A stretch of DNA of 63,073 bases, filler included, from Basidiobolus ranarum (Eukaryota): NCBI GenBank assembly GCA_040143965.1. It is 17 parts of 17 records of this genome, joined end to end, with 100 filler letters (N's around TTAATTAATTAA, not from the genome) between each part and the next. Parts side by side here need not be neighbours in the genome. Positions count along the whole stretch, not along the records: positions 7,452 to 11,075 come from JASJQH010009249.1; 16 more parts are not named here. The stretch is one strand, 5' to 3'. Of the stretch, positions 1 to 63,073 are shown in pieces. Both the position numbers and the translations under genes were made by a program. The notes below the pieces were generated by a model. The model had not been told where the DNA came from, did not search any database, and was given only the letters and a program-made list of their open reading frames with translations. The first letter of the stretch is position 1; each line of letters starts with the position of its first letter.

Positions 1-971
1 ATAGCATCCAATGGATTGTCATCTCCCATGAAAACCTTTCTAATTTGGATTTCTTCATATTCCACAAACCAATTTTTTTCATTTGTGAAACATTGGGGAA
101 GCTCCAGAATCAATGTACCATGACTGAGAATCCATGTTGGTAGTCATAGCTAGAGCCGATATGAACAAGTGATCTTTTGTTGTAACCACATTTCCAAATT
201 CAGTATGTTTTTCTTCTTTTGCAATTCCTTTATAGCAATCTTTGCTTAAATGGCCAGTTCTTTTGCAGAAATCCACAATGTGTTACTTTTCTACTTTAAT
301 TGCTTTAGGCCTTTATAGAAAGGCTTCCCATAGCCTGTTAAAGCATTTTCAACATTCTTTTGGTTGGATCCTGATTTGTGTAAATCTTCATCCAGAAGTC
401 TGCCAAATACATAATTTAAGGTCAAATTTTCAATTTTGGATACTAGAGCCATTACTAGGCTCTGCAACTCATGTGGCATGCTATTCAGGACTGTAACTAT
501 AAAATCTTGATCAGTAGTAGGTACTCGAATGCACTCCATTTCATCCACTAAAATAGTGACTCTTTTGATTAGTGATTTAATGTCTTCTGCTGGCTTCATC
601 TTCAAGTTAAAGAATTGTCTTCTTAGAAACATCTTGATGGTGGAAGAACTTGTTTGGTACATGGCTTCCTAGGTTCACCATACATTCTTGGCAGTTTTAG
701 CTCTTGAACATTGAATTAGCAATATGTCTTTAACATTAAGACAAGTTATGCTAAAGATACTTTGTTATTTTTTTACCTGGAGTAAAACTTGGGTTTCGGA
801 TAGTTTTGCATTGTTTTCTTCTCCTACAACAGTGTACCAAAGTTCTTTTTCTTGCAGCAGCATTTCATTTTAATTTTCCAAACTTGAAAATTGGCTCCAT
901 GCAATTTTTCAGAAGAGGGAAAAGTTTGAGAGATAGACTCTATAGAGAGTGTTGGCTCAGAGCTCATAACC
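1..971 (-). mobile_element. Ty1/copia family A internal region: decayed gag and protease
   Basis: Gag-like ORF 291-662, zinc knuckle C(D)FCKRTGHLSKDC, protease motif WYIDSGAS, PBS GGTTATGAGC at 962-971; stops and frameshifts. Confidence 0.9.
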
Positions 972-1319
972 TGTTAAAGTACTTAGGAGCCTGTTGGAAG
1001 TAGTTTGGAGAATTACAGGAAATGGTGGTTTTCACTTATTGATTTATTGAATAGAGAGTTGACATTTATAGTTTTGCCAAGATGTAAACAAGTCAACATA
1101 TAGAATGTGTTAAGGAAGGTCCGAGCAATATGAATGCAAAGTGTGGGACTTCTAGCTTAAGTTTGAAAAATCTATATATCTAAGATCTTCCAAGTTGGTA
1201 AAAATATTCAAAGTATATTCCAATTGAGAATAATGGATAATATCTTAGTGAATTATAAGATAACTAAGTACTAAGCTATATTTGACTATATAGGTGTTTA
1301 GGCAAAGCTAATTTCAACA
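972..1319 (-). repeat. Copia LTR family A (348 bp), 5' LTR
   Basis: TGTT...AACA termini, PBS directly adjacent, homologous copies at 22340, 36043, 37208, 37744 and about 38085. Confidence 0.9.
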
Positions 1320-3150
1320 GAAACATTGTAGACTCTTCTAAGCTGGCATTGTTTTTGATGTGTACTACTAGCTGATGAACCAACTTGTTGAGCACTTGCC
1401 CTTGTTGGAGATATTATCTCAATTCTAGTGATGAGTTGCTTAGCTTCTTCTCCTGAAATAGATACTTTGTCAGGAGTCTCTTAGATTTGGAGTGATCTAG
1501 TACATCTGTTCAACAGTCTAGACTGCTCTAATTTGCCCACAGTAATATCTTCTGATTCAAAAAATTGTCTTGCTTTTCTCTTTACACCTCTGATGATTAC
1601 TCTAGCCACAGTGTTTTGAAATGTTGTTTTGAAATCTGAAAACTCCATCAACAGTTGCTGCAAAGTCTTATTGAGTAGTGGTAGATATCCATTTAGAACA
1701 TCTTTTGTCTCTAGAGTTGAGAGTTATTAAATTTTGGAAGTGGTGGTTTTCTGTACCAAAGTAGGTTGTGAATCAGGAAGAATCTGTTTTGAGATGATCC
1801 ATAAATACTATATATATATATCTATGATGTTAGACTGTCTTGGTTACAATCAGAATCAGGTGTCTTTTAATATTGTTGGTTAAAATGTTGATGTTAATTT
1901 CCTTTAGTGTGATCAAGCATAAAGCATTCTGCTGTGAGCCATTTATAAATATAGCGATCCAAATCAAAGTATGATTAACTATGCTGATGCAGTTTATTTC
2001 ATAATTTCCATGCAATTACATATAATTGAAACATTTGGGGTAGTACTTGTAAACCAAAGTTTTATTATACAGAATGTGGGAAACTTACAATGATAATTGA
2101 AATTTGTAGCTAAGTAACTCACATATACCAGATCAAACAGTATCATGCTAGCTCAATACAAGATTAATATCATGCTCTCCATCTACTCTAAATGGTCATT
2201 CCTCATTAATCCAAAAGCAAATACTGGCTTTCCTATCACCATCCCAGAAGCAATATTAGTGAAATACTGTGGCTCATATATTTCAATACTTACCAGAAAG
2301 CAGCTAGTGATTTTATTTCATTACTACCAGAACTATTGTCCAATCAGATTTCAGTGCACTATCAATGGTAGTAAAAGTGTTAGAAGCTTCCATTCCAGGG
2401 TATGAGTAAGTAAGAATTAGGTCTGCACTGCTAATATATCCTGCTTAAACAGTTCTAAGATTCTCCACTAAACTCTTTCTTTGCCTCAGTATGGTTAATG
2501 ACTTTTTATCCACTTTTCTTGTGGACACAACACTGTATAGTTGGGTGATTATAATCCCTTCACTTGTTCTATTGCTGGAAAGAAAAGCATCTAGTCTATT
2601 CATTAATGATTCATTATTACTCAAGTTAGTTTCCAGCAGGTTACTGCCTTCCACGGTGATAGTGGATCACTAGACTGCTCATTAATCAAGTCCTCTGTTC
2701 TTGCTGGCTTTTTCCCTGTTGTGCCAGCAGGCTTTTGCATGGAAGCCTATTTTGATTTAGATTTTGAATGCTTTTTCTATGGCTTTCAAATTTTCAGATG
2801 GCAAGCTTGCTGTAATGATTTTGCTTAAAAGCAGTTTATATTAAACTGAAATTGCCATCCATTTCTGGAAGTATCTTCCAAATTTCCTGATAACTCATCT
2901 GTGACACCCCTTTGAGATTTGACAGATGATATTGATGGGATATAGCTAAAATACCACCCTAGCATAGGAGGTGTTTTTTTTCAAGAATATCCTTCTCATA
3001 TCCACCACACAAGCAATTAAAGAAGACCAGTTATCATTTCACAAAATCTTATGTATGAAAGCTGGAAGCTTCATAAAAAATGATCACAAGCATGGTAATT
3101 GTTCAAAGCCAGTAGCTGCATTCCCAGTCCTTGTCCAGTTCCATATTGTG
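1320..3150 (-). pseudogene. Decayed coding remnant of unknown family (probably repeat-derived)
   Basis: Protein-like minus-strand segments (ORFs 1481-1663, 2445-2654) broken by stops; CpG-poor like the TEs; no recognisable domain. Confidence 0.3.
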
Positions 3151-3626
3151 CATCTGGTCTGGAATCATTGCATATGCAGTACTTCAAAAAAACTCTGAGA
3201 TTAGCCACATCAGGTTTACTTCCAAACCAAGCTTGATAAGGTGTCATAGTCAATAGAGACCTACAAGGATATCTATTCCTAATATATACTGCAGTTGCAA
3301 CCAATTCAGCCCAGAACTGTTTTGGTAAATCTTGATCATGAAGCATTGATCTTGCCTTTTCCATTATTGATCTGTTTGCATGTTCTGCTACTCCATTCTG
3401 CTGTGGAGAATATGGCACTGTAGTCTGCTGTTTTATCCCATGTGTTGAGCAGAAGTTAGAGAAGAGTTTTGAGGTATATTCCCCTCCATTATCAGTACGG
3501 ATAATCTTAATCTTTAGACCTGTTTCAGTCTCCACCATTGCTTTGAACTTCTTGAAGGTATCAAAGGCTTCATCCTTACTGGCCAGAAAGTACACCCAAG
3601 TATACTTTGTCTTATCATCAATAAAG
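3150..3626 (-). mobile_element. Ty1/copia integrase (rve) fragment
   Basis: IRTDNGGEY, TVPYSPQQNGVAE(H)ANRSIMEKARSML, FWAE, LRVF motifs. Confidence 0.95.
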
Positions 3627-3726
3627 NNNNNNNNNNNNNNNNNNNNNNNNNNNNNNNNNNNNNNNNNNNNTTAATTAATTAANNNNNNNNNNNNNNNNNN
3701 NNNNNNNNNNNNNNNNNNNNNNNNNN

Positions 3727-3836
3727 CTTCCAGAAATTGTAATTTTCTCCATCAAGCTTTCCAACACTTGAGTTAATAAAAGTGGTAGTAGTGGTGTCTG
3801 TCATGCTGTAAAGGTTAGAACATGGGGCTCATAACC
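3727..3836 (-). mobile_element. Copia family C PBS and gag N-terminus
   Basis: PBS GGTTATGAGCCCC then MTDTTTTTFINSSVGKLDGENYNFWK, the typical copia gag start. Confidence 0.85.
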
Positions 3837-4214
3837 TATTAGGAAAATATGGGCTGTTTGGAGGAACTTTAGAAAAGTGGAGTTTTGAATAGCTTTGTGA
3901 GATAATTGTGTATTGTCCAGAAATAAAGCATTAATACTTTTTGATGGAAATACAGAAAACTAACACAGGGGTTGTGTCCAGAACATCTGTGGGAGTAAAA
4001 TGAGCTATCTTTGGGGCAATTTGGATGAGTTTGAAATTTACAATATGGAATTGCTAATTCTCATATTATTGACATATATATATAATATATGTTCCAATTT
4101 TCAGATAAGTGATATTTGAATAAGTAATGTTAACCAACTTATATCTGATATATGAAATAGCTAGGTGTATAAGCACAGAGATAACAAATATGATAAAGAC
4201 AATAAACTTCAACA
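3837..4214 (-). repeat. Copia LTR family C (378 bp)
   Basis: Adjacent to PBS; reverse-complement copies at 36672-37048 and 44634-44823. Confidence 0.88.
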
Positions 4215-6705
4215 ATAATTAGTTGGTGCATCAAATTCTTGAAGTCCGGCAATTTTTAATCTGTCCCAAAGGACTAAGTCTTCTTTTGTGACTCCTTGTT
4301 TATCCACAAGCTGATATGTCTGGAATGGGCATACTCTGATAACTTTGAAAAGTCATGTCTAAAAGGGTTCAAACTTCTTCTTTGTAGTTTTTCTCAAGAG
4401 CATAATGGTTTCTTCAGCAATTGATTGTTTATAATGTTGTTGCAACAAAGCTTCATTTTGGAGTCACTTGTTTCAACTCTGGCTTTTGCTGCATTTTTCT
4501 CCCCAGTAAGCTTGGCCTTTGCTATTGTTTGGCTATGTTCATCTTCCTTAAGGTTGTCAAGTTCAAGTGTGCAAGGTGTCTCCTAGGCTCTTTGGATGAA
4601 ATCCAATGACATAGTAGAAAGAGGACCTCTGAGTGATACTATATACTCGGATGTTGTTGGCAAATAAAGCTGGAGCAATGTGCTCATCCTACTTTTGTGT
4701 AGATCCATTGGCATACTTAGATAATGTCTTGCCAAAAAGTTTAATTAATCTCTTGGTGAATCCATTAGTTCTTGACTGATGGGCTTAGGTACTCAAATGC
4801 ATGATATTTTGAAGTTCCAAATAGGCTCTGAGGGTCTTTGCCATAAAGTTAGCTCATATGTCTGAAAGAATTTGAAGAAGGCATCCAAGCTTAATCAAAA
4901 TTTTGATGTTGTATAAAACTTACAACTTCTTCTTCACTGGTGACAGGCAACTTGCATTCACAAACAAGACTGGTTCTCCCCATGGTGGCTTACTTGGTCT
5001 TATATATCCTTGCTCTATGAGTTGGTGAATCTACTTCTTGTAACTCCAAGAGACTCATGGGACTGGGTGGTTTGCTCATAGGTTCACTGTCTCCTGTATC
5101 AATTGCATGGTCTACTTCTTTGGCAGGTGGAAGCTCTGTTAATTCCCATATAAATACATCTTGTTATTCCTGCAATACTTCTATCATTGCAGTTGGGATA
5201 TTAGTCAACTCCATGTCCTGCAATAGAGCAAATAGAAACATATCTTGAATCTTCCCGACAGCTTGGCTTGATTGACTTTTACTGGCCAACATATCACCCT
5301 TCTGGCTGTTCTCAATAAGGCTTTACTCCATTTTGGCAGGGGTAAGTTGAAAAGGCTTGCCTTCTGTTATCACAGTAATCTCATGGCTTCTCCAGTCTAT
5401 ATTTAGATATCTCTGAAATAGCCAAGTCTTTCCAAGCACTAAATAAAAATACAGCTTTCAAACAAGATAAATATTCATGTGATGCTCTTGAGTCAATCAT
5501 AAGTCTGGCAGTAGTTCTATTTATTACTTGATTGCAATATAGTACTCTCCTGAGTTCCCATTCACATTGCAAAGATACTCAGCAGCTTGTTGTAAAGTGG
5601 CCTCACCTTCTTCTTCCTGATTGTAGTCTGCCTCTTCCATAGTCTCAACAATTTCAAAGCTCTTGTTACTTTTATTTGGCTTTCTGTATGGAAAAAGTCT
5701 GGCATTGTGTTCCTTCATATGGCATGTGAAGTGCAATTGTCTTTGCTTAAATTCTTGAGTAGTGAGTGCTCTGTTGATGAAATAAATCTCTATGGGAGTT
5801 CCTTCCATTGGCCTCCTGCAGTAACTTCAGTGTTGTCTGTTCTTCATATCATGTGGTCTTCTTTCATCATGCATGGCTGTGTAATAGGTGATTGCAATCT
5901 TAATTGCCTGTTGTAAGGTGTGTGAGGCCTGGTGGTTTACTTCTATTTTGGTCCTTCCTTTCAGTTCTTTGACACAGTGTTGTCTGTCCTCCATATCATA
6001 TGGTCTTCCTTCATCAAACATCGCTATGTAATAGGTGATTGCCATCTTAATTGCCTGTTCAAAGGTGTCTGGGGCTTGGTTGTTTACTTCTAACTTGGTT
6101 TTTCCTTTCAATCCATTGAAAAAGTTTTCCACCTGGTCATACTAAAGCATATTGTTGATCTGGTCCAGTAGGCTTTTGAACCGGTACATATACTCCACCT
6201 GCACAGTTTCTAGTTGATTCAACTATGTTAGTTTACTCCTAAGTAGTTGTGGCTGATATGGTGGCTCAAAGGCATCCTGATTCTCTTGGATAAACTGTTC
6301 CCAAGTAGTGATTGGTGGTAGTTCTACTGTGGCTTCTGCCATATATCTTTTATGATACCACTGAAGTGCTGTACTGGTCAGATATGTAGCTGCATAGTAT
6401 AGCTTGCAGACATCTTGTACTTCTCTGGATTTGAAGGCTTCTTCTAGCTGTAACATCCAAGTTGCAAGATTTTCATTTACTTCACCAGGGTACAGGTCAA
6501 CTTTGATTCTCATTGCACTTCTTGACATGGTTGGTCCAGATTGGTTCTGGTTAGAATTAGCAATTCCTTGCTGTTACTGGCTCAAAAGCTGCAGATGTTG
6601 GGACTGCTGGGTAATGATCAGTTCTATGTAAGATTTCAATTTGTATCTTTCTGAGATAATAAAGGCTGTTCTTCAGGGTGAAAAATATATTGTCACTGCT
6701 ACCAA
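4215..6705 (-). mobile_element. Decayed Ty3/gypsy internal region: gag, protease, largely deleted RT, integrase remnant
   Basis: Retrotrans_gag-like ORFs 6223-6528 and 5827-6132, protease LMIDSRASHEY, integrase-like remnant near 4600-4950, PBS TGGTAGCAG at 6696-6704. Confidence 0.8.
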
Positions 6706-7159
6706 TGTTATATCTCTTTATTAGCCAAGAGTTATTGGGGGTTAAGTAGACTAGTATTATATTTCCTAGACCTGGACTGAGGTTTATTGAAGGAGATACT
6801 CCAGTATTTATACTTAAACTGATAGATCTGACAAGTAATGACTCATCCACTGATTACTAATCTAATTACTTTATAAGGATCTAGCTACATCATACTGCAG
6901 TGGCTCAATTCTTGCACAAGACATCCTAGGGTTGCATAGAAATTGGCTGGTACATGTTGGGGTGGCACAGTCAAGATGATTTTGTGACCATTCATGGATC
7001 ATTGTCAAAAGAATATCCTAAGACCTATTAGAACTAGGTACAGGAAGATCATATGACTGCTACTAATATAGACTGATAACTAGATAATAGAAAGCTGATA
7101 ACTGATGGTACTGATAGAAATATATTGGAGACAATACTGTTTTACTGATAGTATGAATA
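6706..7159 (-). repeat. Probable 5' LTR of the gypsy element, interrupted by LTR-D
   Basis: Minus-strand ...TAACA end 1 nt before the TGGTAGCAG PBS; far boundary not resolved. Confidence 0.55.
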
Positions 7160-7351
7160 TGTCATGATTCTGATCTCGGCATACTGATCCACTGCATATG
7201 GAACTCTTCTATTATTAGATTATGACATCATATCTACTGAGCCATCCCTTCTCGGCAATCTGGTGTCAGTTCATCCAGATTACCTTATATGGAAGTCATG
7301 TTCTTTGGAACATTCCATGAAACCTAACCAATCATGTCATCCCACACATAG
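7160..7351 (+). repeat. LTR family D, truncated by contig end
   Basis: Starts TGTCATGATTCTGATC; near-identical to 21318 onward. Confidence 0.85.
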
Positions 7352-7451
7352 NNNNNNNNNNNNNNNNNNNNNNNNNNNNNNNNNNNNNNNNNNNNTTAAT
7401 TAATTAANNNNNNNNNNNNNNNNNNNNNNNNNNNNNNNNNNNNNNNNNNNN

Positions 7452-7789
7452 ACTCGTGGTTGACTAGAGACAACCCATCCATTGACATTTCGGGCACTGT
7501 TGGGCCAGGTGCGAGCATCACCCCACCACTCCGTATGCTGGCAGGTGAGCTCATAGAAGCGTGCATCAGCCCAGTCTGTACATTGGCCATTGTTGAAGCG
7601 GAAACTGCGAGAGCAAGATGCCAGCATGCTGATATTAGCGAGTTTACTAGATGTACCAGCTACCTCAGTTTGGTTTGAGGAACTAGGAGCCGCGACTGCA
7701 TTGTGAGTTGGTAAGGCCTCAACGGAAGAGGCTATGAAAGTGGCGGCTGCGAGGAACACACAAGATAAAGCGGATGTAAGATTGACCAT
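7452..7789 (-). CDS. Secreted CHAP-domain (cysteine/histidine-dependent amidohydrolase/peptidase) protein, 3'-truncated
   Basis: Signal peptide MVNLTSALSCVFLAAATFIASSVEA, then GQCTDWADAR...WWGDARTWPNSARNVNGWVVSSQPR, matching the CHAP pattern GQCTxYA..R...WGNA..W...A...G..V...P. Confidence 0.8.
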
Positions 7790-9887
7790 GATGATGTCTA
7801 ATAGTATGTTTCTAGTAGTAATCCAGTACTATTTTATAATTGAACATCCACTGTCATTTTATACAATTTTCGTGCCAACTCTCTCCACGATTGATAACAT
7901 TCGCTCGAAGTGACTCCCAGATCCCAGTCCACTCTTTTCCAATCTAGAAGAAGTACCGACTACTAATACCATAAGAGGAGTTTTTATCGTAAATTTCAAT
8001 GTATGGTTACCATTACTTCAAGTTTCATTTATTGACAAAATTCTCTAACGAATGAAGATTTAATCTGATGGGGAATTAGATGATCATTCGTGGGACTCGT
8101 GGTTGTGATTATAAGTAATCCAATTGAGATGTTGGCAAGCCAATTATTCCAAAAAGATACGTTTTAATACCACTTTAGAGTATTGCTTGTGTGATGGAGT
8201 TTAGAAATTGTTAGCCTTGCCATAAGACCAATAGGTTAGTACTATAATAATATAGCGTATTCCGATTTTACCGCAATTCCAATGGATTTTCCATGTTAGG
8301 CTAAATTTTGGTGATATGAATGTTAACTTTGGTTGAACACCGAGTCTAAGAGTAGCTTTCCTTTGTTTTTAATTAAAACAGTCGACGCACTTGTTTGCAT
8401 GGCCTTACTACCCCGATTATTATACTATGAGCAATGTTCCATTGGGCTATCTGGCTGAGAACATTTAAGCAAGATGCATCTAGTTTCTGATGCTCTAGCA
8501 ATATCTAAAAGGAGTTTAAGAAAAATCGCAACACTATTAATTATTCATCGATAACCAAAGAAGTTATTTTGCAAATCCAACTCCCTTGGGGTTAATCAGC
8601 TTAAGCTACAAGAATCACACAGGCTCTCATCTGAAAATGAGTGTTTATTTTTCAGCCACGCAGTTCATTATACATGGAAGTGGTGATTATTTGCTTGTCG
8701 CAAGTAGACATTCGTTTCTGTTATCTTGAAGTAAAGGGAATATAATTTACTCCAAGTCCTTAATGGTAAGTGCAATGTACGACACTATCAAACCGGATTA
8801 TCAGACTTAGATGGCCCTGTTACGGGATTCTCTTGACAACGGGAACGCGGAACTAGAAATGACAATAGTCTGGTTCCGAACTTAATGTTGGCTTGGATTT
8901 TAGTTCACAAAATTCTCGGAAAAAATCGGTGTTTCTTTTATAGGGAATAAGTATTTAATGGGATCCAATAGAGTTATATCAATATCTGAACATAAGATAG
9001 AATAAGTTGGCTTATTTGATCTCAATAACAACATAGTCGTTTGATCTCTAAGATCTCTATTGATCAATGGAAATTCAATGTAGTAGTCAACTTTTTATCA
9101 TTTCAACTCATACTCACTAGACTTATGTATTATGCACGGGAATCTCAAGAACTAAGCCAAAGGTAAGGAAGATTAACAGGAGGTTGGTAGTATTCATAAG
9201 AGAATGATAAATCTCCCATTTGGAGTCACTGGTTATCGAAGATCTAGTTAATATTAGCAAGTCTATCCCTGATTTTGACAGACAGGTGGCTAGTAATGAA
9301 GAGGAGTGAAGATCAACCCTTTTCTCTACTGCGTGTTTATGTGCTATTTGCTAAAATACCTGTAAGCTTAGAGCAAGACTAAGAAGGTAGATAATAGTCT
9401 TCGAGTCTAATACTTTAATGCACTCTCGACTTTCTTCATCGTACTAATCGTCTGATCAAAAAGCGCATTTTCAACTTTGCTTAAATTCCCATATATATAT
9501 TATGATTTATTACTATTGATATTTGTGGCATGAAGTAAATATAAAAAATATTCTTGACATACACATAAAATGTCTCTAACATCCATTGATTTTCACTAGG
9601 TTGATCACCCGGATCAATATTGTTAAATAAATACTCTGTATATTACATATATAAACATAAACATTCATCTTGCGCAATACCTGATACTTAACATAACTAT
9701 ATGAAAAGGTTTAGTTAAAGTGGAAATCTGTAGCGCTCTAGAGAGATAGGATGTGTGGATAAGTGTCACGGTGGCTAGCAGAGATGTGAATTTATTTTGA
9801 TATCAAGTACATATAACCAGTATATGCAACCAGTAGTTACTGTAAAGTCGATTCTTTCAATCTCATAAAGTGCATTCGGCACTCCAT

Positions 9888-9963
9888 CTTAAATCCTCTT
9901 GTTGTAGTTATCTGCCTATTAAATCTCCTTTTTGTAGTTATCTACCTATTAAATCCTCTTTTG
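9888..9963. repeat. 30-bp tandem repeat, about 2.5 copies
   Basis: TTAAATCCTCTT(G/T)TTGTAGTTATCT(G/A)CCTA unit repeated. Confidence 0.7.
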
Positions 9964-10211
9964 ATATCCCGTTCATCAATATATCTTCCCCACCATCTGT
10001 ACATTTAAGGAGTGTTACTATGGAAGTTACATTGACTGCAGCCACAGCCATTCAACTTGGTACAATAAAGAAGTCGAATCACCAGTTAAAACATGGACGA
10101 AAGGTATAGGATCAGCTTTATGTTCCGGCCTATACTTGAGTTCAATAACTTGTCCATCCTCTAGAGATTCCATTAATATACTGATGCCATATTTCCCTAA
10201 CTTAGCGGGTA

Positions 10212-11075
10212 ATAAAATTGCTGGTGTTAATAGTTATTCTATTGATATGTATCTATACAGCAATGGCAACTCCAATCACTAGCCATTCACTTCTTGACAG
10301 TCAAGAGTTAGATAACCTCAAAGTTCATGCGAAGTACGCCTCTGGTGCGTACTGCCCACAGCCCTAACTGACAGATTTGTCATGTGGGGCAAGTTGTGTG
10401 GGCCGACTGAACGTAACTTCTTAGGTTAATTACTAGTTGGACCAACTGGGCAAAGAATATGGAATTCTTTCCCTGAATATTTGTCTATCCCATGGCCAAC
10501 AAAGATGTACAGGTTCGCAGTGGGTTCTATGCAACGTATGCTAGTGTCGAGAATACTGTTTACGTAGAGCTTAAGCGGGTCTTGGCATTGTTACAAGAGC
10601 ATACCAATATCTACAAGTTAATCATCACTGGTCATTCTGTGGTGAGTTGAATACATATCTTACTTTCGCAACTATCATTTTCTAGTGGGTGGAATGAATA
10701 TTCGTATTAATGCTATTAAAACGAACATTTTTTATAGCTATTGCTAACATTACTGAAATAAGGTGACGCAGTTGCAACCATTTGTGCGATGAATATCCAA
10801 CGGAGTTACTTCACTCCCAAAAGACAAGATCATTCGAATTAGAGTTACGAATCATCAATAGTTCGCAAATACTCTTGCATTCATATAACCAACCAAAGAG
10901 CTAGAAATTTGTACTTCTCTCAACTAGTACGTAATACCATTGCCTTGAATCGCTCGAGTACAACTTTGGCAAGAATCACTGATAAAGGCGACCCAGCTAC
11001 TAAACTGCCACCACGAAGGATGGGGTATCTTTACCATCCAGATGAGATATACATTGGATATGACAATACCACAGT
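10212..11075 (+). pseudogene. Secreted class 3 lipase pseudogene
   Basis: Signal peptide starting at ATA (lost ATG); KYASGAYC, VRSGFY, LIITGHSV|GDAVA across an intron near 10642-10761, DPATKLPP..GYLYHPDEIYI; in-frame stops and frameshifts. Confidence 0.8.
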
Positions 11076-11175
11076 NNNNNNNNNNNNNNNNNNNNNNNNN
11101 NNNNNNNNNNNNNNNNNNNTTAATTAATTAANNNNNNNNNNNNNNNNNNNNNNNNNNNNNNNNNNNNNNNNNNNN

Positions 11176-11575
11176 AATACTTCGATTTAGCCAAGGTAAG
11201 ACCAGAGAGGTACTACAGAAGAGCCATGAGTTTTTTACTCATCAGTATTCTCCATAACAGAATTGGCCGGTCATCAGAATTATGTAATATCCAAATATTC
11301 GAGCACTTGCAACACAAATCGAATGTCACTGGAGGTACGCCGAGCCAGAACTATGATCCAGTTGTCCCGTTACAAGTAACAGGATCAGGCGTGCCTATAT
11401 TCTTTGTCCATCCTGGTGTAGGTGAAGTCCTTATCTTGACCAACTTGGCCAAGCATTTTGTGAATGAACGTTCATTCTACGCATTGAGAGCTCGAGGATA
11501 TGATGAAATCAATGGAATAAAACTCAACCGGAAGGTCCCTACGCTGTAGCTGGATATTCTTACGGTGGTGTGGTA
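11176..11575 (+). pseudogene. NRPS-like (A-T-TE type) thioesterase-domain remnant, copy 1
   Basis: NYDPVVPLQVTGSGVPIFFVHPGVGEVLILTNLAKHFVNERSFYALRARG, then frameshifted QPEGPYAVAGYSYGGV (GxSxG); intron near 11196-11260. Confidence 0.85.
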
Positions 11576-12797
11576 TGTATCCAATATAGAATCAACTGAC
11601 AATGGTAAAAATAGAGTTGTTTCTTATCATTCTGTTATAATCTCTACTTACCGAATGGAGCACTAAGGACCATGATGATGAACACAATTAGTGTTTATAA
11701 GACAAAGGATGTTCAGTGAAAGCATATAGAAGAAATCGATAGAATTGTTTATAATTTGGAGCTTTAGATGGTTTATTGCTTCATGCTTGATATTAATGAA
11801 TTCAAGGTAACGATGTGGTGCGGGTACATGTATTTGTAAGTTACAAATCATAGCTTTGATTAAGCCTATTACACCTTGAGCCTGAAGATTCGGGCACTTC
11901 TGGTGAAGAAGGCTGTTCTTGTTCAATGAGCTGCAAAGGCTGATATAATGTTCGATCTATTTTCTGTGTTTAATCAAACTGATTTGAATCGGATAAGGCA
12001 AGGCCTGCTTGTGCCGAATTCCGTTGGACCTGCTCAGGTAATGCTTGTTGAGGTAAAGACTGGCCAAGAGTGTTTACTAACTGTGATCAAATGGTATAGT
12101 GTGTGATGAACCTGTATCATCTATTCCTTGTGCATCGTTACCCTCATTATTAAGCCCCAAATCTGATGCTTGAGGCGGTAAACATCTTCAAAGTTAGACG
12201 CTGTGTTGGAGAAATTTCCATGGCAACATCAGAATCCAGTGGCATTTCAAATACTCCTGGTGTAATACTATTATCACTAAATGTCCCAGAATCAACAACT
12301 TCTCCCTGGCCAGATTTTAAGAAAATTCTACTAGATTATCGCTTTAATACTTATGAATCAGAACACTCCACAAAATTCAACTCAGTAGTTAATATTTCAT
12401 GTCAGCTAGCGAGATTTGGTCCAGTCATTTCTTGAAACTATGCACCAAATCATGTTTGCACTTTACATAATTATCATCAGTTCTATATCAATTTAATTTT
12501 GCCATATATTCGAGTTTGTTTTGGAAATTGAGAATGCTCACATGAGCTTCTTATAGTCTTAGAATCTGACTTGATATTTACCCATAGATATATGCTATCA
12601 AGTACAAGCAAATCATCTGCAGTTGAATTTCAAATCCTGTATGCTGGAAATACAAGCTTGGCTAGATATGTTTAAGCCACCTTAGAGTAAGTATAAAATT
12701 GCAAGCATTCGTCGTTCTGATACTGAAGAGCCTCTTGCCTGAGCCTGCAGTGGCACTGGCCTCACTCGGTCTAGGATGAAGGTCCTTTTAACTCTCA

Positions 12798-13130
12798 TCA
12801 GCTGTAACTATACTGAAGGAAACTCCAATTTAGACTACAGGACAAGTAGCTTATTCCAGGCCTATTCCCCCCGGTAACTTCTGAAATGGCACCTGAGGTA
12901 GTACCACTGCCACTTCCACTGAGTACCTTGACGCTAATGAGCTTGGCCTTCTTAGCTACACCATAACTGGCTCCTCCAACTGCTCCAGAGACGAGAGCTC
13001 CATAACCATGAAGATCATCAGTGGCCTCACCACCGATGAAACTAGCAGAAAGTACCTCTACCAATCTTGGCCTTCTAAACTCTCCTAGAGAATCCCAGAT
13101 GGCCCTAATGATGTAAACGTAGGAATCCAA
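12798..13130 (-). pseudogene. Proteinase K-like subtilisin (S8) fragment
   Basis: DDLHGYGALVSGAVGGASYGVAKKAKLISVKVLSGSGSGTTS resembles DGNGHGTHVAGTIGGxTYGVAKKAxLxAVKVL; catalytic His lost, no Ser region. Confidence 0.8.
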
Positions 13131-13319
13131 GTTCTTTAAAGCGGATTTTGTTAAGCCCTATACAACTATTATTTTAAAAGATTGTAGAATTCATAATAAA
13201 TAATTCGAATACAGCTTGATTTCGATGTACCAATATATCGTGGAGGTGTTTCCTTTAGATATAACACAGTGCAATCGTAAATTAAAATAGAAATTCCAAT
13301 AGGAAGTAGTCCTATCCAA

Positions 13320-13382
13320 GTGGTTACATGGATTGTAGGAGTGGTATCATGGATTGTAGGAGTGGTTACATGGATTGTAGGA
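13320..13382. repeat. 21-bp tandem repeat x3
   Basis: GTGGT(TA/AT)CATGGATTGTAGGA three times. Confidence 0.9.
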
Positions 13383-13719
13383 TTGTATGTCTGACCATGT
13401 ATAGAATCACTCAGCATGACCTTCTGAAATTACGATTAACTTATTTCACTAGATAACATGAAGAATTGAAAAATACTCTGGAAAAGACTCGCTTATTTGG
13501 CCTTCAACAAGTTATACAGGTTATTGCTTGTTCTCAAGAAGATTTCCACGCAGTTCATTAACAGACATCAGATAAGTAGGAAAATAGCAATTATCAAGCT
13601 TGTGTTGCCCCCATGACTCACAATGAACTTAGAAAACTCATGAGCACCTGTGTCAGCGAAACCGGTTTTCAATGCTCTGAGGAAAATAGTAAATGAAGGT
13701 TAGACTAGTAGAGAAATAG

Positions 13720-13803
13720 GTAGAGAAATAGGCATGGAAGGTTGGATATACACTTCTGGACGTAGAGAAATAGGCATGGAAGGTTGGATATACACTTCTG
13801 GAC
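13720..13803. repeat. Perfect 42-bp tandem duplication
   Basis: GTAGAGAAATAGGCATGGAAGGTTGGATATACACTTCTGGAC twice. Confidence 0.95.
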
Positions 13804-16800
13804 GTAGACAAAATACCATCTATTCTCAATTTACCTCATGTGGCTTTATATACGTTAGTAATAGGAAAACCGTGACTCAAGTATTCGGTACCCAAGATTC
13901 TTTTGGCTCATTAAACGATTGTAATGGCAGAGCACACCTCCATTGCTGTGTTATTTATAATATTGCTTGCTGTGCTCCAAAAACTCTCTGTAGTATGTTT
14001 AGCAGGAAAGAGGTGCATTGAATATAACACTCTTAGTATCAATGAAGATGCTCCATATAGAGCAATACTGTAGTAAGTCACTCTAATACTTCTATTGAAG
14101 GAAGTTGAAAGATGACTAAACCTAACATAGGCAAAATAGCCAATATGAGGATGGTATTTTATAGCAAGAAAGACACCAAAAATGGTGGTAAAGTAAAATG
14201 TAAGTGAAAACTCATGATTTATGGCAGTGGTGGTACTTTGCTAACACACAGTATCTTTAGCATGTAAGGATATAATAGGACATAATTTTGAGAAGAGATA
14301 GGCGACTAATTAAGGAATATTAGTACGCTGTAAATATCTCCATATTAAATTAGAGTTGTGATCGACATTCCAAGCCCCTCGAAGTAGAATATATGCACCT
14401 ATATTTTCGAGTTCATGCAACTATATTACTGACCATAATGTTCCAATTATATCAAAATGTGGTTCACTTTGATTTGTCTAAGGGTTTTATTAATGGTATA
14501 TTTAACGATTATTGCCCCAAAGTTCTCTTTTATCACTTCTAACCAAGTAGCTTGTCAGTTCCGGGTCTTTTAGGAGTCGTGACATAGGATCTTTAGTTAA
14601 CCTAACCATCACCTTCTGCTTTGGTTTTCCCACTAGGAAGTATCAACACCAATTCATCTGAAATGGAGGGCCCACGTGAAGCCTTGAAAGGCTCGCCACT
14701 CCCAAAATCGAATTCATGAAGTAGGTAGACCATTGAGATACTATGATATTGCAATCATGAATACTCTTTCGACTAACTGGAGCCTCTGAATTCACAAGNN
14801 NNNNNNNNNNNNNNNNNNNNNNNNNNNNNNNNNNNNNNNNNNTTAATTAATTAANNNNNNNNNNNNNNNNNNNNNNNNNNNNNNNNNNNNNNNNNNNNAT
14901 TCAAGGTTGTAGGCAGACCATGACTTACCAAATACTGAGCAAGAAACATGCTGAAAACAAACCGGCGAAGGGGAAATCATTGACAAAAATAAATAGAACA
15001 CCACTCTAAGCCAAGCTAAAATGGCCCTGTAGCAGCAATAGCTATATATTGCAGTTAATGTCCAGTGATTTAGTAGCTTTGAATGAAACATACAAAAAAG
15101 TACATCCTTACTTTCATGGAATCAGATAGGTGACTCTAATGTTTTAATTAAGTCTCTGACATAGAAACATCTTAAGAAATAAGAATCTAAAATTATCAGG
15201 TATCACGTTAATTTCAGGAACTTTTCTATCCGGATACAATGCTATCGTAGCTAATATCTCAATATCGAGTGAATTTAGCTTCTGTGGAGTATACACCAGT
15301 GGTATAGTTTTACAAATAATTAGTACAGTATAAAATTATGTATGTGAGAGGTTATTTTAAAGACAAATCAGTTTGTTGATGACATGTGTGTTCGAATTTA
15401 GCAGAGTGATTTGTAAGAAGAAGATCGATCAATTTGTTAAGAAGTGCATAGAGTATATATACGATTATTGAGTGACTCATGCGCATTTACACTTGATTCA
15501 ATTTGCATATAATCAGTCTTAATTGATTTCATTGAAGATGATCTAAGTTGACTCAATTCTCAACAATGTGTGGATATGATCAATTGATCCAGAAACGAGA
15601 TAGCTTAGTTAAAAAACCTCCTTCTGTTTGAATCGCTTCGCATATTTAGGTATGACCGCCCAAGCTAGTGTGAAGCCTCATATTAAGTAATCTAATCTAA
15701 TTTTTGTATGGACAGTGCCATGACCTCCCTATATTCCTATTGGATTAAGTACTACTGGACTAACTAAGTGTAGCTTAAATGTATGAAATAGTATGATATC
15801 AGAGAACTATATTACATCCATGGAAAAGTGCGTAAACATCCAGCAATGTATCTCCAAATGCCTAGTTGTATTATTAAGGAGTTATATGAAGTTACTAGCA
15901 GCATAGACTCCGAGATGAAAAATATCACTTGGTAAAATATATATTAGGTTCAAGATAGCCATTCTATCATTAACTAGCCTTAACTAGACAACTAGCTTTT
16001 TGCGGGTACGAAGCCTCTTGTCTTCAATAATAGAATAACAGGAACAATGAGAAAGTTTAAGCTAAAAAAATCATTTCCAATATCGCAGTAATTTCCTTAT
16101 TTAGATAAGCCTACATTGTGCCTTTTATTGGAATGTAAAAAAGGGGGCAACTGCCGCTTTCAATAGAATGAGTTGAGTCATTCGTTTTAGAATAAAAATC
16201 ACTCCACACTTCGCTAGGACACAGTCTAGTTGAAGAAGATTCTCAACCTTCATGGATACGAGTTATCTTCCATAAGAATCAGTTATAACTTTGAAATCAA
16301 TTGCCGTGCGTTAACACCTTCTTCAGTATAATCAACAAGAGAGAGGATACATAGGGGTTTTCAGTTATTATATCCGTTAAGAGCCATGTTATTTACAGAG
16401 AATTTCTACAACAATTTTTCAACAACCCTCCTATCAAGGCCTATAACATTGGAGAGCTACCTTGGATATTTAGGTCAACCTGCACTCATTTTACCATGTC
16501 TAACAGTCACGACTGAATACTTATTCTAATATATCTTATTATTGCACTTCAACTGAATTATACGAGGTAGAATATGTATATACATATAAATATAGAGTGT
16601 GTAGTGATGGTATTTTATCCAGTGTTTCACGGGTCTGTGTACTCAAACAAATGCAAATTATTCAATTTCGAATGTGCCAACGGAAACCAAATCGGATTTA
16701 CCAGTCACATTATCAATTTACATTAATAGCCATCTGTATATTGAATTCCTATTACTATTTATCTCCTATAACTCAAGATAAGCTAAGATTTACAACAAAG

Positions 16801-18619
16801 CGCGTATGGCAATTTCTATTCGGATCTCAATTCCTAGTTACTTTAGTAGTACAAATGCTTAAATTTCCACATAAATATCAGTTTGTTATAAATGCTAAGA
16901 TGGAAGGGACAAATAGCATCAAGCCAAAGGTGTGAAAGAGTAAACCACAAGCAATATGAAAACCACATATCCTGACCACCTTCCTCTTTAGAAAGTAATG
17001 AAAACTGGAGAAAGAAATAGCTTTAGCAGTATATCGATCATATATATGTTGCAATCAATCCATGGAACCAGGAAGAAAATGGTGCAGAGTGAAACTAGAG
17101 GAGAAAAAAACGAAATAACAAAAATCTCAACAAAAGCAGATAAATGATTCAACTGCACCAATCAGATGGGTGACATACTGCAACTTGAAACCTACTTTCT
17201 AAGACAGTGTCCAATTATACATATATTTCAGGAGCTCCCCCTGCTGAAAAAAATCAAGACAATGTTGCAAATAATGCCTATTTTTAAAAAATCAAGATCA
17301 ATGACCAGATCATGGCTCCGAGTTGATCCACAATAGGTTAAACTAAATTCGCATGGTAAGACAGTTTCACCCAAGCCCTAGGATGGAGGAGTGGATGAAG
17401 TTGGTATGGTACTCTACTCGCTGAACCAAGGCAAGTACCAATAGCAGACATGCTGCGCAGAGTGATTGCGGAAAACTCTGGTCGATAGCCCTAGCTGCTA
17501 GAGTTGAATGGATATGAAACATATATCTGTTGAGCGAAACGCGACTGAGCAGTTAAATCTCAAAGTAGCAACCAGCACTATCCCTTCGTTTTCTTCCCCG
17601 ATCTCATACTTATCGGATAACCGGTTAATGATAGAATAGTATTGATCTATCACTATACCAATACACTATGCTTTAGGACTGGTATACCAACCCTCTTTAT
17701 CTCATTCGGGGATCTTCTTTGGATCATCAGGTTAAGAAAACTTGGGCTTAGTTAAGGTTTATAGAACCCAGGCTTAGGCAACTCCAAAATTGGTAAGCCA
17801 GTTGTAGGTATATATAGGCCCGCATGGACCAAGGTCCAAGCTTAATACCGAAAGTTCACATGGATTTTTCCATGTACTTTTTCATGATATATGGGTAGCC
17901 AATAGAGCACAACGCAAAGCAACAGCCACAACATTAACCCTAAGCCTGATCAATGTTCAGTTTACAACCTACTCCTATATGACCTTATTCCAGGTGCGGA
18001 GTCAGTTATCTATCCTAATGGGCAATTAGCTCGAGTTTGTTCTACAATTGAGTACTAGGATATGGCCTGACAGGTGCAGTATTACAGATGAAAAATGTTT
18101 CAGCTAATGTAAATAAGGTTCTTGTCACTCAGAATAGAGCAAAAATCTCATTTTCCTTTGAAAAGTCTTTGTTATTGCTGAGTATTCATTATATTTGATG
18201 CGAGTATTATAGTGATGCGGTGCTACAGAATGTAGGTACCCCTAATCCATGAAAGGTGAATATGAATTTGAGAGTGATAGGGTCATTCTCAAACTCAACC
18301 CACATCTAATTCATGATCAGCATTTGTGGGTAAAACCTTTGCTAATGGTTTTTTTACCTAAATGGTAATACCCATGTGGTAATCATATGGACAGGAATCG
18401 GTTTTATGGCTGTAGCTCCATTCGCGATAGATCGCACCCTTCATCGTGTTATTGTTGGATTTAATACAGTATAGTAGTTCAAGAAATGAATCGGCGTGGA
18501 AGAAAACAGCAGAAAGGAGNNNNNNNNNNNNNNNNNNNNNNNNNNNNNNNNNNNNNNNNNNNNTTAATTAATTAANNNNNNNNNNNNNNNNNNNNNNNNN
18601 NNNNNNNNNNNNNNNNNNN

Positions 18620-19517
18620 AAGGTAAAGGCAAGCAAGAAGCCACACAAACACTGCAAAGCACCCTCAGTAGTGTCACACTACAGAATGTACAAAAATAGT
18701 CAAAGTGCTTGAGGAGTATTTTCAAAAGTATGAAGGGAAAAACTCAGTGCAAGTATGCAGAAAGTGGCTTCTGAAGAAGAACATTCAACTTGATGTTCAG
18801 ACTGGTGTTGATGATGCAGATATCTGGGAAGAACTTAATACAGAGTGGCACAATATTGCAGGGTATCAACCAGATAGCTGGAAGAATGTTGATTCTGCAA
18901 CATTGATACAATGGTTGGCTTTGATGGAGATATTGACACAAACTCATGTTGGGTATGAGCTAAAACTTGGGTATGAAGAACTCTATAAAGATATTCAGGA
19001 GAATATATCAAACAGACTGGGGATTTCAAAGGTGACAAATTAGTATTCAAGTGGTAAATGTGTAAAATTTTAGTTATGTTTTTTGCACATGTGCTGATCC
19101 ATAGTTCTCCAAGATCTTAGCCAATCATGTGCAACTATTTTGCGAGATCTTAAAATTTCACTCCTGAAACTGAAAACAGTGATTAAAATCAAATCTAACT
19201 TGACAATTTTATGATGGTAAGTAAACAGTCAATCCCAAATGGATTAAAATTGTGACAGTGTACCTACAATAACAATCCTCAAATTTCTCTTAGGGTATTG
19301 ATGGATTGCATTCTGCCAGGGATGTTGATGATGAGATGGTAGATGCTTAATGGTAGTCATACATGGTAAGATTTTGATCCTCATATTTGGCATGTTATTT
19401 AATTTCCATCAGTTTTTGTAAAAAATAATTTTCAAAGGACAAATTATTATGTTTACTGCTACAGAATTTGAATTAATATGAATGCCTTTATTTAGATATT
19501 TTAGACTTTGTATACCA
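18620..19517. repeat. Unidentified coding repeat family R: 18620-19290 on +, about 19295-19517 on -
   Basis: Homologous to 19966-20940, 58635-58965 and 61583-63073; includes ORF 18705-19043. Confidence 0.8.
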
Positions 19518-19965
19518 GTCAAGACAAGACTGGTCAGGGAAGATACTTTGGCAAGAATCTTCATTGATAACTGGCATTGATTAGACCTAAATCTGATCAA
19601 ATAAAACATGGAGTTTATATTGATGTTACAGAGTAAAACATGTTATACCAAAAAGGAAATAGGCAGTGTCAAGTTTAAGTGAAGGGGTGTTGGGGAACAC
19701 AAGGACCAATACAAGAAGCAATGATGTAAGGATGATCAGGTGACTTTTCAAAGAATATCTTGGAGGATGTACACTATGTGTGGGATGACATGTTTGGTTA
19801 GATTTCATGGAATGTTCCAAAGAACATGACTTCCATATAAGGTGACTTAGATGCACTAACACAAGATTATCAAGAAAGGATGGCACAGCAGGTATGATGT
19901 CATAATATAGTAACAGAAGAGTTTGTTTTGCTGTGAATGAGTATGCTGAGATCAGAATCATGACA
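19518..19965 (-). repeat. LTR family D, inverted and truncated
   Basis: Reverse complement of about 21318-21765; ends ...GAATCATGACA. Confidence 0.85.
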
Positions 19966-20940
19966 GAATAGATTATGGCCTGCCTAAAACAATTATACCA
20001 TGAATCTCATTCAATCTCACCAAGAAGTCTGTCTTGAAGCTTTCCTAAAAATACCATTAGATTTTCACACAAACAAACTAGTCCAAATTATAGAAGTACT
20101 TACTCTCAGTCCATGGATTGGGTTTTGTTGCTGTTATTGTGCTCAAACAATGTGAAAAACTCATGAGCATATTGAAAAGAGCCCTTTGTTGGAAGGTTAA
20201 GAGCTCTGGAGTCTGCTTAACCCATTGCATTACATCCATCACTGATTTTCCTGATATATTCCATCACAAAAATTGGAGTATGGTTATTGTAGGAAAAGTC
20301 TCACAATTTTAATCAATTTAGGATTAACCACTTACTTACCATCATAAAATTGTCAAGTTAGATTTGATTTTAATCAATTTTTTCAGTTTCAAGATTGAAA
20401 TTTCAAGATCTTGCAAAATTGTTGCACATGATTGGCTACAAGCGCAGAAAACTATGGTGCACACATGGGCAGAAAACATAACTCAAATTTTACATATTCA
20501 TTACTTCAATGCAAATTGGTCACCTGTGAAATCCTGAGTTTTGTGGATGTATTCTCCATAATATTTTTATAGAGTTCTCAATGCCCCAGGTTTAACCAAT
20601 ATCCAACACAAGTTCAGATCAATATCTTCATCAAAGCCCACTATTGTATCAACATTACAAAATCAATATCCTTTCAGCTGTCTGGTCAATACACTGCAAT
20701 ATTGTGCCACTCTGTATAAAGTTTTTCCCAGATATCTGCATGATCAACACCAGACTGAGTGTCAAGTTGAATATTCTTCTTCTGAAGCCACTTTCTGCAT
20801 ACTTGCACTATATTCTTCCATTCATAATTTTGAAAATACTTCTCAAGCACTTTTAATATTTTTTACATCTCTGTAGTGTGACAATACTGAGAGTGCTTTG
20901 CAGTGTTTGTGCAGCTTTTTGCTTGCCTTTAAATTTGGGG
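19966..20940 (-). repeat. Family R fragment, inverted relative to the 18620 copy
   Basis: Reverse-complement match to 18620-19290, continuing into WNISGKSVMDVMQWVKQTPELLTFQQRALF and, after a putative intron, KLQDRLLGEI. Confidence 0.8.
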
Positions 20941-21317
20941 CTAATTCCAACACTTTGAAAGATACCAGCTCAGGTTAGAGAGCAGTGTAGTGGGGCAGCA
21001 TTGCTACCCATTGGCAGGTTGACTTATTTCCACTCCAAGCTCATATCAGTACTATTGCACAGCTTCTATTTTATTATCTGTTTTTGACGTACCCATATTT
21101 TCTAGACAATCATATCACACCATTTATAATATCCCCTATTATTTCAGATTTATCAATATTAACCTACATTAGCCCTGTTATTTTCTGGAAAATTATACAA
21201 TCTTCTGGAACATTCCATAAGATTCCTGGAATATTTCATGATTGATTGAGTTTTGACCAATCAAACCTGATTTTGCTGGAACATTCCATAACTTTCTGGA
21301 TTACTCTACAATCTTCC

Positions 21318-21842
21318 TGTCATGATTCTGATCTTGGCACACTGATTCACTACAAATAGAACTCCTCTATTATTAGATTATGACATCATATCTGCTGTGC
21401 CATCCCTTCTTGGCAATCTGGTGTCAGTTCATCCAGATTACCTTATATGGAAATCATGTTCTTTGGAACATTCCATGAAATCTAACCAAACATGTCATCC
21501 CACACATAGTGTATTTCTGCCAAGACCTTCCATGGAAGGTCACCTGATCATCCTTACATCATCCCTCTTTGTATTGGTTCTTGTAGTCCCCAACACCCTA
21601 ACTCTCGAACTTGCCACAGCATATTTCCTATTCAGTATATTATGTTCCATCTTGCAATATCTATATAAGCCCTATGTATTCCTTGATCAGATCTCAGTCT
21701 GATCAATGGCAGTTATCAATAAAGATTCTTGCCAAAGTATCTTCCTTGTCCAGTCTTGTCTTGTGGTCTACACCCAAGTACTCTCCTACCTTCTAGCCTC
21801 TTGTCATTGTTTCCAGTCCTTGTCCAGGTCCTTATTGTGACA
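21318..21842 (+). repeat. Full LTR family D (525 bp)
   Basis: TGTCA...TGACA inverted termini; three copies in the window; no TSD seen. Confidence 0.85.
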
Positions 21843-22239
21843 TTATCAGCAAACTAATGGTGGAAAAATTGCAAAACATCTGAAATTTTGAATAGCACTG
21901 ACACTTGGCAAATAGTTGACTGTTGTTATTGTTAACAATGAGAATAAGCTCTTGGATTTTGCCAAAAATTTCCTTAAAGAATTCAGCCAATGTATCCCCA
22001 ACTTGCCATCAACAAATGTCCTGCCACAAGTAGGTGTGTCATTGCTTGAATAGAATACCCTATGGCTAAAACAATAATCCTGCATATCTCAATCTATATC
22101 ACCAATAAGTCTGTGTTGCAGCTTTCCAACTGACACCATCAAATAATCAAACAAACAAGTTAGTCTGAATTATGGATGTACTTACTCTGTGTCCAAGGAT
22201 TGGGCTTTGTTGCTGTTATTGTGCTCAAAGAATGCACAA
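21843..22239 (-). repeat. Family R fragment
   Basis: Homologous to about 62535-62930; ORF 21846-22085 aligns with ORF 62580-62843. Confidence 0.8.
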
Positions 22240-22339
22240 NNNNNNNNNNNNNNNNNNNNNNNNNNNNNNNNNNNNNNNNNNNNTTAATTAATTAANNNNN
22301 NNNNNNNNNNNNNNNNNNNNNNNNNNNNNNNNNNNNNNN

Positions 22340-22450
22340 CTAAGTAAATTCCAATTGAGAATAATTGATAATATCTTAGTGAGTTATAAGATAACTAAGT
22401 ACTAAGCTATATATGACTATATAGGTGTTTAGGCAATGCTAATTTCAACA
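22340..22450 (-). repeat. LTR-A terminal fragment
   Basis: Matches about 1210-1319, ends AATTTCAACA. Confidence 0.9.
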
Positions 22451-23704
22451 GTGTGTCTCATTACTCTCAATATCTGTCATAGATTAAAACACAAACTCCT
22501 GAAAATCTCACAATTGATTTACTCATACACTAAATAAGCCACCATATTTTGTTAAGATAAAGCAACTCAAACAGTCTCACAAATTGTCTCCAAGTAACAA
22601 CATCTCTGCTTGTCATGAAGCCATTCTTTGAAAAGGACAAAATGCTAGCAAATGTGCAACCAGGTGTCTCACTATATGTTACCAGTACAGGAGCACAAAG
22701 CACATCACAACAGCAATAGAAAACATGATAAAAAATGAAGTAAATATTCAATAGTTGTGCTTCATAAAGTGAACACGTTTTTGCTAAATGTACATGCTTC
22801 TGAATGCATAGTGATTGTAGCAAAATATAAAGGGAAACCTGTAGATGTCAAACTTGTATCTTTAAATAGTCAATCTCATATCCTCAAGCTTGATGTTTGA
22901 TACTGAATATTTCAATATTACAGTTAGTATCAATAAGTATATACATACATAGAATTAACAAAATAGATGACTCCATGTGTCAAAAACCAAAAACCTCCAA
23001 ACTTTCATAATTCAAACCATATTACCAAAAGAAACTGGGAGATCTGTAAGCACATTTTTGAATACATATATATAAGCTCAAACAACATGAGTCAAAATCC
23101 AATAATATAATGCGGATGACTAAAAAATGAAAAGCTTTATAGTATAGCAATAGTTAAAAAGTAAGAGAACTTATCAAGCAAATCATACATATTGGGAGTT
23201 CAATAGGGGATAGTCCGCAAGCAGTTCTTCCTAATCGCTAGCTCTGAAAACTATCTTGAGTATAATAAGCAAGCAACCAAAGTATCTATGATGGATCTTT
23301 GCACCCAATTACTCAGCGCCCAGAGGCAACTGCACAGGGTAGAGTAGGAGGATTACAGAGGTATTATACCAGTATTTCTCCATCTACATTGCTGAATACA
23401 CTTTTTTCTTACTTTAGCTTAGCTCACTCCAAGGGAGAGGCCTACAGTCAATCATATGATACCAATAACAAAAGTAAAAAAGTTAGATTTGTAACTCCGG
23501 GACAACGATTAACGATGACAGGACTACGTTCAAGTCTTATGTGCCACCAGGTGGTGGTAAACTAGGAGCAGATCAGTATGAGGAAGAGCCCAGTTTTTTT
23601 ACGAATAAGTTGGTTTTTTTTTCAGTATTAAGCAAAAACTGATTCAGTTCAGTATCCAACCACTACACACAATTTCATCGCTCTCCACATCTTGACGAAA
23701 TATT

Positions 23705-24392
23705 TGTTAGCAGGGCTGTCAAGAGGACTGTTATTTCAATGATTTGAAGAAGGGAAAATTAACGGATACTTCAATGTTGTTATTGAGCAAATCATGCAGA
23801 ATACCATTGAGATGTGAACAGCCCACCTAGGATACCAAAATGGCTTTATCCTCCAGCCTATACTACTTTCGAATAGAATTTGTGTAGAAGGAAACTTCTT
23901 CCGCTTAGGAGACTCATCTATAGAAGCTGTACAGAAAGTTAATTTACTTTAACCAATGGTTATAAGCATTTATTGGTTAGGTTGCTTCCATATAGATATA
24001 AGCCAGAAAGTGTCAAATAATTCGAATTACTCACGGTAAGGCCTGAGCTTTATAATCGACTTGCCAAAAAACTTTTTATTATTTACCTTTTTATATTATT
24101 CGATTGGACAGCCATCAGAATCATGTAACATCTAACGATTCGAGCACTTGCAACACATTGTATGCTATTGGAGTTTGCCAATCCAGAACTATGATCAATT
24201 TGTCTCGTTACAAGTAATAGGATCAGGTGTGCCCATATTCTTTGTCCATCCGGGTGTAAGCAAAGTCCTTATCCTTGTAAACTTGGCCAAGTGTTTTGTG
24301 GATGAACATCCATTCTGCGCATTGAGGGCCTGAGTCAATGAAAGAAATTGGTAAAACTCAACCGGAAGGGCCCTACGCTGTAGCTAGATATT
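23705..24392 (+). pseudogene. NRPS-like (A-T-TE type) remnant, copy 2: A-domain end, T domain, TE start
   Basis: LSRGLLFQ*FEEG, NFFRLGDSSIE (carrier-protein motif FFxLGGxS), VPIFFVHPGVSKVLILVNLAK; donor site in the same position as copy 1; multiple stops. Confidence 0.8.
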
Positions 24393-25269
24393 TTTATTGG
24401 TTAAACGTTCATCTTAAGGGATGAGATGGGTTCTCTCGAACGGCTAACAATTATATCAACATCAACAGTACCCATTGCACACTGACGAATCATTCCGAAG
24501 TAACTCAAGGCAGATCAAAGTCAATCAGGAATCTGAGCTTTTTATCTACTTTTTATATGCGCATCTCATTTTACAAAAACTTTAGAATAGAACACAAAGC
24601 ATCAAACTAAACATATTCATGCGGACACTTAGTAGTAAACAACAATAGAGTCTTCTACGCAGCCCATGAAGAACTTCAGTATGCGTGCTCACTGATAGTG
24701 GTTGCTAGCATATACTCAATTAAATAAAAAAAGTGTGTTCAGGGATGACATTTGGTATGCACAATATGTTAACCTTTTCCCACAACCAATCATAGCATAT
24801 TCCATTTTTTAATTCATGATTCCAATTTTTTGACGCAGTGCAACACAGGGGACAGCAGCAATTAGACGAAAACCTCTATTCAAGATCATTGCAGTTAGTA
24901 CTATCATGTGAAAAAAGAAAAACTAGGGATTTGCCCTTACATTCATCTCCTTCAGTCAAAAAGATACATTAACTGCCAGTCCCTATACACGCAGATAAGT
25001 GGACTTGATGCTGCAGTAAGGGCAAGAACACAGAGTGGTCGTGCTATCAATGATGCGGAAGCAGTAAATCCTGCTCTATCATGATTCGTTTGATTCCGTG
25101 GCTTGACCATTACTCTGTTGTATTATATCGAATGCATGACAAATTTATGCAAGGTGACAGATTATATGTTTAACTTCATTGATGTATGTTTGAACGAATG
25201 TGACTTCTATGGAATTTGGGCAATGCTTCAATTTATTATGAGAAAATGAGAGCTCTACTGTAATTCTAA

Positions 25270-25866
25270 CTATGTTGCTTTTTTCCAAATGTTTATGCTA
25301 AAAGAGAAATTGGGAGGTAAAATACGAGAGGCTCTAGAGATGAATGAATCTTCTTGTAAGATCCCCCAGTGTAGAGAGTCTCTTTTAATAATACCGTATG
25401 CACTGGACTCTTTAATTGAGCAACCGCCCTTGGTTTGACCTTCCTCAAATGCGTCACAAGAAAATTCTTTGGATTGCGACAATCTCCACATAAGAGGGCC
25501 ATCACCACCCATTCTTCCCCAGTGTTGTGTACATGTTGTAGAATTTCCTTCTTCTGGATATTTTTCCATCACTGACGGACAACTTGTTAGCATGCAGTGG
25601 CGAAATTGCTCTTCACATAGCAACTTTGTTGCTCCACAGGTCTGATAGCACTTTTCTTTGAGTTCACAGCATGGAACGTATATTCCACCATAAGAGGCGC
25701 GTATTTTACTACAACCTACGTCTTCTAGATATTCTACAGGGGAATTACTTGGACATACCAGAGGTGGCATTGAGTTAATCGGCGGTTTTTGTTCCCACTG
25801 ACTAGAGACGAATTGAGACATACTTGCTTTTGCAAGAGTCAGTACCAAAAGACTTGAGATCAGCAT
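25270..25866 (-). CDS. Secreted cysteine-rich group XII-like phospholipase A2 homologue, catalytic HD absent
   Basis: Signal peptide; GC...PCCELKEKCYQTCGATKLLCEEQFRHCMLTSC follows the CCxxHDxCYxTCGxxKxxCDxxFxxC pattern; open 198-aa ORF. Confidence 0.75.
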   Translation of the reverse strand: MLISSLLVLTLAKASMSQFVSSQWEQKPPINSMPPLVCPSNSPVEYLEDVGCSKIRASYGGIYVPCCELKEKCYQTCGATKLLCEEQFRHCMLTSCPSVMEKYPEEGNSTTCTQHWGRMGGDGPLMWRLSQSKEFSCDAFEEGQTKGGCSIKESSAYGIIKRDSLHWGILQEDSFISRASRILPPNFSFSINIWKKAT

Positions 25867-26059
25867 TGCTTCTTATTGTATAATAGAGTTCTACTCGACA
25901 GAAGTGGGCTTTATATTAACCTGCCCCGATTATTTGCATAATCACATCGAAAGAATAGGNNNNNNNNNNNNNNNNNNNNNNNNNNNNNNNNNNNNNNNNN
26001 NNNTTAATTAATTAANNNNNNNNNNNNNNNNNNNNNNNNNNNNNNNNNNNNNNNNNNNN

Positions 26060-27545
26060 GCCCTGTATGGATCGTAACTAACTGTGAAGTATCTCAGGAT
26101 CTTTGGGTGTTCAGCATATTGCAAAATTCCAGCTCAAAAGTGCTCTTAATTGGAACCCAAAAGCAGATAATGCATATGCAATGGTTATTGTGATGGACCT
26201 AAGGCCTCCAAATTGTTTGATATCAGAAATCAGAAGTTGCTCAAGTGCAGATATGTGATCTTGGGTGAAAATGCCAGTATTTCACCTCAAATCACAGTTC
26301 TTGATCCTGAAAACACATTAAGCACTATTGAGGAAGTGTCGGACAAAATTCCAGCTGTATCTTAGCCCTGTTTAACAGAAATTCCAGTCCCAAATATATC
26401 AGAGAATGATTCAGGACCCAGATGATCATCCAGAAGGAGAAATAAGCTGGGAAACTGGTGGAACACCTCTAATGTTGATATATATGCTTATGCAGCATTT
26501 TGTGACAAGCCATAGACTCTAGATCAAGCTCTGGAGTGTACAGAAACAAAATTATGGGAAAAAGCAGTATCAGATGAGCTTTCTTTGCTCAGGACAATAA
26601 AACATCAATTTTAAGTCCTCTTCCATCCGGGAGAAAGTCAATAGGCTGCAAGTGGGTCTACAAAGTCAAAAACCAAGCTGATGGAACCATAGAAAGGTAC
26701 AAAGCAAGATTAGTTGCAAAAGGCTATTCCCCAACACCAGGAGCTGAACTTAATGAAACTTTTACTCCAGTAGCTAAGCTTAGCTCCAATAGATCAATCC
26801 TGGCACTCTCAGTCATCCATAACCTGATCTACATCAAATGGATGTAAAAACAGCCATTCTGTGTGGAAATTAAGAAGAAGAGATCTATATGGCACAACCA
26901 GATGCATTTGTTGACCCAAGACATCCTGACATGGTCTTTGAACTGCAAAAACCACTATATGAACTCAAGCAAGCACCCAGGGCATGGCACAACAAGATAG
27001 ATACCTATTAGGAATCACTGTAATACTAATAATGTACAGCAGATCACAGTATTTACATAAAAACAACTGAAATAGGATTCTTATCTTGGCACTATATGCT
27101 GATGACTTGATTAGAGCTACAAATGTTCTAGAATCTCTTAATCAGATATAAAGCAGCTTGTTAAACCAATTTCAGATGACTGATATGGGTTCAGTTATTT
27201 CTTGGAATCCATATCAATAGAGATAAACCCAATCAGAAAAGCATGCTGAATCAGTCTAGATACATCTTTGACTTCCTAGAATGCCTCAACAGGGAGAATA
27301 GCAAGCCTTTATTAACACAAATGGATCCCAATGTAAAATTAAGCAAAATTTCACTTGATTTGGCCCAAAATGACTGAAATCAAAGCCAAGAGTTTCCTTA
27401 TCAATGCAAGGTGGATATTTTACTGTATACAATGGTTGGAATACATCCAGAGTTCCCTTATCAATCCATGGTGGATAGTTTAATGTATACAATGGCTGGA
27501 ACTCATCCAGACATTGCTGTGGCAGTGGGAACAGTCAGCTTATCT
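26060..27545 (+). mobile_element. Copia family B pol remnant: integrase C-terminus and RT
   Basis: [56 protein letters not shown], duplicated PYQS..HPDIA segment; many stops. Confidence 0.92.
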
Positions 27546-27775
27546 CTCAAAAATCCATGATCTGTGCACAAACCTGTGGTAAACCAATTATTTGTTGAAA
27601 GTCTGGTGACTTGTGGTACAAATGGAAATTCCCAAAGAGGAAAATATGGAGTATGGTGACTGCATCTGAACACAAAGTCTAAGGCCATTCAGTTGCTTGT
27701 ACAGCTGCAATGCCAAAGTATCATACATTGACAGACTAGGTTAAGATTCCCAAGCAATATAGGCATAGCATACAA

Positions 27776-27848
27776 GGACTGGTAGCTCAGTAGTTAGATC
27801 ACCTTGCTAGAGTGAATGTGGTCCCAGGTTGAAATCCTGGCCGGTCAA
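27776..27848 (+). tRNA. Degenerate tRNA gene or tRNA-derived SINE head; isotype not assignable
   Basis: A-box TAGCTCAGTAG, T-arm CCAGG-TTGAAAT-CCTGG, acceptor stem GACTGG/CCGGTC; anticodon arm mispaired; T10 run at 27872-27881. Confidence 0.7.
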
Positions 27849-27894
27849 TATTTCTCCCTAACTAATTTCAATTTTTTTTTTCGGGCTCATAACC

Positions 27895-28245
27895 TGATCA
27901 AAGCGTTGAGGGGATTTGGAAGTATTTTGGACAAGATTGGATTTGCAAATTAGACAATTAAGTTTTATTGAATTGAATATGTCCTATTTATAGTTTACTA
28001 TGAAATAGGACTATTGGATGTGCTTAGGTCTTAACAAACATGCCTGTTGAACATGGGTGAAAGTTTGAGGTGATTTGGAGAAGTTACAAGAAAATAGTGA
28101 AAATCGGTAAAAGTGATCTAATTGATATTTCTATCAATTAGAGCAATAAACACACATTTTTGAATGACAGAATTGAGTGCTAAATCATCAAAATATGAAC
28201 AGACTAACTACTAAATAATGAGTTGCTATTTACCTAATTTTGACA
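27895..28245 (-). repeat. Copia LTR family B (351 bp), with PPT on one side and PBS on the other
   Basis: TG...CA termini; homologous to 58284-58634; PPT TTGAGTGGGAA at 28246-28256 and PBS GGTTATGAGCCC at 27883-27894 (both minus strand). Confidence 0.9.
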
Positions 28246-28256
28246 TTCCCACTCAA

Positions 28257-28687
28257 CTAATTATTTTGTATTTCTCTTAAACCTAGCTTATGTCTGAGTA
28301 GATTGAATTGTGCTTTAGCTAAATGTTTGCTTGAGATACAGCTATCATTTCTTTCAGTAAGGCAATAGACAAGTTCAATTATATTATTCTCTATTGCTTC
28401 TCTGGCAAAATGATGCCCAATATCTATATGTTTTGTTCTAGCATGAAATGTTAGGTTTTTAGCTAATGAAATACAAGTTTGATTGTCTTCAAGTATAGTA
28501 TTAGCACATTTTTGCATGTATCCTAAGTCTGTAAATAACTTCCTTAAGCACATAGCTTAGTTGTAGATCTTCTAACATCAAGATTTCTTCCCCAGTCTGC
28601 ATCTGGGTAGCCTTCAAAATATTGTGCCTCATGAGTGGTGCAGTATTCCAGAACTAGATCTGCAGTTCTTCTCAAATACCTGAATAT
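28257..28687 (-). mobile_element. Copia RNase H remnant
   Basis: GYPDADWG, EDNQTCISLAKN..FHARTKHIDIGHHFARE. Confidence 0.93.
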
Positions 28688-29676
28688 TGATAAAAGTGTT
28701 TAGGGGATTTGGAAGTGTTTTGGACAAGATTTGGATTTGTGAATTAGACACTTTCAAATCCCCTAAACACCTTTATCAGGTCATGAGCCCCTAGCTATAT
28801 ATAGAGCCAAAGGGACCATTAGAAGCTATCCTTGCCTTTTACATGAAGCAGAGCAAAGCACTATCTACAATTTTTCTACACCTCAGAGATTCTCAATTGA
28901 GGCACATTTAACCAGCCAAAAATGTCCAAAATGCTTGGGAAACACTTGCAGGACTATATGAGACTAAAAGTCTGGCTAATAAGCTATACCTTAGGTGAAG
29001 ATTATTCTCAATTTGGATGAATCCTGATGATTTTATGCTTAATCATATAAATTGGATAAAAACTATGGCAGATCAGCTCTCATCCATTGGAGCACCTCTA
29101 AACAAATATAACTTAGTCATGACACTAATTGGGAGCCTGCCAGATAAGTTTGGGAACCTCATAATGGCCCTAGAATAAAGATCAGATCCATTAACAATGG
29201 AATATATTGGTGGTAGGCTTTTGAATGATGAATTAAGGAAATCTACTTCTCAGCAAAATAATACAGAATGGGCATTTTTTAGAGCTGTAAAATGTCCAAC
29301 AGGCTTCAATAATGGTGCCCCTATTAGGAAATTAATCATCTGCAAGTATTGCAAGAAACCAGGCCATTTAATCAAAGATTGCAGAAAAAAGATTTTTGCC
29401 AAAAAGCCAAAAAAGGAACAAGCAAATCAAGTAAGTGCTGATAGAGATCATCTATTTGTGTCTGCCCAATCAGTAACCACTAAAGAAGACTCAGAAACTT
29501 GGTACACTGATTCAGGAGCTTCCCAGCTTATGTCAAACGGGAAAGATTGGTTTTCCGGCTTAAAACTAATCCAAACAAGGAAAGTGTACTTAGGTGATGA
29601 CTTTGCACTAGATGCAGTTGGTAAGGGCACAGTTGTACTTAAGACCAAAATTCAGCTACACTATCTGCAAAATTGG
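28688..29676 (+). mobile_element. Copia family B fold-back LTR end, PBS, and decayed gag-protease
   Basis: Inverted LTR-B ends at 28688-28778, PBS GGTCATGAGCCC at 28779-28790, CKYCKKPGHLIKDC, WYTDSGAS; homologous to 57240-58280. Confidence 0.9.
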
Positions 29677-29776
29677 NNNNNNNNNNNNNNNNNNNNNNNN
29701 NNNNNNNNNNNNNNNNNNNNTTAATTAATTAANNNNNNNNNNNNNNNNNNNNNNNNNNNNNNNNNNNNNNNNNNNN

Positions 29777-32700
29777 TATAAGCAAACTCAGCAAGAGGCA
29801 AGAGTTGTGTCCAATTATCTTGATTATAGTTGATAGTGCATCACAAATATTGTTCCAAAACTTGATTGACTCTTTCTGTTTGGCCATTGGATTGGGGATG
29901 GAAGGTAGTGGAGAGATTGGCAGAGACACCCAAGGTATGGACAAGACTTTTCCAGAATTTGGAAGCAAACTGAGGTCCTTGATCAGAGATGATAGTTTCA
30001 GGGAGTCCATGTAGGTGGAAGATATTTTGAGTTACCAATTCTGCTGTTTGTTTTGCATTAATTGACTTGTTGCAGGGCACAAAGTGGGCCATCTTTGTTA
30101 GACAGTCAACAATTACCTGAATTGAATCATATTTGGCAGACAAGGGTAGATTAGTTATGAAATCCAGGGATATGGACTTCCACTGCTAATCAGGAATTGG
30201 AAGAGGCTGTAGGAAGCTATAGGGCTGATGTCTTGGAGTCTTCACTCAAGCACAGGTATAACAGGTTGAAACATAAGTCTTGACAAGTGCAAACTTTTTG
30301 GGCCAATAATAACCCCCGGATGCCAACATATATGATTTGGCAACACCAAAGTGTCCTGCTAGTTGTGAGTCATATCTTTCCTGCATGATTTTGAGTCTGG
30401 AAGTGTGGTCTGGAATGTAGACTCACTTCTTATAAAGCAAGAGATCATTGATGATAGAGAAATGGTGGTACAGATTCATGCTTGTGAGGTCTTTGGGTGT
30501 TTCCTGGGCTTTCTTGATTGATATTACCAATAGGTCTTCAAATTGAAGTTTGTGGATGTTTTCATGGAATGTGCTTAAAGTAGGCAGAGAAAGGGCAGTT
30601 GAACTAATTTGAAGTTGGTGGGGTTCAGTAAGGAAGTATTTTGTTGGCCAAAGGCCTTACCCCTTCTTAAGGCTGATATTCTGCTCTATATGATAAGGCA
30701 TCAGGCTTTCCTTGCTGGTTACCTGGTTGATATGTGATCACAAAATCAAAACTGGCAAGAAATAATAACCATCTTGCTTGATAATGGTTGAGAACTTTGG
30801 TTGTACTAAAATACTCAAGATTCTTGTGATCACAATTAGCTGTGATTTTGTGATTTACTCCATCCAAGTATTGTTGCTATTGTTCAAACACAACAATAAT
30901 TGCTAATGGTTCCTTGTCATAGATGTCATGGTTGATTTCTGTGGCAGAGAACTTTGTTGAGTAAAAGGCAACAGGGTGTAGTAAGTTGTCACCATCCAAC
31001 CGTGATAATACTGCTCCTAGAGCAAAGTCGCATACATCAGTTTCAACAGTGAATGGCTTGTCTAGCTTGGGATGTGCCACAATTGATGCAGAGGTAAAAG
31101 CACCCTTTAAAGTTACTAATGCTTGTTGGCAAGATGGGTTCTAGTTAAATGAGAGTTCTTTCTTTGTAAGGTTTGTTAATGGAGCAGATATTTTGGAGTA
31201 GTTCTTGACAAAGCATAAGTAAAAGTTTCCAAATCCAAGGAAAGATTGAACATCCTTCACATTCTTCAGAATATCCCAAGACAGAACAGATTCAACCTTC
31301 TTAAGGACCATGGAGATGCCTGATGGGCTGATGTTATATCCAAGAAATTCAACTTGAGCTTGATCAAATTCACATTTCTCAAGTTTGGCATAGAGCCCAG
31401 AGGTTTTGAGCTTTTCTAGGACTTGGGAAACATGAATATTATGTTTGTCTTGAGAGCTTGAGAAGACCAAGATATTGTCAAGGTAGATTACCACAAATTG
31501 GTCAAGATACTCTCTTAAGATATCATTCATCATGTGTTGAAAGACTGCAGGGGCATTGGTAAGTCCAAATGGCATGACATTGTATTCAAAGTGTCCATAG
31601 CAAGTTTGAAAGGCAGTTTTCTGTTGGCCTCCTGGTTTGATTCTTACAAGATTTTTGGCACCTCTTAGATCAATATTTGTAAACATCTTGGCTGAAGCAA
31701 ACTGATCCAAGAGTGAGTTGATTAATGGCAAGGGTATCAATTTTTGACTGTAATGCTATTTCGGCCTTGATATTCAGCACCAAGATGGAGGGATCCATCC
31801 TTTTGCTTAACAAACAAGAGTGGAGAGCCTGCTGGGGACTTTGATAGTTGGATGACTCCTTTCTCCAGATTTTCTGCAGTGTACTCCTTCAGAATGTTGA
31901 GTTCTGGCTGGGTCAGCCCATATATAGGCCCAAATGGTGGTGGTTTTCCTTCTTTTAGATCTATAGGGAAATCATATGGGTGGTGAGCTGGGAGTGTATC
32001 AGATTTCTTCTTGTCAACAACATCAGCAAAGGCTTGGTATTTGGGTGGGAGCCTATGAACCATAGGTTTTGTTGGTTTCAGCTCTTCAGCAATACTGTCA
32101 ATGGATATAGGCTTCATAGATGTTTTTAGGAGTTGGGCTGATGATGAGTTGGATACTTTGCAGGTTGGTATATATGGACTGAGAGGTGGAGTTTGTTTGA
32201 ACATGATAATCATCTTCTTCCAATTGACTACTGGGTTGTGCTTCCTGAACCATGAGATACCAAGGATGACTGGGTGATAAGGTGAAGAAATGATATTAAA
32301 CGCTATTTCTTCTTGATGAGCAGTGGACATGAGTGTCATAAAGGTTGTCTCATGTGTTACAGCACCTGATGATTGTAGCCTTCCATCAACTACTTCTACA
32401 AGGACTGGACTAGATTTCTTGATTGTTAGGATAGAGTGGGCTTTTACAAAGACAGAGTCAATAAAGCAGGAGGAAGCACCTGAATCAAGAAGTGCAGTTG
32501 TTTTTATTTACTAGGAACTTGGTAGCAGGAGTGTAATGGGCAGCTTTAATGATTTGTATGACTGCAGAGATTGCAATGTATAGTGAAGATACATTTTTGA
32601 AGATGGTTTGCCCAACTGCATGCCCATTATTGCAGCTGGGCATTGAAGTTTTCCAAGGGTTGGGAAGAGTTCCCTTCAACCTGCATAGTGTTGAACTTAA

Positions 32701-33392
32701 ATCCAGGATTCTTTTTTGGACAGGTTCTTGCTGCATGTCCAGGAGCTCCACAATAGAGGCATAGATTCTGTTGTTGGTGTCAATGTTTCTCCTCAGGGCT
32801 AAGCTTTCTGAAGCAAGCACCATCAATTTGCATTGGGTCATCAGCTTGAGCTGTATTTTGTGTTTGATGGAAGAGAGGTCTGAGAGTAGATGATGAAGGG
32901 CAGAAGAAAGGAGCCATATTTCTTTGTTGTTGTTTTTCAAAAAACCAGTTGTCACATTTAACTGCCTGGTCGAAAGCATCAGTCAAGGTCACTGGGTCAG
33001 CCATAGTGAGTAAAGATCCTTAACATTTTCTTGGAGTTGGTATTGGAATTGGTTGATCAGGGTGGATTCTCCCCAATTGAGATCACAGGCAAGGAGGCAG
33101 AATTCTGCAGCATAAGTTGACGCAGGCTTTGACCCTTGTTTAAGTATACAGATCTTGGTGGCTGAAGTTCTTTCCTTATCTGCATTTCTGAATGTGGCTT
33201 CCAGTTCAGCAAGAAAGGCAAGGAAGTTTGAAAGAAGTGGAGATTGACTTTCCAGCAAACAGGCAAACCAAGATAGAGCTGTTCCTGATAATAGTGTTCC
33301 CACTAAGCCTACTTTTGTTTGGTCAGAGGGGTAGCAATGGGGATGAAACTGGATGATGAGCTTTAGTTGGTTAAAAAAACCACAATAGTTTT
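29777..33392 (-). mobile_element. Ty3/gypsy (Tf2-like) gag-PR-RT-RNaseH-integrase, decayed
   Basis: Gag zinc knuckle CLYCGAPGH, LLDSGASSCF, VMPFGLTNAPAVFQ, YLDN (for YLDD), VETDVCDFALGAVL, ISDQGPQF, HPQSNGQTERVNQ in gypsy domain order. Confidence 0.96.
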
Positions 33393-33492
33393 NNNNNNNN
33401 NNNNNNNNNNNNNNNNNNNNNNNNNNNNNNNNNNNNTTAATTAATTAANNNNNNNNNNNNNNNNNNNNNNNNNNNNNNNNNNNNNNNNNNNN

Positions 33493-34283
33493 CTAACAAG
33501 CATAACCGTATCTTCATGAAGGCCTTCCCTCTCCAAGAGGAACTTTCCAACGATATCGAAGAGGGTAAGATTACTCCTCGTGATGATTTCAAGGCTCGTG
33601 CCCGTGTTCTCGCTGAGGAATATGAATGGGATGTTACTGATGCCCGTAAGATCTGGTGCTTCGGTCCTGATACCAACGGACCCAATCTTTTGGTTGATGT
33701 CACCAAGGGTGTCCAATACCTTAACGAAATCAAGGACTCTTGCGTCGCTGCTTTCCAATGGGCTACCAAGGAAGGTGTCTGCGCTGATGAATCTATGCGT
33801 GGTTGCCGTTTCAACATTCTTGATGTTGTTCTTCACGCTGATGCCATCCATCGTGGTGGTGGTCAAATCATCCCTACCTGCCGTCGTGCCATTTACGCTT
33901 CCGTCTTGGTTGCCGATCCTGGTCTCTATGAGCCTGTTTACCTCGTTGAAATCCAATGCCCTGAAACTGCCATGGGTGGTATTTATGGTGTATTGAACAG
34001 ACGTCGTGGTCATGTTATCTCTGAAGAACAACGTCCTGGTACCCCACTTTACAACGTCAAGGCCTATTTGCCTGTTAACGAATCATTCGGTTTCACCGCC
34101 GATCTTCGTTCCAACACCGGTGGTCAAGCCTTCCCTCAATGTGTCTTCGATCACTGGCAATTGATGAACGGTTCTCCTCTCGATGCTACCTCTAAGGTTG
34201 GTGAGATCGTCAGAAGCATCCGTAAGAGAAAGGGTCTTGCTGAAGAGATTCCTCCTCTTGATCGTTTCTTAGATAAATTATAA
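33493..34283 (+). CDS. EEF2: Eukaryotic translation elongation factor 2, C-terminal part (5'-truncated)
   Basis: [31 protein letters not shown] (diphthamide His), [26 protein letters not shown], terminal FLDKL; strong codon bias. Confidence 0.99.
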
Positions 34284-35349
34284 ACTACTAAATGGGACTA
34301 TAATCGGGGATTCACTTGAATATGGGTGGATTATCATTCATCCACGATCCCTTTGTCTTCATTTGTACCTAGCATACCTTAAATAAATTGAACTTATTAG
34401 AATATTTATCTTGGGATAATTTCCCTGATGTAGTAACACTTGGTGTAACCCGGTAGTCGATTCGGATTCCAAGAAAACCCCGTTTTGGATAACAATTGAC
34501 TTCAAAGAGCATTCTATTCCAAATGGAGAGAATTCGATCCGATTGAAATCGCGGTTAAGTACCGGATAATACAAGAAAGAAAAGTTATACTCGATATCAT
34601 ATGATTTGGCTTAAATACAGTATTGCGGAGTTAGATTCCAATTCATCATCCGGGTAATAGTAGATCTGCGTAAGATCGACAAAAAGAGTTTGGATTTTTA
34701 ATACTAAATGCTATCGATTAGGTCAGGTTGAGAAGGTCTTGGATTTGCATTATCAAGCTGCGAGTTGAAAATTCTGGATTCTTTAATGCCTTCAAATACA
34801 ACAGATTAGGGATTATCCTCTCCTAATACTGACAATCTCACGAGATAGATAAATGAAAACCAAGGGTTAGGAATTGTTTACTTTACTTCTGGGTGGTATG
34901 CCTTATCTTATCAACATTTCCCTGTCGATTCACATGTATATTATTCTCTAGTTCATATCAAATAGTAGGAAATGTCACCGCACTTCATTTACAAGCAGTG
35001 ATGAATAAAAGTAGGTGATGCAAATTAATGATATATTAAAGAGTGATAAGGAATAGGTATTTTGTTGTTGGCTTATATATTCAAGTGGATAGGTAACAAC
35101 ATAGTTCCACTTCTACAGGTAATACTGTATATAGTAATAAGATTGTATTTGAGATACTTTTGGGAGTATGAAATATGGGAGTAATTTTGATACCTTACAT
35201 TGAAATTTTATATTCCAATTTGTCAAGTCTTCAAAAAATTCACATATGTCCTTAATATACCTTTCAATTTTGAGCTTGGTGTTTGAACTCAACTTGCCAG
35301 GACATAATCTATTTGATAATTGAATATTTGAAAAAGAAAACTTGTATAA

Positions 35350-36671
35350 CAGAGATGTTTAGTAGGGACACAAATCCCCACAACAAATACTTGATTTTGA
35401 TACAATAGTTTTAAGTGATTTTGTTAGTATATCTGCCAGCATGTTTTCACTATTACAATAAATAAAATTCACTTCTTTATCTTGAACTTGCTCTCATATA
35501 CAATGATGTCTTATATTAATATGTTTTATCCTTGATGATGTTCAGGAACCCTGATGATCTCAATACAGCTAATATTCTCTTGATATATTGGGATAGGATT
35601 AACTTGATCTTATCCTAACTCCTTGGGGAGACTTCTTAGTCACATAGCTTCTTGAATAGCCATAAAGCTTTCAATGAATTCTGCTTCTGTACTTGATGAA
35701 GGAAGAGTTTGCTGTTTCTTACTAATCAAGTTTGCTTAAACACATTTCCAGTTCTAGACTTATGGTCTTCTATATTGTTAGCCCAGTCTGCAGTAACATA
35801 ACCTTCCATAATGAGTGATGTGTTTTATTGCTTACTTAATTGAATTCCACAATGTCTTGTTCCTTTCAGATAGCATAATATTGATTTCATAGCTATCCAA
35901 TGTTCCATTACCCAATTTTCCATATATTTGCTTACTGTGCTTATGGTGGACTAGTTCCATTGTGCCAGGTATTATTGGATATTGGCTCAATATAGTGGAG
36001 TAAATGCAACTTGAATGGATTATGCCAAAGGGTGCTTGATGGTGTTAAAGTATGTGGGAGCCTGTTGGAAGTGGTTTGGAGAATTAGAGAAATTGGTAGT
36101 TTTCATTTATTGATTTATTGAGTAGAAAGTTGACATTTTTAGTATTGCCCAGATGCCAACAGACTCAAATGTAAAACATGTTAAGGAGTATCCTAGAAGC
36201 ATGTGTGCAAAGCTTGTGGCTTCCAGCACAAGTTTGAAAAATCAATATATCTGGGAACTTCTAAGTTGGTGAAAGGATTCCAAGTAAATTCCAATTGAGA
36301 ATGATGGATAATATCTTGATGAAATACAGGATAACTAAGTACTAAGCTCTATATAACTATATAGGTGATTGATAAGGAAATTTCTGACTTTCATTTCTAT
36401 CCAAGAGCATCCCTTTTAAGCCATTTTTTGGTTAAGTTAAGATTTCTCTCCATAGGGGCAGATACTGGGTTACATTCATCCATTTTAAACTTCTTTAGAA
36501 AACCTAGGTTATACTTAGACCAGTTTAAAATCATTGTTTTGGTGGTTCTATCTATCCTAATTTGGATTGCAAGATAGTACATCAGTTCACCAAGATCATT
36601 CATCTTGAATTTGGTAGATAAGCTGGATTTAGTTTTCTCCAAAGTCTTCAAGTCATTAATTGATACAATAG
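35350..36671 (-). mobile_element. Copia RT and RNase H remnant interrupted by LTR-A
   Basis: FKMNDLGELMYYLAIQI (36397-36651), GYVTADWA, SSTEAEF, KHINIRHH. Confidence 0.88.
36043..36367 (-). repeat. LTR-A copy, one end truncated
   Basis: Aligns to 972-1296. Confidence 0.88.
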
Positions 36672-37107
36672 TGTTAAAGTTATTGTCTTTATCATATTTG
36701 TTATCTCCATCTTAATACACCTAACTATTTCATATATCACATGTAAGTCAGTTAACACTACTTAGTCAAATATCACTTAACTGAAAATTGGAACATATAT
36801 TATACATATATGTGAATAATGTGAGAATTAGCAATTCCATATTGAAAATTTCAAACTTGTCCAAATTGCCCCATAGATAAGTCATTTTACTCCCACAGAT
36901 GTTCTGAACACAACCCCAGTGTTAGGTTTCTGTATTTCCACCAAAATGTATAAATGCTTCATTTCTGTACCATAAATAATTATTTCACAAAGCTATTCAC
37001 AACTCCACTTCGCTAAAGTTCCTCCAAATAGCCCATATTTTGCCAATAGGTTATGAGCCCTGTGTTCTAACCTTTACAGCATGACAGAAACCACTACCAC
37101 CACTTTT
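36672..37107 (+). mobile_element. LTR-C (36672-37048), PBS (37049-37060) and gag start (ATG at 37081)
   Basis: Reverse complement of about 3777-4214; PBS GGTTATGAGCCC. Confidence 0.9.
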
Positions 37108-37207
37108 NNNNNNNNNNNNNNNNNNNNNNNNNNNNNNNNNNNNNNNNNNNNTTAATTAATTAANNNNNNNNNNNNNNNNNNNNNNNNNNNNNNNNNNNNN
37201 NNNNNNN

Positions 37208-37312
37208 CAAAACTATAAATGTCAACTTTCTACTCAATAAATCAATAAGTGAAAACCACCAATTCCTCTAATTCTCCAAACCACTTCCAACAGGCTCCCA
37301 AATACTTTAACA
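37208..37312 (+). repeat. LTR-A 3' end fragment
   Basis: Reverse complement of about 972-1080; ends TTTAACA with no PBS after it. Confidence 0.85.
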
Positions 37313-37743
37313 GAAACATCCTTCCTATTAGATGGTTGGATTGGAGGCGTTAATCAGTTTGATACTTGGGAATTTAGATACTATACCTATGCCATGAGGC
37401 TATGTTGAGCACTTGTACTAATAGCATAGCTTTCATCAATGTAATCTTTGGTGTTCTAAGTAAACATAGTAATGAGGATGTTACTTCAGTATTGAGTATT
37501 ATATTAATCATATCTTTGATTGAATTGCATTTTAAAAGGAACAGTATTCATCGATGATGAAAAGATCAGAAAACAAAGTCTTCAAGGATTAAACTGTGCA
37601 TTACTGAATGTGTTGATTGTTTGGGCCTGAGAGCGCTGCTGATAGATTCCCAACAGAGATTTTTGTTCAGAACACTCCAGATATGTATGAAATTGATTTC
37701 AATACAAGTTTTGTTTGAATATGATCTAGCTTAAACATCTATA

Positions 37744-38073
37744 TGTTAAAGTATTTTGGCAGCCTGTTGGAAGTGGTTCGGAGATATAGAGAAGTTGGTG
37801 GTTTTCACTTATTGATTAATTGTGTAGAAAGGTGAAATTTATAGTTTTGTCAAGACATAAACAAACTAGAGAGTGGAATGTGTTAAGAAAGGTCTCAGGA
37901 ACATATGTGCAGAGTTTGGGGCTTCTAGCACAAGCTATCAAAATCTATATATCAGAGAACTTCTAAGTGAATTCCTCATGAGAATAGTGGGTAATATCTT
38001 AGTTCAGTATAGGATAACAAAATACTAAGCTATGTACGACTATATAGGTGTTTAGGCAATGCTAATTTTAACA
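37744..38073 (-). repeat. Solo LTR-A with 5-bp target-site duplication CTATA
   Basis: CTATA-TGTTAAAG...TTTAACA-CTATA. Confidence 0.93.
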
Positions 38074-38084
38074 CTATAAAGGCA

Positions 38085-38340
38085 TATAGCTAGCTATAGA
38101 CTTGACTATGTTATTGTTCAATATCTTCACTGGGTTATATATGTTTCTCAAACTTGGCCAAAAGACCTCGAACTTTGTACATATGTTTCTGAGATCTTCT
38201 TGAACATATTATACTCATTAGATTATTTACCTCTTGACAAAAGTATAAATGTCAACTTGCACTCAATAAATCAGAGAGTGAAAACCACCATTCTTCTAGT
38301 TCTCTAAATCACTTCCAACAGCTCCCAAGGTATTTCAATA
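38085..38340 (+). repeat. Older degenerate LTR-A, inverted relative to the adjacent solo LTR
   Basis: TATAAATGTCAACTT..GTGAAAACCACCA..CACTTCCAACAGCTCCCAA matches the LTR-A reverse complement. Confidence 0.75.
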
Positions 38341-40642
38341 GCTTTATGATGGCAAAATGGTAAGTAATGGTAGTGACGCAAGTCAGCATAACAATAAAAG
38401 TTTTCTCAACCTTATAATTGGACCAGGTGCTTAAAACGCAACTGGACAAACATAAACTCCTGTATTATTGAAATGAAAGTGCTCTTGTGAAATATCCTTA
38501 AATAGTTTGAATCAAGAAATAAGTTCTTAATGTGGTTCTATTTACCCAGTATCTTGATACTTCAAACTGCTCCACATTTAATTGAATTTAGTGATGTTCT
38601 ATTGATAGTGATATTACCAAAGCAGGGCAACTCTGAATACTTTCAAATCTATCAGAAAAAAACAAAAGTTCAGCGTGTATCATAATGAAGTTTCATGACA
38701 GTTGCTCAAATTCATACACTCTCACTTAAGAAGCTCTGACAGGGAATTCGATCTAGTCTAGTCTACTCGGGTATCTTGCTTCCAACAAACCGGATGTGTG
38801 TAAAGGTATAGCTCCATTTCTAAGCCATATTGGTAATCCAATATCCAATCCGGGAATGTGGTGCTTCTTTGAAATCAACATGAGATTTTACTTGATATAT
38901 CTGCAGTAGTCAAGCAATTAACATTTTAGTCGACTGAGCGAAGTAGCAGCCCTCTATCTAACTAAATTGGCTATTAGTGGGCGTTAAATGATCTACTTCA
39001 TAGCAAGGTGATGGGCCAATCAGAGAGTAATGGCTAGGCTCATTCCTGGAACTATTGTCTGACTGCCAATTCACAAATGGTTAACTAGTTTGTCAATCAA
39101 ATACCAAATCATCTTCAGATCCCAATGGTTTCTTGTTCCTTACATGTACGAAAATCATCAACAATTTTGGAAAATGCAGTAGTTCTCAATCCATCCATTT
39201 GACTGTTTCACGGTAACCTATATGGGGCACAAGCTGGTGTAACGAAAGAGTTCGTCCTCAGCCTGTAATTCTCACACATGCATCCTTGAACAGCTGTGGA
39301 TGGATTAAGGATCTGGGACTCGGAGGATCCAACACACTGTACTCTTAAGGCTTTTGTCACAGTGACACTAGCATCACCAGCAGATGAGTGTTTTAATCAT
39401 CGATAACCAAATCCCGATTTTTAGAGGGAAATCGATTCTTTATTCGAAACGTAGAACAGGTCATTTGGTGATGCTACGAGCAGGTCAATTCCCGTCTCCA
39501 GTATGGTGAATTCTCAGTTCAATATCTCTTGGCGATGTTGGCAATCTCGGATATTCTCTAAGCATAGGTTAGTGTTATTCCTGATTCTAGCTGGAAATAC
39601 AACGCATGCAGTAGCCAAAGGGAAATCTTTGAGGATGTAAATCCTTCCACTTTTACAGCACATCATGTGCTATATATCCATGGCACAAGTAGTTCATGCA
39701 TCGAAGCTCAGCATAGCCCACCGTTCCCATATTAGCGTAGGTATGTATACTCGTAAATCCATCATTACGTCAATATCTCTCCCATCACATTCGATTAGTG
39801 CCAAGTTGAGTAAATTGGAGCTCATACTTGATCGGTTCTACTTCATGGAAGCTTTATCCGGCTGTCGTCGAATAAATAATATTACTCTACAACCCACGAA
39901 AGCAAGCAACTGCTGGTCTTTCTGGATATAATGAGTAAATGAAAGCCCTCAAGAAGATGTGTAACTCGTGTTGCACCTTGGAGTGCTTATTCGTTTGCGA
40001 AACGATCACGCAATAATGGCAAAAATCAGCAGCCTCGTTCTCTTCAAACCGGTTACAGCACTTGTACTGCCGAACCATCTGTCAAAGCCTTACTGGGTTT
40101 CGCTGAGAAAACCAAATGGCCAGAGCTCGGAAGCCCACCTGAATGCAACATCTACAGAATATTTCCCAAATGTAGTAAATCGAGTGCGGATGAAGGGAGG
40201 TGAGTCAAGTGACATCGTCACTATCAACTCACCCTGCCAATATATTGCTGATAGGCCGAGATGTCTTTTATGCTGATTCGGACTAGTCTACTAAAATGAT
40301 CGCTTTCGGGATGCTTGATATTGGAATATTTCTGAATCTTCTGGCATATCCACAAATCTGTTTGAGAACCTTAATACCGATAAGAGTAGACCCAAAACCA
40401 ATCTGTCAACGTGATATATTGGGTAAACTACGATAAATTTTCTAAAGCCAATCAGATACACAGGATGGTTGGTGGAGACAATATATAAAAGAAGATATCA
40501 GAAGCTTCCCAATATCCATTTCCTACTCGTTTTGCGTTTATTTGAGGATTCACAAGTTGGTTGTTATATTTAAACAGCCTGTCTTCATCATAAAATCCAA
40601 TCTAGCCTATCCACTGATAGCCTCACAATATAAACACGCTAG

Positions 40643-40820
40643 ATGAGTCAGTCGACCAACTCCCCCATTACCACAGAAGCTTCCCCTACTCTGCTGGCAG
40701 ATTTAGAGACCGATACGAACCTCAATAACGAGGGCTTTGACCCTGAGGATCAGAACAGCGAAGGCCTCAATTGGGTAAATAAAAACTCCAAAGAATTTGC
40801 CACCTTCGACCCAAGCTCGA
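40643..40820 (+). CDS. Hypothetical protein N-terminus (3'-truncated)
   Basis: Open acidic, low-complexity ORF running off the contig; TATA-like ATATAAAA near 40483; CpG retained. Confidence 0.45.
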
Positions 40821-40920
40821 NNNNNNNNNNNNNNNNNNNNNNNNNNNNNNNNNNNNNNNNNNNNTTAATTAATTAANNNNNNNNNNNNNNNNNNNNNNNN
40901 NNNNNNNNNNNNNNNNNNNN

Positions 40921-41051
40921 GCTTTCTTTTTTACATGGGGGATTGCATCCCCCATACCCCCTGCTTTCTTTTTATACTGGGAGGACTGCGTCCCCCAGAC
41001 CCCCTCTTTTCATCCATAACCTCCCTTACACTTACCAGAACATCTATACCC
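40921..41051. repeat. Tandem GC-hairpin units (about 43 bp x2) plus a terminal segment shared with 44891-44929
   Basis: GCTTTCTTTTT..TGGGGGATTGCATCCCCCATACCCCCT and ..TGGGAGGACTGCGTCCCCCAGACCCCCT. Confidence 0.7.
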
Positions 41052-41687
41052 TACGACTTCATACACTGTGAAGTCAGGCAATACTTGCAGTTCTATTGCC
41101 GCTGGTAATATCATCACCGTGGAGAAACTTCTGGCAACTAACCCTAATATGAAGCGTGAGATACTAATAGCCAATTGAATCATCTGCACCCCTTCACCAT
41201 GCCATAACAATGACAAATCATATGAAATATACAAAGTACATCCAATAATGAATGGTGAATCTAGCTCAACTTTAGAGAAGCAATCCAGGCCTTGATTGTG
41301 ACAGTCTCTATATGGGTCAATCAATATGCTGTTCTGGAGATGAAACCCCACAACTATCACTGCCACCACTATCACCACTACTTGAACATCTACCCCTCCA
41401 ACAAGCTGCAAAAAAGGCACGAACAAATATAATCGGGGGATACTTGTTATGTGATAGCCACTAAGTTTAACATATCAGCAGAGAGACTTTAAGCTGTTAA
41501 CCCAAGTATGAAATATGAACAATTGATGGTAGGTCAAGTAATGTGTATACCTAGTGTAGTGCCATCTTCTAGAGCATCTCTAACACCAACAGTGGCTCTT
41601 AAAGATTTGTCGTCCAAAGGCTTAGCTAGCTCAATAACTATTTTTTACCTTGTGTCTGTTATTATCTTGAGGACATATCAATATTAA
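41052..41687 (+). pseudogene. Triple LysM-domain protein pseudogene with Thr-rich linker and hydrophobic C-tail
   Basis: YTVKSGNTCSSIA..LLATNPN; NPGLDCDSLYMGQSIC; SGDTCYVIATKFNIS..VNPS..LMVGQVMCIP; stops and frameshifts; absent from the ORF track. Confidence 0.85.
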
Positions 41688-43370
41688 AGTCACAATATGT
41701 CTAACCTTTATTCTAAAATTTGTAGACCTCTCTTTGCAGTAAATTTGGTTACATTACTATATATTTATATAATTGTCATTAATATATTTCATTAATTCAC
41801 AGTATACTTACTCTTAATCTAGTAATAATACCTTTGACAACTCTAGCAGAAAGAGCATTATACACAGCCTGTGAAGAGATAAATCATTCTGCCAAATAAA
41901 GGGCAGCAACTCCTGGCTGGATGGGTTACATCAGTACAGAAATGACGTGAAATATTTCTGAAAAGTATTAAAGGTTGTGAACTGGTATATGCTTTGGATT
42001 TCATGGCAAGTATTTTTTAAAGCACAAGTATTATAACTTCTATTTCTAAAGGTCTATTTATCCTTGCTGATGATTTCAGGATATATTCTTTCCATCCACA
42101 GCAAGACGCTACCACTATTCCAAGATATCTGGTACAGAGTATGAAAGAATCAGAAACATGAGAACTTGTTTCCCAACGTGTCCAGCTTGATGTCATGTTT
42201 ACAATGATTAAACCTCCTTGATTCTCATTATTTTTGATTTCTTACCTTCTGAATAAAAGAATGATAAGGAAACTGCATTAGTGAAATAGGAAGCATTACT
42301 TTTTGGATATAGAGCTAAAAGACTGTTGATATATATGACATTTAAATATGTAGGAAAAAGAAGAGAGAGAATGAAGAGCATCTGTTACATTAAAAGGAGA
42401 GGGGAGATATACAGAAATAGCAAATATGTAAAATCTATTTCTCAGTCTAAAATCACAAAAACCATAACTATTGGAGCATAGTATGTAACCTTGTTTATCC
42501 TGGAGAAAACTTTTATTAATGTAATCACTGAGAATTTTGAGCGAAAAAGTTTGGGATGCCAAATGATGATATTTAGGGAAGTATTTTGCCTTGAGTAAAA
42601 ATATTTAGAGTTAAAGAATTTGGCTTAACCAAAATATTGTTGAAATATTTTATCACTCTGATTAGTTTGGTACTTTTCTTAATGGCTCTACATGTTGATT
42701 ACTTCCAATGTTGATAATTTCCCCCCATCCCACCTTTCTAATGGAACAGTATCTTTTTAGTTTCAGATATTGATTCTATTATGTTACTAATTCTTTCAGG
42801 AGCTTATAAAATCCAATGCCATCACAATTTGTCAGTAAATAGTAAAAGAATTGTTTTTCTGATCACTTCTACAAGTCAAACTTCTCTCAAAGCGACTTTG
42901 TGATTGATGCCTGTTGGAAGGCATATTAGAAAATATTAGTTTTACTGGTTATTAAATGAATTGGTGTTCCACTGTAGGTATATGTTTACTCGCTGTTTCG
43001 TTTTATAACCAGAAGTGACTTAGAAAAGTGGCACATGAAGGCTGAGCCACCACCTGGAAGGTGAATTATTCGTATATTCTAGCATGGATGACCCAATTGC
43101 TTATCTATTCATAACAGTATATAGCATGGCGTATCATATCATGCAAAGAATTCAAGATTAGCGATTTTTTATAATCAATGATTTATCTATCTACATTTTA
43201 CTCATCACCAACTAGTAATCATAGAATTCAGACTCATGTTAACTTATAGATAGGGTAATGCAAGCGTCACGAAAGAGGGACTGCATCTAGAAATCATGAT
43301 CTACACTATTCTATTTACATGAAATAGTGGGTACGCCTTGAACTGAATTCATCCAACAACTATCTCAACA

Positions 43371-43920
43371 ATGAAATACTCAACTGCTAAACTATTGCTT
43401 TCTCTTGCACTTCTAGCTATGAATGCCAGTGGGACCGAACAGTCGTACGATCCCAGTTATAACGGGGTAGGATATGGTCTAGATATTATTTTGTATGATT
43501 TCAAAGGACCATGATAGATTAAAATTAATTACTGAAATTAGCCATCAATATTGCTGATGAAAGTACAATGCTGTCATAAAGCTGGAGCTGAACCTTCTAT
43601 TCTCCACATGCGAAGAATCTCTTGCACAAGATCGAGCATAAGGCTACTCCAGTGACGTTATTTACATTTGTTCTATATATTGTGGTTACATTCTTTATGA
43701 TTGTATAGGTTGAAACGGATCTACGTATTATGGTTATATCAATCATCGGAATGTTATGGAATATCCAGATCGACACTTTGTAGTTATACCAGTCGGTGTT
43801 ACACCATTAGCAAATAAAGAATATCAACACCTGCACTCTTACGATCCACTCTGCCTATCGTTTCGTTATTGGAATGAACTTGTCTTAACTCCTCTTGCAA
43901 CTTTAACTCTAGGAATTTGA
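43371..43920 (+). CDS. Putative small secreted protein with introns (model uncertain)
   Basis: MKYSTAKLLLSLALLAMNASG signal-like start, GT..AG segments, downstream protein-like exon GSTYYGYINHRNVMEYPDRHFVVIPVG. Confidence 0.35.
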
Positions 43921-44633
43921 TGGATTTGTGTCTTTTTTTCAGTACTACACTGCTGATTTACCATAAATTAACTGTCGAAAATGGCAAGTTCCTTGAACTT
44001 TTCATACTTCTCATGAAATATGAAAGTGATTGCCCTTTGAAGCACGTTTGTACCACTTTTTTTCTTCGTTTGGATACTGCATGGAAAGTTGTCATTTTAC
44101 CCGCACGTGGTCCACTGGAGACTGCTAAAAAGATACTGGAATAATAGTAAGTTGTATTCAGAAAATGTATAAATGTAACGATGGAGATTAAACAGAGTGT
44201 ATTTCTATGCCATATAAGTAGCTTTGAAATATAAATTTAAGAATTACCGGTATTAAGTGCTAGATGGAGTTGTCGGGATTTCCACACTAGACTCGCTTCA
44301 GGATTGTTTTAACACTAAATTCATGAACCAATGTAGCACAAAGGGTAGACTACCTAGCAGTTATCCATGCATTACACAGGGAACATTTTGTAAATCCTTC
44401 GCTCCATCATTATGAGCCACATATGGTTGTATTAGAGCCTCCAACCAACAAGAATAACTCTCAAGGATTACGGACTAATGGAGAGATCCCGATCCTTATA
44501 AAGTAACTGGGCCCTGAAACTCTATAAAATGAANNNNNNNNNNNNNNNNNNNNNNNNNNNNNNNNNNNNNNNNNNNNTTAATTAATTAANNNNNNNNNNN
44601 NNNNNNNNNNNNNNNNNNNNNNNNNNNNNNNNN

Positions 44634-44892
44634 GTCCAAATTGCCCCAAAGATAGCTCATTTTACTCCCACAGATGTTCTGAACACAACCCCAGTGTTAG
44701 TTTTCTGTATTTCCACCAAAATGTATAAATGCTTAATTTCTGGTAAATAAATAATTATCTCACAAAGCTATTTACAACTCCACTTTTGTAAAGTTCCTCC
44801 AAACAGCCCATATTTTCCAAATAGATTATGGGCCTGTGTTCCAACTTTTCCAGCATGACAGAAACAACTACCAACACTTTTATTAACTCAAG
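44634..44892 (+). mobile_element. LTR-C 3' part, degenerate PBS and truncated gag start
   Basis: Matches about 36859-37107; PBS GATTATGGGCC; MTETTTNTFINS. Confidence 0.88.
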
Positions 44893-45219
44893 ACCCCCTC
44901 TTTTCATCCTTACCAGAACATCTATACCCCAACCCTAGATTAGTATATAAGCTAAATAAAGTTCACAACACCTGTTGCTAATCATCTCCCTAAATTTGCT
45001 TCTTTTCATTGATGAAAGCTAGATAATACCAAGAATAGTTATATTTTGACTACTATAATGATACTTTAAATAATTTTACAGTTTTATAATGTATACCATT
45101 TGCAAACTGGCTGAGTGCGTGTATACCTAGTCCAAGTTAGACTGTCATTGTGGCACTTTTATTGACATCGCAAGTTGTGAGGATTGTCATTGAAAAAACT
45201 AGCAATATTTAGTTTGCCA

Positions 45220-46209
45220 TTAATTCCCTTCTTTACCGTTGGTACTTCCAGCATAAGGAGCTTTGACAATGATGTGTCCCTCAGGGTGACAAAAAATCCA
45301 TTCCCCATCTTTTGTTTGTGCCGACATAGACCTCATCAAGTTCCTCAAGTCATCCATCTGCTTCTTTGTGGCGGTGGTCAAGTTTTTGTCTATAAAGAAC
45401 CCCATCAACAGTCTGGCGTTTTCGTCCTGGGTCTCGTTGAAAACACAGTCCACATTCAGATAGCTATCGGCAATATGGACTGTTACTTCAGAGGAAGTCT
45501 TGGTGGTAAGCTGAGGTATCCATTTTACTCGGAATGGCTCTTGAATATCAAGTAGAGTATGAAGCTCACCCAGTATATTGAAGGTAGTAATGTTATGTGA
45601 GCCAGAATTTACTCCACTAGAGCGTTGAAACTGAGGAATGCCACCAGGAGTTGAATGGATGATAATCAAATGACCAGTTGAGGAGAGGAGGCTAAAGAGA
45701 AGGCGATGAAGTGATTGGCCAAGTGGGGATATATAATAGAGTGAGTGTCCACACAGAATTATATCGTATTGAGGAGATCCGGAAGGCGGAGTGAAGTCCT
45801 CGAACTTGCAACCGTAGAGTAGCACTTCCATATGGGATGTTTTAAACTGCGTAATGTTTCCATCAAGTGTATTGACAGAATAATCAGAATCTCTTAATCC
45901 AGTCTTAAGTCTAGTAAGAAATCGCTCTCGGTGAAGATTGTTTGGCTCTATTCCATGATACGTAGCTATGTCATATTTTTCAAGCAAAGGCAGCAACACT
46001 TCGATATCAGTATTACCATCACCGCAGCCTACAGAGAGCACTGAGACCTTATCGGTTTTCGAGTTAAGAAGCTCAGGCACACATTGAACTAACCAAAGTT
46101 TGTGATTGCGGGAATTATCCACAACATCCAAGAATAACTTGAAAGCACGCTCATAAAGCGGTTCAGAGGATATAAGGCTAGGGAGAGAGTCCAAATCAGA
46201 AATCATCAT
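45220..46209 (-). CDS. Class I SAM-dependent methyltransferase, histamine N-methyltransferase-like
   Basis: Motif I VLSVGCGDG, YHGIEPN, YDIILCGHSLYYI, LLSSTGHLII; intact intronless 329-aa ORF. Confidence 0.85.
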   Translation of the reverse strand: MMISDLDSLPSLISSEPLYERAFKLFLDVVDNSRNHKLWLVQCVPELLNSKTDKVSVLSVGCGDGNTDIEVLLPLLEKYDIATYHGIEPNNLHRERFLTRLKTGLRDSDYSVNTLDGNITQFKTSHMEVLLYGCKFEDFTPPSGSPQYDIILCGHSLYYISPLGQSLHRLLFSLLSSTGHLIIIHSTPGGIPQFQRSSGVNSGSHNITTFNILGELHTLLDIQEPFRVKWIPQLTTKTSSEVTVHIADSYLNVDCVFNETQDENARLLMGFFIDKNLTTATKKQMDDLRNLMRSMSAQTKDGEWIFCHPEGHIIVKAPYAGSTNGKEGN

Positions 46210-47482
46210 ACAATGCAGTATGGCAAGTGGAAGTTGTTCGAAATATCACGGATTAGAAATTATACCTTGATGAGTACTTATTACCGGTGAGTCGCTCCAC
46301 CCCCTATACGAACATTGGATATAGGGATGCTATTCCTACTATATACTGTGGCTTGGCCTATGTAACCCGCTATTAGATGTATATTTAGTCTAGTTACTCT
46401 CAAGAATGGATAGATATACATAGATATGAGTGGGCGAAGTTTCACAAGCTCATGATTCACGAAATCCAGTGTTCACAACAAGTTGGCAAGAGGGATCTTG
46501 TCGAACTTGACCAATCAAAACCCCAGAATCAGTTCACCAAGCACCTGATTTTCATTAAACAGTCTCAATTTTGGCATTGGTAGGTTTCTCACAGACCGAT
46601 GGTTCTGTTCGCATTCCTTGCTTGTATCTGCACTCTATATGTTCCTTATTGCCACTGAACTTGGCGTATTGCAATTCATGTTGAAGGCTTAGTTTGTATT
46701 GCCTTTGTTACTTGAACATGGGATTTTCGAACGCTTAGTTGCGCTAACGAAGCATTCTAGAATTTTTAGGATTTCAGTGCTCTAGGTTTGACAGGTGCAA
46801 GTGTAGATTCAATGGCCTTTGTTTGTACCAAAAAGCTTGGATGTATTCGATGTATTGTACAAATAGTACGCACTATCTAATTTATTGGGCTGTTTCATTT
46901 AGTGAAATTATTTTTGCGCACTGAGCATTATATGACGTAAGAATATCGTGAGAATATTAGAGTATGTATGTATTATTACTCAATGTTACTTTCATGTCTA
47001 GATGTATTTATAATGTGGCGATGATCAGATCTTTTTTGCTTGTATAAAGGAAGTTGTCACACATTTGAACTCATATTGCAGCAATGTAATGCCATTCCCT
47101 CTCCATCGACCTTAATTCTTAGTACGCATATATTGTTTTTAACAGATAGCTAATTGCACTCCTTATAATGAGCCAGAAATAGATACCCCACTTAGCTTTA
47201 CCCCTAACCTTTAGTTCGGTATTGAAGTGTGGGCAAGCTGAGACTGACAAATACGTGGGAATATAAGTTGGAGATACGTGGCAAACCGATTGAAAGTAAC
47301 CATTACTATGAGTATGCAGTTGCGGATGCTTATCATTTGATCTAATAAAATTATTCTTTCATGGTTATATGAACGAAGATGAAGCCAAGATATAAGATTC
47401 ATTTATTTCAGTCCAGTAATATGAAGCAACTAGAAGTAAAAACACAATGAACTAGGATAGAGTATTCAATGGTGCATCACTC

Positions 47483-48245
47483 TCAGAAGATATTTCTGCG
47501 ATGGATATTCACTGCTATTATTGCTTCTGGTTGCCATAGAATCCATTTACCTTTCTGGATATTGATGGCGTGACGCCTAAGTATAGCCCGCATCTGCTCC
47601 AGAACTACTGGTCCAGCCGATCGAAAATCTATGCCAAAAAGAAAACTCATCAAACCTAGTTCTAGCCCCTTGTCTTTGTTATCGGGGGTAAGGCATTCAC
47701 TGATATCAACAAAAAGATCATTCACTTGTGTTTGGATTACATATTGCTTAGAAGACAGTTCGGCAATAGATGTAACACCAAAATGTTGATTACCATCAAG
47801 TACGTTGCATATTTCTTGCGTTATTTGTACATGATGAAGTGGACGGCTTCCATTAATATTTGCAACTGCTTCAGAGCATTGGAAATCCGCAGGAGTTGTA
47901 TGGGTGATTAGCACGCAGCCGCTTGGCACAATAAGCTGCTTGAGCATTACATCCAGAGATTTAAAGAGATCTTTTACAAAGTATAGCGAATGTCCCGCAA
48001 TAATAAGGTCATACCTTTGAGGCCACAATGTACCGAGAGATGTCAATACCTCAAAGCTGCAGTCAAACAATAGTACTTCGTTGTTATTGTACGAGCAACC
48101 CTCAACCGAGATATCATGCACAACAAGTGGATTTTTTCGTTGTACCTTGCTGCTATGCGAAAGCATCGTATTTAGAAACTGTTTTCTATGTAATTTATTT
48201 GGCTCAACTCCATGATAAGTAAGTGAGCCACAGTTTGGAACTAAG
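47483..48245 (-). CDS. Paralogous HNMT-like methyltransferase (5'-truncated)
   Basis: Frame is open to the contig end, with YHGVEPNKLHRKQFL upstream of the listed Met; YDLIIAGHSLYFV; C-terminal WILWQPE versus WIFCHPE in the neighbour. Confidence 0.82.
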
Positions 48246-48345
48246 NNNNNNNNNNNNNNNNNNNNNNNNNNNNNNNNNNNNNNNNNNNNTTAATTAATTA
48301 ANNNNNNNNNNNNNNNNNNNNNNNNNNNNNNNNNNNNNNNNNNNN

Positions 48346-49510
48346 TTTAATTTACTTCATCTTTCATTATCAAGACCATTCTCCAAAGCTTCTCGGACAC
48401 CCCACTACATGCAGATAATGAAAGTGGATATTCAAGCAATGAGAGGATGGCCAATATTAATCAAAGATCGTTGAATACTTACTTTTGTATTGAGGATGGA
48501 GCTAACACACTTAATGAGCTCGTATTCCACTTGCTCCTCCATCTCGTTTCGACTAGATTCGTGGAAGGTGTATTAGCTCCAATATCACAACTGAAAATGC
48601 ATGAACTAACAGGATGTACAAATGCCATAGGAATATTACATGCCTATTCCTGGCCCCAGCTAGGTTGAGAATCCCGTTCGAAATCAATTTGAACCCTCCA
48701 AGTTCAAGATACTGATGCACCCATCTGTGAGGTAATATATTGGAGATTTAGTAGGCTGAAATGGATCAGATGAAGAGGTTGGCTGGGATTTACCCTATAG
48801 GGCGTGTACTCAAAGACACTCTTAAACTCTTTATGCTCTTCAAGCCCACAGTACGTAGATCTTCCTTGGTAAATTTTCGAATGTAATGATCCGGTGCAAC
48901 TTTATCCTAAAATTATGGCATCAGGTAGTACACAGACATAAATAAAGTTAGTGGGTAAAAAGATGGAATTCTAGACCATATAATGACTTACCTCATCGAT
49001 AGCCATTTGACGCTTAGATATGATGATTTTGGCTTTGTTTTCATCGGATAAGTTTCGTAGGGCGTTTTTAGTTGCCTCATCCATTCCTATTGACTCCTAT
49101 CGTTAAATTTATTTAGTATGGAGGTTTGTTTCTTGACTAATAAAATTAATTACTGCGAATTTCCAAATCTCTCGTAGATGAAAGTCTAGACCAATGTTGG
49201 AACTTACAATCAATTTTTCCATCTCTTCAGCTAATGCTTCTGGGGTTTTCATCAAGTGTTCATATCCTGGTTCAACGGAAGCGTCGGGGTAATGCGCTAG
49301 GCCTATGGTACTCTTAGACATGATAGTGGGACTCCTTATAAGACTACTATTTCCTGATGGGTTTTCAGTGCTCAAAGAAGAGTTGAAGCTATAAGGTGTT
49401 CTTGTCGATATACCCGAATGACTACTTATAGAAGAGTTAATCTCTTCCATGTCGCCATATTCAGTGGAGCTACTATTGTGCTTGGGTTTTTTCTTTCGAA
49501 ATAACGCCAT
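48346..49510 (-). CDS. Diaphanous-related formin-type GTPase-binding-domain protein, N-terminal exons (3'-truncated)
   Basis: Spliced pieces EALAEEMEKLI / GMDEATKNALRNLSDENKAKII / IKSLRVSLSTRPI / WVHQYLELGG / EYELIKCVSSILNTK match Drf_GBD motifs; several short GT-AG introns. Confidence 0.8.
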
Positions 49511-51656
49511 ATTTTAAGGAAGCAAGCTGCTTAGTTGATTAAAAGACAGGAGTTAGATTTACCAATTCAATAGAAAAGAACTCAGTTAACTTTTGGAAAA
49601 TATCTACGATAATTTGATATGGAGTTACAAGGTCTAATATTGTTGTGTACAGGGTCGATTTGAGATGTTGGTGATAACTGCTTTGGAGATAAAATAAGCC
49701 CAAAAAGTGCGTATATGGATGCTATATCGTTTGAACGCTTGGTTTACTGAGCGAATGAAGAACAACGTCTATTGAAAGGTATGAAATATATTCTTGGTGA
49801 GAATCTGGTTGTTCTCCATAAAACTATTTCGAAAAGTGGCTGGTAAAGAATGTATCTACATACAACGACAATACAAAACCCATAAACACTGGTGTAGCGA
49901 GGAAGACTTGCGGTGGTTATGAGTGAGCACGAGAGATGTAGGAATAGTGAGCAATTCTCAAGTTCGGGTAAGTTAGTTGCTTAAACACGTATGAATACCC
50001 CTAATACAACATTTGACTTGCGATACAAGCATATTTCTAAGGCAGTCATATATGACAAATAACAAACTAGTTTCTTCACGGAGATAAAATAAACAATTGA
50101 ACTAATTGGATCTCAGTAAGCAAGGCCCCTACTTTACTCAGTGACATTGATTGACGTAAGGAGATTTCTTTGAATGAAATCTTGAATGAATGCAAGCTAT
50201 ATTTCAAGATTATGTTTTGCTTGCATCCAATCCTTGTGCACCAACAATTTGCGCATACAAGTTGAAAGCCAAACTCAACCATTGTGGCTGCCCCACACGT
50301 GGCTTGACTACATGAATTTCCATATCGGCCGAGAGGCGAATGGCACCAGTACTCAAGTTTGATAAGGCAAAGAATGAGGGTCTTGAGAAATCTTCACGTT
50401 GTGCAATATTTGGTAGAAAGTCAGAATGGGAGGGTGGCGAGGCCAAGTGCTTAGTTCTGTATTGGTGCAAACGTGCCAAATACGTTTACTGAGGCCGAAT
50501 GGTCTTATAGAAAATGCGACGATAGTTGGTCACCATATATACACATGTTGGAATATATAATATGGGCAAATCTATAGTATAAGGAAAGGTGTGGCATCAA
50601 TTTCAGAGGATTAAAATGACTTCGACATAATGCTTAACAAGGCAAGCACTTCACAGCCCCAGGTTGGCGCATTTGTTAGTTTCACCTTGTGCATTGGTAA
50701 GTTCTTTCTCTTGCAAATGTACTCGCTTATGTCTGCCTCTTGCACTCCCCTGATAATTAGGTTGCTATCTCACACACTAAAGCAAGCTCAATTAGAGCTG
50801 ATAACTCTTATAATATCAATATTCTAATCACATACAGAGATACAACGTACATATGGCTCCTCTTATGCTTCTATGGGTGTAGCATAAATACCTAGTCTTC
50901 TCTCTGCTTTGAGTATAGTGACTTTGAGTCAAATAGTAGTTGCCACCGGGGCTGTTTGTAAGAGCTTTCAAAGTATTCGAGATCCTTTAGCGGCTTGGTC
51001 ACTAAACCGAAATTCGGCTCCAAGACCGGAAGATTCGGAAGAAGTTACAAAATGTGATATTACACAATAATTGCTTCGGTACCAGAAATGAGCTAAACAA
51101 AAGATCTTTGTCAAATCATTTCCATAAAATCTCTAATGACTCTGAATGATCAATGGTACAGATTCTTTCAATCCGATTCTATGTCAGTCAACTCTTTGAG
51201 GTTTCAGGACCAGATAGGTTCTTTACGCAGCAACACCCATTAGTCGGATAGATGAAACGTTTATATATACTACTTGCTTTTCTCTAGTTAGTAGCAGCAG
51301 CCAAAACCAATTTGAATAACTGCCATGACAATTGGATTAGTTTAAACCAGTATATTGATTATCAAAAATTAAGGCTTAAAGGTAATTACTCGGGTCAGCT
51401 TTTGCGATTCTTCCTGGATCGAGGTTTAAATGAAGTTGGCATCCTCAAGAATTCCCTCTTTCACTTTCGGTACCCGTAAGGTCTTGAAGCAGGTTAGGGT
51501 TGTTATATACGTATGGCCAAGGGATGAGATGGATCGGAGCTTCTCGAATACTCACAACATCGCAATGGGCAAGTTCGTGTGTGCTCTTCATAGCTAATTC
51601 CTTCTTCCAAGTAACAGATATTATTCGTTCACTCAACTGTTGAGAACTATCCGTAG

Positions 51657-51954
<298 letters not shown>

Positions 51955-52054
51955 NNNNNNNNNNNNNNNNNNNNNNNNNNNNNNNNNNNNNNNNNNNNTT
52001 AATTAATTAANNNNNNNNNNNNNNNNNNNNNNNNNNNNNNNNNNNNNNNNNNNN

Positions 52055-52468
52055 TTAAGTCAGGAAGTCGATCCTAAAACTGGATTTATTCGAACTGAGC
52101 GTCTCGTAGCATGTCAACAGAACGTCCCGGTTTTAATCAAAAAGATATTCGGTGCGGACGATGTTTCATATGCTCGTGAAATTGTTGAAGTTGATCCAAA
52201 ATCCAAGACATTTACCGTATCCTCACGCAACCTTACCGGTAGCGATCTTTTGGCTATGGAAGAGAAGGTTGTTTACTGCCCGGATCCCAGTGATTCCACC
52301 AAAACACTTTTCACACAGGAAGCCCAGTTCACAGCCCTTACCCGCTTTTCAAGCTATGTAGAGGACTTTTGTGTGAACCGATTCCGTGACAACGCGGCTA
52401 TCGGACGTCAAGGCTTCGAGTCCGTACTGAATCGCCTCTTCTCCGGCAAACAAGCAGCTGCTATTTAA
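52055..52468 (+). CDS. UPS2: PRELI/MSF1 family mitochondrial lipid-transfer protein (5'-truncated)
   Basis: Open from contig start: EVDPKTGFIRTERLVACQQ..SYAREIVEVDP..SRNLT..FTQEAQF..RFRDNAAIGRQGFESVL. Confidence 0.9.
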   Translation, partial: LSQEVDPKTGFIRTERLVACQQNVPVLIKKIFGADDVSYAREIVEVDPKSKTFTVSSRNLTGSDLLAMEEKVVYCPDPSDSTKTLFTQEAQFTALTRFSSYVEDFCVNRFRDNAAIGRQGFESVLNRLFSGKQAAAI

Positions 52469-53859
52469 AGTATCAACTGCTCATCTCATCACTATCAACA
52501 ATAACCATTAGACTTTAGCATTTACAAATTACACCGGCATCTGTTTACCTACCCACTTGGCATTGTTCACCAGTTCCTTCTTTCCACTTACCATATTTTT
52601 TTTACATGTAAACGAGTTTCTAATTTCACCCAGAGTTACATGCAATTTTTTACGCTAGGAAAATAAATTCGGCATTCAGCTCAGATACTATTGATCTAGA
52701 ATTCTATGTCCGAAACTAACATCAGATATTCCACAACAGTATGAAGACTACATGACGGCCAAAAACCAGTTTTGGAATGCAATTGCATTTCTTCACAGAT
52801 AATGGGGTTTAGGTGAGCTATTTGAGATCTTATCAAGCGGGGTTGTACCTAAATCGAACTGTGTACCAAGTTGACATGTGAAAATTCCACTTGAGTATAG
52901 AATTATATTTATGGTAAGTTATCCGAGTGGGGAAATGAAATAAAGCAAGAATTAAATTAAAGGCTTACTGGTGTTTTGGGTCCCCTCCACCAGAAGAGAA
53001 AATTCTACTACTGACACAATTCCAAAAGTTCCCAAATCCATCTAAATTGCCGTGAAATAAAAAACGCTGAATGGCGCCTCGGCGAATCGGATCATGCTTC
53101 CCCTTGTCATACATCTTTTATGTGAGGGACGTTTCCGATTTACAACATGAGTGGTTACACGGGCAGAGACACTGATACATGTTCAGGTGCAAGTATCAGC
53201 GAGAAAGCTGATGGGGAGGAGCTTCCACTAGTCGTTATCGAGCCCATCATAAGCATATGAGTGGTGATGGATGTCCTCCGCCTCAAGCCCAAATTAGGGA
53301 ATCCATCAATCTAAATATGGCAGTTGAAACCAGTTGCTCCTTGAATCGGCTAAGGATTGATCGATTGTATGAATTATTGGAAATGAAATGCCATCGGATC
53401 CGAGAGGCAGCGGTTGTTGCGTATTTACACCCGACGCGTGTTAAGGCTGCTTGAATACCGAAATGGATTCCTTAAGCTTCATACATTATTCAATAAGGCA
53501 AATATTGGTTTGTTAGATGTGACTCTTGCCTACATTTGGATGTTCCAAACAACTTTAATTAGTCTATATGGCAAGTGCCTCCGGTAACACATACAAAGTT
53601 TACTTAGGGTGGCGGTTGAAGAAATGGTCAATGTGGTGTCGATACTTTATTTAGTCGGGCTTGACGCTTGGTATTCCCAACTCCTCTCTAAGACTAGGTC
53701 GGACAAATGGGATCATCCGGTCTAATGAATATACAGAGTTCCTAATAATGACTTATTTACAATACTGAAGATGGATCTAGCTATGTCCTCAATACAGCTA
53801 GTTGTTATTTCTACACATCATTGAGAATTGGCCTCATACAATTTGCCGAATGCTACGAG

Positions 53860-55663
53860 TCAGTTGGATTTCACCTTGACCAAGCAGTGTTCAACATCAA
53901 CTCCATTTGCAACCAGTAAATCAATCCACACTTTCTGCGTCTCGGATAATCTATCACCCGGCCCTTTCACTTCAACAAATTTCATCTTCTTTTTGGTGTA
54001 ATCCCATAGACATAGATCGGGTAGTCCCGAGCTACGTTGCTTATACTCTTGTGCCAGCACTTTACACATGGCAGAAAGCCCCTTCCCACCGATACACTCG
54101 GCGATTTCCAAAAGATCTTGCGTTTCGTAGCTCCAAGATATTCCGACGCAATGAGTTCTTCGAGGTCTTTCTCTTTCATCTACTTGTTGTATCAGATGTA
54201 AATAATCGCCTTTTAGAATTTCCATTAGACGGGTTTCGATTTCCTCCTGTCGACCCACGTAGAAAGCATCGGAACGTAGATCCAAGGGTTCTGTCTGGTA
54301 CTCAGTGTCGAAAACTCCTGGCTTTGATGCAAAGAGAATGTCCCAGAAAAGCATGGAGAATAAGGTGGTGCAAATACTGCTTTCTGAGTGGTAACCTGCA
54401 TATCCCAACCCTTCGTAATATTCGAGTGCCACCGCTTCCACCGTGCATGGGACTCCTTCTTGATTGATATACAATGCTCTGGTTTTCTCCGGTGTGACAG
54501 GAGCACGAATTCCATAAACAGTAGTTTGTGTTGCTTGCCGTAGAGATACATAGGAGAAATCGTGTCTTTCACTCTTTGGTATTGCCAGCTTTTTTTCAAC
54601 CCACTCTATTCGGCTATGTATGGCATTTGAGGAGGCAAATGGAAGATGATCGTCGTGTATCGCTTCGAGACATACTTCAAGTGTCCGTTTGAATCCTTCT
54701 CTTTTATTGTGAGTGTAATGGGCAGACACCAAGGCAAGCCGTTCGTACCATACACCTCGCTTACCCAATCGGAAGATTTTCTGATCCAGTAATTTCCGCA
54801 ATAGAATCTTTTCTCTTTCATGGTCCTTCAACGATGCCATGAGCTTTACTCCATATTCCATAATCCGGGTGTACACCCATCCTAAGCAATACACGACTGA
54901 ATAAAACCATCGACCAAATGTATGATTGTAGACACAGCTTACCTGGGGTGAATCTCAATAAATAGTAGTCGGAGTCCGGCGGATGCTCTAGATATTCGAT
55001 CAGCTGCAATTCCCACGGGTAAATACAATCTTCACAGAATCTCAAGGCTTGCCTCCAGTCTTCCTGCACTTTGCTATGTACAAGATCAGATATGGTATGT
55101 TCCAGACGAAGTGACTGCTCATATTCAAGCAGCTGTTCTCTGGATTTAAAAACGCTAACGCTGCGATCAACCTTGTACTTGGGGAAGTTTCGTCGGCCGA
55201 TCTTAGCCAAGATAGTGGAGACCATCGCTTTTTCATCGAAAGAGATCTTCCTGTAATATACCAGGTGAATCCGAGCAAATGTCTCGGCAATTTCTGGAGA
55301 GATCCGAACCATTCCCCCTTTTAGAGACGTTAGTTGTAGTGGGATTGAGGGATGTTGCTCAGAGTTTGTTCAAATCTACCTGTGATTTTTAGGATTTTCT
55401 TTAGGACAAATTTCTGTCGTTGAGTCTTTCTTTCCTCCGCGTTTGAAAAAAACCCCAGCTTCAAACTTGATTGTTGGCAGGCGGAGTGGACAATGGATTG
55501 AATCAATTCATCTCTCTGAGCATCAGCTGAATTAGTCTCACTTGATTTGGAAGAATAAACAACTTGGGGAATACAACCTTCTTGGAAGAGATCTTGACAG
55601 TAGACGAGAGCTCTATTCCCAAGATCTTTAATTCGTCCAAGCACAAACAACTCGAAGCCTCTT
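53860..55663 (-). CDS. FAN1: Fanconi-associated nuclease 1 (VRR-NUC), 5'-truncated; introns 55318-55379 and 54882-54942
   Basis: KRGVWYERLAL, TVEAVALEYY, GYHSESS, SGLPDLCLW..FVEVKGPGDRLSETQKVW; removing the two GT-AG introns joins three ORFs in frame. Confidence 0.95.
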
Positions 55664-55763
55664 NNNNNNNNNNNNNNNNNNNNNNNNNNNNNNNNNNNNN
55701 NNNNNNNTTAATTAATTAANNNNNNNNNNNNNNNNNNNNNNNNNNNNNNNNNNNNNNNNNNNN

Positions 55764-58283
55764 GAGCTAAACAGAGCTACTGGAGCAACTGTTTCATTAA
55801 TATCAACTCCTGGAGTCTGGGAATAGCCTTTTGCAACTAATCTTGCTTTGTACCTTGCTATGGTTCCATCAGCTTGGTTTTTGTAGACTCATTTGTGACC
55901 CAATGGGTTGCTTGTCACAGAATGCTGCATAAGCATATACATCATCATTGGAAGTGTTCCACCAGTTTCCTGGCTTATTTCTCCTTCTGGATGATCTTAT
56001 GAGTCCTGAATCATCCTTTGATGTAATTGGGACTGCAATTTTGGTTGAATAGGGCACAGATACCGCTGGAATTTTGTTAGACACTTCCTGAATAGTACTG
56101 ATTGTGTTTTATGGATCAAGAACTGTGATTTGAGGTGAAAAATTTGCTTTTAGATCAAAAATCACATCTCTGCACTTGATTAACTTCTGATTTTTTGGAT
56201 CAAACAGTCTGTAGGCCTTGGATCCAACACAGTAACCAAGAAATATGCATTTTTCACTTTTGAGTTCCAGTTTTGAGCATTTTTGAGCTGGAATTAGGCC
56301 ATATGCTGTGGAACCAAAGATCATGAGATGATCCACATTTGGTTTTGATCCATATAGGGCTTCCAATGGAATAGAATCTGATAGCAATCTTGTTGGGCTT
56401 CTGTTCTTGATATGGACTGCAGTGGAGACAGATTTAGCCCAATATTTGTAATCTAACTTTTGATCATGTAACATTGATCTTGCCATCTCCATTATCTTCC
56501 TATTAGCATGTTCTGAGACTCCATTTTGCTGTGGAGTATAAGGTACAGTAGTTTGTTGCTTAATTCCATATTTAGAGCAAAAACTAGCAAAGTCTTTAGA
56601 GCAGTATTCTGCACCATTATCACTCCTTGGTACTCTTATTTTTTGTGCGGATTCTTTCTCTACCATTGCTTTGTAGTGCTTGAATGTATCTAAAGCTTCA
56701 GATTTTGATTTGAGAAAGAATATCCAAGTAGATCTTGGTTTGACATCAATAAAGGTCAGAGTGTACCTTTTCCCACCCAGTGAGACATTGTTTGTGGGCG
56801 CACATAGGTCAGAATGAAGCAGGGCAAAATTCTGAGTGGACATGTTCTCTGCAGAGCTTGAAAACAGCTGTCTGTGATGTTTCCAAATGTGCAACCTTCA
56901 CACATATTGAATTTAGTGATATATTGATTCTCCAAGCCTGAAACAAGCTGATTTTGAATCATTTGGGTTAGTTTTTGTTCCCCAATGTGGCCTAATCTGC
57001 TATGCCACATTTGACAACTTATTTCACCAGTTTTAGCCAAGTTTGCACTCTCAGAATGCAATTTGTTGATTTGTAGCTTGTATAAGTTTTGAGTTTGGAT
57101 CTCAGTAGCTAATTTGGTATTATTCTGATCTGTGATAGTGCATCCAGCCTTACTGAGCACAAAATCTAATCCTTAAGTTGCAGGTTGGCTTACCGACAGT
57201 AGATTCTTGGCTATATTTGTTACATATGATATATCATCTAATTTTGCAGATGGTATAGCTGAATTTAGCTCTAAATTGAGTACAACTGTGCCCTTACCAA
57301 CTGCATCTAGTGCATAGTCATCAACTAAGTAGAGTTTCCTTCTTGGGATTGGTTTTAAGCTGGAAAACCAATCTTTCCTGTTTGACATATGCTGGAAAGC
57401 TCCTGAATCAATGTACCACATCTCTGAGTATTCTTTAGTGGTTACTGTTGAGGCAGATACAAATAGATGATCTCCATCAGTGCTTACTTGATTTGTTTGT
57501 TCTGATTTTAGCTTTTTGGCAAAAATCCTTTTTCTGCAATCTTTGATTAAATGGCCTGGTTTCTTGCAATACTTGCAGATGATAAATTTCCTAATAGGGA
57601 CACCATTATTGAAGCCTTTTGGATATTTTACAACTCCAAAAAATGCCTGTTCTGCATGATTTTGCTGAGAATTAAATCTCCTTAATTCTTCATTCAAAAG
57701 CCTAGCACCAACATATTCCATTGTTAGTGGCTCTGATCTTGATTCTAGGGCAACTATGAGGTACCCAAACTCATCCGGCAGGCTCCCAAGTAGTGTCATG
57801 ACTAAGTCATCTGCATTTAGAGGTGCTCCAATGGATGAGAGCTGATCAGCCATAGTTTCTATCCAATTTATATGATTAAGCATAGAATCATCAGGCTTCA
57901 TCTGAAATGAGAATCATTTTCGCCTAAGATATAGACTATTAGCCAGACTTTTAGTCTCATATAGTCCCTCAAGTGTTTCCCAAGCATTTTGGACATTTTT
58001 GGCTGATTGTATATGCCTCAATTGAGAATCTCTGAGATGTAGAAAGAGTGTAAAGAGTGCTTTCCTCTGCTTCTTGTGAAAGACAAGGATAGCTTCTGGT
58101 GGTCCCTTTGGCTCTGTTTCTTCTCCTGTAACAAGTCCCCAAAGGTCCTTGTCTTCTAGCGCCATTTGCATCTTGAACTTCCCAAGGTGAAAGTCTTCAC
58201 CGTCAAACTTCTCTGTGGATGCAAAAACATTAGTAATAGTACTGGTAGACATTCCTTTAACAGCTAGCTGAGGGCTCATAGAC
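55764..58283 (-). mobile_element. Copia family B gag-PR-integrase-RT start, lightly decayed
   Basis: Gag ATG at 58252 (EKFDGEDFHL), [49 protein letters not shown]; degenerate PBS at 58272-58283. Confidence 0.96.
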
Positions 58284-58634
58284 TTATAAAAGTGTTTAGG
58301 GGATTTGGAAGTGTTTTGGACAAGATTTGGATTAGTGAATTAAAGACTTAAGTTTTATTGAATTAAATATGTCCTATTTATAGTTTACTATGAAATAGGA
58401 CTATTGGATGTGCTTAGATCATTGCAAACATGCCTGTGAAGCTAGAGTGAAATTTGAGGTGATTTGGAGAAGTTTTGAGAAAATAGTGAAAATTAGAAAA
58501 AGTGAACTATTTGATAGAAATATCAATTAGAGCAATAAACACTCGTTTTTGAATGACCAAATTGGGTGCTAAATAATCAGAATATGAATAAACTAACTAC
58601 TAGATAATGAGTTGCTATTTATCTAATTTCAACA
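58284..58634 (-). repeat. LTR-B, 5' LTR
   Basis: Aligns with 27895-28245; ends TTTCAACA on +. Confidence 0.9.
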
Positions 58635-58965
58635 GACTCTTGTATTTTTTGATTCTCATTATAGCTGGAATACAAAGCCTAAAATATCTATATAAGGGCA
58701 TCCATATTAATTCAAATTCCTACAGCAGTAAACCCAGTAATTTGCCATTCAAAATTTGCAAAAGTTGTGGGAAATTAAATAATGCATGCCAAATATGTGG
58801 ATCAATATTTTAACATGTATGTATATCATTATAATACTGTCAAGAAACTGCCATCACACCATCAAAATCCCTGGCAGAATGCAAGCCACCAATATTTTAA
58901 TAGTTCTCTGATGGTTTTGCGATTTTGCAGGGTGGATCCAATATGGATCATATTGATTTTATTTT
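58635..58965 (+). repeat. Family R fragment
   Basis: ORF 58782-58976 aligns with ORF 62079-62309 (KKLP....NPWQNASHQY..VDPIWI). Confidence 0.8.
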
Positions 58966-59170
58966 TGGTAGAGTGAGCCACACAGATCAGAGTGTATCAG
59001 GCCCAATTTATGAACAATTTTGCTCATTCCATAGACTACAAATGGCTGTCCGTGTTGTCTACCACATAGGCAACCTTCATATAGCTGCAGATCTGGTGTA
59101 ATTACAAAGCTTATTCCCATAATCATCTTGTTTTTGATTACATTTCTCATATTTCCAACTCCTGAATGAA
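58966..59170 (-). mobile_element. Copia gag-pre-integrase fragment
   Basis: YEGCLCGRQHGQPF...LGLIHSDLCG. Confidence 0.8.
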
Positions 59171-59469
59171 TCTTGCCCGAAATCACCTGGATTTGAGTCA
59201 ATCGTGGAAAAACCAAAAACCAGGCGTCACTCTGAAGGTTCTTGACTTATTTCATGTTGCTTATCCTGGGTTTTTGCAAGCAAATGGCAATTGGGCTAGT
59301 ATAGGCCTATTCATGAAACATCTCAAAAATATATGCAATTATCAACTTGGAAAAGAAAGAAAAGCAGCTNNNNNNNNNNNNNNNNNNNNNNNNNNNNNNN
59401 NNNNNNNNNNNNNTTAATTAATTAANNNNNNNNNNNNNNNNNNNNNNNNNNNNNNNNNNNNNNNNNNNN

Positions 59470-61580
59470 TATGGCTCCATTAGCTAGTTTTTTGACTTTA
59501 TAGACCCATTTGCAACCTAATGGCTTTCTCACTGATGGTAGAGGACTTGATACCCACATTTCATTGCCCTGAAGTGAAGATAATCCAGTTGACACTGCTT
59601 TTTCCCATAATTCTGATTCTGTACTCTCCAGAGTTTGATCTAGAGTCTGTGCTTTGTGACAGAATGCTGTATAACCAGGTACATCAACATTGGAAGCATA
59701 GCTACTGCAGCAAATGTTTTATTAAGATCAACTCCTGGAGCCTGGGATTAGCTTTTTGCAACTAATTTTTCTTTGTATCTTTCTATGGTTCCATCATCTC
59801 AGTTTATGACTTTGTAGATCCATTTGAAATCAATTGCCTTCTCCCTGATGATAGAGGACTTAAAACTCATGTTTTATTGTCCTGAAGTTAAGAAAACTCA
59901 TGTGACACTCCAGAGCTTGATCTAGAATCTGTGGCTTGTCACACCATGCTGTATAAGCATATCCATCATCATTGGAAGGGTTCCACCAGTTTCCTGGCTT
60001 ATTTCTTCTTCTGGCTGATCACCTAGGCCCTGAATTATGCTCTAATGTATATGAGGCTTGAGTTTCAATTTAATAGGGCTCAGATAAGGCTGGAATTTTG
60101 TTAGACACTTCCTGAACAGTGCTGAATGTGTTTTCCGGATCAAGAACTCAGATTTGAGGTGAAAAATATGCTTTTTCAGCAAAAATTGCATCTTTGCACT
60201 TGATTAACATCTGATTTTTGGTATCAAACAGTCTGCAGGCCTTAGATCCTTCACAGTAACCAAGATATATGTATTTTCTGCTTTTGGGTTACAATTTAGA
60301 GCATTTTTGAGTTGGAATTAGGTAATATGCTGTGCAGCCAAAGTTCCCAAGATGAACCACACTCTGTTTTGATCCATATAGGGCTTCAAATGAAGTAGAA
60401 TTTTGTAGCAATCTTGTTGAGCATCTGTTTTTGATATAGACTGCAGTGGAGACAGATTCAGCCCAATATTTGTAATCTAACTTTTGATCATGTAACATTG
60501 ATCTTGCCATCTCCACTATATTCCTATTAGCACATTCTGCAACTCCATTTTGCTGTGGAGTATAAAGTACAGTAGTTTGTTGCTTAATTCCAAGTTTAGA
60601 GCAAAAACTAGCAAAGTCTTTAGAGCAATATTCTCCATCATTATCACTCCTTAGTACCCTAATTGATTGTGCTGATTCTTTCTCTACCATTGCTTTGTAG
60701 TTCTTAAACGTAGCTAAGGCTACAGATTTTGATTTGAGAAAGAATACCCAAGTATATCTTGTTTTGTCATCAACAAATGTCATAAAGTACCTTTTCCCAC
60801 TCAGTGTGATGCTTTTCATGGGCCTGCATAGGTAAGAATGAATTAGGGAAAAATTCTGAGTGGTTTTGATCTCTCCAGAGCTTGAAAATGGCTGTCTGTG
60901 ATGTTTTCCATATATGGAACCTTCACACAGATCCAATTAGGGATATTTTCAATTTCCAAGCCTGAAATAAGCTGATTTTGGATCATTTGGGTCAGCTTTT
61001 GTTCCCCAATATGGCCTAATCTTCTATGCCATATATATATAATAGGGACACCATTATTGAAGCCTGTTGGATGTTTTACAGGTCCAAAAATGCTTGTTCT
61101 GCATTATATTGCTGAGAATTAGATCTCCTTAATTCTTCATTCAAAAGCCAAGAACAGACATATTCCACTGTTAATGGCTCTGATCTTGATTCTAGGGCAA
61201 TTATGAGGTTCCCATACTTGTCTGGCAAGCTCCCATATAGTGTCATGACTAAGTCTTCTTCATTTAGAGGTGCTCCAATAGATGAGAGCTGATCTGCCAT
61301 AGTTTTTATCTGATTTATATGATTAAGCATAGAATCATCAGGATTCATCTGAATTGAGAACTTTTTTGCCTAAGATAGAGCCCATTAGCCAGACTTTTAG
61401 TCTCTTATAGTCCCTCCAGTGTTTCCCAAGCATTTTTGATGTTTTTGGCTGATTTTATGTGCCTCAATTGAGAATCTCTGAGATGTAGACAAAGTGAAGA
61501 GAGTGCTTTCCTCTGCTTCTTGTGAAAGGCAAGGATAGCTCCTGGTGGTCCCTTTGGCTCTATTTCTTCTCCTGTAACAA
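59470..61580 (-). mobile_element. Copia family B copy with zinc knuckle and protease deleted and a tandem duplication of the RT start
   Basis: Homologous to 55764-58135; integrase ORF 60289-60936; deletion junction at 61030-61045; similar segments at about 59470-59700 and 59780-59980. Confidence 0.93.
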
Positions 61581-61582
61581 AT

Positions 61583-63073
61583 TGTGTTGGGTATGAGCTA
61601 AACCTTGGGTATGAAGAACTCTATATAAATATTCAGGAAAATATATCAAAGAAACTAGGGATTTCAAAGGTAACAAATTAGCATTCAAGTGGTAATTGTG
61701 TAAAATTTGAGTTATGGTTTTTGCACATGTGTTGATACATAGTTCTCTGAAATTTTAGCTAATCATTTGCAACTATGTTGTGAGATCTTGAAATTTTACT
61801 TCTGAAACTGAAAAAATTGATTAAAATCCAATCTTACTTGATGATTTTATGATGGTAGGTAAAAGTCAATCCTAAATAGATTATAATTGTCACAGTTTTC
61901 CTACAACAAAAATCCTCTAATTTCAGTTAGGTAAAACAACATCAGATTATGACACCAACAAAATATTCTAAATTATAGAGGTACTTACTCTGCATCCATG
62001 GATTGGGTTTTGTTGCTGTTATTGTAGTCAAACTATGCAAAAACCCATCAGCCATTGAAAAAGTGCTTTGTTGGAAGGTTAATCTAATCTGGATTCTTGT
62101 TGACTGCTTGTATTACACCCTGACAAAAATAAAATTGATTTGATCCAGATTGGATCCACCATCCTGGATTGCAAAACTGTCAGGGGACAATCACAGTATT
62201 GGTGGCTTGCATTCTGCCAGGGATTTGATGGTTTATTTGGAAGCTTCTTGATGTTATTTTGATGGTCTTCATCTATGGTAAAATATGGATTTGCATATTT
62301 GGCCTGCATTGTCTAATTTCCAATAATTTTTGTAAAAAATTAATTTTCAAATGGCAAATACTGGGTTTACTGCTCTAAGAATTTGAAGTAACATATGTGC
62401 CTGTATTTAGATATCTTAGGCTTTGTATTCCAGCCATGATGAGAATCAAAAAAATACAAGAATCTTATTGTGTTTAGTCTCTACATATTCACTTACTTGA
62501 CTGATTGGACATAACTCAACAACATCAATATGCTTTACCAGTAAACTAAAGGCAGAAAAATTGCTCAATATCTGAAATTTTACATAGCACTGACACTTGG
62601 TAAAGAGCTGACTCTTGTTGCCATCCATAATGAAAATAAGCTGTCGGATTTTGGCAAATTTCTGTAAAGAATTAAGCCAAAATGTTCCAAACTTGCATTC
62701 AAACATCTCATGCCACAAGTAGATGAGTCATTGTTTGAAAAGATAATCCCATGGCTAAGACAATAATGCTGCATATATAAATCTATCTCACCAAGAAGTC
62801 TATCTTGCAGCTTTCCTAAAAGTACTGTCGGATTATTACACAAACAGATTAGTCTAAATCATAGAGGTATTCACTCTGAGTTCATGGAATGGGTTTTGTT
62901 GCTGTTATTATGCTCAAACAATGCAAAAACCATGAGCACATTGAAAAGAGCCCTTTGTTGAAAACAAGAATCTCGTTGTGTTTAGTCTCAACATATGCAC
63001 ATATTTGACTGATTAGACATCACTCAACAACATCAATATGATTTACCATCAAACAAATGCTGGAAAAATTGCT
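61583..63073. repeat. Family R, rearranged fragments: 61583-61935 on +, about 61940-63073 on -
   Basis: Homologous to 18945-19290, 19300-19517, 19990-20200, 21843-22239 and 58635-58965. Confidence 0.8.

What the first reader, a model, noticed from the sequence alone, without database searches (positions are those of the whole stretch)
7452..7789. Bacterial-type CHAP peptidoglycan hydrolase with a signal peptide on a fungal contig
Seen: signal peptide, Ser/Ala linker, then GQCTDWADARF...WWGDARTW...ARNVNGWVVSSQPR with the catalytic Cys intact and no intron in the visible part. The same contig carries an intron-containing fungal lipase relic, which argues against bacterial contamination. Known: CHAP domains of this type are cell-wall amidases/endopeptidases of bacteria and phages. 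Inference: a horizontally acquired secreted antibacterial effector. The catalytic His would lie beyond the contig end and is not visible.
Basis: partly seen in the sequence, partly recalled or inferred. Interest (0 to 1): 0.7.

Follow-up and report, generated by a model that had tools for sequence, protein, structure and literature searches.

The report
Amplified bacterial wall-cutting enzyme in fungi
A gut- and soil-dwelling fungus carries dozens of copies of a secreted enzyme of the kind bacteria use to cut their own cell walls; it is shared with insect-killing relatives, seems to have come long ago from soil bacteria, and may be how these fungi attack or digest bacteria.

Summary
The ORF is real (window 7789-7454, minus strand, 112 codons, cut by the contig end): hydrophobic N-terminus, Ser/Ala linker, half a CHAP domain with the catalytic Cys. 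Alone it scores below the Pfam cut-off, but 95%-identical complete paralogues score 58.5 bits and carry the His (GHVAVVE) and SNWN motifs; the predicted fold matches SsaA/PcsB-type CHAP peptidases. It is not a lone gene: the genome (a Basidiobolus, by its nearest named proteins) has 50 CHAP matches, 32 complete and stop-free, many in tandem, among eukaryotic genes; one has a spliceosomal intron; the domain is under strong purifying selection. The family also occurs in Entomophthora, Massospora, Conidiobolus and Neoconidiobolus, and in no other named fungus found. Nearest bacterial relatives are membrane-anchored CHAP proteins of Ktedonobacteria (57-60% identity). The fungal sequences form one clade (95/93) with two shared residue changes, but AU tests reject neither two transfers nor a sister rather than nested position. 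Best reading: an old bacterium-to-fungus transfer, refitted for secretion and amplified, working as a peptidoglycan peptidase against bacteria. Activity and expression are untested. Not found in the literature searched; analogues exist in Trichomonas and Saprolegnia.

The parts
7454..7789 (-). Visible part (112 codons) of a secreted CHAP peptidase gene; complete paralogues are 179 aa; the rest lies beyond the contig end
7715..7789 (-). Probable signal peptide, residues 1-25, ending VEA|LP
   Evidence: hydropathy peak 2.46; ALP conserved in paralogues; helix 6-19 in the model of the paralogue; cleavage site inferred
7616..7714 (-). Ser/Ala-rich disordered linker, residues 26-58, with two N-glycosylation sequons (N39-Q-T, N52-I-S)
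   Evidence: sequence; pLDDT under 50 for residues 22-52 in the paralogue model
7454..7615 (-). N-terminal half of the CHAP domain, residues 59-112, including extra Cys59 and Cys83 of this subfamily
   Evidence: dN/dS 0.02-0.13 against the four closest paralogues
7580..7582 (-). Codon of the catalytic Cys70 (G-Q-C-T-D-W-A-D-A-R)
   Evidence: aligned to the Cys of 5t1q and 2k3a; Cys in 49 of 54 Basidiobolus, 23 of 23 Entomophthorales-clade and 100 of 100 Ktedonobacteria domains
7790..8073 (-). Upstream block copied along with the gene in several paralogues; holds a TATAAAA at 7857-7863 (candidate promoter, untested)
   Evidence: blastn matches of 79-90% identity starting here in C928, C3386, C13112, C4635; sequence
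10209..11075 (+). Broken class-3 lipase gene with an intron donor shared with an intact paralogue; evidence that the contig is fungal

Best explanation
A secreted, papain-fold CHAP cysteine peptidase that cuts the peptide part of bacterial peptidoglycan. Shown: CHAP sequence and fold, conserved Cys and His in complete paralogues, strong purifying selection, a large fungal gene family, closest relatives in Ktedonobacteria. Inferred: an ancestor of Basidiobolus and the Entomophthorales took the domain from a Ktedonobacteria-like soil bacterium, where it sits on a membrane anchor; the fungus replaced the anchor with an ER signal peptide, a glycosylated low-complexity linker and extra cysteines, and amplified it in tandem. 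Cys70 attacks an amide or peptide bond, activated by His131 and oriented by Asn148 (Glu in staphylococcal CHAPs), with Asn150 helping the oxyanion hole. The many near-identical copies suggest high dose. The likely job is to lyse competing, mainly Gram-positive, bacteria or to harvest their walls in litter, dung, dead insects and the herptile gut.
For: Pfam 56-61 bits for 5 of 5 complete paralogues; model pLDDT over 90 for 104 of 179 residues, best structural matches 5t1q Z 15.8, 2k3a Z 12.7, PcsB Z 12.5, above Gsp amidase Z 9.7 and Tae1 Z 8.3; His in 53 of 54, 23 of 23 and 100 of 100 domains; dN/dS 0.00-0.13 in the domain where dS is not saturated; 50 CHAP matches in G000, 32 spanning the profile without a stop; GT-AG intron in the C753 paralogue; Myb, PEMT, ANKRD13 and C2 genes beside paralogues; 65 of 65 kept bacterial loci are Ktedonobacteria or unclassified Chloroflexota; fungal clade 95/93, fungi plus Ktedonobacteria-type against six other bacterial CHAPs 100/99; related Ktedonobacteria-type domain fused to a lysozyme-like domain beside an Amidase_2 gene; tested precedent in Trichomonas (PMC6299479, passages).
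Against: No enzyme assay or expression data. The third catalytic position is Asn, Asp or His rather than Glu. The CHAP fold also serves non-wall substrates (Gsp and trypanothione amidases). This copy has no wall-binding domain and its own His is not visible. AU tests on 117 columns reject neither two separate transfers (p 0.48 and 0.40) nor fungi as sister to all Ktedonobacteria-type domains (p 0.54, that tree 1.9 log units better). Only the best 150 of 962 representative hits were listed, so distant fungal homologues could be missed. Retention in obligate insect parasites may point to a different job there.
Confidence: 0.65

Rival explanations
1. Same origin and catalytic chemistry, but the enzymes have moved to a non-bacterial substrate: a secreted protease or amidase acting on insect or host proteins, or on the fungus's own wall proteins.
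For: Fungal sequences share changes next to the catalytic Cys (acidic residue at +2, small residue at +6) that could alter the groove; Entomophthorales branches are long; 14 clusters in the obligate parasite E. muscae; CHAP folds with other substrates exist.
Against: Basidiobolus domains stay 57-60% identical to bacterial ones under strong purifying selection; closest structures are all wall hydrolases; one paralogue class carries an N-terminal module whose closest predicted structures are attached to M23 peptidases and Amidase_2 in Myxococcota (a lead only).
Confidence: 0.15
2. It cuts peptidoglycan but mainly to dampen animal immunity or to scavenge nutrients from dead walls, not to kill live bacteria.
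For: No wall-binding domain in this subfamily; hosts are insects, amphibians and reptiles whose immune systems sense peptidoglycan (general knowledge).
Against: High copy number of near-identical enzymes fits either use; nothing here separates them.
Confidence: 0.12
3. Two independent transfers from Ktedonobacteria-type donors, one into Basidiobolus and one into the Entomophthorales (a rival for the history, not for the function).
For: Not rejected by AU tests (p 0.48; p 0.40); the placement of Basidiobolus is itself contested (PMC12592215, passages).
Against: Fungal clade 97 SH-aLRT in 160 rows and 95/93 in 70 rows; D or E two residues after the Cys in 51 of 54 and 23 of 23 fungal domains against 2 of 100 Ktedonobacteria; A or G at +6 in 52 of 54 and 23 of 23 against mostly M, Y, L.
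Confidence: 0.2
4. Bacterial contamination or a chimeric contig.
For: No intron in this copy; short contig; the gene sits at a contig end.
Against: 73 merged places on 56 contigs; 19 clusters in a second Basidiobolus species on contigs up to 204 kb; an intron in a paralogue; eukaryotic neighbours; 1.6 kb of flank 90% identical to another CHAP contig; coding GC 0.51 in a 0.38 contig.
Confidence: 0.01
5. This particular copy is a truncated or dead duplicate in a living family.
For: 3' half not assembled; some paralogues contain stops; its neighbour is a broken lipase.
Against: Only 1 non-synonymous against 2-11 synonymous differences in the visible domain versus the four closest paralogues; upstream block intact; many paralogues likewise end at contig ends, as expected where near-identical repeats break an assembly.
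Confidence: 0.1

Closest known systems
CHAP domain PF05257 / peptidase C51, SsaA- and PcsB-type (S. aureus 5t1q, S. saprophyticus 2k3a, S. pneumoniae PcsB 4cgk)
   Same: Fold (Z 12.5-15.8), catalytic Cys and His, Asn two residues after the third catalytic position.
   Different: About 28% identity; Asn instead of Glu at the third position; no coiled coil, glucosaminidase, LysM or SH3b module; far below the whole-protein cut-offs of the NCBIfam equivalogs (35-48 bits against 450-839); extra cysteines.
Membrane-anchored CHAP proteins of Ktedonobacteria (Thermogemmatispora, Dictyobacter, Tengunoibacter, Ktedonospora; uncharacterised)
   Same: 57-60% identity over the domain, same SN(W/Y)N strand and C-terminal GxGVSF(I/V)WH, also in tandem arrays.
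   Different: Long N-terminal region plus one internal hydrophobic segment and a QQATATAVTQDGYD stalk instead of a signal peptide; aromatic residue two after the Cys.
Trichomonas vaginalis NlpC/P60 peptidoglycan hydrolases (PMC6299479, passages read)
   Same: Papain-like wall peptidases taken from bacteria by a microbe of animal mucosa, duplicated, shown to cut peptidoglycan and to help outcompete bacteria.
   Different: NlpC/P60 family, not CHAP; protist; activity shown there, untested here.
Saprolegnia parasitica secreted CHAP family (PMC3681718, passages read)
   Same: Secreted CHAP proteins in a filamentous eukaryote, proposed bacterial origin, duplicated (7 genes).
   Different: Oomycete; no donor named; none appeared among the named hits here, so probably a separate acquisition (no direct comparison made).
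Horizontally acquired antibacterial enzymes of eukaryotes: GH25 muramidases (PMC4241558, search listing only) and Dae amidases (recalled, no call)
   Same: Bacterial wall-degrading gene domesticated by a eukaryote.
   Different: Other enzyme families and donors; Tae1-type folds match only at Z about 8.

Membership tests
CHAP (PF05257, peptidase C51) | Profile match over the gathering threshold | tested here: met
   5 of 5 complete paralogues 56-61 bits against 26; the truncated window ORF alone 21.4 bits
CHAP (PF05257, peptidase C51) | Catalytic Cys at the start of helix 1 | tested here: met
   Cys70 in the window ORF
CHAP (PF05257, peptidase C51) | Catalytic His in the GHV strand | tested here: inconclusive
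   Beyond the contig end for this copy; present in paralogues 95-96% identical and in 53 of 54 Basidiobolus domains
CHAP (PF05257, peptidase C51) | Polar third residue (Glu in LysK and 2k3a) and oxyanion Asn | tested here: inconclusive
   Asn or Asp in 54 of 54 Basidiobolus domains, Glu in 6 of 8 outgroup rows; Asn150 in 52 of 54. PMC4126393 passages say the Glu is less conserved than Cys and His
CHAP (PF05257, peptidase C51) | Papain-like alpha/beta fold | tested here: met
   Model of paralogue P0002: Z 15.8, rmsd 3.0 over 119 residues to 5t1q
CHAP peptidoglycan hydrolase | Cleaves peptidoglycan in a Cys-dependent way | not testable with these tools
   Needs an enzyme assay
PcsB / staphylococcal amidase equivalogs (NF046104, NF006359-62) | Whole-protein score over the curated cut-off | tested here: not met
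   21-48 bits against 450-839 for P0002; only the domain is shared
Domesticated bacterial gene (HGT) | Integrated in the eukaryotic genome, not contamination | tested here: met
   Intron in a paralogue, eukaryotic neighbours, tandem arrays, second species
Domesticated bacterial gene (HGT) | Eukaryotic sequences group with one bacterial lineage inside bacterial diversity | tested here: met
   Fungi plus Ktedonobacteria-type 100/99 against six Bacillota, Actinomycetota and Cyanobacteriota rows; the outgroup is small
Domesticated bacterial gene (HGT) | Nested within the donor clade, which fixes direction | tested here: inconclusive
   Nested at 92/88 and 90/88, not; sister position not rejected, p 0.54
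Domesticated bacterial gene (HGT) | Absent from other fungi | tested here: inconclusive
   Named fungal hits only from Basidiobolus and Entomophthorales; word-based searches and a 150-row list limit sensitivity
Secreted protein | Cleavable signal peptide and secretion | tested here: inconclusive
   Hydrophobic N-terminus and conserved ALP; no predictor or proteomics
Domesticated bacterial gene (HGT) | Expressed | not testable with these tools
   No read data available for this window; purifying selection is indirect support

The most novel reading that the evidence does not exclude
One ancient transfer from filamentous soil Ktedonobacteria gave the common ancestor of Basidiobolus and the Entomophthorales a secreted wall-cutting enzyme family, now amplified to dozens of genes, that serves as an enzymatic antibacterial arsenal with subfamilies tuned to different peptide bridges. 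It would explain part of how Basidiobolus shapes herptile gut bacteria, act as a rare genomic marker joining Basidiobolus to the Entomophthorales, and show that its bacterial borrowing began in soil before gut life. The short subfamily's three co-occurring extra cysteines (59, 83, 126) may add a disulfide and a redox switch on the catalytic Cys.
Probability: 0.4. Interest if true: 0.78.

Novelty: new variant of a known kind. Interest (0 to 1): 0.62.

Why it matters
Basidiobolus is thought to structure the gut bacteria of amphibians and reptiles, so far through small molecules (PMC10964425 and PMC7466969, passages); a large family of secreted wall peptidases gives a direct, easily tested enzymatic mechanism. 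If the transfer is single, it is a shared marker for the contested placement of Basidiobolus (PMC12592215, passages) and a relative time link between early terrestrial fungi and Ktedonobacteria. A soil donor shared with non-gut relatives does not fit the view that Basidiobolus took its bacterial genes in the gut. The proteins are also compact, eukaryote-secreted candidates for antibacterial enzymes. Databases already label them 'Peptidase C51 domain-containing', but the searches made here found no paper on them.

Tried and rejected
Extending the contig: C4635 begins with the matching stretch but differs at 3 of 84 bases, and C3386 shares a 105-base exact suffix but diverges upstream, so no continuation can be assigned; complete paralogues were used as stand-ins. 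Phage origin: IMG/VR best E 3e-9, at most 44% identity in 80 kept loci of 133; 2 phage and 25 plasmid records at 34-43%; rejected for catalogued viruses, though small virus-like contigs carry Ktedonobacteria-type CHAPs. Three AU tests could not separate the histories. A LysK-type calcium site: Asp72 matches LysK Asp56 by spacing, but the upstream Asp pair is absent. The ESM Atlas feature search only confirmed CHAP. Distance from Cys126 to Cys70 could not be measured because model coordinates are not given. Expression and read coverage could not be examined. Literature: 'Basidiobolus'+'CHAP' 0 papers; among 30 listed of 113 papers with Entomophthora or Conidiobolus only one holds the word CHAP, a blow-fly lipid paper; no CHAP or PF05257 in the held supplements of PMC11291939, which include B. 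meristosporus and C. coronatus rows, PMC11105155 or PMC8778642. The supplements of PMC7466969, whose HGT tables may list these genes, could not be read; bioRxiv supplements are closed. Earlier scan notes held nothing.

Full report
Observation. The window is a concatenation of contigs of about 3.6 kb separated by N spacers. The finding sits at the left end of the contig at 7452-11075 (G000:C9249). The minus-strand frame from 7789 gives 112 residues and runs off the contig: a hydrophobic stretch (hydropathy 2.46 at residues 10-20) ending in VEA|LP, a Ser/Ala linker with two N-glycosylation sequons, then GQCTDWADAR and WWGDARTW. Pfam CHAP hits this half domain at E 3.6e-4, 21.4 bits, under the cut-off of 26. 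The class-3 lipase relic on the same contig is real: one of four pieces tested passes the Lipase_3 cut-off, and it is 50-57% identical to an intact, intron-containing lipase on C88 with the same intron donor.

A family, not a single gene. The fragment finds 68 matches in its own genome; the Pfam model finds 50, all over cut-off, of which 32 span the profile with no stop (counted). Merged, these are 73 places on 56 contigs, 16 contigs with two or three. That is an upper bound on genes, since it includes halves split by contig ends, broken copies and possible alleles. Complete paralogues 95% identical to the fragment are 179 aa and carry GHVAVVE and TSNWN; all five complete copies tested score 56-61 bits. 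An AlphaFold model of one (30-row alignment) has pLDDT over 90 for 104 residues and a disordered linker, and matches S. aureus 5t1q (Z 15.8, rmsd 3.0, 119 residues), S. saprophyticus 2k3a (12.7) and PcsB (12.5) ahead of Gsp amidase (9.7) and Tae1 (8.3). Cys70 and His131 align with the catalytic pair; the position of the third residue (Glu in LysK and 2k3a, PMC4126393 passages) is Asn or Asp in all 54 distinct Basidiobolus domains, as it mostly is in the nearest bacteria, and the oxyanion Asn is kept. In the visible domain the window copy differs from its four closest paralogues by 1 non-synonymous and 2-11 synonymous changes; dN/dS in the domain is 0.00-0.13 wherever dS is not saturated, and 0.19-0.82 in the N-terminal part, where the more distant pairs were compared without gaps. 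In the short subfamily three extra cysteines occur together: 22 of 50 scored sequences have Cys59, Cys83 and Cys126, 27 have none, one has only Cys126; these are related sequences, so this is one event, not 22.

It is fungal. Of 50 hits to a complete paralogue, 37 are Basidiobolus proteins (19 B. meristosporus, 18 B. ranarum), which places G000 in that genus. Paralogues lie beside Myb, PEMT, ANKRD13 and C2-domain genes, and the paralogue on C753 has a GT-AG intron inside an added cysteine-rich N-terminal module. Contamination is excluded for the family.

Range and origin. The other 13 hits are bacterial-type, two named as Ktedonobacteria. A scan of GTDB genomes confirmed 336 relatives and kept 65 loci, all titled as Ktedonobacteria or unclassified Chloroflexota, best identity 57-60% (its patterns came from an alignment that included such sequences, so it is biased to them). 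The word-free search of 1.84 billion representatives gave 962 hits, 150 listed; I looked up 30 selected proteins by name, not all. This and two profile searches revealed 14 clusters from Entomophthora muscae, 3 from Massospora cicadina, 2 from Conidiobolus coronatus and 1 from Neoconidiobolus thromboides, several with hydrophobic N-termini and low-complexity linkers. No other named fungus appeared. Viral and plasmid CHAPs are distant. The Ktedonobacteria proteins have a long N-terminal region, one hydrophobic segment and a conserved stalk before the domain, and are themselves arrayed, five in 8 kb in L037; K. racemifer has Orn-type peptidoglycan with a Ser/Gly-containing bridge (PMC3236041 passages).

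Trees. Domains shorter than 85 residues and identical ones were dropped and the rest thinned by identity to 160 rows; 70 hand-picked rows went into the careful tree. Fungi form one clade (97 SH-aLRT; 95/93) split into Basidiobolus (99/92) and Entomophthorales (100/98); fungi plus Ktedonobacteria-type domains stand apart from six Bacillota, Actinomycetota and Cyanobacteriota rows at 100/99. All fungal groups share an acidic residue two after the Cys (51 of 54, 23 of 23, against 2 of 100) and a small residue six after it. Against this: with 117 columns the AU test does not reject fungi as sister to all Ktedonobacteria-type domains (p 0.54; that tree is 1.9 log units better than the free one), nor two separate transfers (p 0.48; p 0.40). 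So a Ktedonobacteria-like source is well supported, one transfer is favoured, and nesting inside the donor clade is not shown; direction rests on the domain being widespread in bacteria and narrow in fungi.

Mechanism. Shown: fold, catalytic pair in paralogues, selection, amplification, bacterial affinity. Inferred: secretion through the ER, Cys/His/Asn hydrolysis of an amide or peptide bond in peptidoglycan, and use against or upon bacteria in litter, dung, insect cadavers and the herptile gut. Near-identical copies under purifying selection suggest dosage more than an arms race, while the deeper subfamilies could differ in target. Rivals are a shift to non-bacterial substrates, immune dampening or scavenging, and two transfers; contamination is rejected.

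Comparison and novelty. It works like the laterally acquired NlpC/P60 hydrolases of Trichomonas (PMC6299479 passages) but belongs to CHAP; a secreted, duplicated CHAP family of proposed bacterial origin is on record for the oomycete Saprolegnia (PMC3681718 passages). Extensive bacterial HGT into Basidiobolus is known, with Proteobacteria, Firmicutes and Actinobacteria as main sources (PMC7466969, abstract and section 17; CHAP and Ktedonobacter not in its main text; its supplements unreadable). No paper in the library holds both Basidiobolus and CHAP, and the held supplements of three comparative papers lack the family. Most subscription journals are not searched. UniRef already labels the proteins 'Peptidase C51 domain-containing'.

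Verdict. Real, fungal, probably functional, and more interesting as a family than as the single truncated gene flagged: a new variant of the known theme of domesticated wall hydrolases, with an unusual donor, a subphylum-wide range and a very large expansion. Interest 0.62; activity and expression remain to be shown.

Noticed in passing
L037:384-8309; also L035, L036, L059, L070, L078: Ktedonobacteria carry tandem arrays of membrane-anchored CHAP genes (five in 8 kb in L037) with a conserved QATATAVTQDGYD stalk; one relative is fused to a protein kinase-like N-terminus (P0073). Possibly wall remodelling for branching or spore formation; apparently uncharacterised.
   Followed up: partly
L084:18-9289 (Ktedonobacterales contig of 13.7 kb): A compact virus-like gene set: possible packaging ATPase end, a 432-aa protein with no Pfam hit (capsid-like by position, untested), an SLT_3+CHAP protein with C-terminal hydrophobic tail, small membrane proteins and an Amidase_2. 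Many unnamed representatives (P0061, P0064, P0088, P0105, P0130) have the same CHAP-plus-tail build on 5-20 kb contigs; none was found in IMG/VR.
   Followed up: partly
L209:5115-5924 (G000:C753), P0016, P0023, P0024, P0026: Some paralogues carry a 60-residue cysteine-rich module (CPxGNGLYCG...) with an intron in it; no Pfam hit; its closest predicted structures are on Myxococcota M23 peptidases and amidases and small ascomycete proteins (TM 0.67-0.72). Candidate cell-wall-binding module.
   Followed up: partly
window 7452-11075; L210 (C88); L209 (C753): A class-3 lipase gene or relic lies within about 4 kb of a CHAP gene on three contigs; may reflect clustering of secreted-enzyme families.
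   Followed up: partly
window 1-7351, 18620-22239, 26060-33392, 55764-63073: Seven of the 17 contigs have CpG observed/expected of 0.03-0.11 against 0.42-0.84 in the others, with broken gag-like frames at 5827-6528: repeats depleted of CpG, as from methylation and deamination.
   Followed up: no
window 11226-11549 (+): Short frame resembling the thioesterase end of a non-ribosomal peptide synthetase (PIFFVHPGVGE...), at a contig start; label from recall, not tested.
   Followed up: no
L208:4139-4921 and 5591-6679; L203:5991-7359 and 8429-9999: Long intron-poor frames near CHAP copies that look bacterial in type (methyltransferase-like, catalase-like, and others); possible further transferred genes; labels from recall.
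   Followed up: no
PMC11291939 supplementary file 2, Cluster_37: A cluster of 41 secreted proteins of early-diverging fungi has Ktedonobacter racemifer as approximate donor: another possible Ktedonobacteria-fungus exchange.
   Followed up: no
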